A DNA stretch of 35,973 nt from a virus (taxonomy: Duplodnaviria; Heunggongvirae; Uroviricota; Caudoviricetes). Shown here piece after piece: positions 1 through 35,973 of this stretch. A program made the position numbers and the translations under genes. Numbering within the stretch: position 1 is the first letter of the stretch; the number at the start of each line of letters is the position of its first letter. The stretch lies in IMG/VR virus record IMGVR_UViG_3300014890_000016, positions 1-35,973 of that record. One strand, given 5' to 3'. Below the pieces are notes generated by a model, which saw nothing but the letters and a program-made list of their open reading frames with translations, searched no databases and was not told where the DNA came from.

Positions 1-1005
1 TTAATCCCCCGTGGACACTGCGTGGACACTTACGCCACCTTTCAGCGGATTAAGGGCCACCGCATCCTGCAGGTAATCCGGTGCAAAATGTGCATACGCC
101 ATTGTTTGCTGAATGGTTGCGTGGCCAAGAATCTTCTGAAGCGCAATAATGTTTCCTCCGTTCATCACAAAATGGCTGGCGAACGTATGCCGCAGCACAT
201 GTGCAGCCTGACCTTTTGGCAAATCGGGCTTAACTCTTTTCAGCGCCAGGCAGAATTCCCGGTACTTCACCTCAAACAAGCTGCCTGTTTCTCTGGTTCT
301 GATCGCCTCACAAACCGCCTGCGAAATTGGCACCGTTCTCTTCCGGCCATTTTTGGTTTCAAGAAACGTCACTCGGTTATGAACTATCTGTTCACCACGG
401 AGCTTACAGGCTTCACTCCAGCGTGCCCCAGTGCTTAAACACAAAAGAGCAACACGCCAGTAATCGCCCTCCAATGTATCGAGCAATAACGCAACTTCCT
501 TCTGTGACAGGAACGCCATTTCTCGTGGAGATACATAAAGAATAGAAATTCCCCTTACCGGATGTTCTGCATCCCAAAGACCTATTTTTTTCAGCACGGT
601 AAACATTCCGGATAACCGATTCATGTACCTGTTAGCAGATGACGGTTTCAATCCATCAGCTATCTTTTGAGAACGCCACGCGATAATTTTCAGCTTATCA
701 AGATCCACAGCCTGCATATCAGCGCCAAGCTCATTGATTATGTTGCGCAGTTGTTTTCGGTCTTCTTCCGCCTTACGTCTGTGCTGGCCGTGATACATCC
801 ACCACAACTCAAGCAAATCATTTAGCGTTCGACGATCACGGTAGCCCTGTATATATTCCCGCTTTTCAGCGTTCGCCATGATGTAGCGTTCAGTGGCCAC
901 CGCTACCGATTTTTTGTCAAATACCTTACGCACGCGCTTTCCCTTGCGTCCGTTCGGCCTGATGTCCAGCAAATAACGACCATCTTCGAGCTTCTTAATC
1001 GACAT
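1..1005 (-). CDS. int: Tyrosine integrase, P2 Int-like
   Basis: Translation from the ATG at 1005 starts MSIKKLEDGRY (P2 Int starts MAIKKLDDGRY) and ends LNPLKGG..VHAVSTGD; GGAGGG Shine-Dalgarno upstream of that ATG. The track start at 1020 is a TTG upstream. Confidence 0.9.
   Translation of the reverse strand: MSIKKLEDGRYLLDIRPNGRKGKRVRKVFDKKSVAVATERYIMANAEKREYIQGYRDRRTLNDLLELWWMYHGQHRRKAEEDRKQLRNIINELGADMQAVDLDKLKIIAWRSQKIADGLKPSSANRYMNRLSGMFTVLKKIGLWDAEHPVRGISILYVSPREMAFLSQKEVALLLDTLEGDYWRVALLCLSTGARWSEACKLRGEQIVHNRVTFLETKNGRKRTVPISQAVCEAIRTRETGSLFEVKYREFCLALKRVKPDLPKGQAAHVLRHTFASHFVMNGGNIIALQKILGHATIQQTMAYAHFAPDYLQDAVALNPLKGGVSVHAVSTGD
8..35. repeat. Putative attL core, overlapping the 3' end of int
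   Basis: GTGGACACTGCGTGGACACTTACGC here resembles GTGGTCACTGTGTGGACATACGC at 34793..34815; the P2-type att core lies at the int 3' end (established). Confidence 0.4.
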
Positions 1006-1101
1006 AGCGAAGCCCTCCAATGAACCGCTTTACAATTTCTCCAGCTTCTTCCCAGCAACAGTCGGACCAGACAAATAACAGATCCAACCAGTTTTCTGGC
1101 C

Positions 1102-1416
1102 TCAGCGGAGTAATTTTTGGTTTGTTTCGGTTGAATCCTGATCGCCCTCCAAATTGCAGGAGCCATCATGAGAGAGAGGCGGGGCAATTTGTCCCGCAGC
1201 TTCGCCAGTTTGTCCGGTCATTAACCACAAAGTGTATTTATGAAACACAGGAATACGAATCACTCTCTCAACCAGCTCTGCTCTAGCAGGCTGATGCCCC
1301 GTTTCGTATTTCTGAATAGTGTTCAGTGGAATCCCTGTAATATCAGAGAACTGACGCCTGTTCAGCCCCTCAGCCTCCCTCATCCTCTGAAGCTTTTTTG
1401 AATAATCCATTGACAT
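1102..1416 (-). CDS. C: Immunity repressor, P2 C-like
   Basis: About 104 aa with HTH region LNRRQFSDITGIPLNTIQKYETG and the motif FHKYTLWLMTGQ...GQIAP matching P2 C (FTKYTLWFMTNQ...GQIAP). Start ambiguous between ATGs at 1410, 1416 and 1425; the 154-aa track ORF is an over-extension. Confidence 0.8.
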   Translation of the reverse strand: MSMDYSKKLQRMREAEGLNRRQFSDITGIPLNTIQKYETGHQPARAELVERVIRIPVFHKYTLWLMTGQTGEAAGQIAPPLSHDGSCNLEGDQDSTETNQKLLR

Positions 1417-1425
1417 GTTTCTCAT

Positions 1426-1537
1426 GTGAGAAATATACTCCTTTCTAAGTTGAGAAATGTTAAAACACATCGAATAGCCAAAATAAGCCCATATAAGCCA
1501 TTTTGAGCAATTCGAGCGAATTAAGGAGATTACCACA
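1426..1537. promoter_or_regulatory. C-cox divergent promoter/operator region with direct repeats
   Basis: Intergenic between divergent C and cox; direct repeats GTGAGAAAT and TTGAGAAAT about 26 bp apart, resembling the P2 arrangement of C operators as direct repeats. Confidence 0.45.
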
Positions 1538-1825
1538 ATGAGCGAATCAGAGCTTGAGGGGTTCATTCAGGTAGCACCATATCCACTTGAAGCGGTGCCA
1601 TATCAGCTATTCGCCAAGATGATTGGCCGCAAAGAATCAACCGTCAGAACCATGATTGACGCTGCAAAGCTACCAACGATTGACTTTGTAAAACCAGGTT
1701 CAGCAAAGACGCGAGCATCAGAAAACTGGGTATATCTGCCAGCATTTAACGCAGGTATGCGCAAAGCGTTTTTTGATCAGCCGAAAGAGCGCCGCGACGC
1801 ATGGTTGCTCTGGCTGGGTCTTTGA
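1538..1825 (+). CDS. cox: Cox-like excisionase / directionality factor
   Basis: 95 aa; PYQLFAKMIG..TVRTMID..KLPTIDF...ENWVYLPAFN...LLWLGL parallels P2 Cox (IPYQEFAKLIG...GEYWVYLPAWN...WLMWLGL); AAGGAG Shine-Dalgarno. Confidence 0.85.
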   Translation: MSESELEGFIQVAPYPLEAVPYQLFAKMIGRKESTVRTMIDAAKLPTIDFVKPGSAKTRASENWVYLPAFNAGMRKAFFDQPKERRDAWLLWLGL

Positions 1826-1846
1826 CGAGGATTTTTATGAGACAAC

Positions 1847-2178
1847 AACGTAATTCACGCTTCCGCAACGGCGCAGAACGCCACGCTAACCGTTTCGCTA
1901 CCAGTGCATCACGCAGCAGCTCTCGCTACAGCCTGAGCGAAACGCACGCAACACCAGACGGACACGCTGTAAAACAAACCGGCGAGCACACCTGGCTGAT
2001 TGAGAAAGCCGGAATCGTGGTCCACAAATGCCCGCGCAATCCGTTTACCGGAAACCGCATTTTTGCACTAAGCAGCGGCGACAATCAGTTCGGACAGGAT
2101 TTCACATTGTACGAAGCACTACGCACGGTTGATCGTCTGCTTCGCGGGCAAGGTTTTATTAAACAGGCTGACTTATAA
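1847..2178 (+). CDS. Hypothetical early protein with basic N-terminus
   Basis: ORF with GAGGA Shine-Dalgarno 7 nt upstream of ATG; in early operon after cox; no family recognised. Confidence 0.5.
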
Positions 2179-2188
2179 CAGGTGCTTT

Positions 2189-2476
2189 ATGACCAAAGAC
2201 TATGCACAAGGTGTATTTATCCGCTTTATTGATTTTCGCGGTGAACTGTTATTACGCGCATCCGCTATTGATGGAGTGGCTCCGGCGGGGAGAAACGGAA
2301 CCGCTGAAGCCACTTACGTTTATCTGAACGGCACTCGACTGCTTGTGGAACTTCCGTACCAGACCGTACGAGAAATCATTAGCGAAGCTGAAAAGGCACG
2401 TCAGGTTAATGGCGATAACCCCTATATCGAAATTATTTGTATGGATTCAGAAGCAGAAATCCAGAAGACAGATTAA
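2189..2476 (+). CDS. Hypothetical early protein
   Basis: 95-aa ORF in the co-directional early operon; no family recognised. Confidence 0.5.
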   Translation: MTKDYAQGVFIRFIDFRGELLLRASAIDGVAPAGRNGTAEATYVYLNGTRLLVELPYQTVREIISEAEKARQVNGDNPYIEIICMDSEAEIQKTD

Positions 2477-2486
2477 AGGGTGTGCG

Positions 2487-2729
2487 ATGGACAAAGAATA
2501 TAAAGCTCTCGTCAATAAAGCACTTGAGCGTTTTCATTTTCGCTTAAACACATCAGGGCTTCACGCCGAACACGCAGCCCATGATTCATTAGCAAGGGCA
2601 ATCAGAAGCCTTTATGACGTGGCTTTTTACGCTGACGATTTGGATGCAATTAACGAACTTTCCGAACTCGTCTGCGCTGCAGAATGCGGAGAACGCATTG
2701 AACCGTATAAACTGGGGAATATCGCATGA
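2487..2729 (+). CDS. Hypothetical early protein
   Basis: 80-aa ORF in the early operon; internal ATG chosen over the longer track ORF that overlaps the previous gene. Confidence 0.45.
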   Translation: MDKEYKALVNKALERFHFRLNTSGLHAEHAAHDSLARAIRSLYDVAFYADDLDAINELSELVCAAECGERIEPYKLGNIA

Positions 2730-2839
2730 GCATATTTATGTCATGGCTTGTTCTGATTATTTCGGTGGCCTGCGCAATCGGGATTATGCGAATTATTCAT
2801 TCAGTGAAAAAGATTGAGAATTTTTACTCTGACGAATAA
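2726..2839 (+). CDS. Small hydrophobic peptide (37 aa), putative membrane protein
   Basis: ATGA start/stop overlap with the upstream ORF; translation MSIFMSWLVLIISVACAIGIMRIIHSVKKIENFYSDE has one predicted TM helix. Below the ORF-track size cutoff. Confidence 0.3.
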   Translation: MSIFMSWLVLIISVACAIGIMRIIHSVKKIENFYSDE

Positions 2840-2932
2840 CAGCACAAATAAAACACCAGATTAAATAAGAAAACGTGAAAACCATCCGAATTAGCGGAGG
2901 CATTCACACACGTAAATAATGGAGATACAAAA

Positions 2933-3343
2933 ATGAACGCAAAAGAAAAAGGCATTGTAACTGCGCTAAAAAATATATCGAAGACCGCAAACAGAGCCAT
3001 TCAGGATGCAACAAATGCAGGAATGATTGGGCCTGCCACCACAGCCATGATGATAGCAAGAGTAACCGCCGAAGCAGCCGAAATTATCGAAAAACAGGAT
3101 GCTGAACTAACGGTTCTCAGAACACAACCAGTCACCGGACTGGATTTGTCTAACACCGGACGCCTTATTTACACAATTGGCTCGGAGCCACAGCAATACA
3201 CCATTATCGCCGGATTACAGGATAAATACCTGATCACTCCTCACCCCATAAGGGAATCAGAAATTCTGACAAATCTCCGCCTGATAGAGCGCTCTCAAGT
3301 CGCATTCATTGATGACGCACAGCGCACCGTATTTAACGCATAG
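2933..3343 (+). CDS. Hypothetical early protein
   Basis: 136-aa ORF with GGAG Shine-Dalgarno; no family recognised. Confidence 0.55.
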   Translation: MNAKEKGIVTALKNISKTANRAIQDATNAGMIGPATTAMMIARVTAEAAEIIEKQDAELTVLRTQPVTGLDLSNTGRLIYTIGSEPQQYTIIAGLQDKYLITPHPIRESEILTNLRLIERSQVAFIDDAQRTVFNA

Positions 3344-3367
3344 GGTTACTGGACAAAAGGGGGCGCA

Positions 3368-3571
3368 ATGGCAATTAAGCGTTTTTCCGTCATTCGTTTC
3401 ACATCCAGAGGGCGTGAATACGAAGTTGACGAACGGCTGATTAAAACGCTCGACCGTCACCGTTCGCAACCTGACGCGCATCACATTTATCTCACTGACG
3501 ACACTTACTTCTGCGCCACCAACGTGGTGCAGGTGAACCTTATCCGACAGGTACAGGAGTCACGCAGATGA
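3368..3571 (+). CDS. Hypothetical early protein
   Basis: 67-aa ORF with G-rich Shine-Dalgarno; stop overlaps next start. Confidence 0.5.
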   Translation: MAIKRFSVIRFTSRGREYEVDERLIKTLDRHRSQPDAHHIYLTDDTYFCATNVVQVNLIRQVQESRR

Positions 3572-3813
3572 CCATTCTGGACTACATCGCCGCCAATCCG
3601 GGTTGTAGCGGTGGAGAAATCGCCGCCGCGCTGAATACCCCAACCACAGCCATTAATGCGGAGTTACGCCGACTCTGGCGCGACGGCTTAGTCATCAGAG
3701 AAGAACGCAAAACAGGCGGTCGGTTCTCTTACCAGGTAAACCCGATGCCGTTCGGGTGTGGCAACCCACTTACTCACATGTTTAACCAGCTACTGAAGGA
3801 AGCCAGAGCATGA
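3568..3813 (+). CDS. Hypothetical protein, possible winged-helix DNA-binding
   Basis: ATGA coupling to flanking ORFs; segment SGGEIAAALNTPTTAINAELRRLWRDGLV resembles a wHTH recognition region (inference). Confidence 0.5.
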   Translation: MTILDYIAANPGCSGGEIAAALNTPTTAINAELRRLWRDGLVIREERKTGGRFSYQVNPMPFGCGNPLTHMFNQLLKEARA

Positions 3814-4109
3814 GCACCATCAACCACCAGGAACTACGCGAACTGGCGACAGACCTGCAACGAATGGCAACGCATCAAAAATTACTGGCGTTTCGCGCAA
3901 TGCTCTCGTCGTCTGCTGTGCTGGCACTGCTGGATGAGCTGGAGCACGCCAGAACCATGGTTCCAGCCATTCGCCTGACGCTCCATCATGAAATCGCTGA
4001 TTTCTGTGCACCACTGGGTTCACCTGGCGAACCGGAAACACCGGAAGCAATGCAGCGAGAGCTGCTGCAACGCATCGACAAGGTTTTTGATTTTTTCCTT
4101 AACCAGTAA
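3810..4109 (+). CDS. Hypothetical early protein
   Basis: 99-aa ORF translationally coupled (ATGA) to the upstream gene. Confidence 0.5.
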   Translation: MSTINHQELRELATDLQRMATHQKLLAFRAMLSSSAVLALLDELEHARTMVPAIRLTLHHEIADFCAPLGSPGEPETPEAMQRELLQRIDKVFDFFLNQ

Positions 4110-4120
4110 GGGACCAGAGC

Positions 4121-4267
4121 ATGCACAAAGCCTTTGAACGATGGATGCATCAGCGTTACGGCAACCACTACGACCTGACAAGAGATACCGATGGCTACTA
4201 CTGCCGCGAAATTGTGAAACGAATGTTTGAAGTGTGGTGCCACCACCGCGGTTTATACGCCGTGTAA
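4121..4267 (+). CDS. Small hypothetical protein (48 aa)
   Basis: Short ORF filling the gap between neighbouring early genes; weak ribosome-binding site. Confidence 0.25.
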   Translation: MHKAFERWMHQRYGNHYDLTRDTDGYYCREIVKRMFEVWCHHRGLYAV

Positions 4268-4294
4268 AGCACCACCGCTAACGAGGTAAAAAAT

Positions 4295-4855
4295 ATGCAT
4301 AACTTCAAACTCAAACCAATAGGTACACCTGGCGTGGCTCCGGCACATGTAAAGCCATGGACACAACAGGAAGATGAAATGCTTATCTCGCTTTATCCGG
4401 AGTGCAACACACGCCAGATAACCGAACAAATTCAACGAACCCATGACGCAGTTATGCACCGACTTAGTTTTTTACGTGATCGTGGATTGATTGGTCGCAA
4501 GAAAAAGACTCTGAGTGCAAAGGAGATCACCTTTCTCATCGAAAACCGCCGCACCAGAACGGCACGGGAACTGGCCGCCGAGGTGGGATGCACCATTCGC
4601 ACCGTACAAGTGCACCTGAAAAAACGTGGTTACAGCCTGCGAAAATGCGGAGGACTCCACCACCTGACCAGATACAGCGATCACCTGGTGGAACTGGTGA
4701 CTGAACTACATGATGAGCAGCACATGACGTTCGCCATGATAGCAAAACACATTAGTCACACACTGCAAATAAAAGTCACCACTCGCACAGCACGTTTTCT
4801 TTACGGTCGCCGCACCGCCGCCGACGCCGTGCTGTACGAGCTATTACCAAACTGA
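4295..4855 (+). CDS. Hypothetical protein with possible HTH segments
   Basis: 186-aa ORF with GAGGT Shine-Dalgarno; followed by an intrinsic terminator. Confidence 0.55.
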   Translation: MHNFKLKPIGTPGVAPAHVKPWTQQEDEMLISLYPECNTRQITEQIQRTHDAVMHRLSFLRDRGLIGRKKKTLSAKEITFLIENRRTRTARELAAEVGCTIRTVQVHLKKRGYSLRKCGGLHHLTRYSDHLVELVTELHDEQHMTFAMIAKHISHTLQIKVTTRTARFLYGRRTAADAVLYELLPN

Positions 4856-4975
4856 GTAATCATCATGCACACACAAAAAAACCGCTTGCCATGCCGCAAT
4901 CAGTCAGGTTACATTTCCGCTGCATCTCATAAAACGGGTGCCGGGATTGGAACCCCGCAGACTAACAGAGCGCAC

Positions 4976-4997
4976 AACCGCGCCAGCGGTTTTTTTG
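4976..4997 (+). terminator. Rho-independent terminator inside the early region
   Basis: AACCGC-gcca-GCGGTT hairpin followed by a run of seven T. Confidence 0.5.
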
Positions 4998-5175
4998 TGC
5001 GTACCGTATCGCCACGTCTTTTTCGCACACGAATTATGGTGGGGCGTACAGGGCCAGCATCAGCTGGGCCGGGTCCTCTGTTAGCCGGTAGTTCCAACCC
5101 TGTGCGTCTCACCACCCTGAGCTTGGAACCTCTGGATGGTGAGTTTTCAAAACTGACTAACAGAGAGGCCACACC

Positions 5176-5406
5176 ATGGCAAACCGCAAACAGCACCGCG
5201 CTATCGCGGAGCGTCGTCACATCCAGACTGAAATCAACCGTAGACTTTTCCGCGCATCACGCGTCGCGCAAATCATGCACATCAATATGCTGCATGAGCG
5301 CAGTCATGCGCTATCAAACACTTATTCCGCCTCTGTTTTTAGCTATCTGGCGGATGATTTGTACGAGCTTCAGCAGCTCATCCAGCAGCAAAACAAACTC
5401 CATTAA
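5176..5406 (+). CDS. Hypothetical protein
   Basis: 76-aa ORF with GAGAGG Shine-Dalgarno 7 nt upstream; sits after a structured non-coding stretch. Confidence 0.4.
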   Translation: MANRKQHRAIAERRHIQTEINRRLFRASRVAQIMHINMLHERSHALSNTYSASVFSYLADDLYELQQLIQQQNKLH

Positions 5407-5478
5407 TTCCTGTTCCGGGCCTTTCCTGCACCTTGCGGCGGGAGGCCTTCGCACATCTGTAACAAGAGGATTGCCGCA

Positions 5479-5844
5479 ATGATTCTCGCCAACGACTTTC
5501 TTGAATACCTGCTCAACACAGAGCGTGATCTTGCCGTTCGCGTGCGTGAACGTTATGACATGCACCTGAAATCCCTGCCTGTACCGCAGCTCGCTGACGG
5601 AAAGATTGTTATTGATGGTCGCTACATGATTGACAGCCACGAGGGAAATTACAGGCTTTACCGCATTGAAGGTGGCACCCCGTACGTTATTGGCATTTAC
5701 CAGCGCCCATCCTCCGCAATCGTCGATGTGATTGCCGACAGCATCCGCATCACACATCGCCATGCCGACACAGAAGACACCGTGCTGGAAATTCAGCGGC
5801 TGGCTACAGTCTGCCGCGACACCCTGAATGGCATGACGAAGTAA
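5479..5844 (+). CDS. Hypothetical protein
   Basis: 121-aa ORF with AGAGGA Shine-Dalgarno, immediately upstream of gpA. Confidence 0.5.
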   Translation: MILANDFLEYLLNTERDLAVRVRERYDMHLKSLPVPQLADGKIVIDGRYMIDSHEGNYRLYRIEGGTPYVIGIYQRPSSAIVDVIADSIRITHRHADTEDTVLEIQRLATVCRDTLNGMTK

Positions 5845-5850
5845 ATCACT

Positions 5851-8673
5851 ATGACGGCAGAGTACATCAGGGACTGGCAACAACCGCGCCACGCAGTGGG
5901 GCGTGAAGGAACGGGGATCCCCGCTCCTGAATCCGCGCTTTCCTCCTGGCTGGGTGCCTACCGGGTAGAGAACGAGCGCCGCCAGGAAATGGCTGATGCG
6001 GCGTTCTCCGCCACGCCGCTGGGCAACCTGATTAATAAAAGCCTGGACGCACAGGAAAAACAGGACAAAACCATCACACTGGCAGGAGACGCCAGAAAAC
6101 AGGCACGCGGCGCGGTGGGTGAAGCCATGGTCTCGCTGCGCCTGCTGCCGTCCTATCTGCGCGATCCGCTTATTCGCCACCTCTCCTTCCTGCGCAAAAA
6201 ACAGGAAGCTGATCGCCGGAAAGGCAAAAAGAGCTGGCAGGCGGAACGCTATGCACGCGGAACCCTGCGCAAAATATTCGAACGTCTGGATCGCACTGAC
6301 GGACGCTGGCTGACACCGGGTTATCGCTCCCTTGCCGGACGCGAACGCCTGGACGATTTGCTTTACCTGCCGCAGCTCAACAAACACCAGATACAGACGC
6401 TGGCCACCATGACGGCGGCGATGTTCAGCAGCACCTTCGAAAAACTCTGCGATGGCTTTGGCGCGACCGATGGCGAACTGACCATGGATGTAACGCTGAA
6501 GGCGTATCAGATGCTGGCCCGCATGGCGTTACACCTGCACATCATGCCTCCACATTATGACGCACTGACAACAGATAAAGACCGGAGGAACGAACCGGAC
6601 ACGGAGCTGCTGCCGGGCGCAATCCTTCGCCTGACCTGTGCGGAATGGTGGAAACGCAAACTGTGGCTGTTACGTTGCGAGTGGAGAGAAGAACAACTCC
6701 GCGCCGCCTGTCTGGTTTCCAGAAAAACATCACCCTATCTGAGCCAGGACGCGTTAAGCGAGTTTCGCGCACAGCGCGAGAAAACACGCGATTTCCTGAA
6801 AAGTTTCATACTGGAAAATGAAGACGGGTTCACGATTGATCTCGAGACGGTGTATTACGCGGGAGTAAGTAACCCGGTTCACCGTAAGGCAGAAATGATG
6901 GCCACCATGAAGGGGCTGGAACTTCTGGCCGAAGCCCGTGGCGACAAAGCGGTGTTTCTTACTGTCACCTGCCCGTCAAAATACCACGCCACAACGGAGA
7001 ACGGTCATCCGAATCCCAAATGGAACGGGGCCACAATGCGCGACTCCAGCGATTACCTGGTTAACACGTTTTTTGCGGCGGTCCGCAAAAAACTGAACCG
7101 CGACGGCCTGCGCTGGTATGGCATCCGCACGGTGGAGCCTCATCATGACGGCACCGTGCACTGGCATATGATGGTCTTTGCACATCCGGAAGAAATCGAC
7201 AGCATCGTGGCCATCACCCGCGATATTGCCATTCAGGAAGACCGCCACGAGCTGGGCAATGATATTACTCCGCGCTTTAAGGCGGAGTATGTCGACGGCT
7301 CAAAAGGCACACCAACCAGCTATATCGCGACCTACATCGGAAAGAACCTGGACAGCCGCGCCGTGGATGGCATCGACCCGAAAACGGGCAAGCCACGCGT
7401 TGACCACGAAACCGGAAAATCAATGGCCGAGAGTGTGGAGCGCGCCATCGGCTGGGCGCGCCTTCACCGGGTCCGCCAGTTCCAGTTCTTTGGCATCCCC
7501 TCCCGTCAGGTGTGGCGTGAACTGCGCCGCCTTGCCAGCCAGATGGCACGCAACCCGGAAGGCCCGCAACGACTGAAGGATGACGCAATGGATGCAGTGC
7601 TCGCTGCCGCTGATGCCGGGTGTTTTGCCTCCTACATTGAAAAACAGGGCGGCGTACTTGTTCCACGCAAAGACTACCTGATTCGCACCGCCTACGACCT
7701 CGCAGATGAGCTGAACGATTACGGCGAACAGAGCGTACAGATTTACGGGATCTGGTCACCACTCATCGGGGAGTCTTCCCGTGTGTGCACACATCCGGAT
7801 AACTGGAAGCTGGTAAGACGTAAACCGGAAGCGGAAGACAGCGCCCGCGAAAATGGTTTTGACCTTCAGGGCGGCCCTGCCGCCCCTTGGACTCGTGGCA
7901 ATAACTGTCCCCGTGTACAGGAAACGGACAACAACGGGACAGAACAGCCGGAAGAACGGCCAGCACCGTGGCCGCAGCTCCCTGACGGCGTTGAAGTGAA
8001 CGAATGGATGCGCTCACTGAAACGGCACGAACGCCGGGCGCTGATGCGTTCGCTTCGTGACAAACAGGCAAAAAACAGCAGTGATGAAATGCAGAGCTGG
8101 ACACAGAGCCGCAAACAACAGCGGCCTTTGCCTGATAACCACGAGTTACTCGCTAAAGAATGGCGGGAGTCTGCTGAATCTCTCGGCCTGCATATCGGTG
8201 AACAGCAGATACTGCACCTGTTACGGGGCGGCAGTCTGTACGTTGACGGCAGCATCATTGCACCGCAGGGATTTGAAATTGTGCGCAAACCGGATACCCG
8301 CCCGGACAGCCGAATCGCGCAGCTCTGGCAGCGCCTGAGCCGTAATCACGGCGTAAGCAGCACGGAGATCCGTCATAACCCGGTCGCCAGCTATCTGGCA
8401 CAGCTGGGGGCATCAGACCCCGAAGCCGCCGCACGCCTGGCATCCACACTTCAGCAGGACCAGAACCCTATGAAAACACCCGTTACCGTGCTTTCTGACA
8501 TGCTGCGCGCCATCCGTGACGCAGAGCACGCACAGAGAATCAGTGAAACCACTGAACGCGCTCGCCGCAAAGCAGACCTGCTGCGGGGTGGCCTGACCAG
8601 TGGAAACAAAAAACAGACAGAAACGGGATTCACAAATCCCGTAAATGAGCAAAAAACGCGCCGCGATATATGA
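5851..8673 (+). CDS. A: Replication initiation endonuclease, P2 gpA-like (rolling-circle HUH nickase)
   Basis: 940 aa; HUH motif region TVHWHMMVF and tyrosine motif YIATYIGKN typical of the P2 A family; about 180 aa longer at the C-terminus than P2 A. Confidence 0.9.
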   Translation: MTAEYIRDWQQPRHAVGREGTGIPAPESALSSWLGAYRVENERRQEMADAAFSATPLGNLINKSLDAQEKQDKTITLAGDARKQARGAVGEAMVSLRLLPSYLRDPLIRHLSFLRKKQEADRRKGKKSWQAERYARGTLRKIFERLDRTDGRWLTPGYRSLAGRERLDDLLYLPQLNKHQIQTLATMTAAMFSSTFEKLCDGFGATDGELTMDVTLKAYQMLARMALHLHIMPPHYDALTTDKDRRNEPDTELLPGAILRLTCAEWWKRKLWLLRCEWREEQLRAACLVSRKTSPYLSQDALSEFRAQREKTRDFLKSFILENEDGFTIDLETVYYAGVSNPVHRKAEMMATMKGLELLAEARGDKAVFLTVTCPSKYHATTENGHPNPKWNGATMRDSSDYLVNTFFAAVRKKLNRDGLRWYGIRTVEPHHDGTVHWHMMVFAHPEEIDSIVAITRDIAIQEDRHELGNDITPRFKAEYVDGSKGTPTSYIATYIGKNLDSRAVDGIDPKTGKPRVDHETGKSMAESVERAIGWARLHRVRQFQFFGIPSRQVWRELRRLASQMARNPEGPQRLKDDAMDAVLAAADAGCFASYIEKQGGVLVPRKDYLIRTAYDLADELNDYGEQSVQIYGIWSPLIGESSRVCTHPDNWKLVRRKPEAEDSARENGFDLQGGPAAPWTRGNNCPRVQETDNNGTEQPEERPAPWPQLPDGVEVNEWMRSLKRHERRALMRSLRDKQAKNSSDEMQSWTQSRKQQRPLPDNHELLAKEWRESAESLGLHIGEQQILHLLRGGSLYVDGSIIAPQGFEIVRKPDTRPDSRIAQLWQRLSRNHGVSSTEIRHNPVASYLAQLGASDPEAAARLASTLQQDQNPMKTPVTVLSDMLRAIRDAEHAQRISETTERARRKADLLRGGLTSGNKKQTETGFTNPVNEQKTRRDI

Positions 8674-8715
8674 AGCGCGCATAAAACAGGCAAAAACGGG
8701 ATTTCAGAATCCCGT
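8623..8715. repeat. Two copies of a 20-bp palindrome ACGGGATT-N4-AATCCCGT
   Basis: Copy 1 at 8623..8642 lies inside the last codons of gpA; copy 2 at 8696..8715 is just upstream of the parM-like gene. Confidence 0.4.
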
Positions 8716-8749
8716 AAACGATTAATTAATCAACATAAGGAAAAGCGAC

Positions 8750-9709
8750 ATGAAAATTTGTATCGACGACGGCTCCACCAACATCAAGCTGGCATGGACT
8801 AAGAACGGCGAACGCCGCAACGCCATCAGCCCGAACAGCTTCAAGTCGGAATGGTCTGCGCCGTTCGGTGGCACGCAGCCCGCGAACTACATGCTTGATG
8901 GCGTGCGCTATGGTTTTGATCCGGTCAGCGATCGCTTTGTCCAGACGACCGACACGCAATACCAGTACAGCGATGTGAATGTCATTGCCATTCATCACGC
9001 GCTGGTCAAATCAGGCATCACGCCACAGGAGGTGGATGTGGTTGTCACCCTGCCACTGAGCGAGTATTTCGACACAAACGCACAGCCGGACATGGCCAAC
9101 ATCAACCGCAAAAAAGCGAACGTTATGCGCCCGGTGGAGTACCAGAACGGCGAAGCATTCACTATCCGTAACGTACGGGTTATGCCTGAATCCATTCCGG
9201 CTGGCTTTAAGGCACTGGCTGACATGAGTCCGTTTGAATCCCTGCTGATTGTGGATTTGGGCGGAACCACGCTGGATGTGGCAAAGGTTCAGGGGCAACT
9301 GGCAGGTATCAGCCAGGTGTTTTGCGATCCACACGTAGGCGTTTCCCTGATGGCCGATGCAGTACTCTCGGTGATGGCCGCTAACGGTATGCGTACCAGT
9401 CACCACATCGCCAATACCATTATCGAACATCGCCATGATGAAGCCTGGCTGCGCCAGCACATCCACAATGACACGCATTACGCCAGCCTGATGGCGGTTA
9501 TTCGTGAAAAGGAAGAAACACTGAAACAACGCGTGATCCGCGCGCTGGCGGTTTTTTCGGGTTACGGGCGGGTGATGGTTGTCGGTGGAGGGGCGGAGAT
9601 TGTAGCACCCGCTATCCGCGAAGCCTGCGGAGTTAATGCGACTTTCATCGCGGACGGGGTGCCACAGTTTGCTCTGGTTAATGGGCTGTACGCAATGGAC
9701 AAGGAGTAA
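8750..9709 (+). CDS. parM: Actin-like ATPase of the ParM/StbA family
   Basis: 319 aa; MKICIDDGSTNIKLAW, ISPNSFKSEW, QYSDVNVIAIHHAL, VMPESIPAG, IVDLGGTTLD, SGYGRVMVVGGGAE and LVNGLY align along the whole length with plasmid R1 ParM as recalled. Confidence 0.85.
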   Translation: MKICIDDGSTNIKLAWTKNGERRNAISPNSFKSEWSAPFGGTQPANYMLDGVRYGFDPVSDRFVQTTDTQYQYSDVNVIAIHHALVKSGITPQEVDVVVTLPLSEYFDTNAQPDMANINRKKANVMRPVEYQNGEAFTIRNVRVMPESIPAGFKALADMSPFESLLIVDLGGTTLDVAKVQGQLAGISQVFCDPHVGVSLMADAVLSVMAANGMRTSHHIANTIIEHRHDEAWLRQHIHNDTHYASLMAVIREKEETLKQRVIRALAVFSGYGRVMVVGGGAEIVAPAIREACGVNATFIADGVPQFALVNGLYAMDKE

Positions 9710-9713
9710 ACCA

Positions 9714-10028
9714 ATGACGACACCAACCAGACGGATAAGTTTCTATCTGAAGCCTGCGGCCGTCAAGAGTGAACAGGAGGCGTGCAATTACCTCGACAGC
9801 CTGCCAGCCTCCGAACGCAGCCGCGCGCAACGCGCGGCTTTTCTGGCCGGACTGGCTCTTATAAAACGCACCCCCGCGTTGGCGTATTCGCTGGCAGAAT
9901 GGTCAGAAGACGAAATACGGATGCCATCGCTACCAGCACAGCCTGAAAAACCGGCGCAACCAGCAGCAGACAGCGCCCCCCATATGCAGCAGGTGAAAAA
10001 GAATATTCAGGCGTTTTTCCCGAAGTGA
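9714..10028 (+). CDS. parR: ParR-like DNA-binding adaptor
   Basis: 104 aa directly after parM with AAGGAG Shine-Dalgarno; N-terminus RRISFYLKP...LDSLPASERSRAQRAAFLAGLAL parallels R1 ParR (RRTIAFKLNP...LDSIPQGERSRLNRAALTAGLAL). Confidence 0.7.
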   Translation: MTTPTRRISFYLKPAAVKSEQEACNYLDSLPASERSRAQRAAFLAGLALIKRTPALAYSLAEWSEDEIRMPSLPAQPEKPAQPAADSAPHMQQVKKNIQAFFPK

Positions 10029-10042
10029 AAACAGGAGTAACT

Positions 10043-10330
10043 ATGCCCACCATTACCAAAGAATGGTTACAACGTAAAATCACAGAGTTTAAATCGTGGC
10101 GCGAAGACATCCCGTTCGGTCTTGATGAAGACGATCACAATATGTTAATCGCACTGGAAATCGCACTTGCATCACTGGAAGCAGAGCCAGTGGCATGGAT
10201 GCACGCAAATAATCCTATTGGAATACCGGCGATAACAAGAAGTAAAGATGTTGCAGACAGCTGGCGCTCTAAGGGATGGAATGTATTGCCTCTTTATTCA
10301 CTGACCCGCTCCATCAATTTATGCCATTAA
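10043..10330 (+). CDS. Hypothetical protein
   Basis: 95-aa ORF with CAGGAG Shine-Dalgarno; no family recognised. Confidence 0.5.
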   Translation: MPTITKEWLQRKITEFKSWREDIPFGLDEDDHNMLIALEIALASLEAEPVAWMHANNPIGIPAITRSKDVADSWRSKGWNVLPLYSLTRSINLCH

Positions 10331-10341
10331 TGGAAGTAATC

Positions 10342-10701
10342 ATGATGAAAGATAATTCCGGAAGCCAGCGTGCATCAGTTGCAGTTATGGTAATGATTAA
10401 ATTTGTGAAACAGTACACCGGAAAGCCAATCTCACTCCGGCAATTAAGCAAAGAAACCGTTTCACTGTCATATCTGGAGCAAATATTCAGATATTTACGG
10501 GAAAGTAGCTTGGTAAAAGCCACACGCGGCCCGGGTGGTGGATATATCCCAACAAAAGAAAATTACAGTGTTGGTGATATTGTCCGGGCAATGAAATGTT
10601 CCGGATTATATACACAGCACGTTATTCTGGCTGCACTGGATAATATTTCTTTAACCAGCCTGCAAGAAGACACAAATTATCAGTTGTCTGCCATTGAATA
10701 A
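10342..10701 (+). CDS. Rrf2-family winged-helix transcriptional regulator, short form
   Basis: ISLRQLSKETVSLSYLEQIFRYLRESSLVKATRGPGGGY matches the Rrf2/IscR signature; no Cys cluster, so probably not Fe-S binding. Start could also be the ATG at 10330. Confidence 0.65.
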   Translation: MMKDNSGSQRASVAVMVMIKFVKQYTGKPISLRQLSKETVSLSYLEQIFRYLRESSLVKATRGPGGGYIPTKENYSVGDIVRAMKCSGLYTQHVILAALDNISLTSLQEDTNYQLSAIE

Positions 10702-10704
10702 GAA

Positions 10705-10749
10705 AACCCGGAACGGGTGCGCAAATTCTTTGTGCGCCCGTTCCGGGTT
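10705..10749. terminator. Hairpin between convergent operons, terminator mainly for the leftward operon
   Basis: 13-bp perfect arms AACCCGGAACGGG / CCCGTTCCGGGTT; a T-rich tract follows only on the minus strand. Confidence 0.5.
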
Positions 10750-10769
10750 GGACAAGCGAAGCGCGTCAG

Positions 10770-11027
10770 CTATCCAGCCTGCAACAACTCCAGCGCCATC
10801 TGTTTTTCTTCCGGGCGCATCCGTTCAATCAACAGCTTTAACACACCGTGATCCAGCCCGCTGGGCACCAGTGTGTGCGAGTAGGTCAGATTCATCACCC
10901 AGGTATGTCCGCACTCGAGACGGGTGCAACGGTAATACACATCAGCAAACTGATCGGTTTTCCAGGCTGTTTTCTCAATCACTGCATGTGCACCGCAGCA
11001 ATGACATCGCGCTTTCTGTCTGCGCAT
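10770..11027 (-). CDS. ogr: Ogr/Delta-family zinc-finger late transcription activator
   Basis: 85 aa from ATG at 11027 with GGAGG Shine-Dalgarno; C-x2-C, 22 residues, C-x4-C spacing identical to P2 Ogr. Confidence 0.65.
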   Translation of the reverse strand: MRRQKARCHCCGAHAVIEKTAWKTDQFADVYYRCTRLECGHTWVMNLTYSHTLVPSGLDHGVLKLLIERMRPEEKQMALELLQAG

Positions 11028-11092
11028 TTTCCACCTCCCGGAACAGCGTTTTACTGCCGCCGATTTTACCCGCTCTTTCCCCATACCGCACA

Positions 11093-12127
11093 TCACTCCA
11101 TGGGTTCATCAAAATCAAGAATAAATTTCACCTCCCCCAGTCGCCTGATATCCGGGTCACTGTTGATCCCCTCCATAATCAGACGGCGCATCGGAATAAC
11201 CTCATCCCTGTAATATGCCTCGCGGGATTTAAGTGGGTCGCCAAGCCCGGCCGTATTTGCGGGAATGATGCCTGCAAGTCCGGGTGGAAAACGGTGCGCC
11301 ACGAGCTGATCCTGAGCACTGATGGTTTTTATATTCAGGAACTCATCTTTTGTACCTGAATCCCCGATAGGGATCACCTTAACGCCTTCTTTGTCTCCGC
11401 CAGGTATATTGATAAACATGGATTTAAAATTGCCCGCCCCTTTTGAGGCCTCTATCTTTTTACGGAATTCCGCCTCGAGCTCGGGATCCATGTCCGGGTC
11501 AGTGGAATACAGGATATAACCAAGATGTGCGCCGTTCTTGTAATACTTGCGGCGAAAGCGGGTGGCATCCACATTCAGCATGGCAGATTCCATCCCGTGA
11601 ATATAATCCGGGACACCGTAAACCTGCTGTTGCGGGTCATAAATGGCCACAAACACCACTTCACCTGACGGATACACGAGATCTTCCAGTGCCGCCTGCA
11701 CAATCACCGTGCCCCCCTCGTTGTTGCGCCGCAGGTACAGAGAAGGCAACGTATGCAGGCGCACCACCCGACCAAAGCCATTACGTACTTTAAGCAACCC
11801 CATATCCCCGAATATCAGCAGATTGGTCACTGCTGCCGCCATGGCGGCGTGTGTCATACCACCACCACCCCGAAAACCCTGCATGATCATATTGACGCGC
11901 GCACGCAATACCGCGCCGTGATACGGCGCGATATTGGACAACATGGCAAGATCCATGCGCTCAATGGGCGGCGTGTACCAGCCGTTATAGCCATCCCAGA
12001 GCGAGCCGTAATAACAGCCCCATGCAGCAACCGGTTCAGGGTCACCAAATTCAATAAACGTCATTTTGCTGGCTGTTTTTTTTGCCACGCCATCGTGTAG
12101 CACGGGGGATTTTTTCTTTTTACTCAT
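11093..12127 (-). CDS. Q: Portal protein, P2 gpQ-like
   Basis: 344 aa; position and orientation as in P2, downstream of and overlapping the terminase gene. Confidence 0.85.
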   Translation of the reverse strand: MSKKKKSPVLHDGVAKKTASKMTFIEFGDPEPVAAWGCYYGSLWDGYNGWYTPPIERMDLAMLSNIAPYHGAVLRARVNMIMQGFRGGGGMTHAAMAAAVTNLLIFGDMGLLKVRNGFGRVVRLHTLPSLYLRRNNEGGTVIVQAALEDLVYPSGEVVFVAIYDPQQQVYGVPDYIHGMESAMLNVDATRFRRKYYKNGAHLGYILYSTDPDMDPELEAEFRKKIEASKGAGNFKSMFINIPGGDKEGVKVIPIGDSGTKDEFLNIKTISAQDQLVAHRFPPGLAGIIPANTAGLGDPLKSREAYYRDEVIPMRRLIMEGINSDPDIRRLGEVKFILDFDEPME

Positions 12128-13907
12128 CTGACAGGATCCATGTTGATTTGCGCTTGTGCTTATAGTTCAGGGGTTCATTACTTGCGGCATGAGCTATGGC
12201 AAAGAAGATGTCAGCGTGCCCGGTTTCTTCGCTACGTTCAGCGGTAAAAGTAACTTTATTGCCACTGTTGGTGGATTCCTGACGAATGGCCAGAAATGAT
12301 GCCGGAATATCCGTGGCTCCCTCATCCCACTCAATACGGTTGGCGTAAATCAGATCCAGCATCTTCATCACCAGGCGGTTTTTGGATTCAACGCTGTAAT
12401 GAATGGCCACTGTTTCACGGCGGGCAAATCCCTGAACCAGCTCAAAGACACCATAGCCAAGCCCGGTAACATCAATGCCGATAAACGTCATGTTATAGCG
12501 CGCCTTAATGCTGCGGATACGCTCTGCCATAAACTGGAATGACATGCTGCGCCAGTGGTGTTTTTCCAGCACGCGGAATCGTTCTGCCGCAACCAGCGGC
12601 GGTGCCAGCACCACAAACGTGGCGTTATCGCCGGAGCGCGCAGGGTCAAAGCCACCCCACACTTCACGGTTTCCAAATGGCATGGCATCTTCCGGGTGAA
12701 AATCCTCCCACGTACTGACATCAACGCCACAGCGCACGAGGTCATCGAATTTAAAGACGCTCTCTTTGTCATCCACAAACACGCACATATACAACATATT
12801 GAATGCTGTTTCGTTATATCGCTCGCGCAGCTCGTCAATGTTGGCAAGGTTAAAGCCGCCGGCAATGGCATCTTCCATTGTCACCACATAGCGCCACTGA
12901 CCATCCGGGCATTCGCGCCCGCCATCGCGCAGTTCATCAAAGGACGGGAACTCAACCCCTTTTCGTTTCGGGTCGCCTTTGCGCCATTCATCGCCAGACC
13001 AGAACGGGTAGCCCTGGTGTGTTTTGGATGACGGCGTGGAGAAGTAGGTAATGCGCCAGTGCGAGTGGGTGGCCATACCGGACGCCACTTCATTGAGGCG
13101 ACGAAAAGCGGGGATCCACAGATATTCGTCAATGTACAGGTGGCCGCTGTTTGACTGCGCCGTATTGCTGTTGGTCGCCAGAAAATACAGTTCAGCAAGA
13201 TTACTTAACTTAACCGGGTTGCCTTTAATGGGAATGCCAAATTCCGTCTGTGCAATCTTAACGATATAGGTGCGGAACACTTCGGCCTGGCGTTTTGATG
13301 CCGATAAAAATATCTGTGTGTCGCCGGTTAATACCGCATCTTCAAATGCCTCAAACGCGAAGTAATATGTCGCCCCAATCTGACGAGATTTAAGCAGGTT
13401 GCGTACACGGCGGAATTTGTTTTCACGCAGATGCAACTGATAAGCAAACAATTTTTTCGTAAACGGCTCAAAACTTTCAGCAGTCAGTCCGGAAACGTCA
13501 TTAGCTTTGCGGGGGCGCTCTTTCTTACCTGCACCTTTTTCTCCGCGTTCTTCTTTTCCATAACGACCAGACTGGGGAATATCCGCTCCCATTCGTTCAA
13601 TCTCGGCCATTCGTTCCGCGTGCTTGTTCCTGACCGACATCAGTTTGACGTGATGGCCAATCAGGCGATCGAGTTCATCGTGTTCTTCCGGCGTTTTATG
13701 ATCACGCTCCGCCAGTACAGCGAGACGACGGGCGATAACATCCTCCACGCCTTCAGTATTAAGCTGCGTGTACCACTCAAACTTTGTCGCCCAATAATAA
13801 ACAATTCGCGGGCTGTTTAGTCCGAGCTTCTTTTGTATTTCTTTTGGTGTGTGTCTTTTCAGATAGAGCGATTTTGCAGCAGCAATCACCTCATCAGAAT
13901 ACGCCAT
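12120..13907 (-). CDS. P: Terminase large subunit (ATPase), P2 gpP-like
   Basis: 595 aa; divergent from the O-N-M-L operon as in P2; Walker-type and nuclease-type regions present. Confidence 0.85.
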   Translation of the reverse strand: MAYSDEVIAAAKSLYLKRHTPKEIQKKLGLNSPRIVYYWATKFEWYTQLNTEGVEDVIARRLAVLAERDHKTPEEHDELDRLIGHHVKLMSVRNKHAERMAEIERMGADIPQSGRYGKEERGEKGAGKKERPRKANDVSGLTAESFEPFTKKLFAYQLHLRENKFRRVRNLLKSRQIGATYYFAFEAFEDAVLTGDTQIFLSASKRQAEVFRTYIVKIAQTEFGIPIKGNPVKLSNLAELYFLATNSNTAQSNSGHLYIDEYLWIPAFRRLNEVASGMATHSHWRITYFSTPSSKTHQGYPFWSGDEWRKGDPKRKGVEFPSFDELRDGGRECPDGQWRYVVTMEDAIAGGFNLANIDELRERYNETAFNMLYMCVFVDDKESVFKFDDLVRCGVDVSTWEDFHPEDAMPFGNREVWGGFDPARSGDNATFVVLAPPLVAAERFRVLEKHHWRSMSFQFMAERIRSIKARYNMTFIGIDVTGLGYGVFELVQGFARRETVAIHYSVESKNRLVMKMLDLIYANRIEWDEGATDIPASFLAIRQESTNSGNKVTFTAERSEETGHADIFFAIAHAASNEPLNYKHKRKSTWILSDE

Positions 13908-13994
13908 AAATAAACCTCACCTGCTGATGCAATTTTAATTTATGCATTTTCAGCAAAGGCTTTTTTAAAAACGAATATCGCTTTTCGGTATTTT

Positions 13995-14018
13995 TCGGAT
14001 ATATGCGCATATCCGAAA
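13995..14018. promoter_or_regulatory. Inverted repeat centred in the P/O divergent late-promoter region
   Basis: TTCGGATAT-N6-ATATCCGAA, 9-bp perfect arms, roughly 100 bp from each start codon. Confidence 0.4.
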
Positions 14019-14101
14019 GTACCGGAAATTAATCAGATGACGACATTTTTATTTCTCCGTTAAATAACGCCAGTTTAATTTTTATCAGCGGATTAATTCA
14101 G

Positions 14102-14998
14102 ATGACGAAGCAGAAAACAGACTGGGTTGTGGTTGCCACATCAGGCCCCACCATCGACGGTCGGGAAATTGATCCGAAGTGGCTGACAGATGCCGCCGAG
14201 GTTTACAACCCGGACGAGCGAGCCGCCATGCTCTGGCCATATCACGCCGATTCCGGATGGCGTGCCTTCACCAATAACTACGGCCTTGTTGATGCCCTGA
14301 AAGTCGAAAAATTTGGTGACAAGGTGCAGCTTAAAGCACGCCTGATCCCAAATCGCTTCCTGATTGAAGCCAATAAGGCCGGGCAGAAACTTTTTACCTC
14401 CATTGAGGTGCGGGAAAACTATCTGGGCACGGGCAAATTCTTTGTGTCCGGTATCGCCGTGACGGATACCCCGGCCAGCATTAACACCACACGTCTGCAG
14501 TTTTCCATGGGGGAAACCATCCATATGGGCAGCGCAGAGGCGCTGAATTTTACGCTGCAGCCTGATGATGAGCAGGCAAAGCGCAACTTCTTCTCCCGCT
14601 TCTTCTCATCTGACAACCACCAACAGGGAATCTACCAAGCCATGAACGAAGAACAGTTCAGCCAGTTAATGGGCGCTATTAATAAAACCAGCGAACGCCT
14701 GGACAAGCTGGAAGAAAACGTCGCGCAGTTCAGCACGAAGGATGCCCCGAAAGATACCGGTGATAACAAGCCGGAAGGCAGCGCCGGCGATCAGGGGCAG
14801 GACAACGCAGAACCGAACAACAAGGACGAGAAAACCTTCACGCTGACCACCGAGCAGGGCGAAAAGCTGTTCTCCACGGTGAACGCTATCGCGGAGAAAG
14901 TCACCAGTATGGAAACCGCATTTGCTGAACTCAGCAAGGATGCCACGAAGCTGCCGGGTAACAATCCGGCCGGTGGCGAAACTTTTAACCTGGTGTAA
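14102..14998 (+). CDS. O: Capsid scaffolding protein, P2 gpO-like
   Basis: 298 aa; first gene of the rightward head operon; acidic C-terminal half. Confidence 0.8.
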   Translation: MTKQKTDWVVVATSGPTIDGREIDPKWLTDAAEVYNPDERAAMLWPYHADSGWRAFTNNYGLVDALKVEKFGDKVQLKARLIPNRFLIEANKAGQKLFTSIEVRENYLGTGKFFVSGIAVTDTPASINTTRLQFSMGETIHMGSAEALNFTLQPDDEQAKRNFFSRFFSSDNHQQGIYQAMNEEQFSQLMGAINKTSERLDKLEENVAQFSTKDAPKDTGDNKPEGSAGDQGQDNAEPNNKDEKTFTLTTEQGEKLFSTVNAIAEKVTSMETAFAELSKDATKLPGNNPAGGETFNLV

Positions 14999-15012
14999 CC
15001 GGAGAGAACGCA

Positions 15013-16026
15013 ATGAACATGACACCAGAAGCACAAAAGCTGGTTAACCAGTACCTCAGCGAACTGCAAAAAACATTCAGTGACTGCGCTGTCTCAGGCG
15101 ATCGCACTTTTTCCCTGACCGAACCGCGCAGCATTGCCCTGCGTAAAGCCCTGCTGGAAAGCACGGAATTTCTGAATTTCACCACCTGCATGGATGTTCC
15201 GCACCCGCAGGGGCAGGTCGTCACCGTGGGCGAATCCACGCTGCGCACCGGTCGCGTGAAAAGTGGTCGTTTCGCCAAAGGTTCTGGCATCAAAGGCAAC
15301 GAATTCAAACTCGTTGAAACTGATTCCTGCTGTGTGATCACCTGGGAACAACTCGCCATCTGGGCGAATGCCGGCAGCCCGCAGGAATTTTTCAATCTGA
15401 TGAACTCCGCCGCCGTCACCAACTTTGCGCTGGATATGCTGCGCATTGGCTTTAACGGTAAAACAGCCGCAGAAAACTCCGATCCTGAAAGTAACCCGAA
15501 CGGTGAAGACGTCAACATCGGCTGGCATGAAATCGCCAAAAAATGGGGAGAACGGCCCGGCAATACCTCCCGTATTCTGACGGACGCCGTTACCCTGGGC
15601 GAAGGCGGTGATTATGTCGGCCTTGATGCCATGGCCTCAGACCTGATCCGCACTTACATCCCGGCGCAATATCACAACGATCCTCGCCTTACCGTGCTGG
15701 TTGGCGCAGACCTTGTGGCTGCTGAAGAACTGCGCCTCTACAACAAAGAGGACAAGCCCACCGAAAAAGTAGCCGCACAGTTGCTGACGAAGAACATCGC
15801 AGGCCGCAAGGCCATCATTCCGCCGTTTATGCCGGGTAAGCGTATGGTGGTGACCATGCTGCCAAACCTGCAGATCCTGACGCTGAAGGGGTCCCGCCGT
15901 CGTAAGGCAGAAGATGTGGGCGATCGCAAACAGTTCGAAAACTCATACTGGCGTTATGAGGGCTACGCCCTGGGCGATCCGAATTTATATGCTGCCGTGG
16001 ATGAGTCTGCGGTAACCATCGCCTGA
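15013..16026 (+). CDS. N: Major capsid protein, P2 gpN-like
   Basis: 337 aa; FNGKTAAENSDPESNP...DVNIGWHEIAKKW...GEGGDYVGLDA parallels P2 gpN. Confidence 0.85.
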   Translation: MNMTPEAQKLVNQYLSELQKTFSDCAVSGDRTFSLTEPRSIALRKALLESTEFLNFTTCMDVPHPQGQVVTVGESTLRTGRVKSGRFAKGSGIKGNEFKLVETDSCCVITWEQLAIWANAGSPQEFFNLMNSAAVTNFALDMLRIGFNGKTAAENSDPESNPNGEDVNIGWHEIAKKWGERPGNTSRILTDAVTLGEGGDYVGLDAMASDLIRTYIPAQYHNDPRLTVLVGADLVAAEELRLYNKEDKPTEKVAAQLLTKNIAGRKAIIPPFMPGKRMVVTMLPNLQILTLKGSRRRKAEDVGDRKQFENSYWRYEGYALGDPNLYAAVDESAVTIA

Positions 16027-16043
16027 TAAACGGAGCGCACGGT

Positions 16044-16754
16044 ATGCCAACGCCAATGCAGCGACAACGTGCCCGACAGATGGATGAGCGCCGTGCAGCA
16101 CTCATGACCAGAACGGACGGGAGCGCCGTCAGTACAGAGAGCCAGCACATTAAGCTGCTGGCACTGAATAACGACATCAGACAACTGCACAACATGGAGC
16201 TGCTGTCTGACAAGCTGGAATTCAAGCGGAACACGCTGCTGCCCCGCTGGCTGCCACACGCACAGGGTTATCTGGAGGGTGAGCGCGTCTATCAGAATCC
16301 TATTCTGGTGTACTGCATCATCTGGCTGTTCGATACCGGGCAGTTTGAGCTGGCGCTGCGGTGGACTGACATTGCCATTGAGCAGGGACAGAAGACGCCG
16401 GAGAACTTCAAAAGCGAGCTGCCAACGTTTGTAGCCCATTTCATTCTTGAATGGGCCGAAACCGAAGCTGAACGCGGGAACAGTATCGCGCCATATTTTC
16501 AGCAGGTGTTTGAAAAAATCCGCGACAAATGGCGTGTGAATGAACGTCTTGCTGCCCGCTACTGGCGCTTTGCAGGCGTCCAGCTGCTGCGCGGCGATGA
16601 CGGTAAACCGCTGGCCAGTGCAATTAATGATCCGGGGATACTGCAACAGGCCGACCAGTGTCTGGAGCGGGCTGCCTGGCTGCATCCCAAAATTCAGGTG
16701 AAGACTCTGCGCCAGCGCATTGCCGCAAGACTGCGCGCGTTGCAGGGCACGTAA
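16044..16754 (+). CDS. M: Terminase small (endonuclease) subunit, P2 gpM-like
   Basis: 236 aa; position after the capsid gene as in P2. Confidence 0.8.
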   Translation: MPTPMQRQRARQMDERRAALMTRTDGSAVSTESQHIKLLALNNDIRQLHNMELLSDKLEFKRNTLLPRWLPHAQGYLEGERVYQNPILVYCIIWLFDTGQFELALRWTDIAIEQGQKTPENFKSELPTFVAHFILEWAETEAERGNSIAPYFQQVFEKIRDKWRVNERLAARYWRFAGVQLLRGDDGKPLASAINDPGILQQADQCLERAAWLHPKIQVKTLRQRIAARLRALQGT

Positions 16755-16852
16755 ACGACTCCCAACAACCGGGCGGGCGCGGTGGAGGTGTGCCGGCAAA
16801 AGCCATCAGCACACTGCGGAAACCGGTCAGTCCGCCTTTCCACGGAGTGAGC

Positions 16853-17347
16853 ATGTTTGACGGGAAAAGCATTCACTATCAGCAGGCCATTATTCAGAAC
16901 GATGGATTCTGGCCGGATATTGATGCCGGTGATTTTGAAAAGAGCCGCAGCATCCCCGCCGTCACGTCACACGAAACGGTGCTGACGGCGCTGCTTTGCG
17001 CGGTGACAGAGATTAACACTGAACTGGCTGCACGCCGTGAATACTGGCAGGAACAGGGCTACATCCGGGCCACTGATATTCCGGGTTACACCGTGTTGCA
17101 ACCAGAGCCGCGCAACACGGATGCACAACCTCAACGAATGCAGAACCACATTACAGCACTGTACACCAAGGCTGTGTATGCACGCGCAAAGGCCGATCTT
17201 TTGCCGGAATCTGCCAGCGTGGGGCGGCGCGAGGCGCAGTCATCAACAGAAGCCAGCGAGAGCCGCCGGACGTTGCTGGCTGAAGCAGCCATGGCGGTGC
17301 GGGCGCTGCTGGGCCGACCGCGCGCCTCCATTGCACTGATTGATTAA
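16853..17347 (+). CDS. L: Head completion/stabilisation protein, P2 gpL-like
   Basis: 164 aa from internal ATG with GGAG Shine-Dalgarno; call rests on synteny and size. Confidence 0.65.
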   Translation: MFDGKSIHYQQAIIQNDGFWPDIDAGDFEKSRSIPAVTSHETVLTALLCAVTEINTELAARREYWQEQGYIRATDIPGYTVLQPEPRNTDAQPQRMQNHITALYTKAVYARAKADLLPESASVGRREAQSSTEASESRRTLLAEAAMAVRALLGRPRASIALID

Positions 17348-17356
17348 GGAAATGGT

Positions 17357-17830
17357 ATGACGCAACTCGCCAGCCTGACGGCATTCATTGAAAACAATCT
17401 GCCGGCACGCGCACGCATTCCGTTCACCAGTGACATGGATGATATCACGCTCGTTCCGTTTACGAAGTCGCTGGGGCACGGGCAGTTATGCACACAGGTT
17501 CGAAAATACACAGCCATTCTGTGCTGGGACGCATGGCCCTATCGTCAGCTCGATCCGGATTTGGTGTTTTCTCTGGTTGAAGCCTGGCTGGCAGACAACG
17601 GCGGCGACCTGCGCCAGCGCCTGGCACCGGATGCGCCAGCCGTTGACGTCGAAGTGGATGATGAAAATGAAGTGGCATGGCTGGAAATCAGTCTGCCGCT
17701 GGTTGATCCCATCACCCTGATTGAGGACGAAAACGGTCCCATCCCCAGAGGCGGGAAACGTTACCAGCTGGAAAAACCTGAAATATGGGTGGCTCAGGCG
17801 CATCAGCTTCACTGTCAGGTGATGCCATGA
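17357..17830 (+). CDS. R: Tail completion protein, gpR-like
   Basis: 157 aa; LVFSLVEAWLADNGGD resembles P2 gpR LLIVPVLAWLRENQPD; ATGA overlap with next gene. Confidence 0.55.
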   Translation: MTQLASLTAFIENNLPARARIPFTSDMDDITLVPFTKSLGHGQLCTQVRKYTAILCWDAWPYRQLDPDLVFSLVEAWLADNGGDLRQRLAPDAPAVDVEVDDENEVAWLEISLPLVDPITLIEDENGPIPRGGKRYQLEKPEIWVAQAHQLHCQVMP

Positions 17831-18540
17831 CGCGCCCCGTGATTAATGAATCACAGCTCCGGCAGGTTCGTCGCGCCATCAGAGAGGCAGAGCTTCCGCC
17901 AGCAAAGGCCAGAAAGCTGTTGGTTCGTATTGCGAAATACGGCCTGATGCCGGCTGCACGGCGCAATGTGAAAGCACAGCGAACACCGGAGGGGGCAGCC
18001 TGGGCACCACGAAAAAGACCGGATAAAGCCCGCGGCAAGTATAAAAACAAAATGCTGCTGGGACTGCCAAAACTGCTGGCCATCAGGGTTGACAGCGACG
18101 GGAAAAGTGTCCGCCTTTTCTTCAAAAAGGGGGACTACAACACCGGATCTCATGGTGGGGCAGTAGCATGGGTGCAACAGCACGGTGCAACCATCAAAGG
18201 CCGCGCCACAAAACGCCGGGACAACGAAGCCATGCGCACCCGCCCCGCCACACGACGGCAGGCGGAGCGGCTTCTTTCTCTGGGCTTTCGGGCCCCCGTC
18301 GGCGCAGTCAGCAAAAAAACCGGACGCAGGGGGCGCAGAAAGCCCTCCCTGAAATGGATTATGGAAAACATGAGTATGGCGCAGGCCGGGCTGGTGATCA
18401 GCATTCTGAAAGGCGAGCAGAAAAAGCGTGTATGGGAAATAAAAATCCCCTCCCGCGCATTTCTGGGCGCCAGCGATGCTGAATTTGCCCGCATTCTGGA
18501 AGCGCAGTTGCGCAGCCTGCATTACGGCGGCACGAGATAA
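17827..18540 (+). CDS. S: Virion morphogenesis / tail completion protein, gpS-like
   Basis: 237 aa, basic, follows the R-like gene as in P2. Confidence 0.6.
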   Translation: MTRPVINESQLRQVRRAIREAELPPAKARKLLVRIAKYGLMPAARRNVKAQRTPEGAAWAPRKRPDKARGKYKNKMLLGLPKLLAIRVDSDGKSVRLFFKKGDYNTGSHGGAVAWVQQHGATIKGRATKRRDNEAMRTRPATRRQAERLLSLGFRAPVGAVSKKTGRRGRRKPSLKWIMENMSMAQAGLVISILKGEQKKRVWEIKIPSRAFLGASDAEFARILEAQLRSLHYGGTR

Positions 18541-18559
18541 CAAAATCAGGAGACAAATT

Positions 18560-19708
18560 ATGACCTGGCCATCTGTCACGATTGAACAGTACAACACATT
18601 CAGTAGCTCGCCGGACGGCGTGGAAAATACGCTGCTGTTTGTGGGCAATGCACAAAACAACAAAGGTAAGGTTCTGCCGGTCAATGCCAACAGTGATCTG
18701 GATGAATTGCTGGGAGCGAACGCCAGCCCGCTGAAGAATTTCCTTCAGTCCGCACTGACCAATGCCGGACAGAATGCCTTTTTCTATGTTGCCGTTCTGC
18801 CGGAAGCAGGCAGGGGCAAAGAAGCGACGCCAGCCTGCCAGGCATGGCGGAACACCGTACTGGCGGCTCAGGAAACTGTTTCAGTTGAAGGCGCGGTGAT
18901 CACCGAACCAGTCAGCACGAAGGATGACATCAACGCCATACAGGCATTACGTCAGACCATCATCAATAAATATCAGCGCCGCATCTGGTTCATCCTGACC
19001 ATCGCCGCCAACGACAACAGTAAAACCTGGGCGGAATACGTTGCCGAACTGACCACGCTACAGAAAGGCATTGCAGCTCCGCAGGTCATGCTGGTTCCGG
19101 AGATTTTTGGATTTGAACCGGGCGTTCTTGCCGGTCGTCTGTGTAACAGCGCCGTCACCATTGCTGACAGTCCGGCACGTGTGGCAACCGGGGCCCTGTC
19201 CGCACTGAAAACCACAGAACGCCCGAAAGACAGCGCAGGGCAGGCAATTGATCTCGCTACCCTGCAGGCACTGGCAGCCGCCCGCTACAGCGTGCCCATG
19301 TGGTATGCCGACTATGACGGCCTTTACTGGGCCGACGGCGTGACACTTGAGGTTGAAGGCGGGGACTACAACGTCATTGAGCATGTCCGCATTGCTGATA
19401 AGGTGGCGCGCCGCGTACGGCTGATGGCCATCCCCAAAATTGCCGATCGCTCACTGAACAGCACACCAGGCAGCATTGCCGCACATGAAACGCTGTTTGC
19501 CCGCCCGCTGCGTACCATGGCGAAATCCACGCAGATTAACGGTGTCACCTTTCCGGGTGAAGTGAAATCGCCACAAAAAAGCGATGTAACCATCACCTGG
19601 CAGGACGAAAAGACAGTCAGCATCAGCATTGTTGTCCGCCCTTACGCCTGCCCCAAAACCATCAAAGTGGGCATTCAGCTGGACAAATCTCTGGAGGAGA
19701 ACGCATGA
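18560..19708 (+). CDS. Putative tail sheath protein
   Basis: 382 aa with AGGAG Shine-Dalgarno; size and position before a tube-sized ORF in a tail with J/I baseplate genes. Assigned by context. Confidence 0.45.
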   Translation: MTWPSVTIEQYNTFSSSPDGVENTLLFVGNAQNNKGKVLPVNANSDLDELLGANASPLKNFLQSALTNAGQNAFFYVAVLPEAGRGKEATPACQAWRNTVLAAQETVSVEGAVITEPVSTKDDINAIQALRQTIINKYQRRIWFILTIAANDNSKTWAEYVAELTTLQKGIAAPQVMLVPEIFGFEPGVLAGRLCNSAVTIADSPARVATGALSALKTTERPKDSAGQAIDLATLQALAAARYSVPMWYADYDGLYWADGVTLEVEGGDYNVIEHVRIADKVARRVRLMAIPKIADRSLNSTPGSIAAHETLFARPLRTMAKSTQINGVTFPGEVKSPQKSDVTITWQDEKTVSISIVVRPYACPKTIKVGIQLDKSLEENA

Positions 19709-20160
19709 CAACCCGCATTAACGGCATGGCCTTTGATGTTTATGTTGGCGGAACGGATATCCGCGTAAAAAACATTTCGCTGGATATCAGCGACGAAAGC
19801 GCCGTGGCCAAAACCCGTGGCATCCCTGACGGCAAACTGCGCGGTCCCGTCAGTGCCGAAGGTGAAATCGAAATGAGCACCCGCAGTTTTAACCAGCTCG
19901 GGGAAGCGGCCGCTCAGGCGGGATCGTGGCGTGACCTGCCATCAATGGATTTTGTGTTCTACGCCAACACAGGCACCGAAGAAATCCGCGTTGAAGTCTT
20001 CGGGTGTGAGCTGATGCTTTCGAATCTGTTAAGCATTGACACCGAGAGCGCGGATCTGACCACGCACAAAATCAAGTACGTGGTGGCAAGCCCTGACTTT
20101 GTGCGTATCAACGGCGTGCCCGTTCTCTCGGAGAACGACGTGCGCGGGCTGATGGGGTAA
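19705..20160 (+). CDS. Putative tail tube protein
   Basis: 151 aa, ATGA-coupled to the sheath candidate. Assigned by context. Confidence 0.45.
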   Translation: MTTRINGMAFDVYVGGTDIRVKNISLDISDESAVAKTRGIPDGKLRGPVSAEGEIEMSTRSFNQLGEAAAQAGSWRDLPSMDFVFYANTGTEEIRVEVFGCELMLSNLLSIDTESADLTTHKIKYVVASPDFVRINGVPVLSENDVRGLMG

Positions 20161-20163
20161 ACC

Positions 20164-20460
20164 ATGCAGGAGCATGAACGCACCATCATCACCCTGAGCA
20201 TTCTGGGCGGAATCGCTGCCGCAAGTCGGGTGCTGGCTGGCGCAGAGCCGATTACATTGCGGCTGTTTGTGGGCCGAACCCTGCTGGGGAGCGCGCTGGG
20301 GGTTTCTGCCGCCGCCCTGCTGGTTCGTTACCCGAACCTTGACCCACTGGCCATTGCCGGCGCAGGTACCGCAATGGGCGTTGCCGGTTACCAGATTGTG
20401 GAGATCTTCCTGCGCCACATGCGCCGGAAGCTGGACGAAAAAGAGAACAAAGAGGAGTAA
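20164..20460 (+). CDS. Putative holin
   Basis: 98 aa with three hydrophobic segments and a charged C-terminus (RRKLDEKENKEE); upstream of an M15 peptidase. Confidence 0.5.
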   Translation: MQEHERTIITLSILGGIAAASRVLAGAEPITLRLFVGRTLLGSALGVSAAALLVRYPNLDPLAIAGAGTAMGVAGYQIVEIFLRHMRRKLDEKENKEE

Positions 20461-20465
20461 CCGCA

Positions 20466-20573
20466 ATGCAGTCCCGCAGGGATCAGAAAGCCGCTGTCAT
20501 TGTCTGGAAAATTATCCGGGCGTTGTGGCGCTGGTTGCGTAAACCTCAACAACCCCATAAGGAGCAAAAATGA
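20466..20573 (+). CDS. Small cationic amphipathic peptide (35 aa)
   Basis: MQSRRDQKAAVIVWKIIRALWRWLRKPQQPHKEQK; GAGGAG Shine-Dalgarno 8 nt upstream; stop overlaps the endolysin ATG. Confidence 0.35.
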   Translation: MQSRRDQKAAVIVWKIIRALWRWLRKPQQPHKEQK

Positions 20574-20911
20574 AACTCTCCGATAAGCAACAACAATTTA
20601 CCGTCATGATCGGAAAGCTCATCCAGTTTGCCCATCAGCGCGGTTATGGCCTGACGTTCGGTGAGGCGTACCGCACGCCAGAGCAGGCAAAACTCAACGC
20701 ACAAAAGGGATCAGGCATCACCAACAGTCTGCACTGCCAGCGACTGGCGGTGGATTTTAATCTGTTTATTAACGGTGAATACCAGACCCGCACAGAGGCT
20801 TACCGCGAACTGGGCGAGTACTGGGAATCCCTCGGCGGCGCATGGGGCGGTCGTTTTAAAAAACGCCCGGATGGCAATCATTTCAGCCTTGAGCACGACG
20901 GTGTGCGCTGA
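20570..20911 (+). CDS. Endolysin, peptidase M15-type
   Basis: 113 aa; His...Asp...His zinc-site pattern (SLHCQRLAVDF ... DGNHFSLEH) as in T5-type M15 lysins. Confidence 0.7.
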   Translation: MKLSDKQQQFTVMIGKLIQFAHQRGYGLTFGEAYRTPEQAKLNAQKGSGITNSLHCQRLAVDFNLFINGEYQTRTEAYRELGEYWESLGGAWGGRFKKRPDGNHFSLEHDGVR

Positions 20912-20975
20912 TTTTACGCTTAATAAGCCTTCCTGCAGGCTTATTAAGCCCTCTTATTCTTGACATTAACAGGAC

Positions 20976-21269
20976 ATGATGATGAACGATAAAAACACCC
21001 AAATCACCGCAGAGAACGCCATCACTTTACAGGTCGGCGAGCATGAACTGACGTTTATTCCGACGGTGAAAGACTACAACGACCTGCAGAACGACTTCAT
21101 GCCGGACAATAAAATTGCACCACTGAAAAACTACCTGCGCCGCATCGTGATTAAAGAGCACCGCGATCTGCTGAACCAGTTGCTGGAAAAACCGGGAATG
21201 CCGGCCAGTCTGGCAACTGCCGTGAATAACGAGTTCGTGCCGGAAGTGGAAATCACCGTAAAAAAATAA
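20976..21269 (+). CDS. E: Tail assembly chaperone, gpE-like
   Basis: 97-aa ORF immediately upstream of the tape measure gene; ends in an A-rich slippery tract. Confidence 0.55.
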   Translation: MMMNDKNTQITAENAITLQVGEHELTFIPTVKDYNDLQNDFMPDNKIAPLKNYLRRIVIKEHRDLLNQLLEKPGMPASLATAVNNEFVPEVEITVKK

Positions 21270-21457
21270 AAAGCCATCTGGGAGCCATTGATCGCAATGA
21301 CCTTACCAGGATGCTGATCCTGCGCCGCCACTGGCTGCCCGGTGAAGATGATTCACCACAGTCACTGGCTGCTGCCGTCTGGCTGGATAACCACTACTGG
21401 GAAAATATGGGTATCGCCGTCAATAACGGCATTATCCGCGCCTTTAAGGGAACGTAA
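20976..21457 (+). CDS. Predicted E+E' -1 frameshift fusion product
   Basis: Slipping -1 in GTAAAAAAATAA gives a reading frame open to a stop that overlaps the tape measure ATG. Hand-translated. Confidence 0.4.
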
Positions 21458-23553
21458 TGTCACAACAGCGCCTTGAATTACTTCTTGAACTGACAGACCG
21501 CCTGACAAGGCCGTTGCGCGCAGCCGGGCGACAGGTTCAGGGATTTGCTGCAACAAGTCGGGGGGCTTTTCGGGACATTGCTACCGGAGGCGCTGCACTC
21601 TGGGGAGTGGGTGCAGCCATTCAGGGTGCACTGATGCCAGCCATTGAAATGGACAGAGCGCTCGGTGAGGTGAAATCACTGGGCGTCGCAGAGTCCGGAT
21701 TGCGTAAACTCAGCCGCGCCGCTGTTGATTTCACTATGGAATACGGCGGAGCTGCGCAGGATTTTGTGCGTGCTTCTTACGACATCCAGTCAGCCATTGC
21801 CGGATTAACTGACGATGAGCTGTCACGCTTCACCACTGCATCAGCAACAGTGGCAGCAGCAACCAAATCCAGCAGCCAGACCATTACCGCCTACATGGGC
21901 ACCATGTACGGCATCTTTAAAGACCAGGCTGATGCCATAGGAAAAAGTAAATGGGTGGAGCAGATCGCCGGACAAACCGCCACTGCCGTGCAAATGTTTA
22001 AAACAACCGGCGATAACATGTCAGCGGCATTCACCACACTGGGTGCCAGTGCAAAAGCAGCCGGTATTGATGCGGCCGAGCAGTTCGCCGTACTGGGGCA
22101 ACTGCAGGCAACCATGAGTGGCAGCGAGGCTGGTACAAAATATAAATCCTTCCTGGCATCCGTTGGTAAAGCACAGAAAAAGCTGGGGCTTAATTTCGTG
22201 AATAAAGACGGCACGATGAAAAGTGTTGTCGAGATCATGAAACTTATCAGGGGCAAATTTGGTGATCTGTCAAAAGTGGCTGACTCTGATTTGCTGAAAA
22301 GCGCCTTTGGCTCCGATGAGGCTGTGGCCATGATTAAATTGCTCAATGCAGACATTGGCGGACTGGAAAAGAACATCGCCACGCTGGGCAATATCAAAGG
22401 TATGGATAAGGCTGTCGAAATGGCACAAGCCATGGCCGATCCGTGGGAACAGGCCGCTGCGATTATTAACGGCATTCGCATTGAAATTGGCACACAACTG
22501 TTACCCGTTCTGTATCCATTCATCCAGAAAAGCAACGAAGGCGGTAAATCCTTTGTTGCCTGGTTGCGTCTGTATCCAAACATCACACGTGCAATCGGCT
22601 TATTAAGCGCGGCACTTATTGGTGTTGCGGCGGTTGGCGCAACGGTCAATATCGTAATGGGGGTGGCGAAATTTATCTGGGTGGGATTACGCATGGTCTG
22701 GATGGCCGCAATCGCACCACTGAAATTAATCATCTTTCTGTATCGTGCCCTGAAAGTGGTTATGCTGGCGTTCTGTGCTACTGCCCGCATGGTCAGGGCA
22801 TTATATCTGGCGATGAGTATCGCCATGGGGGCGCACAATGTCAGGGCCAAAATTCAGATTGCACTGCTGAAACTGCAACGCATCGGTATGTGGCTTTATT
22901 CTGCCGCACTGGGCGCTGCAGCTGTGGCCATGAATATTTACACCGCTGTTACCGGTGGCGCAGCCGTTGCCACTCAGCTACTTTTCAGCCCGATAACGTT
23001 AATCATCCTGGCACTGGCTGCGCTGGGCGTGGGCATTTATTTTCTGATTACCCGCTGGGATGAGATCAAAGCGGCACTGATGGATACAGCCGCTTTTCAG
23101 TGGGTAACCAGTGTCATAAAAAATATAGCTGTATGGTTCGGCAATACCTGGAAAGGCATTAAAAGCGGCTGGGATGCCGTTATTAATTATTTTTCCACCC
23201 GCTCACCGCTGGAAATATTTCAGGATTATGTCCGTCTGATTAATAAATTATTTTCAGGACTATGGCGCACAATTATCGGTATGTTCAGCTCAGCATTCAG
23301 ATGGATCGCTGACAAGCTGAATATGCTCCCGGGTATAAATATTGATGTACCAGAAATTACAGATAACAGTGAGGGTTCTGTATTAACCGGTGGAAAAGTC
23401 ATTAGCGCCGGGCCAGGTGGCATTGCGGCAAAAATGCAAAATAACAGCGACAGCCAGACCACAATTGATAACTCCCGTCGCGTGGTCAATGTCAATGTGC
23501 AGGATGCATCCCCGGCCCACCTTAATGAATGGATGGAGCTGCATGCATACTGA
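21457..23553 (+). CDS. T: Tail tape measure protein
   Basis: 698 aa; Ala/Gly-rich coiled-coil N-terminal half and hydrophobic segments in the C-terminal half; follows the chaperone pair. Confidence 0.8.
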   Translation: MSQQRLELLLELTDRLTRPLRAAGRQVQGFAATSRGAFRDIATGGAALWGVGAAIQGALMPAIEMDRALGEVKSLGVAESGLRKLSRAAVDFTMEYGGAAQDFVRASYDIQSAIAGLTDDELSRFTTASATVAAATKSSSQTITAYMGTMYGIFKDQADAIGKSKWVEQIAGQTATAVQMFKTTGDNMSAAFTTLGASAKAAGIDAAEQFAVLGQLQATMSGSEAGTKYKSFLASVGKAQKKLGLNFVNKDGTMKSVVEIMKLIRGKFGDLSKVADSDLLKSAFGSDEAVAMIKLLNADIGGLEKNIATLGNIKGMDKAVEMAQAMADPWEQAAAIINGIRIEIGTQLLPVLYPFIQKSNEGGKSFVAWLRLYPNITRAIGLLSAALIGVAAVGATVNIVMGVAKFIWVGLRMVWMAAIAPLKLIIFLYRALKVVMLAFCATARMVRALYLAMSIAMGAHNVRAKIQIALLKLQRIGMWLYSAALGAAAVAMNIYTAVTGGAAVATQLLFSPITLIILALAALGVGIYFLITRWDEIKAALMDTAAFQWVTSVIKNIAVWFGNTWKGIKSGWDAVINYFSTRSPLEIFQDYVRLINKLFSGLWRTIIGMFSSAFRWIADKLNMLPGINIDVPEITDNSEGSVLTGGKVISAGPGGIAAKMQNNSDSQTTIDNSRRVVNVNVQDASPAHLNEWMELHAY

Positions 23554-23893
23554 TAAACCGCTTTACATTGATTTGCTTATCACCGGTCGCAATTTCACGC
23601 TGAACAGCGCCGCCGAACCGGTGCTGTGCAACAACAGGGAAAGCATTGCCCAGGACTGCCAGCATGCCATCATTGAAAGCGGACTGGCAACGCGCCTGCT
23701 GGCTGAAAAAAGCCCGACGCTTCGCGCCGACATTATGATGCAGATGACACTGCTGATTGAAGATGATGAGCGCATCACACCCGGCACGGTCAGTGTGACA
23801 GAGGAAACCCCGCTTTCTGGCCGCCTGCTGATTAGCGCCCACACCGAAGATTTTTTTGATCCCCTGACTTTTACGGTATCTCTTGATGATTAA
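23543..23893 (+). CDS. Putative baseplate protein, gpW / Mu gp46 position
   Basis: 116 aa, overlaps the tape measure stop and precedes the J-like gene. Assigned by size and position. Confidence 0.4.
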   Translation: MHTDKPLYIDLLITGRNFTLNSAAEPVLCNNRESIAQDCQHAIIESGLATRLLAEKSPTLRADIMMQMTLLIEDDERITPGTVSVTEETPLSGRLLISAHTEDFFDPLTFTVSLDD

Positions 23894-25070
23894 CGGCAAA
23901 CCAACCGCAGATTACGAGCGCATTCTGGCTGATAACGGCATGCCGGTAACCGAAGAACAGGCGCGTGCTGAATTTGAGGCCATCGTTAAAGACGAAGGGC
24001 TTATCACTAACACATCCCGCATGTCGCCGTTCTGGCGGTTGATTACAGCCATCACCACAAAGCCCGTGATGTGGCTGAAAGATGCGCTGGTTAATGTGGT
24101 AATGAAAAACCTGTTTCTGGCAAGTGCCAGCGGTGTATTTGTGGATGTTTTTGCATGGGCGGTAAACCTGCAGCGCAAGGCTGCCACGCACGCAGCTGGC
24201 GTGATTCGTTTCACAAAAGACGACATTGATCACGCGGTCACCGTACCGGCTGGTACGCAGATTCAGACAGAACGCATTAACGGCGTGATTTATACGCTGA
24301 CCGTTGTCAGGGATACCATTATTCCGGCAGGAATACTCAGCATGAACATCGATGTTTCTGCTGAACAGGCCGGAGCCGGGTTTAACCTCGCGCCGGGGTA
24401 TTACCGCATTCTTCCGGTGGCGATTAATGGTATCGCCGGCGTTGAGAACGACGAAAACTGGCTGACCACGCCGGGGGCCAACGAAGAAAGCGACGACGAA
24501 CTGCGTGATCGCGTTCGCAATCAGTTTAATCTTGCCGGTGCTTATCACACCGACGCTGTTTACCGGGGATTAATTGCCGGTGTTGCCGGCATCAGTGCCG
24601 ACCGCATCTATTTTTTGCATGACGCACCACGCGGCCCCGGCACAGCAAACGCTTACATTCTGCTGGATACCGGCATCGCATCCGGACCGTTCGTTGATGC
24701 AGTAAACGCATTTATTAACGATGAAGGTCATCACGGACACGGCGATGATTTGCGCTGTTTTTCCATGCCTGAAACGCGCCATGCCCTGACCGTGACACTC
24801 TGGCTGTATGCAACACTGAACCTCAACGCTGAAGAGATACAGGCTTTATTACGCAACGTAGAGAATCTGGTCCGCTGTGCGTTTCGCGAAAACAGCGATT
24901 ATGACGTTCAGAAAACATGGCCGTACAGCCGTTTCAGCATGTCCCGACTGGGCGAAGAGATCCACCAGGTATTTCCACAGGTGGAATCGGTCACGTTTTC
25001 CCTTCCGGATATTCTCAGCGACCTGGCTGTACCTCGCCTGGAATCCCTTATCGTGGAGGTGGGATCATGA
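23886..25070 (+). CDS. J: Baseplate J-like protein
   Basis: 394 aa; position before the I-like gene and the tail fibre. Confidence 0.6.
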   Translation: MINGKPTADYERILADNGMPVTEEQARAEFEAIVKDEGLITNTSRMSPFWRLITAITTKPVMWLKDALVNVVMKNLFLASASGVFVDVFAWAVNLQRKAATHAAGVIRFTKDDIDHAVTVPAGTQIQTERINGVIYTLTVVRDTIIPAGILSMNIDVSAEQAGAGFNLAPGYYRILPVAINGIAGVENDENWLTTPGANEESDDELRDRVRNQFNLAGAYHTDAVYRGLIAGVAGISADRIYFLHDAPRGPGTANAYILLDTGIASGPFVDAVNAFINDEGHHGHGDDLRCFSMPETRHALTVTLWLYATLNLNAEEIQALLRNVENLVRCAFRENSDYDVQKTWPYSRFSMSRLGEEIHQVFPQVESVTFSLPDILSDLAVPRLESLIVEVGS

Positions 25071-25702
25071 ATATTCCGGAGATGCCCGAATTCCCTCTCC
25101 CAACCTGGATGAACAAAGGAGAGCCATTAACACTGGCACATTCTTCACGTCGTTACTGGGAGAAGGTCTACAGTTGGCTGACATGGCCACTACAGCAAAT
25201 TGATGTTGATACCTGCGCAGAGCCCCTGCTTAATCTGCTGGCCTATCAGCGCAACATCACCCGCTTCAGTGGGGAGCCAGTTTCATTATTTCGCCTAAGG
25301 GTAAAACACGCGTTTATCAACGCTCAGGACTCGGGCGAACGCGCAGGCTTCGAACGCATCTTTAAGCGTCTTGGCGTGGGAGAGGTAAAAACTCTGGAAC
25401 GACAGCTGCAGCATGACTGGGACGTTATCTTACTGCGTATCAATGACACCCAGTTAAGCGAAAGCAATGCCCTGATGATGCAGCTCGTGCGCCAGTATGG
25501 CCGTACATGTAGACGTTATTTCTTTCAGGTGATTAATACAACCACCGCTCACCTGACAGCCGGCACATTTAGCGGTGATTACCGGTATTACGTGGCAAAA
25601 GCGACGATACGTCCAGGCACAATCAGATTAAACGCATCATTACAGGCAGGGCATTACGGATTATCCGTGGAGCATTACACATTACAGGCAGGTAACGCAT
25701 GA
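25067..25702 (+). CDS. I: Tail protein I-like
   Basis: 211 aa; ATGA-coupled to J and immediately upstream of the tail fibre gene as in P2. Confidence 0.5.
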   Translation: MNIPEMPEFPLPTWMNKGEPLTLAHSSRRYWEKVYSWLTWPLQQIDVDTCAEPLLNLLAYQRNITRFSGEPVSLFRLRVKHAFINAQDSGERAGFERIFKRLGVGEVKTLERQLQHDWDVILLRINDTQLSESNALMMQLVRQYGRTCRRYFFQVINTTTAHLTAGTFSGDYRYYVAKATIRPGTIRLNASLQAGHYGLSVEHYTLQAGNA

Positions 25703-27564
25703 GCACAATCATTACTGAACAATATGAAAACTGGTGCGCAGATCAGATTATCAGCGATAAACCCGCACGCCCGGACATGTTTGTTTTTGCGTATATCCCG
25801 GGACAGGATGAGTCTGCCGAAATTCCCCGTGACGAGGCTTTGCCCGATGAATCCATGATTCAGTACCGCGCGCCGGTCACTCAGTATGGACTACTGTCCC
25901 CGAATGCTGCCGCATTTTCCATTATTCTGGACACCACTATCGGTGACTTCGAATATAACTGGATTGGCCTCATGAACGAAGAAAGCGGCGTGCTCTGCAT
26001 GATTGCACACACACCGCGCCAGCAAAAAATTAAAACAGCAAACGGCGTGCAGGGAAATAACCTTATTCGCACCTTTGCCATGGAGTTTGACGGTGCGGCT
26101 GCGGCAATGCATATCGATGTCAGTGCTGATGTCTGGCAGATTGATTTTACTGCCCGACTCGCGGGAATGGATGAATCACGTCGCCTGTTGGCATTTGATC
26201 ACTACGGAGAAGCCGCTTTTCTGGGGGGCGGTTTTCAGGTCAGTTATCAGGACGGTACCGCCACTGTTGCCGCCGGCGTGGGTTATGTGGGGGGGCTGCG
26301 CGTCAGTCTGCGCGAACCTTACAGCCTGCCGGCTGCGGTCGGGGATACTCTCTGGATTGATGCAAGCTGGCAGGGATTTGTTACCGGCGAATGGAATACC
26401 GTTTTTACGTTCTGCGCCCGCAGGGAACATGCGTCCTATACAGACGGTAACGGCTTCCGACACTTTGTCGCGCCACTTGCAAAAATGACAGCAGACGGCC
26501 CACAGGACCTGCGCCCGGAGACACCCGACGAGGAACAAAGCAATGCACTGGCAGAGCACGAAAAATCCCGCAGACACCCGGATGCCACGCTGAACGAGAA
26601 AGGCTTTGCGCAGTACAGCAACGACACCGACAGCGACGCAGAGGACCGCGCCGCCACATCAAAGGCAGTAAAAGCCGTAATGGATAAGGCAAAAGGCGCT
26701 GTTGAGCGTGCCGGTGATACCATGACCGGCGAGCTGAAAATCCGTGGTGTTAATGCGCTGCGAATTTTCAACAAAGCCTTTGGTCTGATTTTTCGCCGTT
26801 CGGAAGAGTGCCTGCACCTTATCCCTACCAGTGAAGGTCAGGGCGAGAATGGCGATATTGGCCCCCTGCGTCCGTTCACCATTAATCTGCGGACGGGTGA
26901 AATATCCATGTCGCATAAAGTGTCTGTTGGCGGTGGCTCTCAGGTGAATGGTGCGCTGGGTATCGGTGTTCAGAACGCACTGGGCGGTAACTCAATTGCT
27001 CTCGGGGATAGCGATACAGGTATAAAACAAAACGGCGACGGCATTCTGGATGTTTATGCGAATGGACAGCATGTATTTCGTTTCCAGAATGGTGTGGCGA
27101 TAGCGTTAAAAAATATTCAGGCCGGAAATGCTAAAAAATTCACGTTATCCAGCGCCAACAACTCAACGAAAAACGCAACGTTTAATTTATGGGGCAATTC
27201 GTCCCGTCCTGTGGTTGCAGAGCTTGGTGATGATTCCGGCTGGCATTTTTACAGCCAGAGAAATACGGATAACAGCATAACGTTTGCTGTAAACGGTCAG
27301 ATGGTTCCATCAGACTACAGAAATTTTGATGCCCGCTACCAGACAAAGACAGGTGGCGTGCAGAATTTTCAGTACACCAGTGAGGTGTTTTATAACCCTG
27401 GTGGGAATGAGCGCAGCTGGACGTTTCGGGCACCTTCTGGTTGTGTTTTATCAGGCATTAATGTTCAGGACACTGGCAGTAACTCTGCAGATAATATCGG
27501 TGGCGTGTATTACAAGCAGGCTCAGATTTATATTAATGGTGCATGGCGATCCGTATCAGGTTAA
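25699..27564 (+). CDS. H: Tail fibre protein, P2 gpH-like C-terminal part
   Basis: 621 aa; AEHEKSRRHPDATLNEKGFAQYS and NALGGNSIALGDSDTGIKQNGDGILDVYANGQHVFRFQNGVAIALKNIQAG...WHFYSQRNTDNS match P2 gpH closely. Confidence 0.85.
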   Translation: MSTIITEQYENWCADQIISDKPARPDMFVFAYIPGQDESAEIPRDEALPDESMIQYRAPVTQYGLLSPNAAAFSIILDTTIGDFEYNWIGLMNEESGVLCMIAHTPRQQKIKTANGVQGNNLIRTFAMEFDGAAAAMHIDVSADVWQIDFTARLAGMDESRRLLAFDHYGEAAFLGGGFQVSYQDGTATVAAGVGYVGGLRVSLREPYSLPAAVGDTLWIDASWQGFVTGEWNTVFTFCARREHASYTDGNGFRHFVAPLAKMTADGPQDLRPETPDEEQSNALAEHEKSRRHPDATLNEKGFAQYSNDTDSDAEDRAATSKAVKAVMDKAKGAVERAGDTMTGELKIRGVNALRIFNKAFGLIFRRSEECLHLIPTSEGQGENGDIGPLRPFTINLRTGEISMSHKVSVGGGSQVNGALGIGVQNALGGNSIALGDSDTGIKQNGDGILDVYANGQHVFRFQNGVAIALKNIQAGNAKKFTLSSANNSTKNATFNLWGNSSRPVVAELGDDSGWHFYSQRNTDNSITFAVNGQMVPSDYRNFDARYQTKTGGVQNFQYTSEVFYNPGGNERSWTFRAPSGCVLSGINVQDTGSNSADNIGGVYYKQAQIYINGAWRSVSG

Positions 27565-27577
27565 TTAAGGAGAAATA

Positions 27578-28120
27578 ATGGAACTCGTAAACGTTACGCG
27601 TTACTACCCTGAAGACATGCCTTATGGTGAAGGCATTCAGTATTTCCGTAGTGAAGACGGGCAGGATTTTTATGAATCACTGGATAAATTCACGAAGAAA
27701 TACAAGCTGTGCACACATCCTGAAACCGGCGTTATTTATTCCATGGCGGAAGATGTATCCCGCCTTTATCCCGTTGGTTTTACCATTGTGGAAGTGGATG
27801 AACTACCGGAAGGATTTTGTATAGAAGCGCGCTGGTATTATAAAGACGGTGAAGTACTGCCGGTCCCTGTTGACTACCGGCAGCAGGCAGAGTCGGAGCG
27901 TGCGCGCCTGACAGTGATTGCCGAACGGGAAATATCCGATAAGAAGACAGATTTACTTCTGGGGATCATCAGCGATGAAGAAAAAGAAAAACTGACAGCC
28001 TGGCGCATTTACGCGAAATCGCTGCAGGCGATGGATTTCAGCCAGATTACCGATAAATCATCGTATGCCACAATTGCATGGCCGGAATTACCGCAGGATA
28101 TTAACGAGAATAAAAAATAA
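27578..28120 (+). CDS. G: Tail fibre assembly chaperone, gpG/Tfa family
   Basis: 180 aa; C-terminal SDEEKEKLTAWRIYAKSLQAMDFSQ...IAWPELP matches the Tfa consensus. Confidence 0.8.
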   Translation: MELVNVTRYYPEDMPYGEGIQYFRSEDGQDFYESLDKFTKKYKLCTHPETGVIYSMAEDVSRLYPVGFTIVEVDELPEGFCIEARWYYKDGEVLPVPVDYRQQAESERARLTVIAEREISDKKTDLLLGIISDEEKEKLTAWRIYAKSLQAMDFSQITDKSSYATIAWPELPQDINENKK

Positions 28121-29172
28121 TGAGCGCGCTGTTGACGAAAGCATTTGAGAAATGGGTTGCTGAATGCGCCGCCAGTAATTTACCGGCGCGACCTGACTCC
28201 ATTGTTTTTGCACTGATGGAAAGGGAACCATCCAGAGATGATGAAGTTGTCCCCCCTGAAAAAATCACACACACGGTAAATAATCTGCGCTATGGAAAAC
28301 TGGATCCAAACAGCATTGTCTGTAGTGCCGTTGTTGCTGATAACGAGACATTCACTTACGACTGGATTTGCCTGGTCCATCAACCCAGCAACACACTCTG
28401 CGGCGTAATTAAAACCCCGGTTCGCCACAAACTGACCGGCGAAACACTTATCCGCAATTTTGCTGTTATTTATAGTGGACTGGCCCAGGCGGCACACATC
28501 ACTGTACCTCCGGAAAGCTGGCAATTGGATCTTTTTCCTGAATTAAACAAAAAAGCACCATTGCACAGCCCCTCACTCACCGGGGAACCAACTACGCCAA
28601 CTCCTCCCGAGGATGCCGCAGATACCGAAATAGCAAATGCGAAATTTGTCCGCAAGCTACTTAAAGAAATGAGCGATTCTTTATCTGCCCCTTCTGTTTC
28701 GGGTGATCCCAAAAATTTACTGAAAACACAATCTGGCGCTTTATTTGTTGATGGCGCTCACCCGATCATCCCCAAAATGCTCGTAAGCACCATGAACTCC
28801 AATCTGGATTCATTTAAAAGCCTGCCCGATGGTTCGCGTGTTTATACCCTGAAGCTGGATGTATCAAACCCCATCGGGCAATCCTCAGTTGGCGGTATCG
28901 GAATCGCTGTTTCAGCGATGATTGAGCCGCGTTATCTCTATCAGAACCAGAACCGACAGTACATTCCTGCGCAGTATTTTGTCGGCTCTGTCTCTGCAAA
29001 TACGCGAACAATCACTATCGGAATACAGGTGGTGATGCCTGATAAACCTTACTATGCACTGGATATGTCAACACTGAAAGATATTGCCGGCGCAGATGAT
29101 GGGCCGCTCCCCTGTGTTGTGGTTATAAAAACACTAGCAGGGACAACGTTGCGTCAGAACGGAATGGGATAA
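28120..29172 (+). CDS. Second tail-fibre-like protein (shared N-terminal domain, distinct C-terminus)
   Basis: 350 aa; N-terminal ~150 aa align with the H N-terminus (PARPD..VFA, LIRNFA, SWQLD); contains KKAPLHSPSLTGEPTTPTPPED...TEIANAKFV, similar to the P2 gpH collar motif. Confidence 0.55.
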   Translation: MSALLTKAFEKWVAECAASNLPARPDSIVFALMEREPSRDDEVVPPEKITHTVNNLRYGKLDPNSIVCSAVVADNETFTYDWICLVHQPSNTLCGVIKTPVRHKLTGETLIRNFAVIYSGLAQAAHITVPPESWQLDLFPELNKKAPLHSPSLTGEPTTPTPPEDAADTEIANAKFVRKLLKEMSDSLSAPSVSGDPKNLLKTQSGALFVDGAHPIIPKMLVSTMNSNLDSFKSLPDGSRVYTLKLDVSNPIGQSSVGGIGIAVSAMIEPRYLYQNQNRQYIPAQYFVGSVSANTRTITIGIQVVMPDKPYYALDMSTLKDIAGADDGPLPCVVVIKTLAGTTLRQNGMG

Positions 29173-29196
29173 CATTTGAACGTACAGGAAAATGAG

Positions 29197-29919
29197 ATGA
29201 AATATTCTGTATGGGAGCACGCCATTCTGCGTCCGGCTCCGATAGCCATCACCTGTTCAGTGGTTTGCCTCCACCCATGGTCAGAAAATACGGGAAACAT
29301 TACACCATCAGGGCGTTACCTCAGCCCGGATAATGCTGTATCCGCGCTTTTACCTTATCTGACAGAAAACACTGAAAAAGACGTTGTGGCGCTGTTATTT
29401 TGCGCTCCGTCTGCTGGCGAGTTTTTATCACTGGCCAGACAGTTTTCGGGTGCACTTCCATTGGCGGAAGTGGGAAGAATGTCCCGCATGATCTCCAGTC
29501 AGCTTTCGCTGGCCGTGAGTAAAATGCAGCTCCCTGCAAAACCGGCAACCACACTTCCTGCAGAAGTCACGCTGTCCACACAAACCACCCGCAGCATGAC
29601 GCGGGCAGCGACTATTGCGCGGGCTGCGATCCCGACCGCTGTATCTCCGGAAACATTATCCTCGTCTCTGAATCAGTTCAGAATCGCGAGAGATAAGGCA
29701 CTACAGGAAATCACCGACCAGCAGGCCGCAATTCAGAAAAACGCGTGTCCGGTGTGGCGTTTTTTTTATACGGGCACACTAAATCAGGTTGCAGCACTGA
29801 TAAAAAAAAATATTCCACATCCGGAATGGGTTTTTACAGCTGTGATGCTGTTTGTCGGTAATGATCTTTCATCACTAAGAGAATCACTACATGACCCAGA
29901 TGATCGTTCTTGCACTTGA
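29197..29919 (+). CDS. Hypothetical protein downstream of the second fibre gene
   Basis: 240-aa ORF with AGGAA Shine-Dalgarno; Ala/Ser/Thr-rich centre; no Tfa signature. Confidence 0.4.
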   Translation: MKYSVWEHAILRPAPIAITCSVVCLHPWSENTGNITPSGRYLSPDNAVSALLPYLTENTEKDVVALLFCAPSAGEFLSLARQFSGALPLAEVGRMSRMISSQLSLAVSKMQLPAKPATTLPAEVTLSTQTTRSMTRAATIARAAIPTAVSPETLSSSLNQFRIARDKALQEITDQQAAIQKNACPVWRFFYTGTLNQVAALIKKNIPHPEWVFTAVMLFVGNDLSSLRESLHDPDDRSCT

Positions 29920-30466
29920 CGGAGAAGCCATTCTGTTACGCAACATAACCGTCAGCGCCACCATGCAACTACCGGATAAAGATATGTCCGGACAGTCAAC
30001 CAGCACCACCAGTGCCCAGCAGGGAAACAAGGCCAAGGAGCTACGCGTGTCGGGTGTTATTGATTTTAACGATGAAGCCATTCTGACCCGTATTTTTCAG
30101 CTTGCAGAAGCTACAGAAAGCAATGGGGCTAAAAAAACATACCGCATCGCCAACGCTACTGCTAAAGCGATTAATATGCGACAGGGTGTTTTTTCCGGCG
30201 GCATTGATGCCACGGAGCAGCAAGGCAAGATGCACTGGCAGGTCACCTTTACTCTCAGGGAAAAATTAAGCGTGCCGGAAAAAGCATCGGCACGCAGTGG
30301 CTCACAGAAAACAATTGCAAAACAGCAGACGCAGAACGGCAGCGAACAGGCGCCAGACAAAGGGATGAATACCCAGGATGCGTTCTGGAAAAATATCAAT
30401 GATGGTATTGGCTCCGGGCTGGACTGGATTGGCATCGGGAGCGTGAAAGAGGAAGGGAAAACATGA
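29891..30466 (+). CDS. Putative tail protein (gpU position)
   Basis: 191 aa directly upstream of and ATGA-coupled to the gpD-like hub gene. By position only. Confidence 0.35.
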   Translation: MTQMIVLALDGEAILLRNITVSATMQLPDKDMSGQSTSTTSAQQGNKAKELRVSGVIDFNDEAILTRIFQLAEATESNGAKKTYRIANATAKAINMRQGVFSGGIDATEQQGKMHWQVTFTLREKLSVPEKASARSGSQKTIAKQQTQNGSEQAPDKGMNTQDAFWKNINDGIGSGLDWIGIGSVKEEGKT

Positions 30467-32160
30467 AATTAACCCAGCGCTGTATGATTAATGGTGAGCT
30501 GGCGGAAATTGCCGATATCAGCCTTGTTCTTACCCTGAATGCTGCCGGGCGCGGCTTCATTTCTGTTAATAATCTGCCCCCCCAAAAAAGCCTTGCCGGC
30601 GCAATGATACAAATTGATCTCGGCCGTAATGGTGAGGCATGGCGCTATTTCTCCGGCTACATTGAGCGCGATCAACCCGCCGAAAATGGCTCACGCCGCC
30701 TTTTTATCCGTGAAGCAGCTGCCGTGCTGGATTTTGATTTCCCCTGCTCCATGCAACATCCAACGTTACGGGATGTACTCGATAATCTGGGTAAACAAAG
30801 CGGCATCGTTTTCATCACGCCAGATGCGGATTACGTCAGCACACCGACACCTTACATCACCCACAGCGGCAGCGGAGCACAACTGCTCAGCCAGTTGGGG
30901 CGAGCATTCAGTATCAGCGATTACGTCTGGCATCCAATGCCGGACGGTTCCGTATTTGTGGGAAGCGCACCGGATTCACGGTTTGCCAGTATTACCATGC
31001 CGGATATTCCGCAACAATACACACTCGGGCAAAGCGGCGGAAACAGCATCGACATCATGTTTATGGAAACTGTGCGACCGGGCGTGAACCTTCCGGCCGG
31101 GCGCATTACCCGTGTAGCCCTCAACAACGAGAAAATGACCCTGACATGGGAACGCCTTACCGCCACGGGTAGCCCTGTTTCCAAATCACCATTACGCAGA
31201 CAGATGGAAACACAGTTCCCGGAACTGGCCAGCGGCACTCTGCATACCCGGCTGGCGCGCGTCATTGCGCCAACGGAATCTGTCACCCTGGGCGATATTG
31301 CCGACAGCTTCCGCCCACGCTACGCCGTCGATGTGCAACTGCTTGATGAGAATGGCAACGATAAAAGCGATACGCCTGTTTATCCGGCTGTACCACTCCC
31401 CGTCCCGATGGCTGGTAGCGAGGCGGGATGTTTTGCCTACCCGCCAGCAGGCACCATCGTGGAAATATCCAACATTGAAGGGCGACCGGATAAACCTGTC
31501 ATCAGGCAAATCTTACCCGCGGGCCATAACCTGCCTGATGTAAAGCCCGGCGAACAGCTGCAGCAACAGCGCGCAGAGGTGTTTCAGCGCGTCACGACTG
31601 ACGGAAGCTGGTACAGAGAAACTGACCAGCAAATCAGGGAGCATTCAGCCAGGCGAACCATTAACAGCGATCAGGAAGAACGCACAACAACAACCAGAAC
31701 AACAACAGTCCAGGCAAACGACATAACCAGTGTTCTTGGTACCAGTAAGCTGATGACAGGCCAGACAGAACACCTTACTACCGGCAATTATGCGATCGCA
31801 GCCGGTGAGCATATCCAGATGGTAGCGCAGAATTTGCTGACTCAACTCAAAGGGGCGATATCCACTATTGAGCATGACCTCACCGAAAACGTGGGAGGCC
31901 GCAGAACATGCAGGGCAGACAGCGGTCTGGAATTTACCGCCCCGACAGTATTTATTGGTCGCGGCGGCTCGCGGGAAAAGTCCGGACTTAACCTGCTGAC
32001 GTTGCTGATCGATATTCTGGACCTGGTTCAGTTGCTGGCCACACATACAGCAAACCACACCCATAGCAACACTGGCACGCCAATGAACAGCAGCGAATTT
32101 GCAGCAGATGCCCTGCAGGCGACGAGCCTGCGCGAAAAATACGGCGACATTATCGCCTGA
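30463..32160 (+). CDS. D: Baseplate hub protein, gpD-like, with C-terminal extension
   Basis: 565 aa; N-terminal region resembles the late-control-D family pattern; C-terminal LLATHTANHTHSNTGTP is His-rich; last gene of the late operon, followed by a terminator. Confidence 0.5.
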   Translation: MKLTQRCMINGELAEIADISLVLTLNAAGRGFISVNNLPPQKSLAGAMIQIDLGRNGEAWRYFSGYIERDQPAENGSRRLFIREAAAVLDFDFPCSMQHPTLRDVLDNLGKQSGIVFITPDADYVSTPTPYITHSGSGAQLLSQLGRAFSISDYVWHPMPDGSVFVGSAPDSRFASITMPDIPQQYTLGQSGGNSIDIMFMETVRPGVNLPAGRITRVALNNEKMTLTWERLTATGSPVSKSPLRRQMETQFPELASGTLHTRLARVIAPTESVTLGDIADSFRPRYAVDVQLLDENGNDKSDTPVYPAVPLPVPMAGSEAGCFAYPPAGTIVEISNIEGRPDKPVIRQILPAGHNLPDVKPGEQLQQQRAEVFQRVTTDGSWYRETDQQIREHSARRTINSDQEERTTTTRTTTVQANDITSVLGTSKLMTGQTEHLTTGNYAIAAGEHIQMVAQNLLTQLKGAISTIEHDLTENVGGRRTCRADSGLEFTAPTVFIGRGGSREKSGLNLLTLLIDILDLVQLLATHTANHTHSNTGTPMNSSEFAADALQATSLREKYGDIIA

Positions 32161-32200
32161 ACACCAGACATAAAAGCCACATAAACGCCCCATCACGCAA

Positions 32201-32226
32201 CGCACGGTCCCGGCCGTGCGTTTTCC
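32201..32226 (+). terminator. Rho-independent terminator ending the late operon
   Basis: CGCACGG-loop-CCGTGCG hairpin followed by TTTT. Confidence 0.5.
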
Positions 32227-32702
32227 TATCCACCACCTGATTAATGCGTTCTGCGTGCCATTCTGGCGCTGTATGCACACACCGCGTAAACGGTGTGACG
32301 TAAAGCGTGAGGTGACGTAAACCGCGCTACCCCCTCCAACCCGCGGGTTTCGTGTCGAAACAGTTTTTCAGTTTTCTGCCGTGCAAAAATGACCGCCAGC
32401 CCGCGCAGTAACTAAGGGAAAAGCGAAGATCTGAAATTTCACGCCGGGAAATTTTTTGCAGTTTTCAGAGAGATTTTTACGATCCCATAAATGGCAGGAG
32501 AAATAAAACAGTATGATATTAAAAGAATTTTCATGCTTTACGCGAGACGAAAAACGATCACGAAAGGATCGCATCAAACAACCATCAAACAAAGAAGCCA
32601 GACGCGGCGCGGACTGCGTAAAATCAAGAGCCAGAATCAAACTGAAAAAAGGATCAATTCCGTGCTCTGATCGCACATGACGATCTACGCAGTAACAGGA
32701 CG

Positions 32703-32728
32703 AAAAAAACCGGCGCGAACGCCGGCGG
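32703..32728 (-). terminator. Rho-independent terminator for a leftward transcript
   Basis: On the minus strand CCGCCGGCG-TTCG-CGCCGG followed by seven T; no minus-strand CDS ends here, so it would terminate a short RNA. Confidence 0.45.
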
Positions 32729-32806
32729 AAGCGTGTATCAAATACGTAATTGGGTAATGTCTAAGGTCGGGAATTTTACATCAGAAAACTGACAAGTCTC
32801 AACGGA

Positions 32807-32836
32807 TTGAAACAAGGGAAAAAACCAGGCTAGAAT
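32807..32836 (+). promoter_or_regulatory. Candidate sigma70 promoter upstream of the hok-like ORF
   Basis: TTGAAA, 18-bp spacer, TAGAAT; about 150 nt upstream of the toxin start codon. Confidence 0.35.
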
Positions 32837-32988
32837 TCGCACGGGTGCCTTTCGGCTGATGGCTGGAGGGAATACCCGAAGGCCGGATGTGGAAAGGCCC
32901 CGGAAAACATTTTTGTTTAACCGAGGCCCTAACCATCTACCCTAGACAAGTGATAGGTTAGCGCCTCCCTGAAAAAGGAGCAAGCGCT

Positions 32989-33129
32989 ATGTCGCAAAAA
33001 TCGCTTACGGCCATTACGTTCTGCGTAACGGCAATCCTCATCATCTGGATGCTGCACGGTTCACTGTGTGAAATACGGATGAGCTTCTGGGGAGCGGAGT
33101 TTGCGGCGTTCTTACAGTGTAAGCAGTAA
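32989..33129 (+). CDS. hok: Hok/Gef-family type I toxin peptide (46 aa)
   Basis: MSQKSLTAITFCVTAILIIWMLHGSLCEIRMSFWGAEFAAFLQCKQ: one TM helix then the SLCEIR motif and an AAFL.CK C-terminus as in HokA/PndA; GGAG Shine-Dalgarno. Below the ORF-track cutoff. Confidence 0.7.
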   Translation: MSQKSLTAITFCVTAILIIWMLHGSLCEIRMSFWGAEFAAFLQCKQ

Positions 33130-33214
33130 GGAAACCGCGACGGGGGAGCAATCCCCCGTCAATCGGTTGCCAGGGTAAGGTCGATAAGGCACCCTATCTC
33201 GCAAACCTGAATGC

Positions 33215-33246
33215 AAAAAGCCCGCAGGATTAATCGCGGGCTTTTT
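33215..33246. terminator. Bidirectional Rho-independent terminator
   Basis: AAAAA-GCCCGC-loop-GCGGGC-TTTTT; ends the hok transcript and the convergent minus-strand gene. Confidence 0.55.
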
Positions 33247-33275
33247 ATTTCCAGAGAGGGTGGTTGGCTTACCGA

Positions 33276-33713
33276 TTATTCTTCATTTTCCTTTGACGTT
33301 ATTACCACAGTAGCCAGTTTATCAATCAGGCGCTCACACGCATCAACATCTTTGAGGTTTCTTAATTTGAGCTTTGCAGTTTTAGGCTCATCATCTCTGG
33401 TACAAAGGTGTAGCTCAACTTCAACATCATTCCTGTTTAACAACCCCATAATAACCCCTGCAAATTTTTTCGCCCGTGAGAGCAATTCGAACATAACACT
33501 AAGCATATCGGGTGCATTCGCAGAGAAGCAAGTCACGCGACCTATATCAAATCCATTATTTTGAAAATACTCCTCTATTGAAGAGGAAAGCTCTGAAGGG
33601 CATGTAATCCTGACACTTGCAAATCGGGACTGATGTAATGGTGTTCCCTTTAAATATTGCACTTGAAGCCTCCGCATTAAAACTACAGCACAAGTGAGGC
33701 CAAACAGCCCCAT
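33276..33713 (-). CDS. Hypothetical protein
   Basis: About 145-aa ORF divergent from com; start uncertain (TTG 33719, ATG 33713 or ATG 33677); no family recognised. Confidence 0.45.
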   Translation of the reverse strand: MGLFGLTCAVVLMRRLQVQYLKGTPLHQSRFASVRITCPSELSSSIEEYFQNNGFDIGRVTCFSANAPDMLSVMFELLSRAKKFAGVIMGLLNRNDVEVELHLCTRDDEPKTAKLKLRNLKDVDACERLIDKLATVVITSKENEE

Positions 33714-33732
33714 GAACAAAATAGAAAACGCA

Positions 33733-33766
33733 GATCGATAATATAAAACCGATCGATAAAATCGAT
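33733..33766. promoter_or_regulatory. Three ATCGAT palindromes, two containing GATC, in a divergent promoter region
   Basis: ATCGAT at 33733, 33752 and 33761 between the leftward ORF and the com-methylase operon. Confidence 0.35.
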
Positions 33767-33814
33767 CAATTTGTTATCATACCGGCAGCAGTAACCACAT
33801 AAGAGGTGCCGCAA

Positions 33815-34012
33815 ATGACGCAAAATGTACGATGCAAAAATTGCAACAAACTACTTGCCCGCGCCTCATTTCACTACATTGAAATAAAATGTCCGCGCTG
33901 CAAAACACTTAACCAGATAACGAGAGCCATTGAGCACCCCACACACATGAGGAGCTATGACCGTGGGGATCGCAATCCAGCACCAACCAGCACATACACC
34001 GGAACACACTAA
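33815..34012 (+). CDS. com: Com-like zinc-finger translational regulator
   Basis: MTQNVRCKNCNKLLARASFHYIEIKCPRCKTL matches Mu Com (MKSIRCKNCNKLLFKADSFDHIEIRCPRCKRH); AAGAGG Shine-Dalgarno; 3' end overlaps the methylase gene as com overlaps mom in Mu. Confidence 0.7.
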   Translation: MTQNVRCKNCNKLLARASFHYIEIKCPRCKTLNQITRAIEHPTHMRSYDRGDRNPAPTSTYTGTH

Positions 34013-34748
34013 GGTTTATCAGACTGACAATGCCACGCTCTGTCGTGGGAATGCGCTGGAAATATTGCCGCTGATTGAGCCAGAAAGCATTGACGCCTTA
34101 ATCACTGATCCGCCTTACAGTTCGGGCGCGACACATAAGGCCGGACGCACCAACCATGGTAGCCATGCAAAATATCTGAACGGCGAGAGCCTTCACCGCT
34201 TTGATGGGTTCGCGGGTGAAAACATGGACGCCCGTTCGTGGGCTTACTGGACACAATTATGGATGGCACAGGCACACCGCGCAGTCAGGCCGGGCGGTTA
34301 TGCCCTGGTATTTACTGACTGGCGACAACTACCAGCTTTAACCGATGCGTTTCAGGCCAGTGGTTTTACATGGCGCGGCATCATTGCGTGGAACAAGGGG
34401 AGGGGGTCACGAACACCACATACCGGATATTTCCGGCATCAGTGCGAATACATCGTCTGGGGCAGCAAAGGCCATTTAGATAAATCGCCTTCGGGGCCGT
34501 TCGACGGCTGCATGACGTTCCCGGTTATCCCGTCAAAGAAAATGCACCCGACCGGAAAACCAGAAGAACTAATGGCAGAACTGGTCAGGACTGTGAATAG
34601 CGGCGGAACAGTCCTTGATCCTTTTATGGGGTCAGGGACAACGGGTGTGGCTGCACTTAAAGCAGGACGCAAATTTATTGGTATAGAAACCAGTGATCAT
34701 TATTTTGATGTAGCAACACAACGGCTCAAAACGGCGATCGAACCATAA
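33957..34748 (+). CDS. DNA methyltransferase, N6-adenine/N4-cytosine class
   Basis: 263 aa; catalytic DPPY (ALITDPPYSSG) precedes the SAM-binding FMGSGTTG motif; target base not determinable from sequence. Confidence 0.85.
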   Translation: MTVGIAIQHQPAHTPEHTKVYQTDNATLCRGNALEILPLIEPESIDALITDPPYSSGATHKAGRTNHGSHAKYLNGESLHRFDGFAGENMDARSWAYWTQLWMAQAHRAVRPGGYALVFTDWRQLPALTDAFQASGFTWRGIIAWNKGRGSRTPHTGYFRHQCEYIVWGSKGHLDKSPSGPFDGCMTFPVIPSKKMHPTGKPEELMAELVRTVNSGGTVLDPFMGSGTTGVAALKAGRKFIGIETSDHYFDVATQRLKTAIEP

Positions 34749-34792
34749 GACAAAGCCCGCAATGTTGCGGGCTTACTCTACCTCTCGAAAAT

Positions 34793-34815
34793 GTGGTCAC
34801 TGTGTGGACATACGC
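34793..34815. repeat. Putative attR core, imperfect copy of the int-end repeat
   Basis: GTGGTCACTGTGTGGACATACGC versus 11..35; about 21 of 23 positions match, then a 2-nt indel before TACGC; lies between the methylase terminator hairpin and the flk-like gene. Confidence 0.4.
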
Positions 34816-34977
34816 TGATACAAATCCTTTTATATCAATAAATTAAATCTTTGTTTTTTTCATCAACAAGGATTTTCACGTTTGTGTTACCTGTATGAGA
34901 CGAGAGTTAACCGGACAAGTGTGCCATAATCTCGCGGCCAGGCATACTTGCGAAGATTTCAGGTATAAGGATACGTA

Positions 34978-35973
34978 ATGATACAACCTATTTCCGGCCC
35001 TCCTCCTGGGCAACCACCAGGTCAGGGAGATAACCTGCCGTCTGGCGCGGGCAATCAGCCTTTATCCAGTCAGCAACGTACTTCGCTGGAAAGCTTAATG
35101 ACGAAAGTGACCTCACTGACGCAACAACAAAGAGCAGAACTGTGGGCGGGTATCAGGCACGATATTGGTCTGTCGGGAGATTCACCGCTGCTTTCGCGTC
35201 ACTTTCCTGCCGCTGAGCATAATCTGGCGCAACGTCTGCTGGCCGCGCAAAAAAGCCATTCTGCCCGCCAGCTTTTAGCGCAATTAGGGGAGTATTTACG
35301 TCTGGGGAATAATCGTCAGGCGGTCACGGATTATATCCGTCATAACTTTGGTCAGACGCCGCTGAATCAGCTCTCACCGGAGCAATTAAAAACCATTCTA
35401 ACCCTGTTGCAGGAAGGGAAGATGGTTATTCCGCAACCTCAGCAGCGCGAGGCGACCGACCGTCCGTTATTACCGGCGGAGCACAATGCGCTCAAACAGC
35501 TGGTGACCAAACTTGCGGCGGCAACGGGAGAACCCAGCAAGCAGATCTGGCAATCGATGCTGGAACTTTCCGGGGTGAAAGATGGCGAGTTAATTCCAGC
35601 GAAACTGTTTAACCATCTGGTGACCTGGCTACAGGCGCGTCAGACGCTAAGCCAGCAAAATACGCCGACGCTTGAATCACTCCAGATGGCGCTAAAACAA
35701 CCTTTAGATGCCAGTGAACTGGCGGCGTTATCGGCATATATCCAGCAGAAATATGGCCTTTCTGCGCAATCATCGCTTTCTTCTGCCCAGGCCGAGGATA
35801 TTCTTAATCAGCTTTATCAACGGCGGGTTAAAGGGATTGATCCGCGAGATATACAACCGCTGCTTAATCCTTTTCCACCGATGATGGACACGTTGCAAAA
35901 TATGGCAACGCGTCCCGCGCTGTGGTTACTGTTAGTCGCGATTATCCTGATGCTGGTCTGGCTGGTTCGTTAA
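34978..35973 (+). CDS. flk: Flk-like flagellar regulator with C-terminal membrane anchor (chromosomal)
   Basis: 331 aa; Pro/Gln-rich N-terminus MIQPISGPPPGQPPGQ and hydrophobic tail ALWLLLVAIILMLVWLVR, as recalled for enterobacterial Flk. Confidence 0.55.
   Translation: MIQPISGPPPGQPPGQGDNLPSGAGNQPLSSQQRTSLESLMTKVTSLTQQQRAELWAGIRHDIGLSGDSPLLSRHFPAAEHNLAQRLLAAQKSHSARQLLAQLGEYLRLGNNRQAVTDYIRHNFGQTPLNQLSPEQLKTILTLLQEGKMVIPQPQQREATDRPLLPAEHNALKQLVTKLAAATGEPSKQIWQSMLELSGVKDGELIPAKLFNHLVTWLQARQTLSQQNTPTLESLQMALKQPLDASELAALSAYIQQKYGLSAQSSLSSAQAEDILNQLYQRRVKGIDPRDIQPLLNPFPPMMDTLQNMATRPALWLLLVAIILMLVWLVR

What the first reader, a model, noticed from the sequence alone, without database searches (positions are those of the whole stretch)
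13908..14101. Symmetric element centred between the divergent late operons
A 9-bp perfect inverted repeat TTCGGATAT-N6-ATATCCGAA lies mid-way between the terminase and scaffold start codons. In P2 this region holds back-to-back late promoters each with an Ogr site near -55, but the P2 consensus is TGT-N12-ACA, so this would be a different specificity. A 15-nt stretch including the scaffold start (TTAATTCAGATGACGA) is also duplicated 65 bp upstream with a 1-nt difference.
Basis: partly seen in the sequence, partly recalled or inferred. Interest (0 to 1): 0.45.

Follow-up and report, generated by a model that had tools for sequence, protein, structure and literature searches.

The report
Shared late-promoter activator site, HP1-type phage
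The palindrome between the terminase and scaffold genes of this E. coli prophage is a conserved protein-binding site that most likely lets the phage's own Ogr-like zinc-finger activator switch on both divergent late operons at once; it is the HP1/K139-group counterpart, with a different sequence, of the well-known shared Ogr site of phage P2.

Summary
TTTCGGATAT-N6-ATATCCGAAA (13993-14018) is a perfect 10-bp inverted repeat, unique in the window. Its centre (14005.5) lies 1 bp from the midpoint of the two start codons.

It is the core of a four-half-site array, TTCGG-N5-TTCGG-N14-CCGAA-N5-CGGAA (13984-14027). TTCGG-N14-CCGAA, or a version degraded on one side, is kept in all 23 lineage representatives with TerL identity of 54% or more, and in the isolated phages K139, HP1/HP2, ESSI-2 and vB_YenM_324, while the rest of the spacer diverges. 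A -10-like hexamer sits 43±1 nt from each end of the core in 23/23 lineages. This predicts start sites near 13939 (-) and 14072 (+), each 66.5 bp from the dyad.

A PF04606 Ogr/Delta protein (10770-11027, -) follows the portal gene in every sufficiently long locus that has the motif. P2's record annotates one shared activator site at -55.5 from both its P and O start sites.

So this is the same kind of element as in P2, with a different consensus (no TGT-N12-ACA) and probably different spacing. The 11-nt direct repeat is real but not conserved; its upstream copy overlaps a conserved -35-like ATGAC box. Binding and start sites are inferred, not shown.

The parts
13993..14018 (.). Core inverted repeat TTTCGGATAT-N6-ATATCCGAAA (family consensus TTCGG-N14-CCGAA); proposed activator-binding dyad, centre 14005.5
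   Evidence: perfect and unique in the window. (conserved in 23 lineages and in K139, HP1/HP2, ESSI-2 and YenM_324). (36 of 38 exact matches in 2.9 M viral contigs lie between TerL and scaffold homologues). (the only PWM hit above noise in the window, in K139 and in HP1).
13984..14027 (.). Full four-half-site array TTCGG(13984-88)-N5-TTCGG(13994-98)-N14-CCGAA(14013-17)-N5-CGGAA(14023-27); the outer half-sites lie 10 bp from the inner ones
   Evidence: 48-mers from 23 lineages aligned without gaps show TTCGG-like outer-left and C(C/A)GAA-like outer-right columns. (information-content peaks at flank offsets 6-10). (K139 and YenM_324 have CCGAA-N5-CCGAA). (a 19-pair extended palindrome, z = -3.5).
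14060..14065 (+). Predicted -10 hexamer (TTAAAT) of the scaffold-side late promoter; predicted start site near 14072 (A), giving a 5'UTR of about 30 nt
   Evidence: a -10-like hexamer lies at offset 43±1 nt from the end of the core on this side in 23/23 lineages (TTAAAT, CATACT, AATACT, AATAAT, TTTACT); conservation peak. The start site is inferred, not mapped.
   Evidence: ATGAC/ATGCR is conserved at offsets 20-24 from the core across E. coli, Edwardsiella, Yersinia and Providencia lineages.
13946..13951 (-). Predicted -10 hexamer (GAAAAT on the - strand) of the terminase-side late promoter; predicted start site near 13939 (A on -), giving a 5'UTR of about 32 nt with Shine-Dalgarno GGTGAGG
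   Evidence: nAnAAT (GAAAAT, CATAAT, AATAAT, GAGAAT) at offset 42-43 in 23/23 lineages, all with A at position 2 and T at position 6.
14033..14043 (+). Upstream copy of the 11-nt direct repeat TCAGATGACGA; it starts a mini-ORF MTTFLFLR* (14037-14063)
   Evidence: only the ATGAC part is conserved. The in-frame TAA is the -10 hexamer itself and the ORF lies upstream of the predicted start site, so the mini-ORF is a by-product of the 17-nt spacer.
14098..14108 (+). Downstream copy of the direct repeat, spanning the scaffold start codon (ATG 14102)
   Evidence: It is altered in E. albertii and other near relatives (ATGTCGAAA) and absent in Edwardsiella.
10770..11027 (-). Ogr/Delta-family zinc-finger gene (85 aa, CX2CX22CX4C), the third gene of the terminase-portal transcription unit; proposed trans-acting factor
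   Evidence: motif. (PF04606, 48.3 bits). (PGAP names the homologue 'ogr/Delta-like zinc finger family protein'). (Shine-Dalgarno GGAGG, and a terminator-like hairpin only after this gene). (a homologue follows the portal gene in every locus with the motif whose DNA reaches that far). (24% identity to P2 Ogr, 46% to K139 orf13).
11093..13907 (-). Leftward late operon: large terminase (12120-13907) and portal (11093-12127)
   Evidence: PHROG terminase large subunit and portal protein.
14102..16754 (+). Start of the rightward late operon: scaffold gpO (14102-14998), major capsid (15013-16026), small terminase (16044-16754). Head-completion, tail and lysis genes continue on the same strand to 32160.

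Best explanation
The window is a P2/HP1-hybrid prophage of E. coli. It has P2-type int-C-cox, with late genes in the HP1/K139 order.

The palindrome is the core of a roughly 44-bp array of four TTCGG-type half-sites arranged as two direct and two inverted copies. The array sits exactly between two divergent, activator-dependent sigma-70 late promoters.

The proposed mechanism is as follows. The phage's Ogr/Delta-family zinc-finger protein, encoded after the portal gene, binds the array as a symmetric oligomer. From about -66.5 (core) to about -48 (proximal outer half-site) it recruits RNA polymerase to both weak-(-35) promoters. One promoter transcribes terminase-portal-ogr leftward. The other transcribes scaffold-capsid-small terminase and probably the rest of the virion and lysis genes rightward. 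Because the activator gene lies in the leftward operon, the switch would reinforce itself.

Shown: the sequence element, its conservation, its fixed spacing to -10-like hexamers, its near-exclusive location, and its co-occurrence with the Ogr-like gene.

Inferred: that the Ogr-like protein is the binder, the start sites, activation rather than repression, and the feedback loop.
For: (1) The repeat is perfect, unique and central.

(2) Phylogenetic footprint. TTCGG-N14-CCGAA, or a one-sided degraded version of it, is kept in all 23 lineage representatives with TerL identity of 54% or more. These come from Escherichia, Edwardsiella, Yersinia, Providencia and IMG/VR contigs. Flanking spacer sequence and even spacer length (152-230 bp) vary.

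(3) The element is present in isolated, viable phages K139, HP1, HP2, ESSI-2 and vB_YenM_324.

(4) -10-like hexamers lie at offset 43±1 nt on both sides in 23/23 lineages. The -35 regions are poor, 4/6 and 2/6 in the window. Insertions in E. coli variants fall downstream of the -10 and leave the geometry intact.

(5) Specificity of location. Of 38 exact matches to TTCGGATAT-N6-ATATCCGAA in 2.9 million viral contigs, 36 lie between TerL and scaffold homologues. A PWM finds one site only in the window and in K139. In HP1, which was not used to build the PWM, the top hit (16.5 bits) is in the P-O spacer, just above the best of 50 shuffles (15.3; mean 6.6).

(6) An Ogr_Delta protein is encoded in the window. 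Its homologue follows the portal gene in every locus with the motif whose DNA reaches that far, and tblastn finds none in all but two of the loci (TerL identity of 44% or less) that lack the motif; those two have only weak hits of 26-29% identity.

(7) Precedent. P2's record annotates a single activator site shared by pP and pO, 55.5 bp from each mapped start site. Smp131's PP' and PO' are assigned the same coordinates on the two strands (PMC3931495).

(8) The immunity modules differ between carriers. The window has a P2-type C/Cox, whereas HP1 and K139 have a CI type (PMC3448106). The binder therefore travels with the late module.

(9) The HP2 GenBank record marks the equivalent 56-bp palindrome as 'most likely contains promoters for late genes'.
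Against: There is no binding, start-site or expression data for any member of this group.

The co-occurrence of motif and Ogr-like gene is confounded by shared ancestry and synteny.

I could not read a clear protein-DNA co-variation from the alignment. The only hint is that the clade with a TTAGG/CCTAA variant carries IRRS instead of IRKT after the first Cys pair.

The consensus, the half-site spacing (19 bp centre to centre, against 15 bp in TGT-N12-ACA) and the predicted position (-66.5, against -55.5) all differ from P2. The window protein is only 24% identical to P2 Ogr.

Only one site exists per genome. P2 has further Ogr sites before its tail operons, so an operon of about 18 kb or unrecognised internal promoters must be assumed.
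Confidence: 0.7

Rival explanations
1. The array is bound by a host transcription factor or nucleoid protein conserved across Gammaproteobacteria, or by another phage protein, rather than by the Ogr-like protein. It would still regulate the divergent late promoters.
For: Binding by the Ogr-like protein is not demonstrated. The motif is kept across hosts as distant as Haemophilus, Vibrio and Escherichia, as a site for a conserved host factor could be. The site differs from every characterised Ogr/Delta site.
Against: The exact motif is almost confined to the P-O spacer of this phage group (36 of 38). It does not match any E. coli regulator consensus that I can recall (CRP, FNR, IHF, Fis, LexA, DnaA, HipB's TATCC-N8-GGATA and others); this is from memory, not a test. 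The one other nearby regulator gene, Rrf2-like (10276-10701), is missing from many loci with an identical repeat. Immunity regulators are of different, unalignable types among carriers. The TTCGG motif is absent from the C/cox control region.
Confidence: 0.15
2. The palindrome acts as a nucleic-acid structure, either a DNA cruciform or an RNA hairpin serving as terminator, attenuator or processing site, rather than as a protein-binding site.
For: The single strand folds into a 19-pair hairpin of -12 kcal/mol, z = -3.5. Several arm changes between lineages are symmetric, for example GGATAT/ATATCC against GGTTAA/TTAACC.
Against: It lies upstream of the conserved -10 hexamers on both sides, so neither late transcript should contain it. 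In several lineages the left arm decays (TTCTG, TTACG, AACGG) while the right arm stays intact. The N14 spacing is fixed while the spacer sequence is free. Extra half-sites are direct repeats at 10-bp phase, which a hairpin does not explain. There is no T-run after the stem in the window. Symmetric changes are equally expected for a site bound by a dimer.
Confidence: 0.05
3. The site is an operator for a repressor that keeps the late genes silent in the lysogen.
For: Palindromic operators are typical of repressors, and nothing here shows the direction of the effect.
Against: The core lies at about -79 to -54 and the outer half-sites reach only about -43, so no -10 hexamer is covered. Both promoters have poor -35 boxes, as activator-dependent promoters do. 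The homologous position in P2 is an activator site. Immunity repressors differ between carriers.
Confidence: 0.07
4. The 11-nt direct repeat (14033-43 and 14098-108) is a functional pair, for example a leader peptide or translational coupling device, or a second regulator site.
For: The exact 11-mer, 16 of 17 positions with one indel, is unlikely by chance: 22 of 2000 shuffles. The upstream copy opens an 8-codon ORF.
Against: The pair is not conserved. The downstream copy changes within the E. coli/E. albertii group, and there is no duplication in Edwardsiella, Yersinia, Providencia or K139. Only ATGAC of the upstream copy is conserved, at the -35 position. In some E. coli variants the upstream ATG is GTG. 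The mini-ORF's stop codon is the -10 hexamer, and the ORF lies upstream of the predicted start site.
Confidence: 0.03

Closest known systems
Phage P2 shared pP/pO activator (Ogr) binding site, TGT-N12-ACA class (also 186 B, P4/phiR73 Delta, PSP3 Pag)
   Same: A single dyad lies midway between the divergent terminase (P) and scaffold (O) late promoters and is equidistant from both (P2: 3063-3080, 55.5 bp from start sites 3016 and 3127). An Ogr/Delta CX2CX22CX4C zinc-finger gene is in the same genome. The -35 elements are weak.
   Different: The consensus is TTCGG-N14-CCGAA (24 bp, half-site centres 19 bp apart) with two extra outer half-sites, instead of TGT-N12-ACA (18 bp, centres 15 bp apart). 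The predicted dyad position is -66.5 rather than -55.5. There is one site per genome instead of sites at four late promoters (PMC3931495). The activator gene sits after the portal gene, not next to att. The protein is only 24% identical to Ogr.
HP2 'repeat_region' 12555-12610 (NC_003315) and the equivalent spacers of HP1, K139, ESSI-2 and vB_YenM_324
   Same: This is the homologous element. It occupies the same place between P and O and has the same TTCGGATAT / ATATCCGAA half-sites. K139's arms are identical to the window's over TTTCGGATAT/ATATCCGAA. An Ogr-like gene follows Q in each: K139 orf13 'zinc-finger protein', 'transcriptional regulator' in ESSI-2 and YenM_324, and an unannotated ORF in HP2.
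   Different: In HP2 the outer TTCGG...CCGAA arms are 24 nt apart, with an inner partial half-site at N14. The window has the compact N14 form. The public records call it only a repeat likely to contain late promoters (HP2), or place putative sigma-70 hexamers over it (K139). Neither record names a consensus or a binding protein.
Class I activator sites acting on divergent promoters (for example CRP at -61.5/-71.5)
   Same: An upstream dyad on the same helical face as -55 (offset about 11 bp), in a position compatible with contact to the RNA polymerase alpha C-terminal domain, which is the known target of P2 Ogr (established knowledge, recalled from memory).
   Different: There is no sequence resemblance to the CRP or FNR consensus, and the factor is phage-encoded. 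This is an analogy of mechanism only.

Membership tests
P2-type Ogr/Delta-dependent late promoter | An Ogr/Delta-family zinc-finger activator (CX2CX22CX4C, PF04606) is encoded by the same element | tested here: met
   The product of 10770-11027 (-) scores 48.3 bits against a cut-off of 26.3 and carries the CX2CX22CX4C motif. PGAP gives the homologue the same name.
P2-type Ogr/Delta-dependent late promoter | A region of dyad symmetry matching TGT-N12-ACA upstream of the promoter | tested here: not met
   There is no TGT-N12-ACA in 13908-14101, and none of the 10 window matches (8.7 expected) lies before a late operon. The dyad present is TTCGG-N14-CCGAA.
P2-type Ogr/Delta-dependent late promoter | The dyad is centred at about -55 from the transcription start | tested here: inconclusive
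   The conserved -10-like hexamers predict -66.5 on both sides, but start sites are not mapped. The proximal pair of half-sites would be centred near -53.5.
P2-type Ogr/Delta-dependent late promoter | One site is shared by the divergent P (terminase) and O (scaffold) promoters | tested here: met
   The dyad centre is 14005.5. The -10 hexamers begin 54.5 bp away on each side.
P2-type Ogr/Delta-dependent late promoter | Transcription depends on the activator and on the RNA polymerase alpha C-terminal domain | not testable with these tools
   This needs reporter assays, in vitro transcription or rpoA mutants.
HP1/K139-group P-O intergenic palindrome (the HP2 'repeat_region') | A TTCGG...CCGAA dyad with GGATAT-type half-sites between the TerL and gpO homologues | tested here: met
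   Of 38 exact matches in viral contigs, 36 are in this position.
HP1/K139-group P-O intergenic palindrome (the HP2 'repeat_region') | HP1-type late gene order, with an Ogr-like gene directly downstream of the portal gene | tested here: met
   PMC8537503 reports the same ogr position in K139 and Smhb1.
cos / packaging site | Lies at the genome ends of the linear virion DNA | tested here: not met
   In the HP1 and K139 records the homologous spacer is internal (13.6-13.8 kb and 15.4-15.6 kb) and cosL is at position 1 next to attP. PMC2771037 states that HP1-like cos sites lie next to attP.

The most novel reading that the evidence does not exclude
HP1/K139-type Ogr-like proteins form a distinct specificity class. 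They would read a 44-bp array of four phased TTCGG half-sites as a higher-order oligomer, for example two dimers. From one position, one helical turn further upstream than in P2, they would fire two divergent promoters at once. These two promoters would be the only activator-dependent promoters of the phage, so the whole virion and lysis programme would hang on one site. The activator gene sits inside one of the two operons, which would make the switch self-locking. In many lineages the terminase message made from this switch would be leaderless.
Probability: 0.3. Interest if true: 0.5.

Novelty: new variant of a known kind. Interest (0 to 1): 0.35.

Why it matters
It gives a precise, testable cis-element and a candidate factor for late-gene control in the HP1/K139/ESSI-2 branch of the Peduoviridae. 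The records and papers I could read offer only 'putative promoters' or a 'repeat region' there.

It would show how the Ogr/Delta family diversified its DNA specificity while keeping the shared bidirectional P/O architecture.

The 24-bp consensus is also a highly specific marker of the P-O junction of such prophages (36 of 38 exact hits). It could serve as a compact bidirectional, activator-gated promoter part. It could also help in searching for satellites that exploit these helpers, as P4 does with TGT-N12-ACA sites.

Tried and rejected
- Nucleotide BLAST of the region and of the spacer against 50,697 phage records found nothing. Relatives had to be reached through the terminase protein.
- TGT-N12-ACA is absent from the spacer and not enriched in the window.
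- A simple sigma-70 scan found no promoter in 13700-14300. The conserved hexamers score 8/12, just under its threshold.
- A second copy of the dyad before other late genes was not found. There was none at 3 mismatches or fewer. Relaxed core matches occur at chance level, 17 against 17.9 expected. All PWM hits apart from the P-O site are in the noise.
- The Rrf2-like regulator (10276-10701) as binder is rejected. It is missing from many loci with an identical repeat.
- A cos site is rejected.
- A leader peptide (MTTFLFLR) is rejected as a by-product of the -35/-10 spacing.
- Two exact motif hits outside the family (L101, L107) lie in AT-rich, unrelated phage DNA between co-directional genes and are taken as chance or terminator-like hairpins.
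- No solved structure exists for the Ogr-like protein. The only matches are faint Rpb9/TFIIS zinc-ribbon similarities at E of 0.2 or more.
- Literature. Six full-text searches (one search failed) found no description of this motif. The K139, P4 Delta and HP2 primary papers are not held, so an earlier description in them cannot be excluded.
- Protein-DNA co-variation across 30 Ogr-like sequences was not interpretable beyond one hint.

Full report
**What is in the sequence**

The region 13908-14101 is the 194-bp spacer between two divergent genes. One is the large terminase (12120-13907, - strand). The other is a gpO-type scaffold protein (14102-14998, + strand).

Its perfect arms are 10 nt, TTTCGGATAT and ATATCCGAAA, at 13993-14002 and 14009-14018, with a 6-nt spacer. 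It is the only match in the window even with three mismatches allowed, and none of 100 shuffles gave a match. A perfect repeat of this size arose in 15 of 2000 shuffles of the spacer. Its centre, 14005.5, is 1 bp from the midpoint of the two start codons.

The 11-nt direct repeat TCAGATGACGA (14033-43 and 14098-108) is also real. A repeat that long arose in 22 of 2000 shuffles.

**Genomic context**

The window is an integrated P2-family prophage. Its genes run in this order:
- integrase, a P2-type C repressor and Cox
- replication protein A
- ParM-type partition genes and an Rrf2-like gene
- an Ogr/Delta zinc-finger gene, portal and terminase on the - strand
- scaffold, capsid, small terminase, head completion, sheath, tube, lysis, tape measure and baseplate on the + strand, ending at 32160

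This late gene order is that of HP1 and K139, not of P2. Forty-two of 5,426 complete E. coli genomes carry the same region at 60-99% identity, 40 of them at 90% or more. In one of them it is inserted next to pheA, and PGAP labels the small gene 'ogr/Delta-like zinc finger family protein'. Prophages of E. coli and Yersinia that combine a P2-type switch with HP1-like structural genes have been described (PMC3448106).

**Conservation**

No nucleotide match exists in the phage collection, so I collected loci through the terminase protein: 18 from genomes and 75 from viral contigs.

In every locus with TerL identity of 54% or more, the P-O spacer contains TTCGG-N14-CCGAA or a version degraded on the terminase-proximal side. 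Examples of the degraded form are TTCTG, TTACG and a TTAGG/CCTAA variant. One Providencia locus has N13. The rest of the spacer is unalignable between genera, and its length ranges from 152 to 230 bp.

The same element is present in isolated phages. K139 has TTTCGGATAT-AACCCC-ATATCCGAA. vB_YenM_324, ESSI-2, HP1 and HP2 also carry it.

Sequences from 23 non-redundant lineages, aligned without gaps on the core, show two further half-sites 10 bp outside the inner ones. In the window these read TTCGG 13984-88 and CGGAA 14023-27. Together they give a four-half-site array of about 44 bp.

**Promoter geometry**

On both sides of the core a -10-like hexamer lies at offset 43±1 nt in 23 of 23 lineages.
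- Terminase side: GAAAAT, CATAAT, AATAAT or GAGAAT, always with A at position 2 and T at position 6.
- Scaffold side: TTAAAT, CATACT, AATACT, AATAAT or TTTACT.

In the window these hexamers are 13951-13946 (- strand) and 14060-14065 (+ strand). They predict start sites near 13939 and 14072, both A, each 66.5 bp from the dyad.

The -35 regions are poor. ATGACG (14037-42) matches the consensus at 4 of 6 positions, with a 17-nt spacer to the -10. TTCGTT matches at 2 of 6. Poor -35 boxes are what is expected of activator-dependent promoters.

Insertions of 26-36 bp in some E. coli variants fall downstream of the -10 and leave the geometry intact.

These start sites are inferences from conservation. 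Nothing has been mapped.

**Specificity of location**

An exact-pattern scan of 2.9 million viral contigs found 38 occurrences of TTCGGATAT-N6-ATATCCGAA. Thirty-six lie between TerL and scaffold homologues with TerL identity of 42-99%. The other two are in unrelated AT-rich phage DNA.

A weight matrix built from the sites finds exactly one hit above noise in the window and in K139. In HP1, which was not used to build the matrix, the top hit (16.5 bits) is in the P-O spacer. Shuffled HP1 sequence gave maxima averaging 6.6 bits, the highest being 15.3. These phages therefore carry one such site each.

**Which factor binds it**

The window protein from 10770-11027 is a PF04606 Ogr_Delta protein with CX2CX22CX4C. 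It is 24% identical to P2 Ogr and 46% identical to K139 orf13.

A homologue follows the portal gene, on the same strand, in every locus with the motif whose DNA reaches that far. tblastn finds none in all but two of the loci (TerL identity of 44% or less) that lack the motif; those two (L074, L087) have only weak hits of 26-29% identity. No terminator-like hairpin separates portal and ogr in the window, whereas one follows ogr.

The neighbouring Rrf2-like gene is absent from many loci whose repeat is identical, so it is not the binder. Immunity regulators are of different types among carriers: P2-type C here, CI in HP1 and K139. The factor therefore travels with the late module.

This co-occurrence is confounded by common descent, and I found only one hint of protein-site co-variation. 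The clade with the TTAGG/CCTAA variant has IRRS where the others have IRKT.

**Comparison with P2**

The P2 RefSeq record annotates one 'activator binding site; pO, pP promoters' (3057-3087) between the mapped start sites 3016 (P) and 3127 (O). The dyad TGT-N12-CCA (3063-3080) is 55.5 bp from each. Smp131's PP' and PO' are likewise assigned to the same coordinates on opposite strands (PMC3931495).

The window shares this architecture but differs in four respects:
- The consensus differs. No TGT-N12-ACA is present in the spacer, and the pattern is not enriched in the window.
- The half-site spacing differs: 19 bp centre to centre here, 15 bp in P2.
- There are extra phased half-sites.
- The predicted dyad position is about one helical turn further upstream.

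The element therefore works like a P2 late-promoter site but fails the defining TGT-N12-ACA test. It belongs instead to the homologous HP1/K139-group element.

**What is already on record**

The HP2 record marks a 56-bp 'repeat_region ... most likely contains promoters for late genes' at this position. The K139 record places putative sigma-70 hexamers over it. PMC8537503 notes that the ogr homologue of K139 and Smhb1 sits between the portal and replication genes.

I found no description of the consensus, the four-half-site array, the fixed geometry or the binding factor. The primary K139, HP2 and P4 Delta papers are not in the library.

**Rival explanations**

- Host factor or another phage protein. 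This cannot be excluded without binding data. It is disfavoured by the near-exclusive location of the motif and by the lack of resemblance to any consensus I know; the latter point is from memory only.
- Hairpin or cruciform. This reading is supported by the fold. It is contradicted by the position upstream of both -10 hexamers, by one-sided decay of the arms, by the fixed N14 spacing with free spacer sequence, and by the direct-repeat half-sites.
- Repressor operator. This fits poorly with a site that covers neither -10 hexamer.
- cos. This is excluded because the homologous spacer is internal in the HP1 and K139 virion DNA and HP1-like cos sites lie next to attP.

**The direct repeat**

Only the ATGAC of the upstream copy is conserved, at the -35 position. 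The downstream copy varies with the scaffold N-terminus, and the duplication is confined to part of the E. coli group.

The 8-codon ORF it opens ends at the TAA inside the -10 hexamer whenever the spacer is 17 nt, and it lies upstream of the predicted start site. I regard it as incidental.

**Verdict**

This is the HP1/K139-group version of the shared, bidirectional Ogr-type late activator site: a new sequence variant of a known kind of element.

I put about 0.85 on it being a protein-binding late-promoter control site, and about 0.7 on the full model with the Ogr-like protein as activator.

Interest is moderate (0.35). The result is tidy, widely conserved and directly testable, but it would not surprise a P2 specialist.

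Noticed in passing
window 33806-34748: A Com-type zinc-ribbon ORF (PF10122, 68 aa, 33806-34012) overlaps the start of an N6/N4 DNA methyltransferase gene (33957-34748). The layout resembles Mu com/mom, where Com activates translation of the downstream modification gene. The pair is absent from the otherwise syntenic E. coli locus L001.
   Followed up: partly
window 10276-10701: An Rrf2-family regulator gene lies convergent with the ogr-like gene. It is present in only some of the near-identical E. coli prophages, so it looks like an accessory gene of unknown target.
   Followed up: partly
window 8750-10028: ParM-type and partner partition genes sit inside an integrated P2/HP1-type prophage, between the replication gene and the late region. 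This raises the question of an episomal phase.
   Followed up: no
loci L044, L048-L050, L057, L058, L064, L006 and others; K139 15433-15445: In 10 of 23 lineages, and in K139, the conserved terminase-side -10 hexamer ends only 6-7 nt before the TerL ATG. This predicts a leaderless or nearly leaderless terminase mRNA. The window has a 32-nt leader with a Shine-Dalgarno sequence.
   Followed up: partly
L139 (HP2) about 5390-5650; L096 (HP1) 10420-10700, - strand: HP2 carries an intact 86-aa Ogr-like ORF (CX2CX22CX4C) after the portal gene that is not annotated in NC_003315. In the HP1 record NC_001697 the same ORF is split by a frameshift between the first Cys pair and the rest. This may be a sequencing error or a real mutation of strain HP1c1.
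   Followed up: partly
L019, L011, L014 (Aliivibrio/Vibrio prophages, TerL identity about 37%): A different dyad, TTCTATAT-N5/6-ATATAGAA, sits in the same P-O spacer. No Ogr-like gene was detected within 5 kb. This suggests that the central-dyad architecture is older than any one specificity.
   Followed up: no
L020, L024, L026, L028, L031 (E. coli variants), terminase leader: Insertions of 26-36 bp carry one or two tandem copies of TTACGGAACG between the predicted -10 and the TerL start codon, lengthening the leader to about 64-74 nt.
   Followed up: no
loci L064, L070, L062, L084: This clade has the half-site variant TTAGG/CCTAA (and TTTGG) instead of TTCGG/CCGAA. Its Ogr-like proteins have IRRS instead of IRKT just after the first Cys pair. 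It is a candidate specificity-determining change.
   Followed up: partly
window 32160-33800: About 1.6 kb after the last tail gene has no convincing ORF. By analogy with HP1-like phages, where cos lies next to attP, cos and attR may lie here.
   Followed up: no

What the first reader, a model, noticed from the sequence alone, without database searches (positions are those of the whole stretch)
20164..20911. Lysis cassette inside the tail module, with a cationic peptide and no recognisable spanins
Holin-like and M15 endolysin genes sit between the tube candidate and the tail chaperone, not after the head genes as in P2. Between them is a translationally coupled 35-aa Trp/Arg-rich amphipathic peptide. 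I found no Rz/Rz1-type nested spanin pair, so the peptide may be a disruptin-like outer-membrane lysis factor or an antiholin.
Basis: partly seen in the sequence, partly recalled or inferred. Interest (0 to 1): 0.6.

Follow-up and report, generated by a model that had tools for sequence, protein, structure and literature searches.

The report
Spanin-less prophage with cationic lysis peptide
An Escherichia prophage has lost the two genes its relatives use to burst the bacterial outer membrane, and carries instead a conserved, unannotated 35-residue positively charged helical peptide that probably does that job.

Summary
Tube (19705-20160), P2-Y-type holin (20164-20460), a 35-aa ORF (20466-20573), an M15 endolysin (20570-20911) and the tail chaperone (20976-21269) lie in that order.

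Placing the lysis genes inside the tail module is not new. It is the standard HP1-type layout.

What is unusual is the content:
- About 100 related loci from more than 20 enterobacterial genera carry an i-spanin/o-spanin pair between endolysin and chaperone, and no small ORF.
- The window's Escherichia lineage and one sister lineage have only a 64-85 bp hairpin there. They carry a 35-41 aa cationic ORF between holin and endolysin.
- No locus has both features, and none has neither.

No lipoprotein or spanin homologue exists elsewhere in the window.

The small ORF evolves as a coding gene: dN/dS is 0.30 in its own frame, 0.15 in the core, and about 1 in the other two frames. All three indels seen are in frame. 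It has net charge +8, three Trp and a predicted amphipathic helix, with no TMD or signal peptide.

Best reading: a disruptin-like outer-membrane lysis peptide, analogous but not homologous to phiKT gp28, that replaced the spanins. Function is inferred, not shown. The replacement is a single evolutionary event.

The parts
19705..20160 (+). Tail tube gene (context; upstream boundary of the lysis cassette)
   Evidence: Pfam Phage_HP1_Orf24 at 3.4e-50; PHROG 1182 'tail protein'.
20164..20460 (+). Holin of the P2 gpY / PF04550 family. Its last codons, AAA GAG GAG TAA, supply the ribosome-binding site of the small ORF.
   Evidence: PF04550 at 2e-28; PHROG 175 'holin'. 43% identical to P2 gpY. 28% identical over 85 aa to the phiKT holin gp29, pairwise E 1e-11. 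omega 0.06.
20452..20457 (+). Shine-Dalgarno GAGGAG for the small ORF, 8 nt upstream of its ATG
   Evidence: Read directly from the sequence.
20466..20573 (+). 35-aa cationic amphipathic peptide gene, the candidate disruptin-like outer-membrane lysis factor. Not annotated in RefSeq.
   Evidence: The ORF and its ATGA overlap with the endolysin start. omega 0.30 in frame against about 1 out of frame. Net charge +8, hydrophobic moment 0.64. Predicted helix over residues 3-24. No Pfam, PHROG or NCBIfam family. Present only in the spanin-less lineages.
20505..20546 (+). Conserved core of the peptide, codons 14-27 (WKIIRALWRWLRKP). This is the amphipathic face with K15, R18, R22, R25 and K26.
   Evidence: 7 synonymous and 4 non-synonymous changes, omega 0.15, p = 0.0024. 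Helical-wheel angles.
20570..20911 (+). M15 metallopeptidase endolysin, translationally coupled to the small ORF. Its own Shine-Dalgarno AAGGAG lies at 20559-20564.
   Evidence: Pfam Peptidase_M15_4 at 3.8e-11; PHROG endolysin families. 66-84% identical to the endolysins of the spanin-bearing relatives, 86% to the spanin-less sister lineage. omega 0.10.
20918..20949 (+). 13-bp stem-loop in the 64-bp endolysin-chaperone spacer, exactly where relatives carry the i-/o-spanin genes. Terminator-like or mRNA-stabilising.
   Evidence: Terminator-like scan hit. Free energy -21.1 kcal/mol, z -5.5. The stem is kept through compensatory changes in L043 and in sister lineage L070.
20976..21269 (+). Tail assembly chaperone (context; downstream boundary of the lysis cassette)
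   Evidence: Pfam Phage_TAC_10 at 2.6e-25.

Best explanation
The 35-aa ORF is a real late gene of a complete HP1-type/P2-type Escherichia prophage. It most likely encodes a disruptin-like lysis peptide that does the outer-membrane step of lysis in place of the two-component spanin this lineage has lost.

Proposed sequence of events:
1. Holin, peptide and endolysin are translated from one late transcript. Tight coupling follows from the 5-nt gap with a Shine-Dalgarno after the holin stop and the ATGA overlap with the endolysin start. This is shown by the sequence.
2. The peptide has no signal sequence, TMD or lipobox. It folds as an 18-22 residue amphipathic Trp/Arg/Lys-rich helix. This is predicted.
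3. When the gpY-type holin triggers, endolysin and peptide reach the periplasm. Alternatively the peptide crosses membranes on its own, as proposed for phiKT gp28. This is inferred.
4. The M15 peptidase degrades the peptidoglycan. The cationic helix binds LPS and the outer membrane and weakens it, so the membrane ruptures once it alone carries the turgor load. This is inferred by analogy with gp28 and cationic antimicrobial peptides.
For: (a) Real gene.
- omega is 0.30 over the whole ORF (p = 1.5e-4) and 0.15 in the core. The two other frames give 1.10 and 1.02. Pairwise dN/dS is 0.10-0.39, with pS similar to the neighbouring genes.
- The only indels seen are in frame: +9, -9 and -3 nt.
- The start codon, Shine-Dalgarno and codons 1-27 are intact in about 40 sequenced loci. 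All 41 E. coli complete genomes that carry the region align over it without any length change.

(b) Replacement of the spanins.
- 36 genome loci from more than 20 genera, 64 IMG/VR loci and 4 isolated phages have spanins after the endolysin and no small ORF.
- The window lineage and a sister lineage (L070/L092; holin 72%, endolysin 86%, tube 83% identical) have no spanins. Both have a coupled cationic small ORF of 35 or 41 aa, net charge +8 or +9.
- No locus has both or neither.

(c) No lipoprotein and no spanin homologue anywhere in the window.

(d) The lineage looks viable without spanins.
- All long structural ORFs in the window are intact.
- Neighbouring genes have omega 0.03-0.16, with synonymous divergence up to about 0.5-0.6 inside the lineage.
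- At least two integration sites are used: next to pheA in E. coli A2 and next to flk in the window.

(e) Match to the one characterised disruptin. gp28 is 56 aa, net charge +7, amphipathic and helical. It lies between endolysin and holin in a phage without any lipobox, and it complements lambda Rz/Rz1 amber mutants (bioRxiv 10.1101/515445). The phiKT holin is a homologue of the window holin.
Against: - There is no experimental or expression evidence.
- Gain of the peptide and loss of the spanins map to a single ancestral event. The perfect exclusivity is therefore one phylogenetic observation, not many independent ones.
- The peptide is much less constrained than its neighbours: omega 0.30 against 0.06-0.10.
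- C-terminal nonsense alleles exist: Q28* on one contig and Q34* in four loci.
- ORF openness alone is weak evidence at this length.
- There is no sequence similarity to gp28. A tblastn search of the phage collection, which holds phiKT, found nothing even at E <= 10.
- Similarity between the two peptide lineages is modest: local score 35, shuffle p = 0.003, and BLASTP finds nothing.
- A cytoplasmic cationic amphipathic peptide could act on the inner membrane instead.
- Some copies of the prophage are decaying. E. coli A2 has a frameshifted terminase.
Confidence: 0.5

Rival explanations
1. The peptide acts at the level of the holin and the inner membrane. It would be an antiholin, a co-holin or a timing factor that binds the cytoplasmic face of the membrane or the holin tail. 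The loss of the spanins would be a separate, tolerated event.
For: - The ORF follows the holin immediately and is coupled to it. In the sister lineage its GTG overlaps the holin stop as GTGA.
- In the window lineage the holin C-terminal tail is unusually acidic (DEKENKEE). Relatives have basic tails.
- Small accessory lysis factors acting at holin level are known, for example the 65-aa LambdaSo protein Lcc6 (bioRxiv 10.1101/2024.01.23.576932).
- The disruptin paper itself notes that such cationic peptides could depolarise the inner membrane and trigger holins.
Against: - The peptide has no transmembrane segment. Known antiholins and Lcc6 are membrane proteins or holin isoforms.
- The sister-lineage holin has an ordinary basic tail (YLRYLRRKYGGKNK) yet keeps the peptide. 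The acidic-tail pairing is therefore not general.
- The roughly 100 relatives with the same type of holin and endolysin need no such factor.
- This reading leaves the outer-membrane step unexplained.
Confidence: 0.2
2. The ORF matters only as a translational-coupling leader that delivers ribosomes to the endolysin start. Alternatively it is a tolerated filler with no function of its own.
For: - The ATGA overlap, and the endolysin Shine-Dalgarno lying inside the ORF.
- Relaxed constraint and C-terminal nonsense alleles.
- No homologue in any family library.
- Only four near-identical clusters among 5.8 billion proteins.
Against: - Selection is frame-specific, omega 0.30 and 0.15 in the core, while the other frames sit at about 1. 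A pure leader would not conserve WKIIRALWRWLRKP through synonymous changes.
- The sister lineage keeps charge, length, amphipathicity and an AVxVWxhhRxL motif although most of the sequence has changed.
- In relatives, holin and endolysin overlap directly, so no leader is needed.
Confidence: 0.1
3. The lineage is simply defective or leaky for the outer-membrane step, because shear or low divalent cations suffice in its niche. The peptide then has an unrelated role, for example as a toxin, an exclusion factor or a nucleic-acid binder.
For: - In lambda, spanin mutants yield fragile spherical cells that millimolar Mg2+ stabilises, as summarised. The requirement for spanins is therefore conditional.
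- About 13% of surveyed phages of Gram-negative hosts, 91 of 677, have no identified spanin (PMC6139136).
- Some copies of this prophage are degraded.
Against: - The position inside the holin-endolysin pair and the double coupling tie expression of the peptide to lysis.
- The spanin-less state has persisted through substantial divergence (pS about 0.5) while the virion genes stayed under strong purifying selection.
- It has persisted across E. coli, E. albertii and a further sister lineage.
Confidence: 0.12

Closest known systems
Disruptin gp28 of Escherichia phage phiKT (Holt et al., bioRxiv 10.1101/515445)
   Same: - Small cationic polypeptide: +7 for gp28, +8 here.
- Predicted amphipathic helix; no signal peptide, TMD or lipobox.
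- Gene sits between the holin and endolysin genes.
- The host genome lacks any lipoprotein or spanin.
- The partner holin belongs to the same PF04550-type family.
   Different: - No detectable sequence similarity.
- 35 aa against 56 aa; Trp/Arg-rich with one helix rather than three basic clusters.
- Temperate HP1/P2-type myovirus prophage rather than a virulent podovirus.
- Gene order is holin-peptide-endolysin rather than endolysin-gp28-holin.
- The spanin-bearing ancestral state is still visible in close relatives.
- Function is untested here.
HP1-type lysis cassette of Peduoviridae (HP1 hol-lys-orf25; Yersinia vB_YenM_324; Salmonella SI7; Escherichia ESSI2_ev239; Cronobacter ESSI-2)
   Same: - Same order: sheath, tube, holin, endolysin, tail chaperone, tape measure.
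- The enterobacterial members share the PF04550 holin and the 113-aa M15 endolysin, 75-81% identical in the isolated phages and 66-84% across the genome loci.
   Different: - All of them encode an i-spanin plus an overlapping o-spanin after the endolysin, and their holin and endolysin genes abut or overlap.
- The window lineage has a 64-bp hairpin spacer instead of the spanins and an extra 35-aa gene between holin and endolysin.
Linear cationic amphipathic antimicrobial peptides (LL-37; Trp/Arg-rich peptides such as indolicidin or tritrpticin; the latter named from general knowledge, not tested here)
   Same: Length, net charge (+8 against +6 for LL-37), high hydrophobic moment (0.64 against 0.78) and Trp/Arg composition.
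   Different: The peptide is encoded by a phage and made in the cytoplasm of the cell it would act on. No activity data exist.
Small accessory lysis proteins acting at holin level (LambdaSo Lcc6; P2 LysA; the latter from general knowledge)
   Same: A small protein encoded in or near the lysis cassette, in addition to the holin and the endolysin.
   Different: Those are integral membrane proteins. The LambdaSo and P2 systems still have spanins. The window peptide has no TMD.

Membership tests
Disruptin (functional class founded by phiKT gp28) | Small (<80 aa) polypeptide with a high net positive charge (at least +4) | tested here: met
   35 aa, 10 K+R against 2 D+E, net +8. The sister-lineage peptide is 41 aa, net +9.
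Disruptin (functional class founded by phiKT gp28) | Predicted amphipathic alpha-helix, with no signal sequence, TMD or lipobox | tested here: met
   Hydrophobic moment 0.64 over 18 residues (shuffle p 0.013-0.015). K15, R18, R22, R25 and K26 lie on one face. AF2 predicts a helix over residues 3-24. There is no uninterrupted hydrophobic stretch and no Cys.
Disruptin (functional class founded by phiKT gp28) | Gene lies inside the lysis cassette, next to the holin and the endolysin | tested here: met
   It lies between the holin stop (20460) and the endolysin start (20570) and is coupled to both.
Disruptin (functional class founded by phiKT gp28) | The phage genome encodes no lipoprotein, so no two-component or unimolecular spanin | tested here: met
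   Lipobox scans of all six frames found nothing credible; the stricter scan recovered a lipobox ORF in 36 of 37 related loci as a positive control. Spanin HMMs gave no hit.
Disruptin (functional class founded by phiKT gp28) | Disrupts the outer membrane; complements a lambda Rz/Rz1-null lysis defect | not testable with these tools
   Requires the complementation and Mg2+ spherical-cell assays of Holt et al..
Disruptin (functional class founded by phiKT gp28) | Sequence homology to gp28 (not required by the functional definition) | tested here: not met
   A tblastn search of the peptide against the phage collection, which includes phiKT NC_019520, found no match at E <= 10. By eye the gp28 sequence is unrelated.
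Two-component spanin (Rz/Rz1 type) | An i-spanin (type II inner-membrane protein with an N-terminal TMD and a periplasmic domain of about 100 aa) plus an o-spanin lipoprotein with a lipobox | tested here: not met
   Between endolysin and chaperone there are only 64 bp, and between holin and endolysin only 108 bp. The overlapping 28-aa ORF (20500-20586) has no signal peptide and lies in a frame with omega about 1. There is no lipobox ORF and no homologue of the relatives' spanins.
Unimolecular spanin (T1 gp11 type) | An N-terminal lipobox signal plus a C-terminal TMD | tested here: not met
   No credible lipobox ORF exists in the window.
Antiholin | A holin isoform with an N-terminal extension, or a separate membrane protein (TMD or SAR) that binds the holin | tested here: not met
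   The peptide is a separate ORF, unrelated to the holin, and has no TMD. Binding to the holin could not be tested.
HP1-type Peduoviridae late-gene layout | Order sheath, tube (HP1 Orf24), holin, endolysin, spanin(s), tail chaperone, tape measure | tested here: met
   Every element is present in that order except the spanins.

The most novel reading that the evidence does not exclude
A temperate coliphage lineage replaced a two-component spanin with an orphan 35-aa Trp/Arg-rich peptide, possibly born de novo. That would make it a second, sequence-unrelated disruptin family, and the first case where the spanin-to-disruptin switch can be read directly from close relatives that still carry the spanins. 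The peptide would also be a natural, genetically tractable phage antimicrobial peptide active on the E. coli outer membrane.
Probability: 0.45. Interest if true: 0.75.

Novelty: new variant of a known kind. Interest (0 to 1): 0.6.

Why it matters
About 13-15% of phages of Gram-negative hosts have no recognisable spanin (91 of 677 in PMC6139136). Only one alternative outer-membrane disruptor, phiKT gp28, has been characterised, and it has essentially no relatives. It is therefore unknown how general that solution is.

This locus offers a natural experiment. Spanin-bearing relatives have the same type of holin, endolysin and gene order. The one clade that lost the spanins carries a conserved cationic peptide gene instead.

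If the peptide disrupts the outer membrane, several things follow:
- Disruptins would be shown to arise repeatedly from unrelated sequences, including in temperate phages.
- There would be a simple genomic rule for finding more: spanins missing where relatives have them, plus a coupled small cationic ORF in the cassette.
- A 35-residue peptide would become available for outer-membrane permeabilisation studies in E. coli.

The case also exposes an annotation gap. None of the 41 RefSeq E. coli genomes that carry the region annotates the gene.

Tried and rejected
1. Nested or overlapping spanin pair inside 20100-21000.
- The +1-frame ORF inside the endolysin gene (20661-20963) and the 28-aa ORF (20500-20586) have no lipoprotein signal.
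- The +1-frame 'WILICLL' motif is only a by-product of the conserved LAVDFNLFING codons.
- Both alternative frames of the peptide region evolve neutrally.

2. Spanins elsewhere in the prophage.
- Every lipobox candidate is antisense to a known gene or embedded in one.
- The only plus-strand hit in the late region (27461-27568) would leave a 19-residue mature peptide and has no i-spanin partner.
- HMMs of the relatives' spanins found nothing.
- The ORFs after the tail-fibre genes are tail, baseplate or unknown PHROGs, not spanins.

3. Origin of the peptide by duplication of the holin C-terminal tail or of an i-spanin N-terminus. Protein and DNA local alignments are no better than shuffles.

4. 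Origin from any sequence in the spanin-bearing relatives or elsewhere in the window. No significant nucleotide or translated match.

5. Homologues of the peptide.
- None in 50,697 phage records at E <= 10.
- None in Pfam, PHROGs or NCBIfam.
- Only four near-identical clusters among 5.8 billion proteins.

6. Pairing of an acidic holin tail with the cationic peptide. The sister lineage has a basic tail, so this is not general.

7. A solved structure for the endolysin by sequence search: no hit.

8. One literature search was wasted because 'disruptin' matched 'disrupting'.
Full report
WHAT IS THERE

The window is almost entirely one prophage, from about position 1 to about 32.8 kb. Host DNA (flk and neighbouring genes) follows at the right end. 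That end matches Escherichia chromosomes at 96-97% identity.

The early, replication and head genes are P2-like. The sheath (DUF2586), the tube (Pfam Phage_HP1_Orf24), the chaperone (Phage_TAC_10) and the rest of the tail are HP1-like.

- tube, 19705-20160
- holin, 20164-20460
- a 35-codon ORF, 20466-20573
- M15 endolysin, 20570-20911
- a 64-bp spacer
- tail assembly chaperone, 20976-21269

The holin is a PF04550 / P2-gpY-type holin (2e-28; 43% identical to gpY). The endolysin is a Peptidase_M15_4 protein (3.8e-11).

The small ORF has a GAGGAG Shine-Dalgarno 8 nt upstream, formed by the last holin codons. Its stop overlaps the endolysin start as ATGA. It is therefore coupled on both sides.

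THE POSITION OF THE CASSETTE IS ORDINARY

Haemophilus phage HP1 has sheath (orf23), tube (orf24), hol, lys, Rz-like spanin (orf25), orf26 and tape measure (orf27) in that order.

The same order, with PF04550 holins and 75-81% identical M15 endolysins, is annotated in three isolated phages:
- Yersinia phage vB_YenM_324
- Salmonella phage SI7
- Escherichia phage ESSI2_ev239

A lysis cassette inside the tail module is therefore the known HP1-type layout, not an anomaly.

WHAT IS UNUSUAL

In those phages an i-spanin of about 110-130 aa and an overlapping o-spanin lipoprotein of about 95 aa lie between the endolysin and the chaperone. Their holin and endolysin genes abut or overlap, with nothing between them.

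I collected related loci with the endolysin as probe.
- Among 38 loci from one genome per species, 36 carry this spanin pair and no small ORF. They come from more than 20 enterobacterial genera, including Enterobacter, Salmonella, Yersinia, Serratia, Photorhabdus, Xenorhabdus, Providencia, Proteus/Morganella, Erwinia, Hafnia and Kluyvera.
- The exceptions are a truncated Proteus remnant, an unrelated Galbibacter hit, and Escherichia albertii. The E. albertii locus has the window's arrangement.
- Among the 80 best IMG/VR loci found with an endolysin profile, 63 have both spanins of this family and no peptide. One has a lambda-type embedded Rz/Rz1 pair. The other 16 have no spanin and do have the small ORF.
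- No locus has both features, and none has neither.

In the window itself I looked for spanins in three ways.
- Two six-frame lipobox scans found only antisense or embedded artefacts. The stricter scan detected a lipobox ORF downstream of the endolysin in 36 of 37 related loci; the one miss is the spanin-less E. albertii locus.
- HMMs built from 36 i-spanins and 34 o-spanins of the relatives found nothing in the six-frame translation (best E 0.4).
The +1-frame ORF inside the endolysin gene and the 28-aa ORF at 20500-20586 lack lipoprotein signals. Those frames evolve neutrally.

IS THE SMALL ORF A GENE?

The lineage is present in 41 of 5,426 complete E. coli genomes. All 41 align across the region without length change, and none annotates the ORF. 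It is also present in E. albertii, in several Logan assemblies, and in metagenome and IMG/VR contigs.

Across 21 loci there are 12 nucleotide haplotypes of the ORF. I counted changes on a neighbour-joining tree of 15 haplotypes spanning holin to endolysin, using parsimony reconstruction.

| Region | Synonymous | Non-synonymous | omega | p |
|---|---|---|---|---|
| Small ORF, own frame | 20 | 24 | 0.30 | 1.5e-4 |
| Core, codons 14-27 (WKIIRALWRWLRKP) | 7 | 4 | 0.15 | 0.0024 |
| Same DNA, frame +1 | 10 | 33 | 1.10 | 0.66 |
| Same DNA, frame +2 | 11 | 31 | 1.02 | 0.58 |
| Holin | 74 | 12 | 0.06 | 5.3e-30 |
| Endolysin | 56 | 20 | 0.10 | 2.6e-21 |

Other observations on the alleles:
- Pairwise Nei-Gojobori values agree with the tree counts: 0.10-0.39, with pS 0.32-0.49, similar to the neighbouring genes.
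- The three indels seen are all in frame: +9 nt (a QQP duplication), -9 nt and -3 nt.
- Against strong constraint, five loci carry C-terminal nonsense alleles (Q28* in one contig, Q34* in four). Every one keeps residues 1-27.
- Segregating sites are not concentrated at third codon positions as they are in the neighbours.

I conclude that this is a translated gene whose helical core is under purifying selection. Its termini are only loosely constrained. I put this at about 0.85.

A SISTER LINEAGE

Two contigs, L070 (JACXXQ010000004.1) and L092/L109, are clearly closer to the window lineage than to the spanin-bearing relatives. Their tube is 83% identical, holin 72%, endolysin 86% and chaperone 83%. 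For the other relatives the tube and chaperone are only about 40-50% identical.

These contigs share the window's arrangement:
- They also lack spanins. The spacer is 85 bp.
- They have a small ORF between holin and endolysin. Its GTG overlaps the holin stop (GTGA) and is preceded by GGAGG 9 nt upstream. Its stop overlaps the endolysin start (ATGA).
- The product is MTGKKASPGILSGMRQFAVKVWQLLRSLQKLRNSMNGKTRP, 41 aa with net charge +9.

It shares only a short motif, AVxVWxhhRxL, with the window peptide. The local alignment score is 35 and shuffles reach it with p = 0.003. BLASTP reports nothing.

Position, coupling, size, charge and amphipathic character are thus conserved while most of the sequence is not. 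That pattern is expected for a membrane-active peptide selected for its physical chemistry.

PROPERTIES OF THE PEPTIDE

- 35 aa with 10 K+R and 2 D+E, so net charge +8. Three Trp and no Cys.
- No hydrophobic stretch uninterrupted by charge.
- The maximal 18-residue hydrophobic moment is 0.64, against a shuffle mean of 0.39 (p = 0.013).
- K15, R18, R22, R25 and K26 fall on one helical face.
- AlphaFold2 on the five-sequence alignment gives one helix over residues 3-24, with pLDDT about 89 for residues 11-20 and a disordered tail. This is a low-information prediction but consistent with the rest.
- For comparison, phiKT gp28 has 56 aa, charge +7 and moment 0.52. LL-37 has 37 aa, charge +6 and moment 0.78.

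COMPARISON WITH WHAT IS KNOWN

Holt et al. (bioRxiv 10.1101/515445) defined the disruptin on phiKT gp28.
- It is a small cationic amphipathic peptide.
- It is encoded between endolysin gp27 and holin gp29.
- The phage has no lipobox in any ORF.
- It is necessary for lysis and complements lambda Rz/Rz1 amber mutants.
- It associates with the outer membrane and is as bactericidal as LL-37.
- gp28 had no homologues beyond one near-identical phage.

The window peptide meets every sequence-level criterion of that functional class but is not homologous to gp28. The phiKT holin gp29 is a homologue of the window holin (28% over 85 aa, E 1e-11).

Kongari et al. (PMC6139136) found no spanin in 91 of 677 phages. 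They list HP1 and HP2 among the phages with two-component spanins.

The LambdaSo study is a caution on two points. Spanins can hide as nested ORFs between holin and endolysin, which I tested here and excluded. Small extra lysis factors can also act at holin level, which I keep as a rival explanation.

MECHANISM: SHOWN AND INFERRED

Shown by sequence and comparison:
- the operon structure and the coupling
- coding selection on the small ORF
- the absence of spanins
- the exclusive distribution of peptide and spanins
- the physico-chemical class of the peptide

Inferred:
- that the peptide reaches the periplasm, either through the large holes expected for gpY-type holins (general knowledge about P2 Y) or by translocating on its own as proposed for gp28
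- that it weakens the LPS and outer membrane so that the cell bursts once the M15 peptidase has removed the peptidoglycan

Weaknesses:
- Loss of the spanins and gain of the peptide are one ancestral event. The distribution is therefore one evolutionary data point, however clean.
- No expression or phenotype data exist.
- Constraint on the peptide is moderate.

I put the disruptin-like reading at 0.5, a holin-level regulator at 0.2, a pure coupling leader or filler at 0.1, and an unrelated function in a lineage that tolerates spanin loss at 0.12.

NOVELTY AND INTEREST

- The cassette position, the holin and the endolysin are known.
- The small gene is undescribed. RefSeq does not annotate it, it has no family, and the only database relatives are four near-identical unnamed clusters.
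- As a candidate disruptin it would be a sequence-unrelated variant of a class with one characterised founder. It sits in a temperate myovirus, and the ancestral spanin state is preserved in relatives.
- A lysis specialist would find this useful and moderately surprising, and it is directly testable with an existing assay. It is not a new kind of system.
- Interest 0.6.

Noticed in passing
window 21230-21457 (DUF6890 ORF 21311-21457; chaperone gene ends at 21269): The 48-aa 'DUF6890 family protein' that PGAP annotates as a separate gene lies in the -1 frame of the tail assembly chaperone. That frame is open from 21230. The chaperone ends GTA AAA AAA TAA, a run of A that could serve as a slippery site. 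It is probably the programmed -1 frameshift extension of the chaperone (analogous to P2 E/E+E' and lambda G/GT), not an independent gene.
   Followed up: partly
window 20918-20949; L043 4444-4518; L070 2246-2341: A 13-14 bp hairpin with a pyrimidine-rich tail sits right after the endolysin, exactly where relatives carry the spanin genes. It is kept through compensatory substitutions in two diverged lineages (free energy -21.1, -19.9 and -26.1 kcal/mol; z -5.5, -3.9 and -4.0). It may be a terminator or attenuator, or an mRNA-stabilising element that separates the lysis genes from the chaperone and tape-measure genes.
   Followed up: partly
L054 6283-6666 (phiKT gp29) against window 20164-20460: The holin of the only characterised disruptin phage, phiKT, is a homologue of the window holin (28% identity over 85 aa, pairwise E 1e-11). 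Both disruptin-type cassettes are therefore built around the same holin family.
   Followed up: partly
window 20413-20460 (holin C-terminus): The holin tail of the window lineage (RHMRRKLDEKENKEE) ends in an acidic stretch, whereas relatives have basic tails (for example RRRGSSLLKGKKP). The GAG GAG codons double as the Shine-Dalgarno of the small ORF. The sister lineage has a basic tail, so the acidic tail is not tied to the presence of the peptide.
   Followed up: partly
L056/L072 (Q28*), L063, L080, L085, L087 (Q34*), L046 (+QQP), L068 (-QQP), L083 (-I12): Natural alleles of the peptide include C-terminal truncations that keep residues 1-27, and in-frame indels in the tail and N-terminal part. 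This suggests that the helix alone may suffice for function and that the ATGA coupling to the endolysin is dispensable.
   Followed up: partly
L001 (E. coli A2, NZ_CP028772.1) 12434-14222 and 28261-29844: This copy of the prophage has a frameshifted large terminase and a tail-fibre region interrupted by a shikimate-transporter fragment. Some members of the lineage are therefore decaying, although the window copy has all long ORFs intact. The prophage sits next to pheA in A2 but next to flk in the window and in NZ_LR778147.1, so at least two integration sites are used.
   Followed up: partly
L002 2400-3539 (Yersinia phage vB_YenM_324, OM095401.1): The gene at the sheath position, immediately upstream of the tube, is annotated 'topoisomerase'. 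Its position and its match to the window's DUF2586 / PHROG 907 sheath suggest a misannotation.
   Followed up: no
window 32830-35973: To the right of the prophage lie a Hok/Gef-family gene, a Com-family regulator, a DNA methyltransferase (33957-34748) and flk. Many E. coli genomes have this block without the prophage (query covered from position 632 onward). It therefore appears to be resident chromosomal or older island DNA rather than part of this phage.
   Followed up: partly
L021 3827-4210 and L023 (Yersinia pekkanenii and Y. massiliensis): These relatives carry an extra 127-aa predicted membrane protein between the o-spanin and the tail chaperone. The slot after the endolysin therefore accepts additional cargo in other lineages.
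   Followed up: no

What the first reader, a model, noticed from the sequence alone, without database searches (positions are those of the whole stretch)
21255..21457. Programmed -1 frameshift site for the tail chaperone
The E-like ORF ends in GTAAAAAAATAA, and the -1 frame from this A-run stays open for about 62 codons to a stop overlapping the tape measure ATG. This matches the conserved E/E' or G/GT arrangement in tailed phages. My hand coordinates are off by 1 nt somewhere in 21270..21457.
Basis: partly seen in the sequence, partly recalled or inferred. Interest (0 to 1): 0.45.

Follow-up and report, generated by a model that had tools for sequence, protein, structure and literature searches.

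The report
Tail chaperone programmed -1 frameshift site
This prophage has the usual slippery site that lets ribosomes occasionally shift back one base at the end of the tail assembly chaperone gene and make a longer fusion protein; the mechanism is well known, but databases annotate the shifted part as a separate gene of unknown function (DUF6890).

Summary
The 97-codon ORF 20976-21269 ends GTA AAA AAA TAA. The heptamer A_AAA_AAA (21260-21266) is in X_XXY_YYZ register. From 21266 the -1 frame runs 63 codons to TAA 21455-21457, which overlaps the tape measure ATG (21457) by one base.

The ORF is a Pfam Phage_TAC_10 tail assembly chaperone, and the -1 extension is Pfam DUF6890. In 98 of 99 sources examined (the window plus related loci: HP1, Vibrio, Aeromonas, Yersinia, Pseudomonas and Rheinheimera phages and prophages, protein identity down to about 35-45%) the extension lies in the -1 frame behind an in-register A_AAA_AAN. 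The A-ending codon before it and the AAA lysine codon never vary at synonymous sites. The 0-frame stop follows immediately except in one Pseudomonas lineage.

Thirteen of 33 relatives have no start codon for the extension, and coding conservation begins at the slip site. No RNA structure or Shine-Dalgarno stimulator is conserved. No record examined annotates the slippage.

Verdict: an unannotated member of the lambda G/GT and P2 E/E+E' class. It is ordinary in kind, but it assigns a role to DUF6890. No fusion protein was observed here.

The parts
20976..21269 (+). Tail assembly chaperone gene, 0 frame (97 aa). The functional start may be the third ATG at 20982 (95 aa).
21260..21266 (+). Slippery heptamer A_AAA_AAA, in X_XXY_YYZ register with the 0 frame.
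   Evidence: Sequence. An in-register A_AAA_AAN is present at the same alignment position in 98 of 99 sources examined. In 34 non-redundant loci the preceding codon is NTA in 34/34 and the lysine codon is AAA in 34/34, while neighbouring synonymous sites vary.
21267..21269 (+). 0-frame stop TAA directly 3' of the heptamer; a candidate 'shifty stop' stimulator.
   Evidence: The stop follows the heptamer immediately in 33 of 34 non-redundant loci (TAA, TGA or TAG). The exception is the Pseudomonas phi3/PfPro lineage, which has A_AAA_AAG and the stop 21 nt downstream.
21266..21457 (+). -1 frame extension: 63 codons plus TAA. It is the counterpart of lambda T and P2 E'. Public annotation calls it a separate 48-aa 'DUF6890 family protein' starting at ATG 21311.
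   Evidence: Pfam PF21830 DUF6890, E=1.6e-22. PHROG 7050. Codon-periodic variability in the -1 frame already between the slip site and ATG 21311 (column entropy 0.91/0.89/1.65 by codon position). 13 of 33 relatives have no ATG/GTG/TTG in the first 25 extension codons. All 40 representative homologues among 1.84 billion proteins are 28-67 aa with ragged N-termini, and none is fused in frame.
21457..23553 (+). Tape measure protein gene. Its ATG overlaps the stop of the -1 extension by one base (TAATG).
   Evidence: Pfam PhageMin_Tail and PHROG 28 'tail length tape measure protein'. Coordinates.
18476..20911 (+). Upstream context: tail sheath (18476-19708), tail tube (19705-20160), holin (20164-20460) and M15 endolysin (20570-20911). 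This is the HP1-type order, with lysis genes between the tube and the chaperone.
   Evidence: Pfam DUF2586, Phage_HP1_Orf24, Phage_holin_3_2 and Peptidase_M15_4; PHROG tail sheath, tail protein, holin and endolysin. The HP1 record has the same order.

Best explanation
This is a programmed -1 ribosomal frameshift site at the 3' end of the tail assembly chaperone gene of an HP1-like (Peduoviridae) prophage. Most ribosomes read GTA AAA AAA and terminate at TAA 21267-69, producing the 95-97 aa chaperone. A minority slip back one base on A_AAA_AAA: the lysine tRNAs re-pair with AAA in the -1 frame. These ribosomes continue with ATA AAA AGC... for 63 codons and produce a 158-160 aa fusion of the chaperone with the DUF6890 domain. 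That fusion terminates at the TAATG overlap with the tape measure gene. By analogy with lambda gpG/gpGT and P2 gpE/gpE+E', the shared N-terminal part would coat the tape measure protein. The rarer C-terminal domain would recruit the tail tube protein, so the slip frequency would set a fixed low ratio of fusion to chaperone, and neither protein would end up in the virion. What the sequence shows directly: the heptamer, its register, the open -1 frame, the domain content of both frames, the absence of a conserved start, and conservation across relatives. What is inferred: that ribosomes do slip here, how often, the roles of the two parts, and that the stop codon directly after the heptamer (a slowly decoded A-site codon) raises slippage in place of an RNA structure.
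Against: No protein-level evidence exists here. No conserved downstream RNA structure was found: RNAalifold predicted 0 pairs on 33 sequences, and a candidate 5-bp hairpin was only 53% paired and not above the controls. The window's downstream 32 nt fold no better than the local background, at the 60th percentile. No conserved Shine-Dalgarno-like stimulator lies upstream. Reporter values for these bare heptamers in E. coli are 0.2-0.4%. That is about ten-fold below the lambda ratio of roughly 1:30, and P2-type efficiencies are higher still, so the level may be very low unless the adjacent stop or something unseen stimulates it. The stimulatory role of the stop is inferred only from its conservation. 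Part of the comparative set was retrieved with a peptide pattern ending in VK[KN], which favours that amino-acid motif but not the codon choice. Fourteen tblastn- or megablast-derived records do not have this bias, and all show the site.
Confidence: 0.85

Rival explanations
1. There are two independent genes, as RefSeq annotates. The chaperone ends at 21269, and a separate 48-aa DUF6890 protein starts at ATG 21311. No frameshift occurs.
For: RefSeq/PGAP annotates exactly this in the 95%-identical E. coli prophages. Several phage records list a small stand-alone ORF here. The window does have an ATG at 21311.
Against: 13 of 33 non-redundant relatives have no ATG/GTG/TTG in the first 25 codons of the extension, and where starts exist their positions differ. 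Conservation and codon periodicity in the -1 frame extend upstream of 21311, back to the slip site. The only purine-rich stretch before ATG 21311 (CCAGG) abuts the ATG with no spacer. Database ORF calls have ragged N-termini, beginning at query positions 6-34. This model does not explain the fixed synonymous sites of the heptamer. The same stand-alone annotation is common for P2 E', which is recorded as a frameshift extension.
Confidence: 0.04
2. The mechanism is transcriptional slippage, not ribosomal slippage. RNA polymerase adds one A in the A7 run, giving an mRNA in which ordinary translation reads through into the DUF6890 frame. In this window the product would be identical.
For: An extra A gives GTA AAA AAA ATA AAA AGC, the same protein as a -1 ribosomal shift (reasoned). 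Sharma et al. note that AAAAAAA is under-represented in all three frames in E. coli, possibly because of transcriptional slippage. The fixed A in the preceding NTA codon also lengthens the run.
Against: 24 of 34 non-redundant relatives have only A6 followed by C (A_AAA_AAC) and 1 has A6G. From my own knowledge of the field, bacterial RNA polymerase slips efficiently on runs of about 9 or more, so selection for this mechanism would be expected to favour longer runs. The homologous lambda and P2 events are treated in the literature as ribosomal.
Confidence: 0.08
3. The mechanism is termination-reinitiation. Ribosomes terminate at TAA 21267-69 and restart nearby in the -1 frame, giving a free 63-aa peptide rather than a fusion. 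This would also explain why the stop is always adjacent.
For: The stop directly abuts the start of the conserved -1 coding region in 33/34 lineages.
Against: The first -1 codon is ATA, CTA, CTG or GCG in different relatives, so no conserved initiator exists. In the Pseudomonas lineage the conserved extension begins at the heptamer, 21 nt before the stop. This model does not need the heptamer, yet the heptamer is invariant.
Confidence: 0.02
4. The -1 ORF is a chance open frame or a decayed remnant with no function.
For: Long open -1 frames after stops are common in this window: 41 of 130 ORFs.
Against: The extension hits Pfam DUF6890 at 1.6e-22. It is conserved with codon periodicity at 35-50% protein identity across many genera.
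Confidence: 0.01

Closest known systems
Bacteriophage P2 gpE / gpE+E' (-1 frameshift in the FETUD tail operon; Christie et al. 2002, cited through PMC3091744)
   Same: Both phages belong to the family Peduoviridae. A chaperone ORF of about 90 aa lies just before the tape measure gene. A -1 frame extension of about 55-65 aa has no start of its own, and its end overlaps the tape measure start. No downstream RNA structure is found. Sizes are P2 91/142 aa and here 97/160 aa.
   Different: The slip sequence is T_TTT_TTG in P2, 20 nt before the E stop; here it is A_AAA_AAA directly followed by the stop. The proteins belong to different Pfam families (Phage_TAC_7 plus Phage_P2_GpE in P2; Phage_TAC_10 plus DUF6890 here), and profile comparison finds no significant similarity. 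Here lysis genes sit between the tube gene and the chaperone, as in HP1.
Bacteriophage lambda gpG / gpGT (Levin et al. 1993; Xu et al. 2004, 2013, 2014, as summarised in PMC5009743)
   Same: The logic is the same: a chaperone plus a low-frequency -1 frameshift fusion, encoded between the major tail gene and the tape measure gene. The ratio is fixed by slippage, and neither protein is in the virion.
   Different: Lambda is a siphovirus that uses G_GGA_AAG inside an overlap. No sequence similarity was detected here. The roles of the two parts (binding the tape measure protein and the tube protein) are carried over by analogy, not tested.
Haemophilus phage HP1 orf26 and the unannotated frame before orf27 (also HP2, Vibrio, Aeromonas phiO18P, Yersinia vB_YenM_324, Cronobacter ESSI-2, Pseudomonas phi3)
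   Same: These are true homologues (37-51% identity over both parts) with the same gene order and an in-register A_AAA_AAN at the same aligned position.
   Different: Most use A_AAA_AAC rather than A_AAA_AAA. The Pseudomonas lineage uses A_AAA_AAG with the stop 21 nt further on. None of the 14 records inspected annotates a joined CDS.
IS1 / IS3-family and dnaX -1 frameshift sites on A_AAA_AAN
   Same: They use the same slippery heptamers and the same shift-prone lysine tRNA. IS1 uses A_AAA_AAC with no established stimulator.
   Different: Most IS3-family and dnaX sites have a downstream stem-loop or pseudoknot and/or an upstream Shine-Dalgarno element. None is conserved here.

Membership tests
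Tail assembly chaperone pair with a programmed -1 frameshift (lambda G/GT, P2 E/E+E' class; Xu et al. 2004) | The gene lies between the major tail (tube) gene and the tape measure gene. | tested here: met
   Tube 19705-20160, chaperone 20976-21269, tape measure 21457-23553. Holin and endolysin are interposed, as in HP1.
Tail assembly chaperone pair with a programmed -1 frameshift (lambda G/GT, P2 E/E+E' class; Xu et al. 2004) | A second ORF overlaps the 3' end in the -1 frame and has no conserved initiation site of its own. | tested here: met
   The -1 frame is open 21230-21454. 13/33 relatives have no start codon in the first 25 extension codons, and coding periodicity begins at the slip site.
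Tail assembly chaperone pair with a programmed -1 frameshift (lambda G/GT, P2 E/E+E' class; Xu et al. 2004) | A slippery X_XXY_YYZ heptamer lies in 0-frame register within the overlap. | tested here: met
   A_AAA_AAA at 21260-21266. It is a measured -1 shifter in E. coli.
Tail assembly chaperone pair with a programmed -1 frameshift (lambda G/GT, P2 E/E+E' class; Xu et al. 2004) | The two-frame arrangement and the slip site are conserved in diverged relatives. | tested here: met
   98 of 99 sources. In 34 non-redundant loci the heptamer's synonymous sites are invariant.
Tail assembly chaperone pair with a programmed -1 frameshift (lambda G/GT, P2 E/E+E' class; Xu et al. 2004) | The fusion protein is made at a low fixed ratio and is required for tail assembly. 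| not testable with these tools
   This needs a western blot, mass spectrometry or genetics.
Pfam Phage_TAC_10 (PF10963) | Score above the family's gathering threshold. | tested here: met
   87 bits against a cutoff of 25.7, covering the full profile 1-82.
Pfam DUF6890 (PF21830) | Score above the family's gathering threshold. | tested here: met
   79.4 bits against a cutoff of 23.6, profile 1-44, on the -1 frame extension.
P2 gpE / gpE' protein families (Phage_TAC_7 PF10109; Phage_P2_GpE PF06528) | Detectable sequence or profile similarity to P2 E+E'. | tested here: not met
   There was no Pfam hit even at E up to 10. hhalign probability was 0.3% (5-sequence fusion profile) and 0.24% (55-sequence T-domain profile against a profile of P2 E' homologues). 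P2 E+E' itself hits PF10109 and PF06528.
Tail assembly chaperone fold (e.g. HK97 chaperone, PDB 2ob9) | Structural similarity of the 0-frame protein to a solved chaperone. | tested here: inconclusive
Stimulated bacterial -1 frameshift signals (dnaX, IS911, IS3 type) | A downstream stem-loop or pseudoknot 5-9 nt after the heptamer. | tested here: not met
   RNAalifold found 0 pairs. The candidate hairpin was not supported. The window's downstream fold is at the 60th percentile of the local background. z = -1.1 for 21267-21350.
Stimulated bacterial -1 frameshift signals (dnaX, IS911, IS3 type) | A Shine-Dalgarno-like element 6-17 nt upstream. | tested here: not met
   Only a weak GGA derived from Leu-Glu codons is present (about -3 to -4 kcal/mol). 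It is absent in HP1 and in a Vibrio relative.
Transcriptional slippage sites | A long homopolymer run (about 9 or more A/T for efficient slippage by bacterial RNA polymerase; own knowledge). | tested here: not met
   The run is A7 here and A6 in 25 of 34 non-redundant relatives.

The most novel reading that the evidence does not exclude
In this HP1-type lineage the frameshift signal may be a minimal 'heptamer plus shifty stop'. In that reading, the 0-frame stop codon that directly follows A_AAA_AA[A/C] in 33 of 34 lineages is itself the stimulator, replacing an RNA structure. The chaperone-to-fusion ratio would then depend on release-factor activity and so on host physiology. The one lineage that moved the stop 21 nt away also switched to A_AAA_AAG, a heptamer that responds much more strongly to stimulators in E. 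coli reporters. That fits this reading, but it is a single evolutionary event. The Asn codon in the heptamer is always AAC and never AAT, although T would keep Leu in the -1 frame. This also points to selection on the signal itself.
Probability: 0.35. Interest if true: 0.45.

Novelty: new member of a known kind. Interest (0 to 1): 0.3.

Why it matters
Frameshifting in tail chaperone genes is textbook phage biology, so the mechanism is not new. The practical value is in annotation. In every one of the 14 public records inspected, including RefSeq E. coli genomes and the HP1 reference genome, the slippage is not annotated. The shifted part is either missing or listed as a separate small protein, and Pfam holds it as DUF6890, 'unknown function'. 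The analysis here indicates that DUF6890 is the C-terminal domain of the frameshift product of Phage_TAC_10 chaperones, which gives that family a role. It also provides a simple rule for correcting many Peduoviridae (HP1-group) genome records: A_AAA_AAN, usually followed directly by the stop. For people who study recoding, the invariably adjacent stop codon with no RNA structure is a clean natural test case for stop-stimulated -1 slippage.

Tried and rejected
1. A conserved downstream stimulatory RNA structure. The single-sequence folds were z -1.1 for 21267-21350, and z -3.3 only for a 171-nt long-range fold. RNAalifold on 33 sequences found 0 pairs. An explicit 5-bp hairpin seen by eye in some relatives was 53% paired and not above the shuffles. 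Per-locus fold percentiles had a median of 0.40. Rejected.

2. An upstream Shine-Dalgarno stimulator. Only a weak, non-conserved GGA was found. Rejected.

3. Homology of DUF6890 to the P2 E' domain. A short 'HW.P.E' match at equivalent positions looked suggestive. hhalign gave a probability below 1% with both shallow and deeper profiles, and Pfam at E up to 10 gave no PF06528 hit. Not supported.

4. Natural in-frame fusions or annotated fusions. None was found among 5.8 billion clusters within the limits of the word index, or among 1.84 billion representatives.

5. A diverse P2 E+E' set from viral contigs. Only 99-100% identical copies came back, which was of no use for profile building.

6. 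Structure prediction of the fusion. Only the 0-frame part was modelled.

7. Literature. Neither the Christie 2002 paper nor Xu 2004 is held. No accessible paper mentions DUF6890, PF10963 or an HP1-group frameshift. I therefore could not check whether HP1 was already listed in those papers. From memory I think P2-related phages including HP1 were discussed there.

The single-protein query gave only 5 loci.

Full report
**Observation**

- The ORF 20976..21269 (97 aa) ends GTA AAA AAA TAA.
- The seven-A run is 21260-21266 and lies in X_XXY_YYZ register with the 0 frame (A_AAA_AAA).
- The -1 frame is open from 21230. From position 21266 it runs 63 codons to TAA 21455-21457.
- The last base of that stop is the first base of the tape measure ATG (TAATG; gene 21457..23553).
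- The conceptual fusion is 160 aa. The coordinates are internally consistent, so the suspected 1-nt error is immaterial.

An open -1 frame of this length after a stop is not rare in this compact genome: 41 of 130 long ORFs have one. That feature alone proves nothing.

**What the two frames encode**

The 0-frame protein is a full-length match to Pfam Phage_TAC_10 (1e-24). The -1 extension is a full-length match to Pfam DUF6890 (1.6e-22). PHROGs gives two separate families of 'unknown function'.

The neighbours are tail sheath (DUF2586), tail tube (HP1 Orf24 family), holin and M15 endolysin upstream. Downstream are the tape measure, DUF2590 and baseplate J genes. This is the tail-lysis-tail order of Haemophilus phage HP1.

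**Public annotation**

The region is 95% identical to prophages in 41 complete E. coli genomes. RefSeq annotates two separate genes there: 'putative phage tail assembly chaperone' and a 48-aa 'DUF6890 family protein'.

In the 13 phage records inspected, the second frame is either unannotated or a stand-alone small ORF, and none has a joined CDS. These records are HP1, Yersinia vB_YenM_324, Vibrio yong1, L9-1 and PV94, Pseudomonas phi3 and PfPro, Pseudoalteromonas PY3, Aeromonas P05B and phiO18P, Cronobacter ESSI-2 and Salmonella SW3. In ESSI-2 not even the chaperone gene is listed over the matched region.

**Comparative test**

tblastn with the conceptual fusion finds 76 phage records, and all 40 rows listed match in two pieces. 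I retrieved 80 viral contigs and analysed them together with 5 annotated loci and the window.
- In 85 of 86 sources the second part is in the -1 frame relative to the first, and an A_AAA_AA[A/C/G] heptamer sits in 0-frame register at the same place.
- Thirteen further loci all show the same. They are E. albertii, four Rheinheimera genomes and eight phage records found by tblastn, and so are free of the peptide pattern used.
- After reduction to 34 loci below 90% DNA identity, the heptamer is AAAAAAC in 24, AAAAAAA in 9 and AAAAAAG in 1.
- In those 34 loci the preceding codon is always NTA (GTA or CTA) and the lysine codon is always AAA. Neighbouring codons vary freely at synonymous sites. This is constraint on the nucleotides, not only on the protein.
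- In 33 of 34 the 0-frame stop (TAA, TGA or TAG) follows the heptamer directly. The exception is the Pseudomonas phi3/PfPro lineage, with A_AAA_AAG and the stop 21 nt later.

**Independent initiation is not supported**

- Fusion proteins from five genera align without gaps across the junction.
- Between the slip site and the window's annotated ATG (21311), column variability already has a codon pattern in the -1 frame (entropy 0.91/0.89/1.65), like the annotated part (0.90/0.60/1.57).
- 13 of 33 relatives have no ATG, GTG or TTG in the first 25 extension codons.
- A full HMMER scan of 1.84 billion representative proteins with the 63-aa extension found 40 relatives. All are 28-67 aa with ragged N-termini, and none is embedded in a longer protein.
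- A search with the fusion found no full-length fusion. It found only a Salmonella deletion derivative.

The same stand-alone annotation is common for P2 E' ('GpE family phage tail protein'), which the P2 record annotates as a frameshift extension.

**Signal and likely mechanism**

No downstream RNA structure is conserved, and no Shine-Dalgarno-like element is conserved upstream. The conserved signal is therefore the heptamer plus the adjacent stop.

E. coli reporter values, from Sharma et al. 2014 (PMC4066793, Table S3):

| Heptamer | No stimulator | With a strong pseudoknot |
|---|---|---|
| A_AAA_AAA | 0.41% | 24.8% |
| A_AAA_AAC | 0.16% | 0.74% |
| A_AAA_AAG | 0.29% | 39% |

Bare-heptamer levels are lower than the roughly 1:30 ratio reported for lambda G:GT, and P2-type efficiencies are higher still (PMC5009743).

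I infer that the adjacent stop, a slowly decoded A-site codon, gives the P-site lysine or asparagine tRNA time to slip. This is the 'shifty stop' idea. The review mentions it for +1 cases, and from my own knowledge it was also described for -1 shifts by Weiss et al. 1987. This step is untested.

Transcriptional slippage would give the same protein in this window. It is less likely as the main route, because most relatives have only six A's.

**Relation to known systems**

The arrangement works like P2 E/E+E' and lambda G/GT.
- P2 uses T_TTT_TTG, 20 nt before the E stop, and makes 91 and 142 aa products. E' ends in an overlap with the T gene.
- The window's proteins are not detectable sequence relatives of P2 E or E'.
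- The window belongs to the functional class and to Pfam Phage_TAC_10/DUF6890, but not to the P2 gpE families.

The roles of the two parts are taken from lambda by analogy: the N-terminal part on the tape measure protein, and the extension recruiting the tube protein.

**Verdict**

It is an unannotated member of a well-known class, so its novelty is low.

Two points have some value. DUF6890 can be reassigned from 'unknown function' to the frameshift-encoded domain of HP1-type tail assembly chaperones. The signal is unusually minimal, a heptamer directly followed by a stop, which is testable.

I could not read Christie et al. 2002 or Xu et al. 2004. I therefore cannot exclude that the HP1 site was already noted there.

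Noticed in passing
L018 (IMGVR_UViG_2551306561_000001) 1740-1935: This is the only exception among 99 sources. A 1-nt insertion 12 nt after the stop (GCGCGACGCC against GCGCGCGCC in L027) puts the DUF6890 part in the 0 frame behind TGA, so neither a -1 shift nor normal reading gives the fusion. It is probably a sequencing error or a decaying prophage.
   Followed up: partly
P0004 (Salmonella enterica serovar Montevideo, 96 aa): This protein joins the N-terminal half of the chaperone in frame to the C-terminal part of DUF6890, at the repeated motif LRR (…KNYLRR|HWLPGEDD…). It looks like a deletion between two short repeats in a defective prophage.
   Followed up: partly
L005 1758-1788 and L172 540-570 (Pseudomonas phages phi3 and UFJF_PfPro): This is the only lineage where the 0-frame stop is not adjacent to the heptamer (it is 21 nt downstream). 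It is also the only one using A_AAA_AAG. This may be a trade between heptamer strength and stop proximity, but it rests on a single evolutionary event.
   Followed up: partly
window 21264-21266 and the aligned position in the 34 non-redundant loci: When the last heptamer codon is Asn it is always AAC (24/24) and never AAT. AAT TAA would still give Leu (TTA) in the -1 frame, so protein coding in either frame does not explain this.
   Followed up: no
window 20918-20949: A perfect 13-bp inverted repeat (GCTTAATAAGCCT / AGGCTTATTAAGC, 6-nt loop) with a T-rich tail lies between the endolysin stop and the chaperone start, followed by TTGACA at 20961-20966. The scan flags it as terminator-like. It is identical in close relatives. 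In the 82%-identical L017 a different sequence forms an equivalent hairpin. It may be an attenuator or an mRNA-stability element separating the lysis genes from the tail genes.
   Followed up: partly
window 20976-20984: There are three consecutive ATG codons at the chaperone start. The AGGA at 20971-20974 is best spaced for the third (20982), and most database homologues begin MNDK…, which corresponds to that third ATG. The protein is therefore probably 95 aa, and the fusion 158 aa.
   Followed up: partly
window 21443-21457: The conserved C-terminal …AFKG of the extension is encoded by GCC TTT AAG GGA. The AAGGGA lies about 7 nt before the tape measure ATG, so these codons may also serve as its ribosome binding site.
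   Followed up: no
P0058-P0118: The P2 E' domain, recorded as a frameshift extension in the P2 reference genome, is annotated in many RefSeq genomes as a stand-alone 35-52 aa 'GpE family phage tail protein'. The annotation gap seen for DUF6890 is therefore general for tail chaperone frameshifts.
   Followed up: no
window 20911-20976 compared with L003 992-1481: Relatives such as Yersinia vB_YenM_324, HP1 and phiO18P carry spanin genes between the endolysin and the chaperone. The window has only a 64-nt gap there, so its spanin genes, if any, are elsewhere or missing.
   Followed up: no

What the first reader, a model, noticed from the sequence alone, without database searches (positions are those of the whole stretch)
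25699..29919. Two tandem tail-fibre genes sharing an N-terminal domain, plus an unknown partner gene
The gpH-like fibre and its Tfa chaperone are followed by a second 350-aa protein whose first ~150 residues align with the first fibre and which carries a P2 gpH collar-like motif, but has an unrelated C-terminus and no Tfa-type chaperone. The next 240-aa ORF has no recognisable family. The pair could be a second receptor-binding fibre set, a remnant of a Mu G-segment-type alternative fibre system without an invertase, or cargo at the position of the P2 Z/fun hotspot.
Basis: partly seen in the sequence, partly recalled or inferred. Interest (0 to 1): 0.6.

Follow-up and report, generated by a model that had tools for sequence, protein, structure and literature searches.

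The report
Second tail fibre in HP1-like prophage
An apparently intact HP1-type prophage of E. coli carries an extra, short receptor-binding tail-fibre gene between its normal fibre/chaperone pair and a conserved tail gene (HP1 orf33), which probably widens host recognition and is shared by the whole prophage lineage rather than being an oddity.

Summary
Fibre 1 (25699-27564) and the 350-aa protein (28120-29172) share a tail-collar N-domain (36% identity, E=2e-25). The second protein has a P2 gpH-type joint motif, an unrelated C-terminus and no Tfa gene after it.

The tail module follows HP1 gene order (orf27-orf35), not P2 order. The "unknown partner" (29197-29919) is the orthologue of HP1 orf33. 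That gene is also present in single-fibre HP1-like phages, so it is neither a fibre-2 partner nor cargo.

Fibre 2 is an extra gene between orf32 (Tfa) and orf33:
- Its N-anchor is an old paralogue, 25-36% identical to all fibre-1-type anchors.
- Its distal part is a swappable cassette. The same 210-aa C-terminus sits on a lambda-Stf-type N-terminus in a Mu-like prophage.
- It is under purifying selection (dN/dS 0.12-0.23) and its start overlaps the Tfa stop codon.

About 49 of 5426 complete E. coli genomes carry the two-fibre layout. I found no inverted repeats beyond chance, no invertase and no defence-family hits.

Verdict: an ordinary second receptor-binding fibre, a new member of a known kind. 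How two fibre types dock on a minimal baseplate, and what orf33 does, remain open.

The parts
23543..23893 (+). DUF2590 protein (HP1 orf28 equivalent; inferred gpW/gp25-like sheath initiator)
   Evidence: PF10761 1.1e-35. The start is inferred from 116-aa homologues in L002 and L010.
23883..25070 (+). Baseplate J/gp47-like wedge protein (HP1 orf29 equivalent)
   Evidence: PF04865 1.2e-31 and phrog_6.
25067..25702 (+). gpI-like tail protein (HP1 orf30 equivalent)
   Evidence: PF09684 1.3e-4 and phrog_1228 6e-81. The 211-aa length comes from homologues.
25699..27564 (+). Fibre 1: primary tail fibre, orthologue of HP1 orf31
   Evidence: PF12571, PF03406 and Gp34_trimer. The N-domain is 45-50% identical to the SW3 and YenM_324 fibres, 40% to HP1 orf31, and 93% to the fibre 1 N-domains of the three E. 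coli relatives compared. N-domain dN/dS is 0.04.
27578..28120 (+). Tfa-type tail-fibre assembly chaperone (HP1 orf32 equivalent), cognate to fibre 1
   Evidence: PF02413 1.5e-22 and phrog_136 1.9e-54. Its stop codon TAA overlaps the fibre 2 ATG (TAATG).
28120..29172 (+). Fibre 2: extra 350-aa receptor-binding fibre (whole gene)
   Evidence: It is 99% identical to E. coli protein P0001 and 87% to P0002, both also 350 aa.
28120..28545 (+). Fibre 2 N-terminal tail-collar anchor domain (aa 1-142)
   Evidence: PF12571 4.7e-09. It is 64-81% identical among fibre 2 proteins and 25-36% identical to all fibre-1-type anchors. dN/dS is 0.12-0.15.
28531..28680 (+). gpH-type joint motif (aa 138-187, KAPLxSPxLTGxPTTPTPP...IANAxFV): boundary of the exchangeable distal cassette
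   Evidence: 50% identity to P2 gpH 244-293, E=8e-12. Eight tail-fibre PHROGs hit this stretch. The shared C-terminal module begins here in P0003, P0004, P0031 and P0038.
28765..29154 (+). Fibre 2 tip: predicted beta-sandwich, lectin-like receptor-binding domain (aa ~216-345)
29197..29919 (+). HP1 orf33 orthologue (240 aa): conserved core gene of the HP1-type tail operon, role unknown, inferred baseplate component or assembly factor
   Evidence: tblastn to HP1/HP2 orf33 and the ESSI-2, SW3 and YenM_324 homologues. Synteny is shown. phrog_1677 matches at 2.5e-38. The AF2 model has pLDDT 81.6 with no PDB or BFVD fold match. dN/dS is 0.15-0.18.
29891..30466 (+). HP1 orf34-type baseplate complex protein
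   Evidence: PF25759 1.9e-53. It overlaps the orf33 homologue by 29 nt.
30463..32160 (+). HP1 orf35-type baseplate protein (inferred VgrG-like hub/spike)
   Evidence: phrog_2258 1.2e-233. There are weak VgrG matches.

Best explanation
The window holds an apparently complete HP1-type (Peduoviridae) prophage. Its late tail operon runs in HP1 order: tape measure, orf28 (DUF2590), orf29 (J), orf30 (I), orf31 (fibre), orf32 (Tfa), orf33, orf34, orf35. One extra gene, fibre 2, lies between orf32 and orf33.

Fibre 2 is a second receptor-binding tail fibre.
- Its N-terminal tail-collar domain is an old paralogue of the primary fibre's baseplate anchor. It would dock a trimer on the J/I wedge (inferred).
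- A gpH-type joint motif marks the point where distal modules are exchanged by recombination (shown by mosaicism).
- Its C-terminal ~130-residue beta-sandwich would bind a surface glycan such as LPS or O-antigen (inferred from fold resemblance).
- It is made from the same late transcript as the other tail genes, with its start codon overlapping the Tfa stop codon. This follows from the sequence layout.
- The expected effect is a broader or alternative host range.

The 240-aa ORF downstream is not its partner. It is the orf33 core gene of the HP1-type tail module, most likely a baseplate component or assembly factor. That role is inferred from position and conservation only.
For: HP1 gene order and families.

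Orthology of the 240-aa ORF to orf33, and its presence in single-fibre phages.

Fibre 2 anchor: PF12571 above the gathering score. It is 36% identical to fibre 1, E=2e-25. The identity matrix shows fibre 1 is the orthologue of the single fibre, and fibre 2 is a separate, older clade.

Modularity of fibre 2:
- 237 homologue clusters keep the N-terminal ~40-55% of the query at 72-77% identity. Their total lengths range from about 200 to 613 aa, and the shortest are partial sequences.
- The window's C-terminal 210 aa recur in P0003 and P0004 (518 and 522 aa), in P0038, and in P0031. P0031 has a lambda-Stf N-terminus (PF08400) and lies in a Mu-like prophage.

The slot between Tfa and orf33 varies:
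- fibre 2 alone (window, L005, L010);
- fibre 2 plus a 352-aa ORF (L002);
- fibre 2 plus DUF4376 (L004);
- fibre 2 plus DUF4376 and DUF1353 (Yersinia L015);
- a 522-aa protein with no Pfam hit plus DUF4376 and DUF1353 (E. coli L019);
- empty (Serratia L017, SW3, YenM_324, HP1).

Functional constraint: dN/dS is 0.12-0.23 for the fibre 2 N-domain, its C-domain and orf33.

Operon integration: the TAATG overlap, the Shine-Dalgarno sequence, the 29-nt and 4-nt overlaps, and no internal promoter or terminator.

Lineage-wide presence: the fibre 2 anchor is in 49, and orf33 in 48, of 5426 complete E. coli genomes.
Against: - No experimental evidence shows that fibre 2 is in virions.
- The window's copy is the shortest complete variant seen (350 aa). 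It lacks the ~170-aa middle module of P0003 and any adjacent chaperone. In a Mu-like prophage the same tip is followed by a short DUF4376 protein, so folding could depend on a factor missing here.
- Compared with single-fibre relatives, J, I, orf33, orf34 and orf35 show no size difference that would suggest an added docking domain. Where a second fibre set would attach is therefore unexplained.
Confidence: 0.7

Rival explanations
1. Fibre 2 uses the same baseplate site as fibre 1. The two compete during assembly, giving mixed or alternative virions (bet-hedging) rather than particles with two complete fibre sets.
For: Both fibres carry the same PF12571 anchor family. No extra docking domain is apparent in J, I or orf33-35 when compared with single-fibre relatives.
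Against: The two anchors are only 25-36% identical. They have been kept as separate clades across E. coli, Salmonella and Yersinia prophages, and the fibre 2 anchor has two loop deletions. This pattern fits distinct docking surfaces better than a shared one.
Confidence: 0.2
2. Fibre 2 in this window is a decaying or non-functional deletion derivative of a longer fibre cassette. It would have lost a middle module, a DUF4376 chaperone and DUF1353, and it contributes nothing to the virion.
For: It is the shortest complete variant seen. Relatives have proteins of 404-861 aa, with or without DUF4376 and DUF1353. Degraded copies do exist, namely L001, L003 and the IS1-truncated P0038.
Against: - The ORF is intact and its start overlaps the Tfa stop.
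- The same 350-aa architecture is kept in P0001 (99% identical) and P0002 (87% identical), which together represent 20 member sequences.
- dN/dS is 0.12-0.23 on both halves.
- The short junction 'PELNKKAPL' is also present in the L002 fibre 2.
- The same tip has no adjacent chaperone in five HP1-like loci: the window and L010-L013.
Confidence: 0.1
3. The 240-aa ORF is a dedicated chaperone or adaptor for fibre 2, so that the pair forms a functional unit.
For: It lies immediately downstream of fibre 2. It evolves about as fast as the fibre 2 anchor, at 75-80% amino-acid identity against 97% for orf34. One distant homologue, P0247, has the orf33 domain fused behind a repeat-rich N-terminal region.
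Against: Orthologues occupy the same position in phages and prophages that have no second fibre: HP1, HP2, SW3, SI7, ESSI-2, YenM_324 and Serratia L017. Where fibre 2 has a recognisable chaperone it is a DUF4376 protein, not orf33. The ORF overlaps orf34 by 29 nt. It has no similarity to Tfa families.
Confidence: 0.07
4. The two fibres are a remnant of a Mu/P1-type invertible alternative-fibre (G/C segment) system that has lost its invertase.
For: There are two alternative distal fibre specificities in one phage. The gpH/S-type joint motif that is shared with the fibre proteins of such systems is present.
Against: - Both genes are on the same strand, and each has a complete N-domain and its own start codon.
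- There is no shared constant segment.
- The best inverted repeats are 14-34 nt at 70-93% complementarity and do not flank the genes.
- No serine recombinase was found among the ORFs scanned. The only recombinase found is a tyrosine integrase.
- The two anchors are ancient paralogues.
Confidence: 0.02
5. Fibre 2 and the 240-aa ORF are non-structural cargo (a moron or defence system) at a position equivalent to P2 Z/fun.
For: The insertion point is just after the fibre chaperone, as with Z/fun in P2. The slot is variable between relatives.
Against: - There are no PADLOC hits.
- Both genes are on the operon strand with no promoter or terminator of their own. P2 fun(Z), in contrast, is on the opposite strand and follows a terminator.
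- Fibre 2 has a fibre anchor, a fibre joint motif and a receptor-binding-type tip.
- The orf33 homologue is present in every HP1-like phage examined.
Confidence: 0.03

Closest known systems
Haemophilus phage HP1/HP2 tail module orf27-orf35 (Hpunavirus), and enterobacterial relatives ESSI-2, SW3/SI7 (Irrigatiovirus) and vB_YenM_324
   Same: Same gene order and families: tape measure, DUF2590, baseplate J, gpI-like, tail-collar fibre, Tfa, orf33, orf34 (PF25759), orf35. The sheath (DUF2586) and tube (HP1 Orf24) also match.
   Different: Those phages have one fibre gene. The window and its E. coli, Salmonella and Yersinia prophage lineage have an additional tail-collar fibre gene between Tfa and orf33.
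P2 gpH/gpG and R-type pyocin fibre PA0620 with chaperone PA0621
   Different: Fibre 2 is much shorter (350 aa) and has no adjacent Tfa-type chaperone. It is a second fibre alongside a gpH-like one. The surrounding module follows HP1 order, not P2 order.
Phages with two receptor-binding fibre or spike sets (for example Shigella phage Sf14 with two long tail fibres, PMC11821841), and the Mu-like prophage L009 found here
   Same: Two co-oriented RBP genes sit in the tail operon and differ in their distal domains. L009 has fibre, Tfa, a second fibre with the same tip as the window's fibre 2, and DUF4376.
   Different: Here both fibres use paralogous copies of one anchor domain, on what should be a minimal P2/HP1-size baseplate. 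Incorporation of both fibres is untested.
Mu G-segment / P1 C-segment invertible fibre systems
   Same: Alternative distal fibre specificities and the shared gpH/S-type joint motif.
   Different: No invertase, no flanking inverted repeats, no opposite orientation and no shared constant part.

Membership tests
Phage tail-collar fibre proteins (PF12571 N-terminal anchor) | N-terminal ~150-aa tail-collar domain scoring above the Pfam gathering threshold | tested here: met
   Fibre 1 scores 97.7 bits and fibre 2 scores 36.8 bits, against a cutoff of 23. The two are 36% identical, E=2e-25.
Phage tail-collar fibre proteins (PF12571 N-terminal anchor) | Trimeric fibre physically attached to the baseplate wedge and present in virions | not testable with these tools
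   This needs virion proteomics or cryo-EM. Only monomer structure prediction was available.
Fibre plus Tfa (Caudo_TAP, PF02413) chaperone pair | A Tfa-type chaperone gene immediately downstream of the fibre gene | tested here: not met
   This holds for fibre 1 (27578-28120, 1.5e-22) but not for fibre 2. The ORF after fibre 2 has no PF02413 or DUF4376 match.
HP1 orf33 family (PHROG 1677) | Full-length sequence similarity to HP1/HP2 orf33 | tested here: met
   phrog_1677 2.5e-38. tblastn gives HP1 2e-10 and HP2 orf33 4e-9 at 91-95% coverage, and ESSI-2, SW3 and YenM_324 at 1e-19 to 1e-24.
HP1 orf33 family (PHROG 1677) | Conserved position between the fibre chaperone and orf34/orf35 | tested here: met
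   In the window it overlaps the PF25759 gene by 29 nt.
Mu G-segment-type invertible fibre switch | Serine invertase (Gin/Cin/Hin) adjacent to the fibre genes | tested here: not met
   Pfam scans of the main ORFs found only a tyrosine integrase at 1-1020. Not every small ORF was scanned.
Mu G-segment-type invertible fibre switch | Inverted crossover repeats flanking oppositely oriented alternative distal fibre genes | tested here: not met
   Only short, imperfect inverted repeats that do not flank the genes. All genes are on the + strand.
P2 Z/fun-type moron or anti-phage defence cargo | Own promoter and terminator or opposite orientation, together with a non-structural or defence family match | tested here: not met
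   No PADLOC hits. No promoter or terminator between 28120 and 29919 beyond chance. Same strand, with overlapping or closely spaced stop and start codons. P2 fun(Z) is on the opposite strand after a terminator.
H-type lectin / R-pyocin 'foot' receptor-binding tip | Beta-sandwich fold superposing on solved lectin-type fibre tips | tested here: inconclusive
   [not shown]

The most novel reading that the evidence does not exclude
Both fibre sets are mounted at once on a minimal HP1-type baseplate through two anciently diverged copies of the tail-collar anchor. That would require a second docking site that P2 and R-pyocin baseplates do not have. The site could be provided by the orf33-family protein, whose confident predicted fold has no relative among solved or predicted viral structures. 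No HP1-type tail has a solved structure.
Probability: 0.2. Interest if true: 0.55.

Novelty: new member of a known kind. Interest (0 to 1): 0.3.

Why it matters
Dual receptor-binding proteins are a known way for phages to widen or switch host range, so the principle is not new. The useful results are three.

1. An enterobacterial lineage of HP1-like prophages (about 1% of complete E. coli genomes, plus Salmonella and Yersinia) has a dedicated, highly exchangeable second-fibre slot. Its modules are shared with Mu-like and lambda-Stf-type fibres. This is relevant to host-range prediction and to engineering of phages and tailocins.
2. The 'unknown' gene is re-assigned to the conserved HP1 orf33 family. 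That removes a false lead of cargo or a fibre partner.
3. HP1-type baseplates remain structurally unsolved. They contain at least one conserved protein (orf33) with no detectable structural relative.

Tried and rejected
- Inverted-repeat and invertase search for a G-segment remnant: nothing beyond chance.
- Defence-system and NCBIfam scans of fibre 2, orf33 and neighbouring ORFs: no hits, apart from weak VgrG matches for orf35.
- PDB sequence searches with fibre 2, orf33 (single sequence and profile), orf34, orf35 and the sheath: no meaningful matches.
- Fold search of the orf33 model against BFVD: no hit with E below 1. The afdb50 library was unavailable.
- hhalign of the orf33 profile against P2 gpU: no similarity.
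- Search for domain fusions of orf33. P0245 is a deletion fusion with orf35. P0247 has an uncharacterised repeat-rich N-terminus. Neither has a Pfam domain.
- Literature searches for HP1 orf33/orf34, vB_YenM_324, and dual fibres in Peduoviridae: nothing specific.
- Megablast against the phage collection: only fibre 1 and Tfa segments match (Rac-SA53, phiP27). No phage record holds the fibre 2 tip.

Full report
**Observation.**
- Fibre 1 (25699-27564, 621 aa) carries the tail-collar N-domain PF12571 (8.6e-28), a PF03406 fibre repeat and a gp34-type trimerisation segment.
- 27578-28120 is a Tfa-type chaperone (PF02413, 1.5e-22).
- The 350-aa protein (28120-29172, fibre 2) has only PF12571 (36.8 bits against a cutoff of 23).
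- BLASTP aligns fibre 1 residues 1-154 with fibre 2 residues 1-142 at 36% identity, E=2e-25. Nothing aligns beyond that.
- The 'gpH collar-like motif' is real. Fibre 2 residues 138-187 are 50% identical to P2 gpH 244-293 (E=8e-12), and eight tail-fibre PHROGs hit the same stretch.
- The next ORF starts at ATG 29197, with AGGA 7 nt upstream. It has no Pfam, NCBIfam or PADLOC match.

**Context.** The window is an apparently complete prophage. Its genes, in order, are:
- tyrosine integrase, HTH-type (repressor-like) regulator, gpA replication protein;
- portal, terminase, GPO scaffold, P2-type capsid, head-completion protein;
- gpR, gpS, DUF2586 sheath, HP1-Orf24 tube;
- lysis genes, tape measure, baseplate, fibres;
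- Com and a DNA methylase, followed by what I take from memory to be the host gene flk.

These assignments come, except the lysis genes, which are assigned by the annotation of the E. coli relative L002.

The tail operon is not in P2 order. It matches HP1 orf27-orf35 gene for gene:
- tape measure, DUF2590, baseplate J, gpI-like;
- fibre (orf31), Tfa (orf32), orf33;
- orf34 (PF25759, 1.9e-53), orf35 (phrog 'baseplate protein', 1.2e-233, weak VgrG similarity).

**The 'unknown partner' is HP1 orf33.**
- tblastn of the 240-aa protein finds HP1 orf33 (2e-10) and HP2 orf33 (4e-9). It also finds the equivalent genes of Pasteurella F108, Cronobacter ESSI-2, Salmonella SW3/SI7, the Escherichia ESSI2_ev phages and Yersinia vB_YenM_324, where the gene is annotated 'structural protein'. 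All hits cover 85-95% of the query.
- It matches PHROG 1677 at 2.5e-38.
- In HP1, SW3 and YenM_324 it lies directly after the single fibre's Tfa gene and before orf34. A Serratia prophage has the same layout.
- It therefore predates fibre 2 and does not depend on it.
- In the window it overlaps orf34 by 29 nt, and its dN/dS is 0.15-0.18.
- A profile search of 1.84 billion representative proteins finds only 128 relatives. Most full-length ones are 210-310 aa.
- AlphaFold2 on a 31-sequence alignment gives a confident alpha/beta model (pLDDT 81.6, pTM 0.77).
- Its role is unknown. From its position, its overlap with orf34 and its conservation, I infer a baseplate component or assembly factor.
- No HP1-type tail protein tested (sheath, orf34) has a PDB sequence relative. 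The architecture therefore appears to be unsolved.

**Fibre 2 is an extra, old, modular fibre.** An identity matrix of N-domains gives two results.
- Fibre 1 is the orthologue of the single fibre of HP1-like phages. It is 45-50% identical to SW3 and YenM_324, 40% to HP1 orf31, and 93% to the fibre 1 N-domains of the three E. coli relatives compared.
- Fibre 2 anchors form their own group. They are 64-81% identical to each other and only 25-36% identical to every fibre-1-type anchor, with two loop deletions. This is not a recent tandem duplication.

A search of 5.8 billion proteins finds 237 clusters, mostly E. coli and Salmonella. They keep the N-terminal ~40-55% of the query at 72-77% identity, while total lengths range from about 200 to 613 aa; the shortest are partial sequences.

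The window's C-terminal 210 aa (from the gpH motif onward) recur at 56-68% identity in four other proteins:
- P0003 and P0004 (518 and 522 aa). These have the same anchor plus an extra ~170-aa middle module.
- P0038, an IS1-truncated copy.
- P0031, where the module is joined to a lambda-Stf-type N-terminus (PF08400, 9.6e-62).

P0031 lies in a Mu-like prophage that is itself arranged as fibre, Tfa, second fibre, DUF4376.

**The slot between Tfa and orf33 is a cassette site.** Its contents differ between relatives:
- fibre 2 alone (window 350 aa; L010 518 aa; L005 619 aa);
- fibre 2 of 285 aa plus a 352-aa ORF (L002);
- fibre 2 plus DUF4376 (L004);
- fibre 2 plus DUF4376 and DUF1353 (Yersinia L015, 861 aa, anchor 65% identical);
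- a 522-aa protein with no Pfam hit plus DUF4376 and DUF1353 (E. coli L019);
- nothing (Serratia L017, SW3, YenM_324, HP1).

Among 5426 complete E. coli genomes, the fibre 2 anchor is found in 49 and orf33 in 48. The two-fibre layout is therefore the rule for this E. coli lineage.

**Function of the tip.** AlphaFold2 was run on residues 135-350 with a 7-sequence alignment. The shaft is low-confidence, as expected for a monomer model of a trimeric fibre. Residues ~216-345 form a confident beta-sandwich with pLDDT about 85-90.

The R-pyocin foot is a lectin-fold receptor-binding domain, and the fibres bind core LPS (PMC6363177). These scores are modest. Glycan binding is an inference.

**Expression and constraint.**
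- The Tfa stop codon overlaps the fibre 2 start (TAATG).
- There is no promoter-like or terminator-like site beyond chance inside 28120-29919.
- dN/dS is 0.12-0.15 for the fibre 2 anchor and 0.21-0.23 for the C-terminal module. The comparison values are 0.04 for the fibre 1 anchor and 0.02 for orf34.
- The 350-aa form is kept in P0001 (99% identical) and P0002 (87% identical).
- The short junction is also seen in the L002 fibre 2.
- Together these points argue against a decaying remnant.

**Rejected readings.**
- Mu G-segment remnant. The genes are co-oriented, each fibre has its own anchor and start codon, the inverted repeats are short and at chance level, and no serine invertase was found.
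- Z/fun-type cargo. The genes are on the same strand with overlapping or closely spaced stop and start codons, there are no defence hits, and orf33 is in every HP1-like phage examined. P2 fun(Z), in contrast, is on the opposite strand behind a terminator.
- orf33 as a fibre 2 chaperone. Orthologues exist without fibre 2, and where a cognate chaperone is recognisable it is a DUF4376 protein.

**Open points.**
- Virion incorporation of fibre 2 is untested.
- The same tip has no adjacent chaperone in five HP1-like loci (the window and L010-L013). In the Mu-like locus it is followed by a 100-aa DUF4376 protein. Whether it folds alone or borrows the upstream Tfa is unknown.
- J, I, orf33, orf34 and orf35 are of similar size in one-fibre and two-fibre phages. 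The docking site of a second fibre set is unexplained. The two anchors may compete for one site, or use distinct surfaces.

**Verdict.** This is a genuine but ordinary second receptor-binding fibre in an HP1-like prophage lineage. The 'partner' gene is re-assigned to the conserved orf33 family. Novelty: new member of a known kind. Interest: 0.3.

Noticed in passing
[not shown]
   Followed up: partly
window 8750-9709 (+): A full-length ParM/StbA actin-like plasmid-segregation protein (PF06406 1.3e-81, PF21523 2.7e-68) lies inside an integrated P2/HP1-type prophage, next to the gpA replication gene. This hints at a plasmid-like maintenance option.
   Followed up: no
window 4922-5119 (+), overlapping ORF 4865-5482: Rfam finds isrK (70 bits) and C4 antisense RNA (77 bits) above gathering score. 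They overlap an Ash-family ORF. This looks like a P1/P7-type c4/ant immunity module in an HP1-like prophage.
   Followed up: no
window 32160-34970: The region downstream of orf35 holds a 46-aa Hok/Gef-like ORF at 32989-33129 (50% identical to the annotated Hok of L002, E=3.7e-13), an unknown 147-aa ORF on the minus strand (33276-33719, no family), and a Com zinc-ribbon gene plus an N6/N4 DNA methylase (33806-34748). The prophage appears to end just beyond the methylase gene, because the complete ORF at 34978-35973 looks like the host gene flk. That identification is from memory of the sequence and was not tested.
   Followed up: partly
L009:3221-7073 (Logan SRR7429435 contig): A Mu-like prophage (gp45/gp46/J/gp48 baseplate) also has a two-fibre layout: a 402-aa protein, Tfa, a 576-aa fibre and a DUF4376 protein. 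The second fibre joins a lambda-Stf N-terminus (PF08400) to the same tip as the window's fibre 2.
   Followed up: partly
L015:1930-5511 (Yersinia enterocolitica) and L019:3243-5795 (E. coli): In these relatives the second-fibre slot also holds a DUF4376 chaperone-like gene and a DUF1353 gene before orf33. The Yersinia fibre 2 (861 aa) contains three tandem copies of the gpH-type joint motif.
   Followed up: partly
L001:7899-13559 (E. coli CP131_Sichuan) and L012:1-1934: These are degraded copies of the same module. One is an IS1-flanked remnant that retains only fibre 1 to orf35, with a 'shikimate transporter' fragment inside fibre 2. The other is an IS1-truncated fibre 2 (P0038). Protein P0245 is a deletion fusion of the orf33 N-terminus to the orf35 C-terminus.
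   Followed up: no
window 30463-32160 (+): The orf35-type 565-aa baseplate protein has only a weak, local VgrG-like match (residues ~312-368). One RefSeq genome nevertheless annotates its homologue as a 'type VI secretion system Vgr family protein'. It is probably a fused hub/spike.
   Followed up: no

What the first reader, a model, noticed from the sequence alone, without database searches (positions are those of the whole stretch)
30463..32160. Enlarged gpD-like hub with a His-rich C-terminal tip
The hub gene is about 180 codons longer than P2 gpD and ends with HTANHTHSN, reminiscent of the metal-binding apex of spike proteins. No separate gpV-type spike gene was found, so this may be a hub-spike fusion analogous to VgrG.
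Basis: inference. Interest (0 to 1): 0.4.

Follow-up and report, generated by a model that had tools for sequence, protein, structure and literature searches.

The report
Fused baseplate hub-spike of HP1-like prophage
This gene encodes the needle at the tip of a contractile phage tail, with the mounting hub and the piercing spike joined in one protein as in bacterial VgrG; that arrangement is normal for this phage group and has already been noted for phage HP1.

Summary
The ORF at 30463..32160 (+), 565 aa, is real. It is the orthologue of orf35 of Haemophilus phage HP1 (PHROG 2258 "baseplate protein", E 1e-233) and closes the tail operon of an HP1/ESSI-2-type prophage. Fold search puts the whole protein on hub-spike fusion proteins (AlgoCIS, AnaCIS, Pvc8, Afp8, VgrG; E 1e-17 to 1e-12). 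The N-terminal ~235 aa alone match hub proteins (Mu gp44, T4 gp27, pyocin R2 hub). Weak but correctly ordered sequence hits mark a gp5/VgrG OB-fold (aa ~311-347) and a gp5-type beta-helix (aa ~390-500). No separate spike or PAAR gene was found. The hub part is smaller than P2 gpD, not larger. 565 aa is normal for the family. The protein is not His-rich and does not end at the motif: HTANHTHSN is aa 528-536, and only H532-x-H534 is conserved (44/44 homologues). That HxH aligns with the Fe-binding HxH of P2 gpV but sits in the turn of a predicted helical hairpin, not a gpV-type apex fold. The gpD-gpV fusion was already noted for HP1 (PMC10612066, Table S1). Relatives such as ACA1, phi3 and PV94 keep hub and spike as two genes. 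Low interest. Only the helical-hairpin HxH cap is structurally uncharacterised.

The parts
30463..32160 (+). Complete gene for the fused baseplate hub-spike protein (565 aa), orthologue of HP1 orf35 and K139 orf39. Its ATG overlaps the stop codon of the upstream gene (ATGA at 30463-30466).
   Evidence: ORF and overlap; phrog_2258, E 1.2e-233, full length; HP1 orf35, 42% identity, same position at the end of the tail operon; full-length fold matches to VgrG and eCIS spikes
30463..31167 (+). Hub domain, aa 1 to about 235 (gp27 / gpD / Mu gp44 / XkdQ fold class). It corresponds to the stand-alone hub genes ACA1 gp48, phi3 ORF 2501-3199 and PV94 gp46.
   Evidence: pLDDT 80-92; Mu gp44 1wru 1.9e-10, MuSo2 3cdd, PhiTE 9cuy_X, E217 8eon_E TMt 0.59, pyocin R2 hub 6u5h, T4 gp27 1k28_D; BFVD 'Phage protein D', 'Late control GPD', and a 243-aa hub with TMt 0.75; split homologues
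31180..31512 (+). Start of the spike half (aa ~240-285, conserved FPEL..G.HLPR.ARV segment that opens the stand-alone spike ORFs) followed by the OB-fold domain (aa ~285-350).
   Evidence: alignment with the stand-alone spikes ACA1 gp49 and phi3 gp34; VgrG1 4mtk, aa 317-368, E 0.18; TIGR01646, aa 312-363, E 3.4e-4, below cut-off; VgrG entries, E 0.01-0.05; PF04717 Phage_base_V, aa 311-347, E 0.011, below cut-off
31630..31962 (+). Probable triple-stranded beta-helix, aa ~390-500. Boundaries are approximate and the monomer model is unreliable here.
   Evidence: family profile positions 409-498 against the T4 gp5 C-terminal beta-helix, E 0.003-0.009, about 10 PDB sequences; PF22178 Gp5_trimer_C, aa 393-445, E 0.015, below cut-off; some homologues carry PF22178 or PF06715; pLDDT below 50, as expected for an intertwined trimer modelled as a monomer
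31984..32157 (+). C-terminal cap, aa 508-565: a strongly hydrophobic helix (510-531), the HxH-containing turn, then an amphipathic helix (543-564). It is predicted to be an antiparallel helical hairpin.
   Evidence: helices; cap model pLDDT 80, pTM 0.60; only generic helical-hairpin matches, TM 0.55-0.66, no spike apex; conservation; 157 representatives in 1.84 billion, almost always at the extreme C-terminus of proteins of ~250-340 or ~550-610 aa
32044..32070 (+). The conserved core is H532-T-H534 (nt 32056-32064) followed by N-T-G-x-P.
   Evidence: translation; H532 and H534 in 44/44, T537/G538/P540 at 95% or more, H528 in only 34%; HxH kept in HP1, K139, phi3 and ACA1, and aligned to P2 gpV H197-K-H199
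29891..30466 (+). Upstream, translationally coupled partner gene, the HP1 orf34 homologue (baseplate complex protein; possibly the P2 gpU equivalent).
   Evidence: PF25759 HP1_ORF34, E 1.9e-53; Hardies et al.: gpU homology uncertain; RefSeq 'baseplate complex protein'

Best explanation
The gene encodes the central hub-spike protein of the contractile-tail baseplate of an HP1/ESSI-2-type (Peduoviridae, HP1 subgroup) prophage. One polypeptide does the work that P2 divides between gpD and gpV, Mu between gp44 and gp45, and T4 between gp27, gp5 and gp5.4.

By analogy with all solved homologues it would form a trimer. The N-terminal ~235 aa would form the hub that seats the spike on the end of the tail tube and tape measure and nucleates the wedge proteins (the J, I and DUF2590 genes at 23553-25702). 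Next come an OB-fold, an intertwined triple beta-helix, and a C-terminal cap.

In the cap, three helical hairpins are predicted to pack into a bundle, which would bring three H532-x-H534 turns together at the distal end. Six His side chains there could hold a buried metal ion (Fe in gpV) that staples and sharpens the tip, so no separate PAAR-type tip protein would be needed. On sheath contraction the spike is driven through the outer membrane and then leaves the tube end so that DNA can exit.

Shown here: gene, family, fold class, domain order, motif conservation, absence of a separate spike gene, and existence of split homologues. Inferred: trimer, metal binding, hairpin-bundle geometry, and role in penetration.
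For: - Family and synteny: phrog_2258, full length, E 1e-233. Same last-gene position as HP1 orf35, K139 orf39 and the ESSI-2 gene.
- Fold: the top PDB matches are full-length hub-spike fusions: 7aef_q 8e-18, 7b5h 2e-17, VgrG 9jg9/8gra/4mtk, Pvc8 9qgm/6j0m and Afp8 6rbk. Hub-only proteins follow. Viral hub proteins match in BFVD.
- Domain-order sequence signals: OB-fold at aa ~311-368 and gp5 beta-helix at ~390-500.
- Split homologues break exactly at aa ~235/240.
- HxH is invariant in 44/44 homologues and in distant members at 28-40% identity, and aligns to gpV H197/H199.
- Literature rule: a C-terminal HxH in a spike means a built-in Fe apex and no tip protein (PMC12407873 citing Browning 2012).
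- HP1 orf35 has been described as a gpD+gpV fusion (PMC10612066 Table S1).
- No gpV or PAAR gene elsewhere in the window.
Against: - No Pfam family reaches its curated cut-off. The OB-fold and beta-helix sequence hits are all marginal (E 1e-2 to 3e-4).
- Profile comparison with P2 gpD and gpV finds nothing.
- The C-terminal half of the full-length model has low confidence (pLDDT 30-65). Global TM-scores to VgrG-type proteins are only ~0.33 with very large rmsd, so the full-length match rests on local 3Di similarity.
- The cap model is a monomer prediction of what should be a trimer. It resembles no solved spike apex.
- Metal binding is untested.
- ORF33 (29176-29919) has no assigned function and was not modelled, so a non-canonical tip or spike partner is not fully excluded.
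Confidence: 0.85

Rival explanations
1. It is a hub-spike fusion, but the conserved helical-hairpin cap is not a self-sufficient metal apex. Instead it is a docking platform for another virion protein that forms the real tip or a plug, such as the product of the uncharacterised orf33 homologue at 29176-29919 or the orf34 homologue. In this reading the HxH has a purely structural or assembly role.
For: - The cap fold, as predicted, is unlike the gpV/gp138 apex.
- orf33 and orf34 are always adjacent to the gene and have no established role.
- The orf33 homologue is present in ACA1 virions by mass spectrometry.
- PV94 swaps this cap for a Cys-containing end, which shows the tip is modular.
Against: - HxH near the C-terminus of spikes correlates with the absence of a tip protein.
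- The HxH aligns with the gpV Fe ligands.
- No PAAR-like gene is present.
- orf34 has been tentatively equated with gpU, a tube-proximal component rather than a tip.
Confidence: 0.1
2. It is only an enlarged gpD-type hub. On this view the C-terminal 325 aa are a non-spike appendage, such as a fibre-docking or lytic domain, and the true spike is encoded elsewhere or is absent.
For: No Pfam spike family passes its threshold. The model of this half has low confidence.
Against: - The best fold matches cover the full length of VgrG, Pvc8 and Afp8.
- OB-fold and gp5 beta-helix hits come from independent libraries and fall in the right order.
- Some homologues carry PF22178 or PF06715 and are named gp5/Vgr OB-fold proteins.
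- Stand-alone versions of this half are annotated as, and match, gpV 3QR8 by HHpred.
- No enzymatic domain was detected.
Confidence: 0.03
3. The fused reading frame is an artefact, for example a sequencing or assembly frameshift that joins two genes which are really separate, as in ACA1, phi3 and PV94.
For: Split forms with overlapping ORFs exist in relatives.
Against: The uninterrupted ~550-580-aa ORF is found in HP1, HP2, K139, ESSI-2 and more than 100 independent homologues from many genera. It is also found in 48 complete E. coli genomes at 80% or more coverage. The junction region is conserved in frame.
Confidence: 0.02

Closest known systems
Haemophilus phage HP1 orf35 (UniProt P51739) and its orthologues K139 orf39 and the Cronobacter phage ESSI-2 'baseplate protein' (PHROG 2258)
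   Same: Same family (42-47% identity over the full length), same size class, same position as the last gene of the tail operon after the orf33 and orf34 homologues, and the same C-terminal helix-HxH-helix cap. HP1 orf35 was described as a fusion of the P2 gpD and gpV homologues.
   Different: Only sequence divergence. This copy is from an E. coli-type prophage found in about 1% of complete E. coli genomes and is annotated there as a hypothetical protein.
T6SS VgrG and eCIS spikes Afp8 / Pvc8 / AlgoCIS Alg8-type (PDB 4mtk, 8gra, 9jg9, 6rbk, 6j0m, 9qgm, 7aef)
   Same: A single-chain hub, OB-fold and beta-helix architecture. These are the best full-length fold matches, E 1e-17 to 1e-12. There is also a weak OB-fold sequence match.
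   Different: About 10-14% identity. The hub part is much shorter (~235 aa against ~370-400). There is no Phage_GPD, VgrG or TIGR family membership at the curated cut-offs. VgrG, Afp8 and Pvc8 end in a blunt beta-helix capped by a separate PAAR-type protein, whereas here there is a built-in HxH cap and no PAAR gene.
Phage P2 gpD (hub) plus gpV (spike with Fe-loaded apex; PDB 3QR7/3QR8)
   Same: Same two functions. The HxH followed by a Gly/Pro-rich segment aligns with gpV H197-K-H199. Both obey the 'HxH means no tip protein' rule. The head module of this prophage is P2-like.
   Different: P2 has two separate genes in different operons. There is no detectable sequence similarity. The gpV apex is not a helical hairpin, and here the HxH lies between two predicted helices and is followed by 29 more residues.
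Split HP1-group versions: Pseudoalteromonas phage ACA1 gp48 ('cell puncturing device mounting domain') plus gp49 ('tail spike'); Pseudomonas phage phi3 unannotated hub ORF plus gp34; Vibrio phage PV94 gp46 plus gp47
   Same: They are homologous to the two halves, with the break at the position of aa ~235/240 of this protein. ACA1 and phi3 spikes carry the same cap and HxH.
   Different: They are two overlapping genes rather than one. The PV94 spike has a different, Cys-containing C-terminus without HxH.

Membership tests
HP1 orf35 / PHROG 2258 baseplate hub-spike family | Full-length significant match to the family profile | tested here: met
   phrog_2258, E 1.2e-233, aa 1-565 on profile 1-544 of 544. 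tblastn to HP1, HP2, K139 and ESSI-2, E 1e-77 to 1e-150.
HP1 orf35 / PHROG 2258 baseplate hub-spike family | Conserved gene neighbourhood: last gene of the tail operon, directly after the orf33 and orf34 homologues | tested here: met
   PF25759 HP1_ORF34 lies immediately upstream with overlapping stop and start codons. The order is the same in HP1, K139, ESSI-2 and ACA1.
VgrG / gp27-gp5 type hub-spike fusion (architecture class) | gp27/gpD-like hub fold at the N-terminus | tested here: met
   Confident model of aa 1-240. Foldseek probability 1.0 to Mu gp44, MuSo2, T4 gp27, pyocin hub and the VgrG N-terminal part, and to BFVD Phage protein D / GPD.
VgrG / gp27-gp5 type hub-spike fusion (architecture class) | gp5-type OB-fold following the hub | tested here: inconclusive
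   Consistent but sub-threshold hits: PF04717 E 0.011 (16.4 bits against cut-off 23.8), TIGR01646 E 3.4e-4 (19.7 against 121.8), VgrG1 PDB E 0.01-0.2. The model in this region has pLDDT 50-70.
VgrG / gp27-gp5 type hub-spike fusion (architecture class) | Trimeric intertwined beta-helix | tested here: inconclusive
   Profile match to the T4 gp5 beta-helix at E 0.003-0.009. PF22178 E 0.015, below cut-off. The monomer model is unreliable here. Oligomeric state cannot be tested with these tools.
T6SS VgrG proper (TIGR01646 / TIGR03361, Pfam Phage_GPD) | Score above the curated family cut-offs | tested here: not met
   TIGR01646 19.7 bits against 121.8. TIGR03361 16.2 against 186.35. No Phage_GPD hit. 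It is not a VgrG family member, only architecturally analogous.
P2 gpD (Phage_GPD) family | Detectable sequence homology to gpD | tested here: not met
   hhalign probability 0.2%. tblastn E above 4. No Pfam PF05954 hit.
gpV / gp138-type iron-loaded spike apex | HxH motif near the C-terminus, conserved across the family | tested here: met
   H532-T-H534 in 44/44 homologues and in HP1, K139, phi3 and ACA1. It aligns with gpV H197-K-H199.
gpV / gp138-type iron-loaded spike apex | Apex domain fold as in 3QR7/3QR8/3PQH | tested here: not met
   The cap is predicted as an antiparallel helical hairpin (pLDDT 80). Foldseek finds no spike apex, and all hits have E above 3. Caveat: this is a monomer prediction.
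gpV / gp138-type iron-loaded spike apex | Buried Fe ion coordinated by six His of the trimer | not testable with these tools
   This needs metal analysis or a structure. It is inferred only from the motif (for the rule).

The most novel reading that the evidence does not exclude
The C-terminal 58 residues may be a distinct, structurally uncharacterised kind of spike tip. In this reading a trimer of alpha-helical hairpins forms a six-helix bundle, and its three HxH turns make a His6 metal site at the very point of the needle. That would be a helical solution to the problem that gpV solves with a beta apex and that T4 and T6SS solve with a PAAR cap. The module is confined to HP1-group spikes (157 cluster representatives in 1.84 billion) and is exchangeable, since PV94 carries a Cys-type tip instead.
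Probability: 0.4. Interest if true: 0.35.

Novelty: new member of a known kind. Interest (0 to 1): 0.2.

Why it matters
The main value is for annotation. RefSeq labels this gene "hypothetical protein" in E. coli genomes, and most phage records label it only "baseplate protein". It can be named confidently as the baseplate hub-spike (cell-puncturing) protein. It also shows that within a single phage group (the HP1 subgroup of Peduoviridae) the hub and spike occur both fused, as in VgrG, and as two genes. That makes the group a convenient natural system for asking what fusion changes in baseplate assembly. The helical-hairpin HxH cap would add a further tip architecture to the known set (gpV apex, PAAR) if confirmed, but this is an incremental point for specialists.

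Tried and rejected
- Direct sequence link to P2: hhalign of the 44-sequence family profile against P2 gpD and gpV gave nothing. tblastn of P2 gpV, gpD, gpU, gpX and gpW against the window gave only noise. The 'gpD-like' label therefore cannot rest on sequence.
- Pfam on the full protein gave no hit. On the spike half alone it gave only sub-threshold hits. On the last 126 aa it gave nothing.
- PDB sequence search with the single protein gave only E ~0.2 hits. The profile search improved these to E ~0.003-0.05. Its top hit, the designed 'Bagel' propeller 8prj, is a repeat artefact on a short DGxxYVGS segment and was discarded.
- The full-length AF2 monomer model did not resolve the beta-helix (pLDDT below 50 for aa 353-448).
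- Foldseek with the cap model returned only generic helical hairpins. It cannot link the cap to any spike or fibre structure.
- I considered that PV94 gp48 (65 aa) might be a separately encoded cap. Its sequence is unrelated and has no HxH, so this was rejected.
- I considered that the fused ORF might be a frameshift artefact. This was rejected because the uninterrupted ORF is widespread.
- P0123 and P0128, from the cap search, are tail-fibre N-terminus plus spike C-terminus chimeras. They are probably deleted prophages or misassemblies and were not used as evidence.
Full report
**Observation**

The window has an ATG-initiated ORF at 30463..32160 on the + strand encoding 565 aa. Its start codon overlaps the stop of the upstream gene (ATGA). 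The string HTANHTHSN is present at nt 32044-32070, which is aa 528-536.

Three details in the finding are inaccurate.
- The protein does not end with the motif. 29 further residues follow.
- It is not His-rich: 12 His in 565 residues, and 3 in the last 45.

One HxH is expected by chance 0.25 times in a protein of this composition, and 0.026 times in the last 60 residues. The occurrence alone therefore proves little. What matters is that H532 and H534 are invariant in 44 of 44 homologues down to 47% identity. They are also kept in HP1 orf35, K139 orf39, phi3 gp34 and ACA1 gp49 at 28-40% identity.

**Context**

The window is a prophage with a P2-like head module and an HP1-like tail module. The features are:

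| Coordinates | Feature | Evidence |
|---|---|---|
| 18476-19708 | sheath | DUF2586 / phrog_907 |
| 19705-20160 | tube | Phage_HP1_Orf24 |
| 20164-20460 | holin | phrog_175 |
| 20570-20911 | endolysin | Peptidase_M15_4 |
| 20976-21269 | tail assembly chaperone | Phage_TAC_10 |
| 21457-23553 | tape measure | PhageMin_Tail / phrog_28 |
| to 23893 | small wedge-region protein | DUF2590 |
| 23883-25070 | baseplate J | Baseplate_J |
| to 25702 | gpI-like protein | Tail_P2_I |
| 25699-27564 | tail fibre | Phage_tail_fib |
| 27578-28120 | fibre assembly protein | Caudo_TAP |
| 28120-29172 | second fibre | Phage_tail_fib N-terminus |
| 29176-29919 | orf33 homologue | phrog_1677, function unknown |
| 29891-30466 | orf34 homologue | PF25759 |
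| 30463-32160 | target gene | phrog_2258 |

HP1, K139, ESSI-2 and ACA1 have the same orf33-orf34-orf35 arrangement at the end of the tail operon.

The target matches PHROG 2258, 'baseplate protein', over its whole length (E 1.2e-233). It is 42-47% identical to the HP1, HP2 and ESSI-2 proteins. HP1 orf35 is 533 aa and the homologues are 550-582 aa, so 565 aa is the normal family size rather than an enlargement.

Near-identical DNA occurs in 64 of 5,426 complete E. coli genomes, where RefSeq calls the gene 'hypothetical protein'.

**What it is**

An AlphaFold2 model built from 44 homologues is confident for aa 1-240 (pLDDT 80-92) and poor for aa 350-450. The poor region is expected for a monomer model of an intertwined trimer.

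Foldseek against the PDB gives single-chain hub-spike proteins as its best matches, aligned over about the full length:
- AlgoCIS 7aef_q (8e-18) and AnaCIS 7b5h (2e-17).
- T6SS VgrG 9jg9, 8gra, 4mtk and 9mlp.
- Pvc8 9qgm and 6j0m, and Afp8 6rbk.

Hub-only proteins follow: Mu gp44 1wru, MuSo2 3cdd, PhiTE, E217, pyocin R2 hub and T4 gp27. Mu gp45 spike also appears, at 8e-3. Global TM-scores are only ~0.33 because the spike half of the model is not folded properly. In the viral library the hub part matches 'Phage protein D', 'Late control GPD', '43 kDa tail protein' and XkdQ-type proteins. That list includes a 243-aa stand-alone hub at TM 0.75.

Sequence signals are individually weak but fall in the expected order.
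- aa 311-368 match the VgrG/gp5 OB-fold: PDB VgrG1 E 0.18, TIGR01646 E 3.4e-4, PF04717 E 0.011, and E 0.01-0.05 with the family profile.
- aa ~390-500 match the T4 gp5 C-terminal triple beta-helix: E 0.003-0.009 on about ten gp5 entries, and PF22178 E 0.015.

None of these reaches a curated cut-off. Some homologues do carry PF22178 or PF06715, and sources name some of them 'baseplate assembly protein V' or 'Gp5/Vgr OB-fold domain protein'.

**Independent support from split homologues**

In three relatives the same two halves are separate, overlapping genes:
- Pseudoalteromonas phage ACA1: gp48, 234 aa, plus gp49, 317 aa.
- Pseudomonas phage phi3: an unannotated 232-aa ORF plus gp34, 323 aa.
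- Vibrio phage PV94: gp46 plus gp47.

The break lies at the position of aa ~235/240 of this protein.

Hardies et al. 2023 (PMC10612066) annotated ACA1 gp48 as the gpD-like 'cell puncturing device mounting domain' and gp49 as the gpV-like tail spike (HHpred to 3QR8).

**No separate spike**

Pfam, PHROGs and NCBIfam scans of the tail-module ORFs found no Phage_base_V, gp5, VgrG or PAAR protein other than this one. tblastn of P2 gpV, gpD, gpU, gpX and gpW against all six frames gave only noise. The one tail-module protein without any assignment is the orf33 homologue.

**The tip**

After the beta-helix comes a 58-aa cap:
- A very hydrophobic helix, N510-N531, polar only at positions 513, 517, 520, 523 and 527.
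- The turn H532-T-H534-S-N-T-G-T-P.
- An amphipathic helix, 543-564.

N510, L525, A526, A530, H532, H534, Y560 and I564 are invariant. A separate model of the cap has pLDDT 80 and pTM 0.60. It matches only generic antiparallel helical hairpins (TM 0.55-0.66, rmsd 2.3-3.8 Å, all E above 3) and no solved spike apex.

MAFFT aligns the HxH and the following G-x-P with H197-K-H199...G-S-P of P2 gpV.

The literature rule is that spikes with a C-terminal HxH carry a built-in apex. In that apex a buried Fe ion is coordinated by three HxH copies, and such spikes were proposed to lack a separate tip protein (PMC12407873 citing Browning et al. 2012).

My inference is a trimer of helical hairpins whose three HxH turns meet at the distal point to form a His6 metal site. 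This shares the motif with gpV but not the predicted fold. It remains unverified because the prediction is a monomer and no metal data exist.

A profile of the cap finds only 157 cluster representatives among 1.84 billion. The match is almost always at the extreme C-terminus. Apart from short fragments, the protein lengths fall into classes of ~250-340 aa (stand-alone spikes) and ~550-610 aa (fusions). The PV94 spike ends instead in a Cys-containing segment without HxH, so the tip module is exchangeable.

**Mechanism (inferred from established knowledge of contractile injection systems)**

- The trimeric hub caps the tube and tape measure and nucleates the wedges.
- The OB-fold and beta-helix form the rigid needle.
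- The metal-stapled cap forms the point.
- Sheath contraction drives the needle through the outer membrane.
- The complex then dissociates to open the tube. P2 gpV ends up in the periplasm.

**Verdict**

This is a new member of a known kind, and the fusion is already documented for HP1. Interest is low (0.2). The only point with some novelty is the helical-hairpin HxH cap, which has no solved counterpart.

Noticed in passing
window 25699-29172: There are two tail-fibre genes with related N-terminal collar domains (PF12571). The first is 621 aa (25699-27564) and is followed by a fibre assembly protein (27578-28120). The second is 350 aa (28120-29172), has a different C-terminal part (phrog_33169) and has no assembly gene of its own. 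This could be a dual-receptor or swapped-tip arrangement.
   Followed up: no
window 20976-21457: A Phage_TAC_10 tail assembly chaperone gene (20976-21269) is followed by a 48-codon ORF (21311-21457) that ends where the tape-measure gene starts. This may be a chaperone pair like P2 E/E', possibly joined by a programmed frameshift. No slippery site was sought.
   Followed up: no
window 23390-23893, 24917-25702, 16658-17347: The mechanical ORF starts are too far upstream. The family matches begin at aa ~55-66, so the real starts are probably near 23553 (just after the tape-measure stop), near 25070 and near 16850. The DUF2590 protein occupies the position of P2 gpW and HP1 orf28.
   Followed up: partly
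window 32160-35973: Downstream of the last tail gene there are two minus-strand ORFs with no family match (32368-32676 and 33276-33719) and an N6/N4 DNA methylase (33957-34748). No tRNA gene is present in the window. The prophage end and attR were not located.
   Followed up: no
window 20570-20911: The endolysin is a small (113 aa) Peptidase_M15_4 (D-Ala-D-Ala carboxypeptidase-type) enzyme. This differs in size from the HP1 lys gene at the same position (561 nt, 186 codons), which suggests a lysis-cassette swap within the HP1 group.
   Followed up: no
L006 (Vibrio phage PV94) 3163-3927: The PV94 stand-alone spike gp47 lacks the helix-HxH-helix cap. It ends ...GVCTGATVCPFTGGGHVDVSTTVFAGK, which may be a different Cys/His tip module.
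   Followed up: partly
L005 (Pseudomonas phage phi3) 2501-3199: The hub gene of phi3 (232 aa, homologous to aa 1-235 of the target) is not annotated in the RefSeq record. The orf34 homologue upstream is labelled 'nucleoid DNA-binding protein', and in PV94 it is labelled 'adenine glycosylase'. Both labels are likely misannotations.
   Followed up: partly
proteins P0123 and P0128: Database proteins of 325 and 727 aa join a tail-fibre N-terminal collar domain directly to the C-terminal part of the hub-spike protein. They probably come from prophages with a fibre-to-orf35 deletion, or from chimeric assemblies.
   Followed up: no

What the first reader, a model, noticed from the sequence alone, without database searches (positions are those of the whole stretch)
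32700..33250. Hok-family type I toxin with candidate antisense RNA
A 46-aa ORF has the Hok signature and sits in a locus with a long structured leader. A promoter-like element is on the plus strand, and a strong intrinsic terminator (32703..32728) plus a TTGAGA-N17-TAAAAT promoter are on the minus strand, which would give a short leftward RNA. The sequence GCACGGGTGCC near 32840 is complementary to GGCACCC near 33190, resembling the 5'-3' fold-back pairing of hok mRNAs. No overlapping mok frame was found.
Basis: partly seen in the sequence, partly recalled or inferred. Interest (0 to 1): 0.65.

Follow-up and report, generated by a model that had tools for sequence, protein, structure and literature searches.

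The report
Prophage hok/sok toxin-antitoxin cassette, mok-less
This is an ordinary copy of the well-known hok/sok toxin-antitoxin cassette carried by a P2-like E. coli prophage; its exact toxin peptide is already catalogued and reported toxic, the proposed antisense RNA is in the wrong place, and the one unusual trait is the lack of the 'mok' leader frame.

Summary
ORF 32989..33129 (+) is a 46-aa Hok/Gef toxin: Pfam 29.9 bits against a cut-off of 22, and PHROG 251 at 80.6 bits. The identical peptide is entry 72_1621 in a 2025-26 Hok catalogue, where it falls among the homologues reported toxic.

About 410 bp (32819..33230) form a mobile cassette found in 1750 of 5426 complete E. coli genomes, and in P88-like phages, Stx phages and IncI plasmids. 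The leader (32843..33002) aligns end to end with Rfam 'sok' RF01794, which models the hok sense strand. The score is 47.3 bits (below the gathering score of 59), E 2.6e-9. The mRNA 5' end (32843-57) pairs with 33179-94, like the R1 tac/fbi lock.

The proposed antisense RNA (32802 to 32702, minus strand) lies upstream of the hok start and outside the cassette, so it cannot be Sok. The Sok equivalent lies inside the leader: promoter TTGCTC-17-TAACCT (32983..32955), start about 32948, hairpin 32928..32896.

No mok frame crosses the hok start here. Most relatives also lack one, although Hok is under purifying selection.

Verdict: already known kind, low interest.

The parts
32807..32836 (+). hok promoter: -35 TTGAAA (32807-12), 18-nt spacer, -10 TAGAAT (32831-36)
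   Evidence: The -10 position is conserved as TAGAAT, TAGATT, TAAATT or TACATT in relatives that have unrelated upstream DNA.
32843..33248 (+). predicted full-length hok mRNA, about 400 nt
   Evidence: The start is inferred from the promoter, from position 1 of the Rfam model and from the first base of the 5'-3' helix. The end is inferred from the terminator hairpin. Neither end has been mapped experimentally.
32843..32857 (+). tac-like 5' element
   Evidence: Pairs with 33179-33194 in the full-length fold. Pairs with 32889-32901 once the 3' end is removed.
32889..32901 (+). ucb-like alternative partner of the 5' end
   Evidence: The consensus helix holds in 58 distinct leaders. Two pairs in the 5' leader fold show compensatory changes, CG to UA and GC to AU.
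32921..32967 (+). leader hairpin holding the predicted Sok target loop (about 32932-32950)
   Evidence: This is the positional homologue of the R1 hairpin that carries the mok start. The mean unpaired probability of the loop rises from 0.25 to 0.6 in 3'-truncated folds.
32943..32945 (+). TAG stop in the frame that mok occupies in R1 as I recall it (one base ahead of hok)
32970..32972 (+). second stop (TGA) in that frame, 19 nt before the hok ATG
   Evidence: The close relative L001 has CGA at this position.
32976..32980 (+). hok Shine-Dalgarno AGGAG, sequestered in hairpin 32960-32988
   Evidence: Read from the sequence. Unpaired probability is 0.04-0.21 in all folds. The hairpin is kept through G-U changes in relatives.
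32989..33129 (+). hok coding sequence, 46 aa
   Evidence: Median dN/dS is 0.24 over 857 pairs. The identical peptide is entry 72_1621.
33179..33194 (+). fbi-like 3' element
   Evidence: GGCACCC is kept in nearly all of 77 variants, with occasional changes that give G-U pairs.
33215..33246 (.). bidirectional intrinsic terminator AAAAAGCCCGC-loop-GCGGGCTTTTT
   Evidence: Read from the sequence. It is the last hairpin of the fold and the terminator part of the weak leader-family matches.
32955..32983 (-). predicted sok promoter: -35 TTGCTC (32983-78), 17-nt spacer, -10 TAACCT (32960-55)
   Evidence: It aligns with the R1 TTGCGC-17-TATCCT through the Rfam model. TAACCT occurs in 75 of 76 variants and TTGNNN in 76 of 76, with spacer 17 in 66 and 18 in 10. 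Part of the -10 was fixed by my search pattern. The sokW promoter-less mutant changes the same GGTTAG motif.
32888..32948 (-). predicted Sok-like antisense RNA, about 55-60 nt: free 5' tail, hairpin 32928-32896, tail UUUCC
   Evidence: -30.5 kcal/mol, z -3.9. In one search the upper stem varies but stays paired in every variant. The stem has a G-U pair on this strand where the plus strand has a C-A mismatch. Both ends are inferred.

Best explanation
Window 32807..33248 is a complete hok/sok-type type I toxin-antitoxin cassette. It is carried as cargo in a P2-like (P88/Xuanwuvirus-related) prophage, between the tail genes and a com/DNA-methylase module.

A sigma-70 promoter (32807-36) makes a hok mRNA of about 400 nt starting near 32843. 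The full-length mRNA is held inert by pairing of its 5' end (32843-57) with a 3' element (33179-94). By analogy with R1, slow 3' trimming removes that partner. The 5' end then pairs with 32889-32901, and the leader hairpin 32921-67 presents its loop.

A short, unstable antisense RNA (Sok) is made from a promoter inside the leader on the minus strand (TTGCTC-17-TAACCT, start about 32948, hairpin 32928-32896). It pairs with that loop and stem and triggers inactivation or RNase III cleavage. If the prophage or its Sok supply is lost or shut off, the stable mRNA is translated into the 46-aa membrane toxin.

What is shown: family membership of the peptide, homology of the leader, the predicted alternative folds, and conservation of the sok promoter motif. 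What is inferred: the transcript ends, the processing step, the Sok action and the biological role.

This copy has no mok frame, unlike R1. Therefore either hok translation here does not depend on mok, or this copy is poorly translated.
For: - Peptide: Pfam HOK_GEF 29.9 bits against 22. PHROG 251 'MokW-like host killing' 80.6 bits over the full length. All seven residues reported as more than 80% conserved across Hok (M1, C16, T18, L30, C31, E32, E41) are present, offset by 4 (M1, C12, T14, L26, C27, E28, E37).
- Toxicity: the identical peptide is 72_1621 in Table S2 of bioRxiv 10.1101/2025.08.07.668861. The text says 42 of 45 tested homologues were toxic and names three non-toxic ones; 72_1621 is not among them.
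- Leader: RF01794 aligns over its whole length (1-157) to 32843..33002 (+), E 2.6e-9. An R1-type locus hits the same model on the hok sense strand, from the mRNA 5' end to the hok AUG, at 87.2 bits.
- Folds.
- Cassette: conserved as a unit in 1750 of 5426 E. coli genomes and in phages and plasmids. PGAP annotates it as Hok/Gef.
- Sok promoter and hairpin: conserved across 76 variants. The sokW promoter mutant maps to the same motif.
- Selection: Hok median dN/dS is 0.24.
Against: - The Rfam score is below the gathering threshold (47.3 against 59).
- The NCBIfam Hok models are far below their cut-offs (34 against 89, and 21.6 against 73).
- The sok promoter hexamers each match the consensus at only 3 of 6 positions, and the promoter scan did not call them.
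- The Sok terminator tail is only UUUCC.
- The 5' motif GGGTGCC and part of the -10 were fixed by my search pattern, so their invariance is partly due to how the set was collected.
- The 5'-3' helix shows only one-sided and G-U changes, with no double compensatory changes.
- Two chimeric relatives have a mismatched 5'-3' helix.
- In R1, premature stops in mok upstream of hok abolish toxicity. This copy has two such stops, and the hok SD stays paired in every predicted fold.
- No expression data exist for this locus.
Confidence: 0.82

Rival explanations
1. The antitoxin is a leftward RNA of about 65 nt, made from TTGAGA-N18-TAAAAT (32802..32773) and ended by the terminator at 32726..32709.
For: Both motifs exist and are correctly oriented, about 47 nt apart. 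The terminator hairpin is invariant in 10 relatives, and the would-be RNA body is fairly conserved.
Against: - The RNA would lie entirely upstream of the hok transcript start and would not overlap it.
- Its complementarity to the hok mRNA is no better than shuffles (-27.4 against a mean of -26.3 kcal/mol; 35% of shuffles do as well).
- The segment is absent from most carriers of the cassette (41-51 genomes against 1750) and from the phage collection.
- The -10 is lost in relatives L257 and L258, and the -35 varies.
- The fold is unremarkable apart from the terminator (z -1.07).
- There is no Rfam match (rseX 21 bits, E 6.9).
Confidence: 0.04
2. The cassette is a decaying, translationally silent hok copy. 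Loss of the mok frame (stops at 32943 and 32970) has uncoupled hok from translation, as with mok nonsense suppressors in R1. The toxin is therefore never made.
For: - In R1, translation of mok up to the hok SD is mandatory, and stops before the hok start suppress killing.
- The hok SD stays paired in all predicted conformers.
- About 24-32 of 77 relatives keep an open frame into hok, in the frame mok occupies in R1 as I recall it. This suggests an ancestral mok.
- The TGA at 32970 is CGA in the closest relative.
Against: - Hok stays intact at 46 aa in 71 of 77 variants.
- Median dN/dS is 0.24, including comparisons between mok-less copies (window against L003 0.18, L009 0.26, L010 0.45).
- The mok-frame state varies even among loci that encode the same Hok peptide, and no start codon or leader ORF is conserved. 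This fits mok being dispensable in this cluster better than repeated decay of otherwise intact loci.
Confidence: 0.25
3. The leftward unit 32802..32702 is an independent small RNA gene of the prophage. It has a free 5' region, a terminator hairpin and a U7 tail, like Hfq-binding RNAs. It is unrelated to hok/sok and is transcribed divergently from the hok promoter.
For: - The architecture, from the sequence.
- It sits at the right-hand end of a conserved stretch of about 640 bp with no annotation.
- The terminator is invariant, with a U-tract of 5-8.
Against: - The promoter is not conserved in two relatives.
- The motif counts are at chance level.
- There is no Rfam family.
- Its terminator sequence is not in the Pas sRNA supplement that is held.
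- All relatives are at least 80% identical, so conservation says little.
Confidence: 0.2

Closest known systems
hok/sok of plasmid R1 (compared here through the R1-type locus L255 on pMTY1886_IncFII)
   Same: A Hok/Gef toxin. The leader aligns to the same Rfam model from the mRNA 5' end to the hok AUG. A 5'-3' lock and an alternative 5' helix are present. The sok promoter sits at the same aligned position with the same 17-nt spacer (TTGCGC/TATCCT in R1-type, TTGCTC/TAACCT here). The Sok hairpin base CCUCG...CGGGG is the same, with the same U-G pair.
   Different: The toxin is 46 aa, not 52. The -35 of sok overlaps the hok SD, and the hok ATG follows only 5 nt after it, against 14 nt in the R1-type locus. 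No ORF crosses the hok ribosome-binding site, whereas L255 has one starting at ATG 294 and R1 requires it. The Rfam score is 47 bits against 87.
hokW-sokW of Sakai prophage 5 (PMC8621323)
   Same: A prophage-borne hok/sok. Judging from the mutagenesis primers, the sokW -10 lies in the same GGTTAG motif. The 5' end begins GGGTGC. The paper shows experimentally that sokW counteracts HokW and that the locus aids phage release.
   Different: HokW is a 51-aa peptide of the HokD/HokC type (MKQQKAM...), a different Hok cluster. The two leaders differ (GGGTGCTTGAGGC there, GGGTGCCTTTCGGC here). The host phage is lambdoid, not P2-like.
Hok cluster 72, peptide 72_1621 (bioRxiv 10.1101/2025.08.07.668861)
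   Same: The peptide is identical. It belongs to a 'high-abundance cluster' and was cloned as LRP137 for the toxicity assay. It is not among the three homologues reported as non-toxic. The paper also reports enrichment of hok in prophages.
   Different: That study analysed the coding sequence only and explicitly left Mok, Sok and the mRNA structure aside. The assay used a constant SD and an arabinose promoter, not the native leader.
chromosomal HokA (NCBIfam NF007290)
   Same: It is the best-scoring curated Hok model (E 2.2e-8).
   Different: It scores 34 bits against a cut-off of 89, so this peptide is not a HokA equivalog.

Membership tests
Hok/Gef toxin family (Pfam PF01848; PHROG 251) | The peptide scores above the curated family threshold. 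| tested here: met
   Pfam 29.9 bits against a gathering score of 22, covering residues 7-44. PHROG 251 scores 80.6 bits over residues 1-46.
Hok/Gef toxin family (Pfam PF01848; PHROG 251) | A small hydrophobic peptide carrying the residues conserved in more than 80% of Hok sequences (M1, C16, T18, L30, C31, E32, E41 in the logo numbering). | tested here: met
   The window peptide has M1, C12, T14, L26, C27, E28 and E37, which is the same pattern offset by 4 (sequence; logo described).
Hok/Gef toxin family (Pfam PF01848; PHROG 251) | The peptide kills or arrests E. coli when induced. | not testable with these tools
   From the literature: the identical peptide 72_1621 (LRP137) is on the test list. 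Only 19_179, 60_1482 and 69_1540 are reported as non-toxic out of 45 tested. The per-clone figure (Fig. S4) was not available to me.
HokA equivalog (NCBIfam NF007290) / Hok subfamily (NF007279) | The score reaches the curated cut-off. | tested here: not met
   34 bits against 89, and 21.6 bits against 73.
[quoted passage not shown] | The hok leader RNA matches Rfam RF01794 at the gathering score. | tested here: inconclusive
   47.3 bits against 59. However, the alignment spans the whole model (1-157) with E 2.6e-9 in the local search. The control R1-type locus scores 87.2 bits.
[quoted passage not shown] | Long-range pairing of the mRNA 5' end (tac) with a 3' element (fbi). | tested here: met
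   15 pairs between 32843-57 and 33179-94 in the minimum-energy fold, z -6.9. The fbi core is conserved in 77 variants. No double compensatory change was seen.
[quoted passage not shown] | An alternative fold of the 3'-truncated mRNA (tac/ucb) that exposes the antisense target. | tested here: met
   In silico only. tac re-pairs with 32889-32901, and the unpaired probability of the loop rises from 0.25 to 0.6. The helix is recovered by RNAalifold on 58 leaders, with 2 compensatory pairs.
[quoted passage not shown] | A cis-encoded antisense RNA (Sok) with its own promoter inside the leader. | tested here: met
   At sequence level only. TTGCTC-17-TAACCT lies at the position homologous to the R1 and sokW promoters and is conserved in 75-76 of 76 variants. 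The hairpin is kept through covarying stems. Transcription itself cannot be tested here.
[quoted passage not shown] | A mok reading frame that starts in the leader and is translated across the hok SD and start. | tested here: not met
   There are stops in all three frames before the hok SD, and TAG 32943 and TGA 32970 lie in the frame mok occupies in R1 as I recall it. 45 of 77 relatives also lack such a frame, and no leader ORF is conserved. The control locus L255 has such an ORF.

The most novel reading that the evidence does not exclude
Hok cassettes of this 46-aa cluster (cluster 72 of the 2025-26 catalogue) are functional without any mok-type leader ORF. In that case Sok cannot act by blocking mok translation, as it does in R1. 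It would have to control hok some other way, for example by RNase III cleavage alone, or by holding the SD hairpin 32960-32988 shut. The open mok-like frame in a minority of relatives would then be a dispensable relic.
Probability: 0.4. Interest if true: 0.4.

Novelty: already known. Interest (0 to 1): 0.2.

Why it matters
As a finding it matters little. The cassette is annotated in RefSeq as Hok/Gef, it is present in about a third of complete E. coli genomes, and its exact peptide has been catalogued and reported toxic. Two modest points remain useful.

1. Rfam's 'sok' model describes the hok sense strand and misses this abundant cluster at its gathering score. Annotation pipelines will therefore label the toxin but not its RNA partner.
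2. Most members of this cluster, this copy included, lack the mok frame that R1 genetics shows to be essential, yet the toxin frame is under purifying selection. If confirmed experimentally, this would show that the textbook mok-coupling step is not universal among hok/sok systems.

Tried and rejected
- My single genome-contig scan used the 14-mer GGGTGCCTTTCGGC. That was a poor choice of pattern, and no cross-genus set was obtained. A three-anchor pattern on viral contigs then worked, but it fixes GGGTGCC, AAAGGCCCCG and TTAGCGCCTC in every recovered locus.
- I tested whether the leftward RNA could act in trans on the hok mRNA. It does no better than shuffles.
- I searched Rfam at a permissive threshold over 32100-32850 and found nothing.
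- I searched Pfam for ORFs in the 640-bp spacer and for the 147-aa downstream ORF and found nothing.
- I checked whether the leftward RNA is one of the prophage Pas sRNAs, which that paper finds within 10 kb of Sok hits. Its terminator sequence is not in the supplement that is held, and those sRNAs are lambdoid.
- I looked for a conserved short leader ORF that could replace mok, starting from the two conserved leader ATGs. Their frames and stop positions scatter widely.
- I looked for papers describing mok-less hok loci and found none among those I could read.

Full report
**What is there.** The ORF at 32989..33129 (+) encodes a 46-aa peptide, MSQKSLTAITFCVTAILIIWMLHGSLCEIRMSFWGAEFAAFLQCKQ.
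- It passes Pfam HOK_GEF (29.9 bits against a gathering score of 22).
- It matches PHROG 251 'MokW-like host killing' over its full length (80.6 bits).
- It falls far short of the NCBIfam HokA and Hok-subfamily cut-offs (34 against 89, and 21.6 against 73).

The only correction is that the minus-strand promoter has an 18-nt spacer, not 17. The 5'/3' complementarity is real and longer than reported. It comprises 9 perfect pairs (32843-51 with 33186-94) plus 6 more after a bulge. Together these form the closing helix of the minimum-energy fold of the 406-nt transcript (z -6.9).

**It is a mobile cassette.** BLAST of the region shows that only window 32819..33230 is widely shared.
- It occurs in 1750 of 5426 complete E. 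coli genomes, often in several copies.
- It also occurs in P88-like (Xuanwuvirus) and other P2-like phages, in Stx phages next to lom, and in IncI and other plasmids.
- PGAP annotates the ORF as 'Hok/Gef family protein' and RefSeq phage records as 'MokW-like host killing'.

The early region of the window (1-9.8 kb) is 94-95% identical to P88-type phages. The cassette sits in a cargo slot after the tail genes. Related prophages carry other cargo in that slot, for example a YafO toxin.

**The RNA parts.** Rfam RF01794 ('sok') aligns over its whole length to 32843..33002 on the plus strand (47.3 bits, gathering score 59, E 2.6e-9). As a control I fetched an R1-type hok locus, L255, whose Hok is 100% identical to R1 Hok. 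It hits the same model on the hok sense strand, from the mRNA 5' end (GGCGCUUGAGG) to the hok AUG, at 87.2 bits. RF01794 therefore models the hok leader, and the window's leader is a diverged homologue of it.

Folding shows the R1-like switch.
- In the full-length RNA the 5' end pairs with 33179-94.
- In RNAs cut before that element the 5' end pairs with 32889-32901.
- In those truncated RNAs the loop of hairpin 32921-67 opens (mean unpaired probability 0.25 rising to 0.6).

RNAalifold on 58 distinct leaders recovers the 5' helix, with two compensatory pairs. It also recovers the hairpin that buries the hok SD.

**Where Sok is.** Through the Rfam alignment, the R1 sok promoter (TTGCGC, 17 nt, TATCCT on the minus strand; sequence) corresponds to TTGCTC (32983-78), 17 nt, TAACCT (32960-55) in the window. 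The identity of the R1 hexamers rests on my own knowledge of R1.
- Among 76 distinct relatives the -10 is TAACCT in 75 and the -35 is TTGNNN in all. The spacer is 17 nt in 66 and 18 nt in 10. Part of the -10 was fixed by my search pattern.
- The experimentally characterised sokW 'promoter-less' mutant was made with primers that change the same GGTTAG motif. This is my inference from the primer sequences.
- A transcript starting near 32948 has a free 5' tail and a strong hairpin at 32928-32896.
- The upper stem of that hairpin differs between relatives but always pairs.
- The stem has a G-U pair on the minus strand where the plus strand has a C-A mismatch. This favours function on the Sok strand.

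It would start near 32766 and end at 32702. It therefore lies upstream of the hok mRNA and points away from it.
- It is outside the cassette and occurs in only 41-51 genomes. It is absent from the phage collection.
- It has no Rfam match.
- It is no more complementary to the hok mRNA than shuffles.
- Its -10 is lost in two relatives.

It is not the antitoxin. Whether it is an independent small RNA remains open.

**mok.** No ORF crosses the hok ribosome-binding site in the window. In the frame one base ahead of hok, which is where I recall R1 mok lying, there are stops at 32943 (TAG) and 32970 (TGA).

Among 77 distinct relatives, 45 have no ORF reaching hok. The others have one in that same frame, but with no conserved start. 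Translation from either of the two conserved leader ATGs ends at scattered positions.

In R1, mok translation up to the hok SD is required, and stops upstream of hok suppress killing. The control locus L255 does have an ORF running through the hok start. Yet Hok is 46 aa in 71 of 77 variants, with median dN/dS 0.24, including between mok-less copies. Either this cluster translates hok without mok, or many copies are silent. I favour the first, but only weakly.

**Literature.** A 2025-26 preprint catalogues more than 44,000 Hok homologues, reports enrichment in prophages, and tested 45 representatives.
- The window's exact peptide is its entry 72_1621, cloned as LRP137.
- Only three other entries are named as non-toxic.
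- That study did not analyse Mok, Sok or the mRNA structure.

The hokW-sokW paper shows that a different, 51-aa prophage Hok is a working type I system that aids phage release.

**Verdict.** The locus is an already known kind, and the peptide itself is already known. The only non-routine aspect is the absence of mok in this copy and in most of its cluster.

Noticed in passing
window 32165..32800: About 640 bp between the last tail gene (30463..32160) and the hok promoter carry no annotated feature in any of the fetched or listed E. coli relatives. The stretch is about 90% conserved in 51 E. coli genomes, absent from the phage collection, and has no Pfam or Rfam match. In some relatives only the first 490 bp or so are kept, and different cargo follows (a hypothetical protein plus a YafO toxin).
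   Followed up: partly
window 32702..32802 (-): A promoter-like site plus a strong terminator (7-bp stem, U7) could give a leftward RNA of about 65 nt with a free 5' region, transcribed back to back with the hok promoter. The terminator is invariant in 10 relatives. The -10 is lost in two of them.
   Followed up: partly
window 4922..4996 and 5032..5119 (+): Rfam matches above the gathering scores to isrK (70.2 bits) and to the C4 antisense RNA (77.2 bits), side by side in the early/immunity region of the prophage.
   Followed up: no
window 33806..34748 (+): A Mu Com-type zinc-ribbon ORF (33806..34012, Pfam 44.5 bits) overlaps the start of an N6/N4 DNA methylase gene (33957..34748, 115.9 bits). 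This com-methylase pair lies just downstream of hok. L006 and L263 show the same pairing.
   Followed up: no
L262 (NZ_CP041433.1) and L263 (NZ_CP046539.1): These are chimeric hok loci. The coding region and 3' end are nearly identical to the window, but the tract from the leftward promoter region (about window 32770) through the hok leader to about 32985 is strongly diverged (5' end GGACGCC or GGACACC). As a result the 5'-3' helix has up to three mismatches. This looks like recombination inside the cassette.
   Followed up: partly
L151 (4318 and 5040) and L231 (5545 and 6000): Two viral contigs each carry two different hok cassettes of this cluster in tandem, 450-720 bp apart.
   Followed up: no
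L255 294..509: In this R1-type plasmid locus, whose Hok is 100% identical to R1 Hok, the upstream ATG is in frame with hok. 'mok' therefore reads as an N-terminally extended Hok rather than an overlapping frame. PGAP annotates only a 33-aa fragment.
   Followed up: no
window 32859..32945 and 32887..32961 (+): There are two short leader ORFs. The first (28 aa) is in the frame I take to be R1's mok frame and is cut by TAG 32943. The second (24 aa) is in frame with hok and ends at the conserved TAG, 30 nt before the hok ATG at the foot of the SD hairpin. Neither is conserved in frame among relatives.
   Followed up: yes
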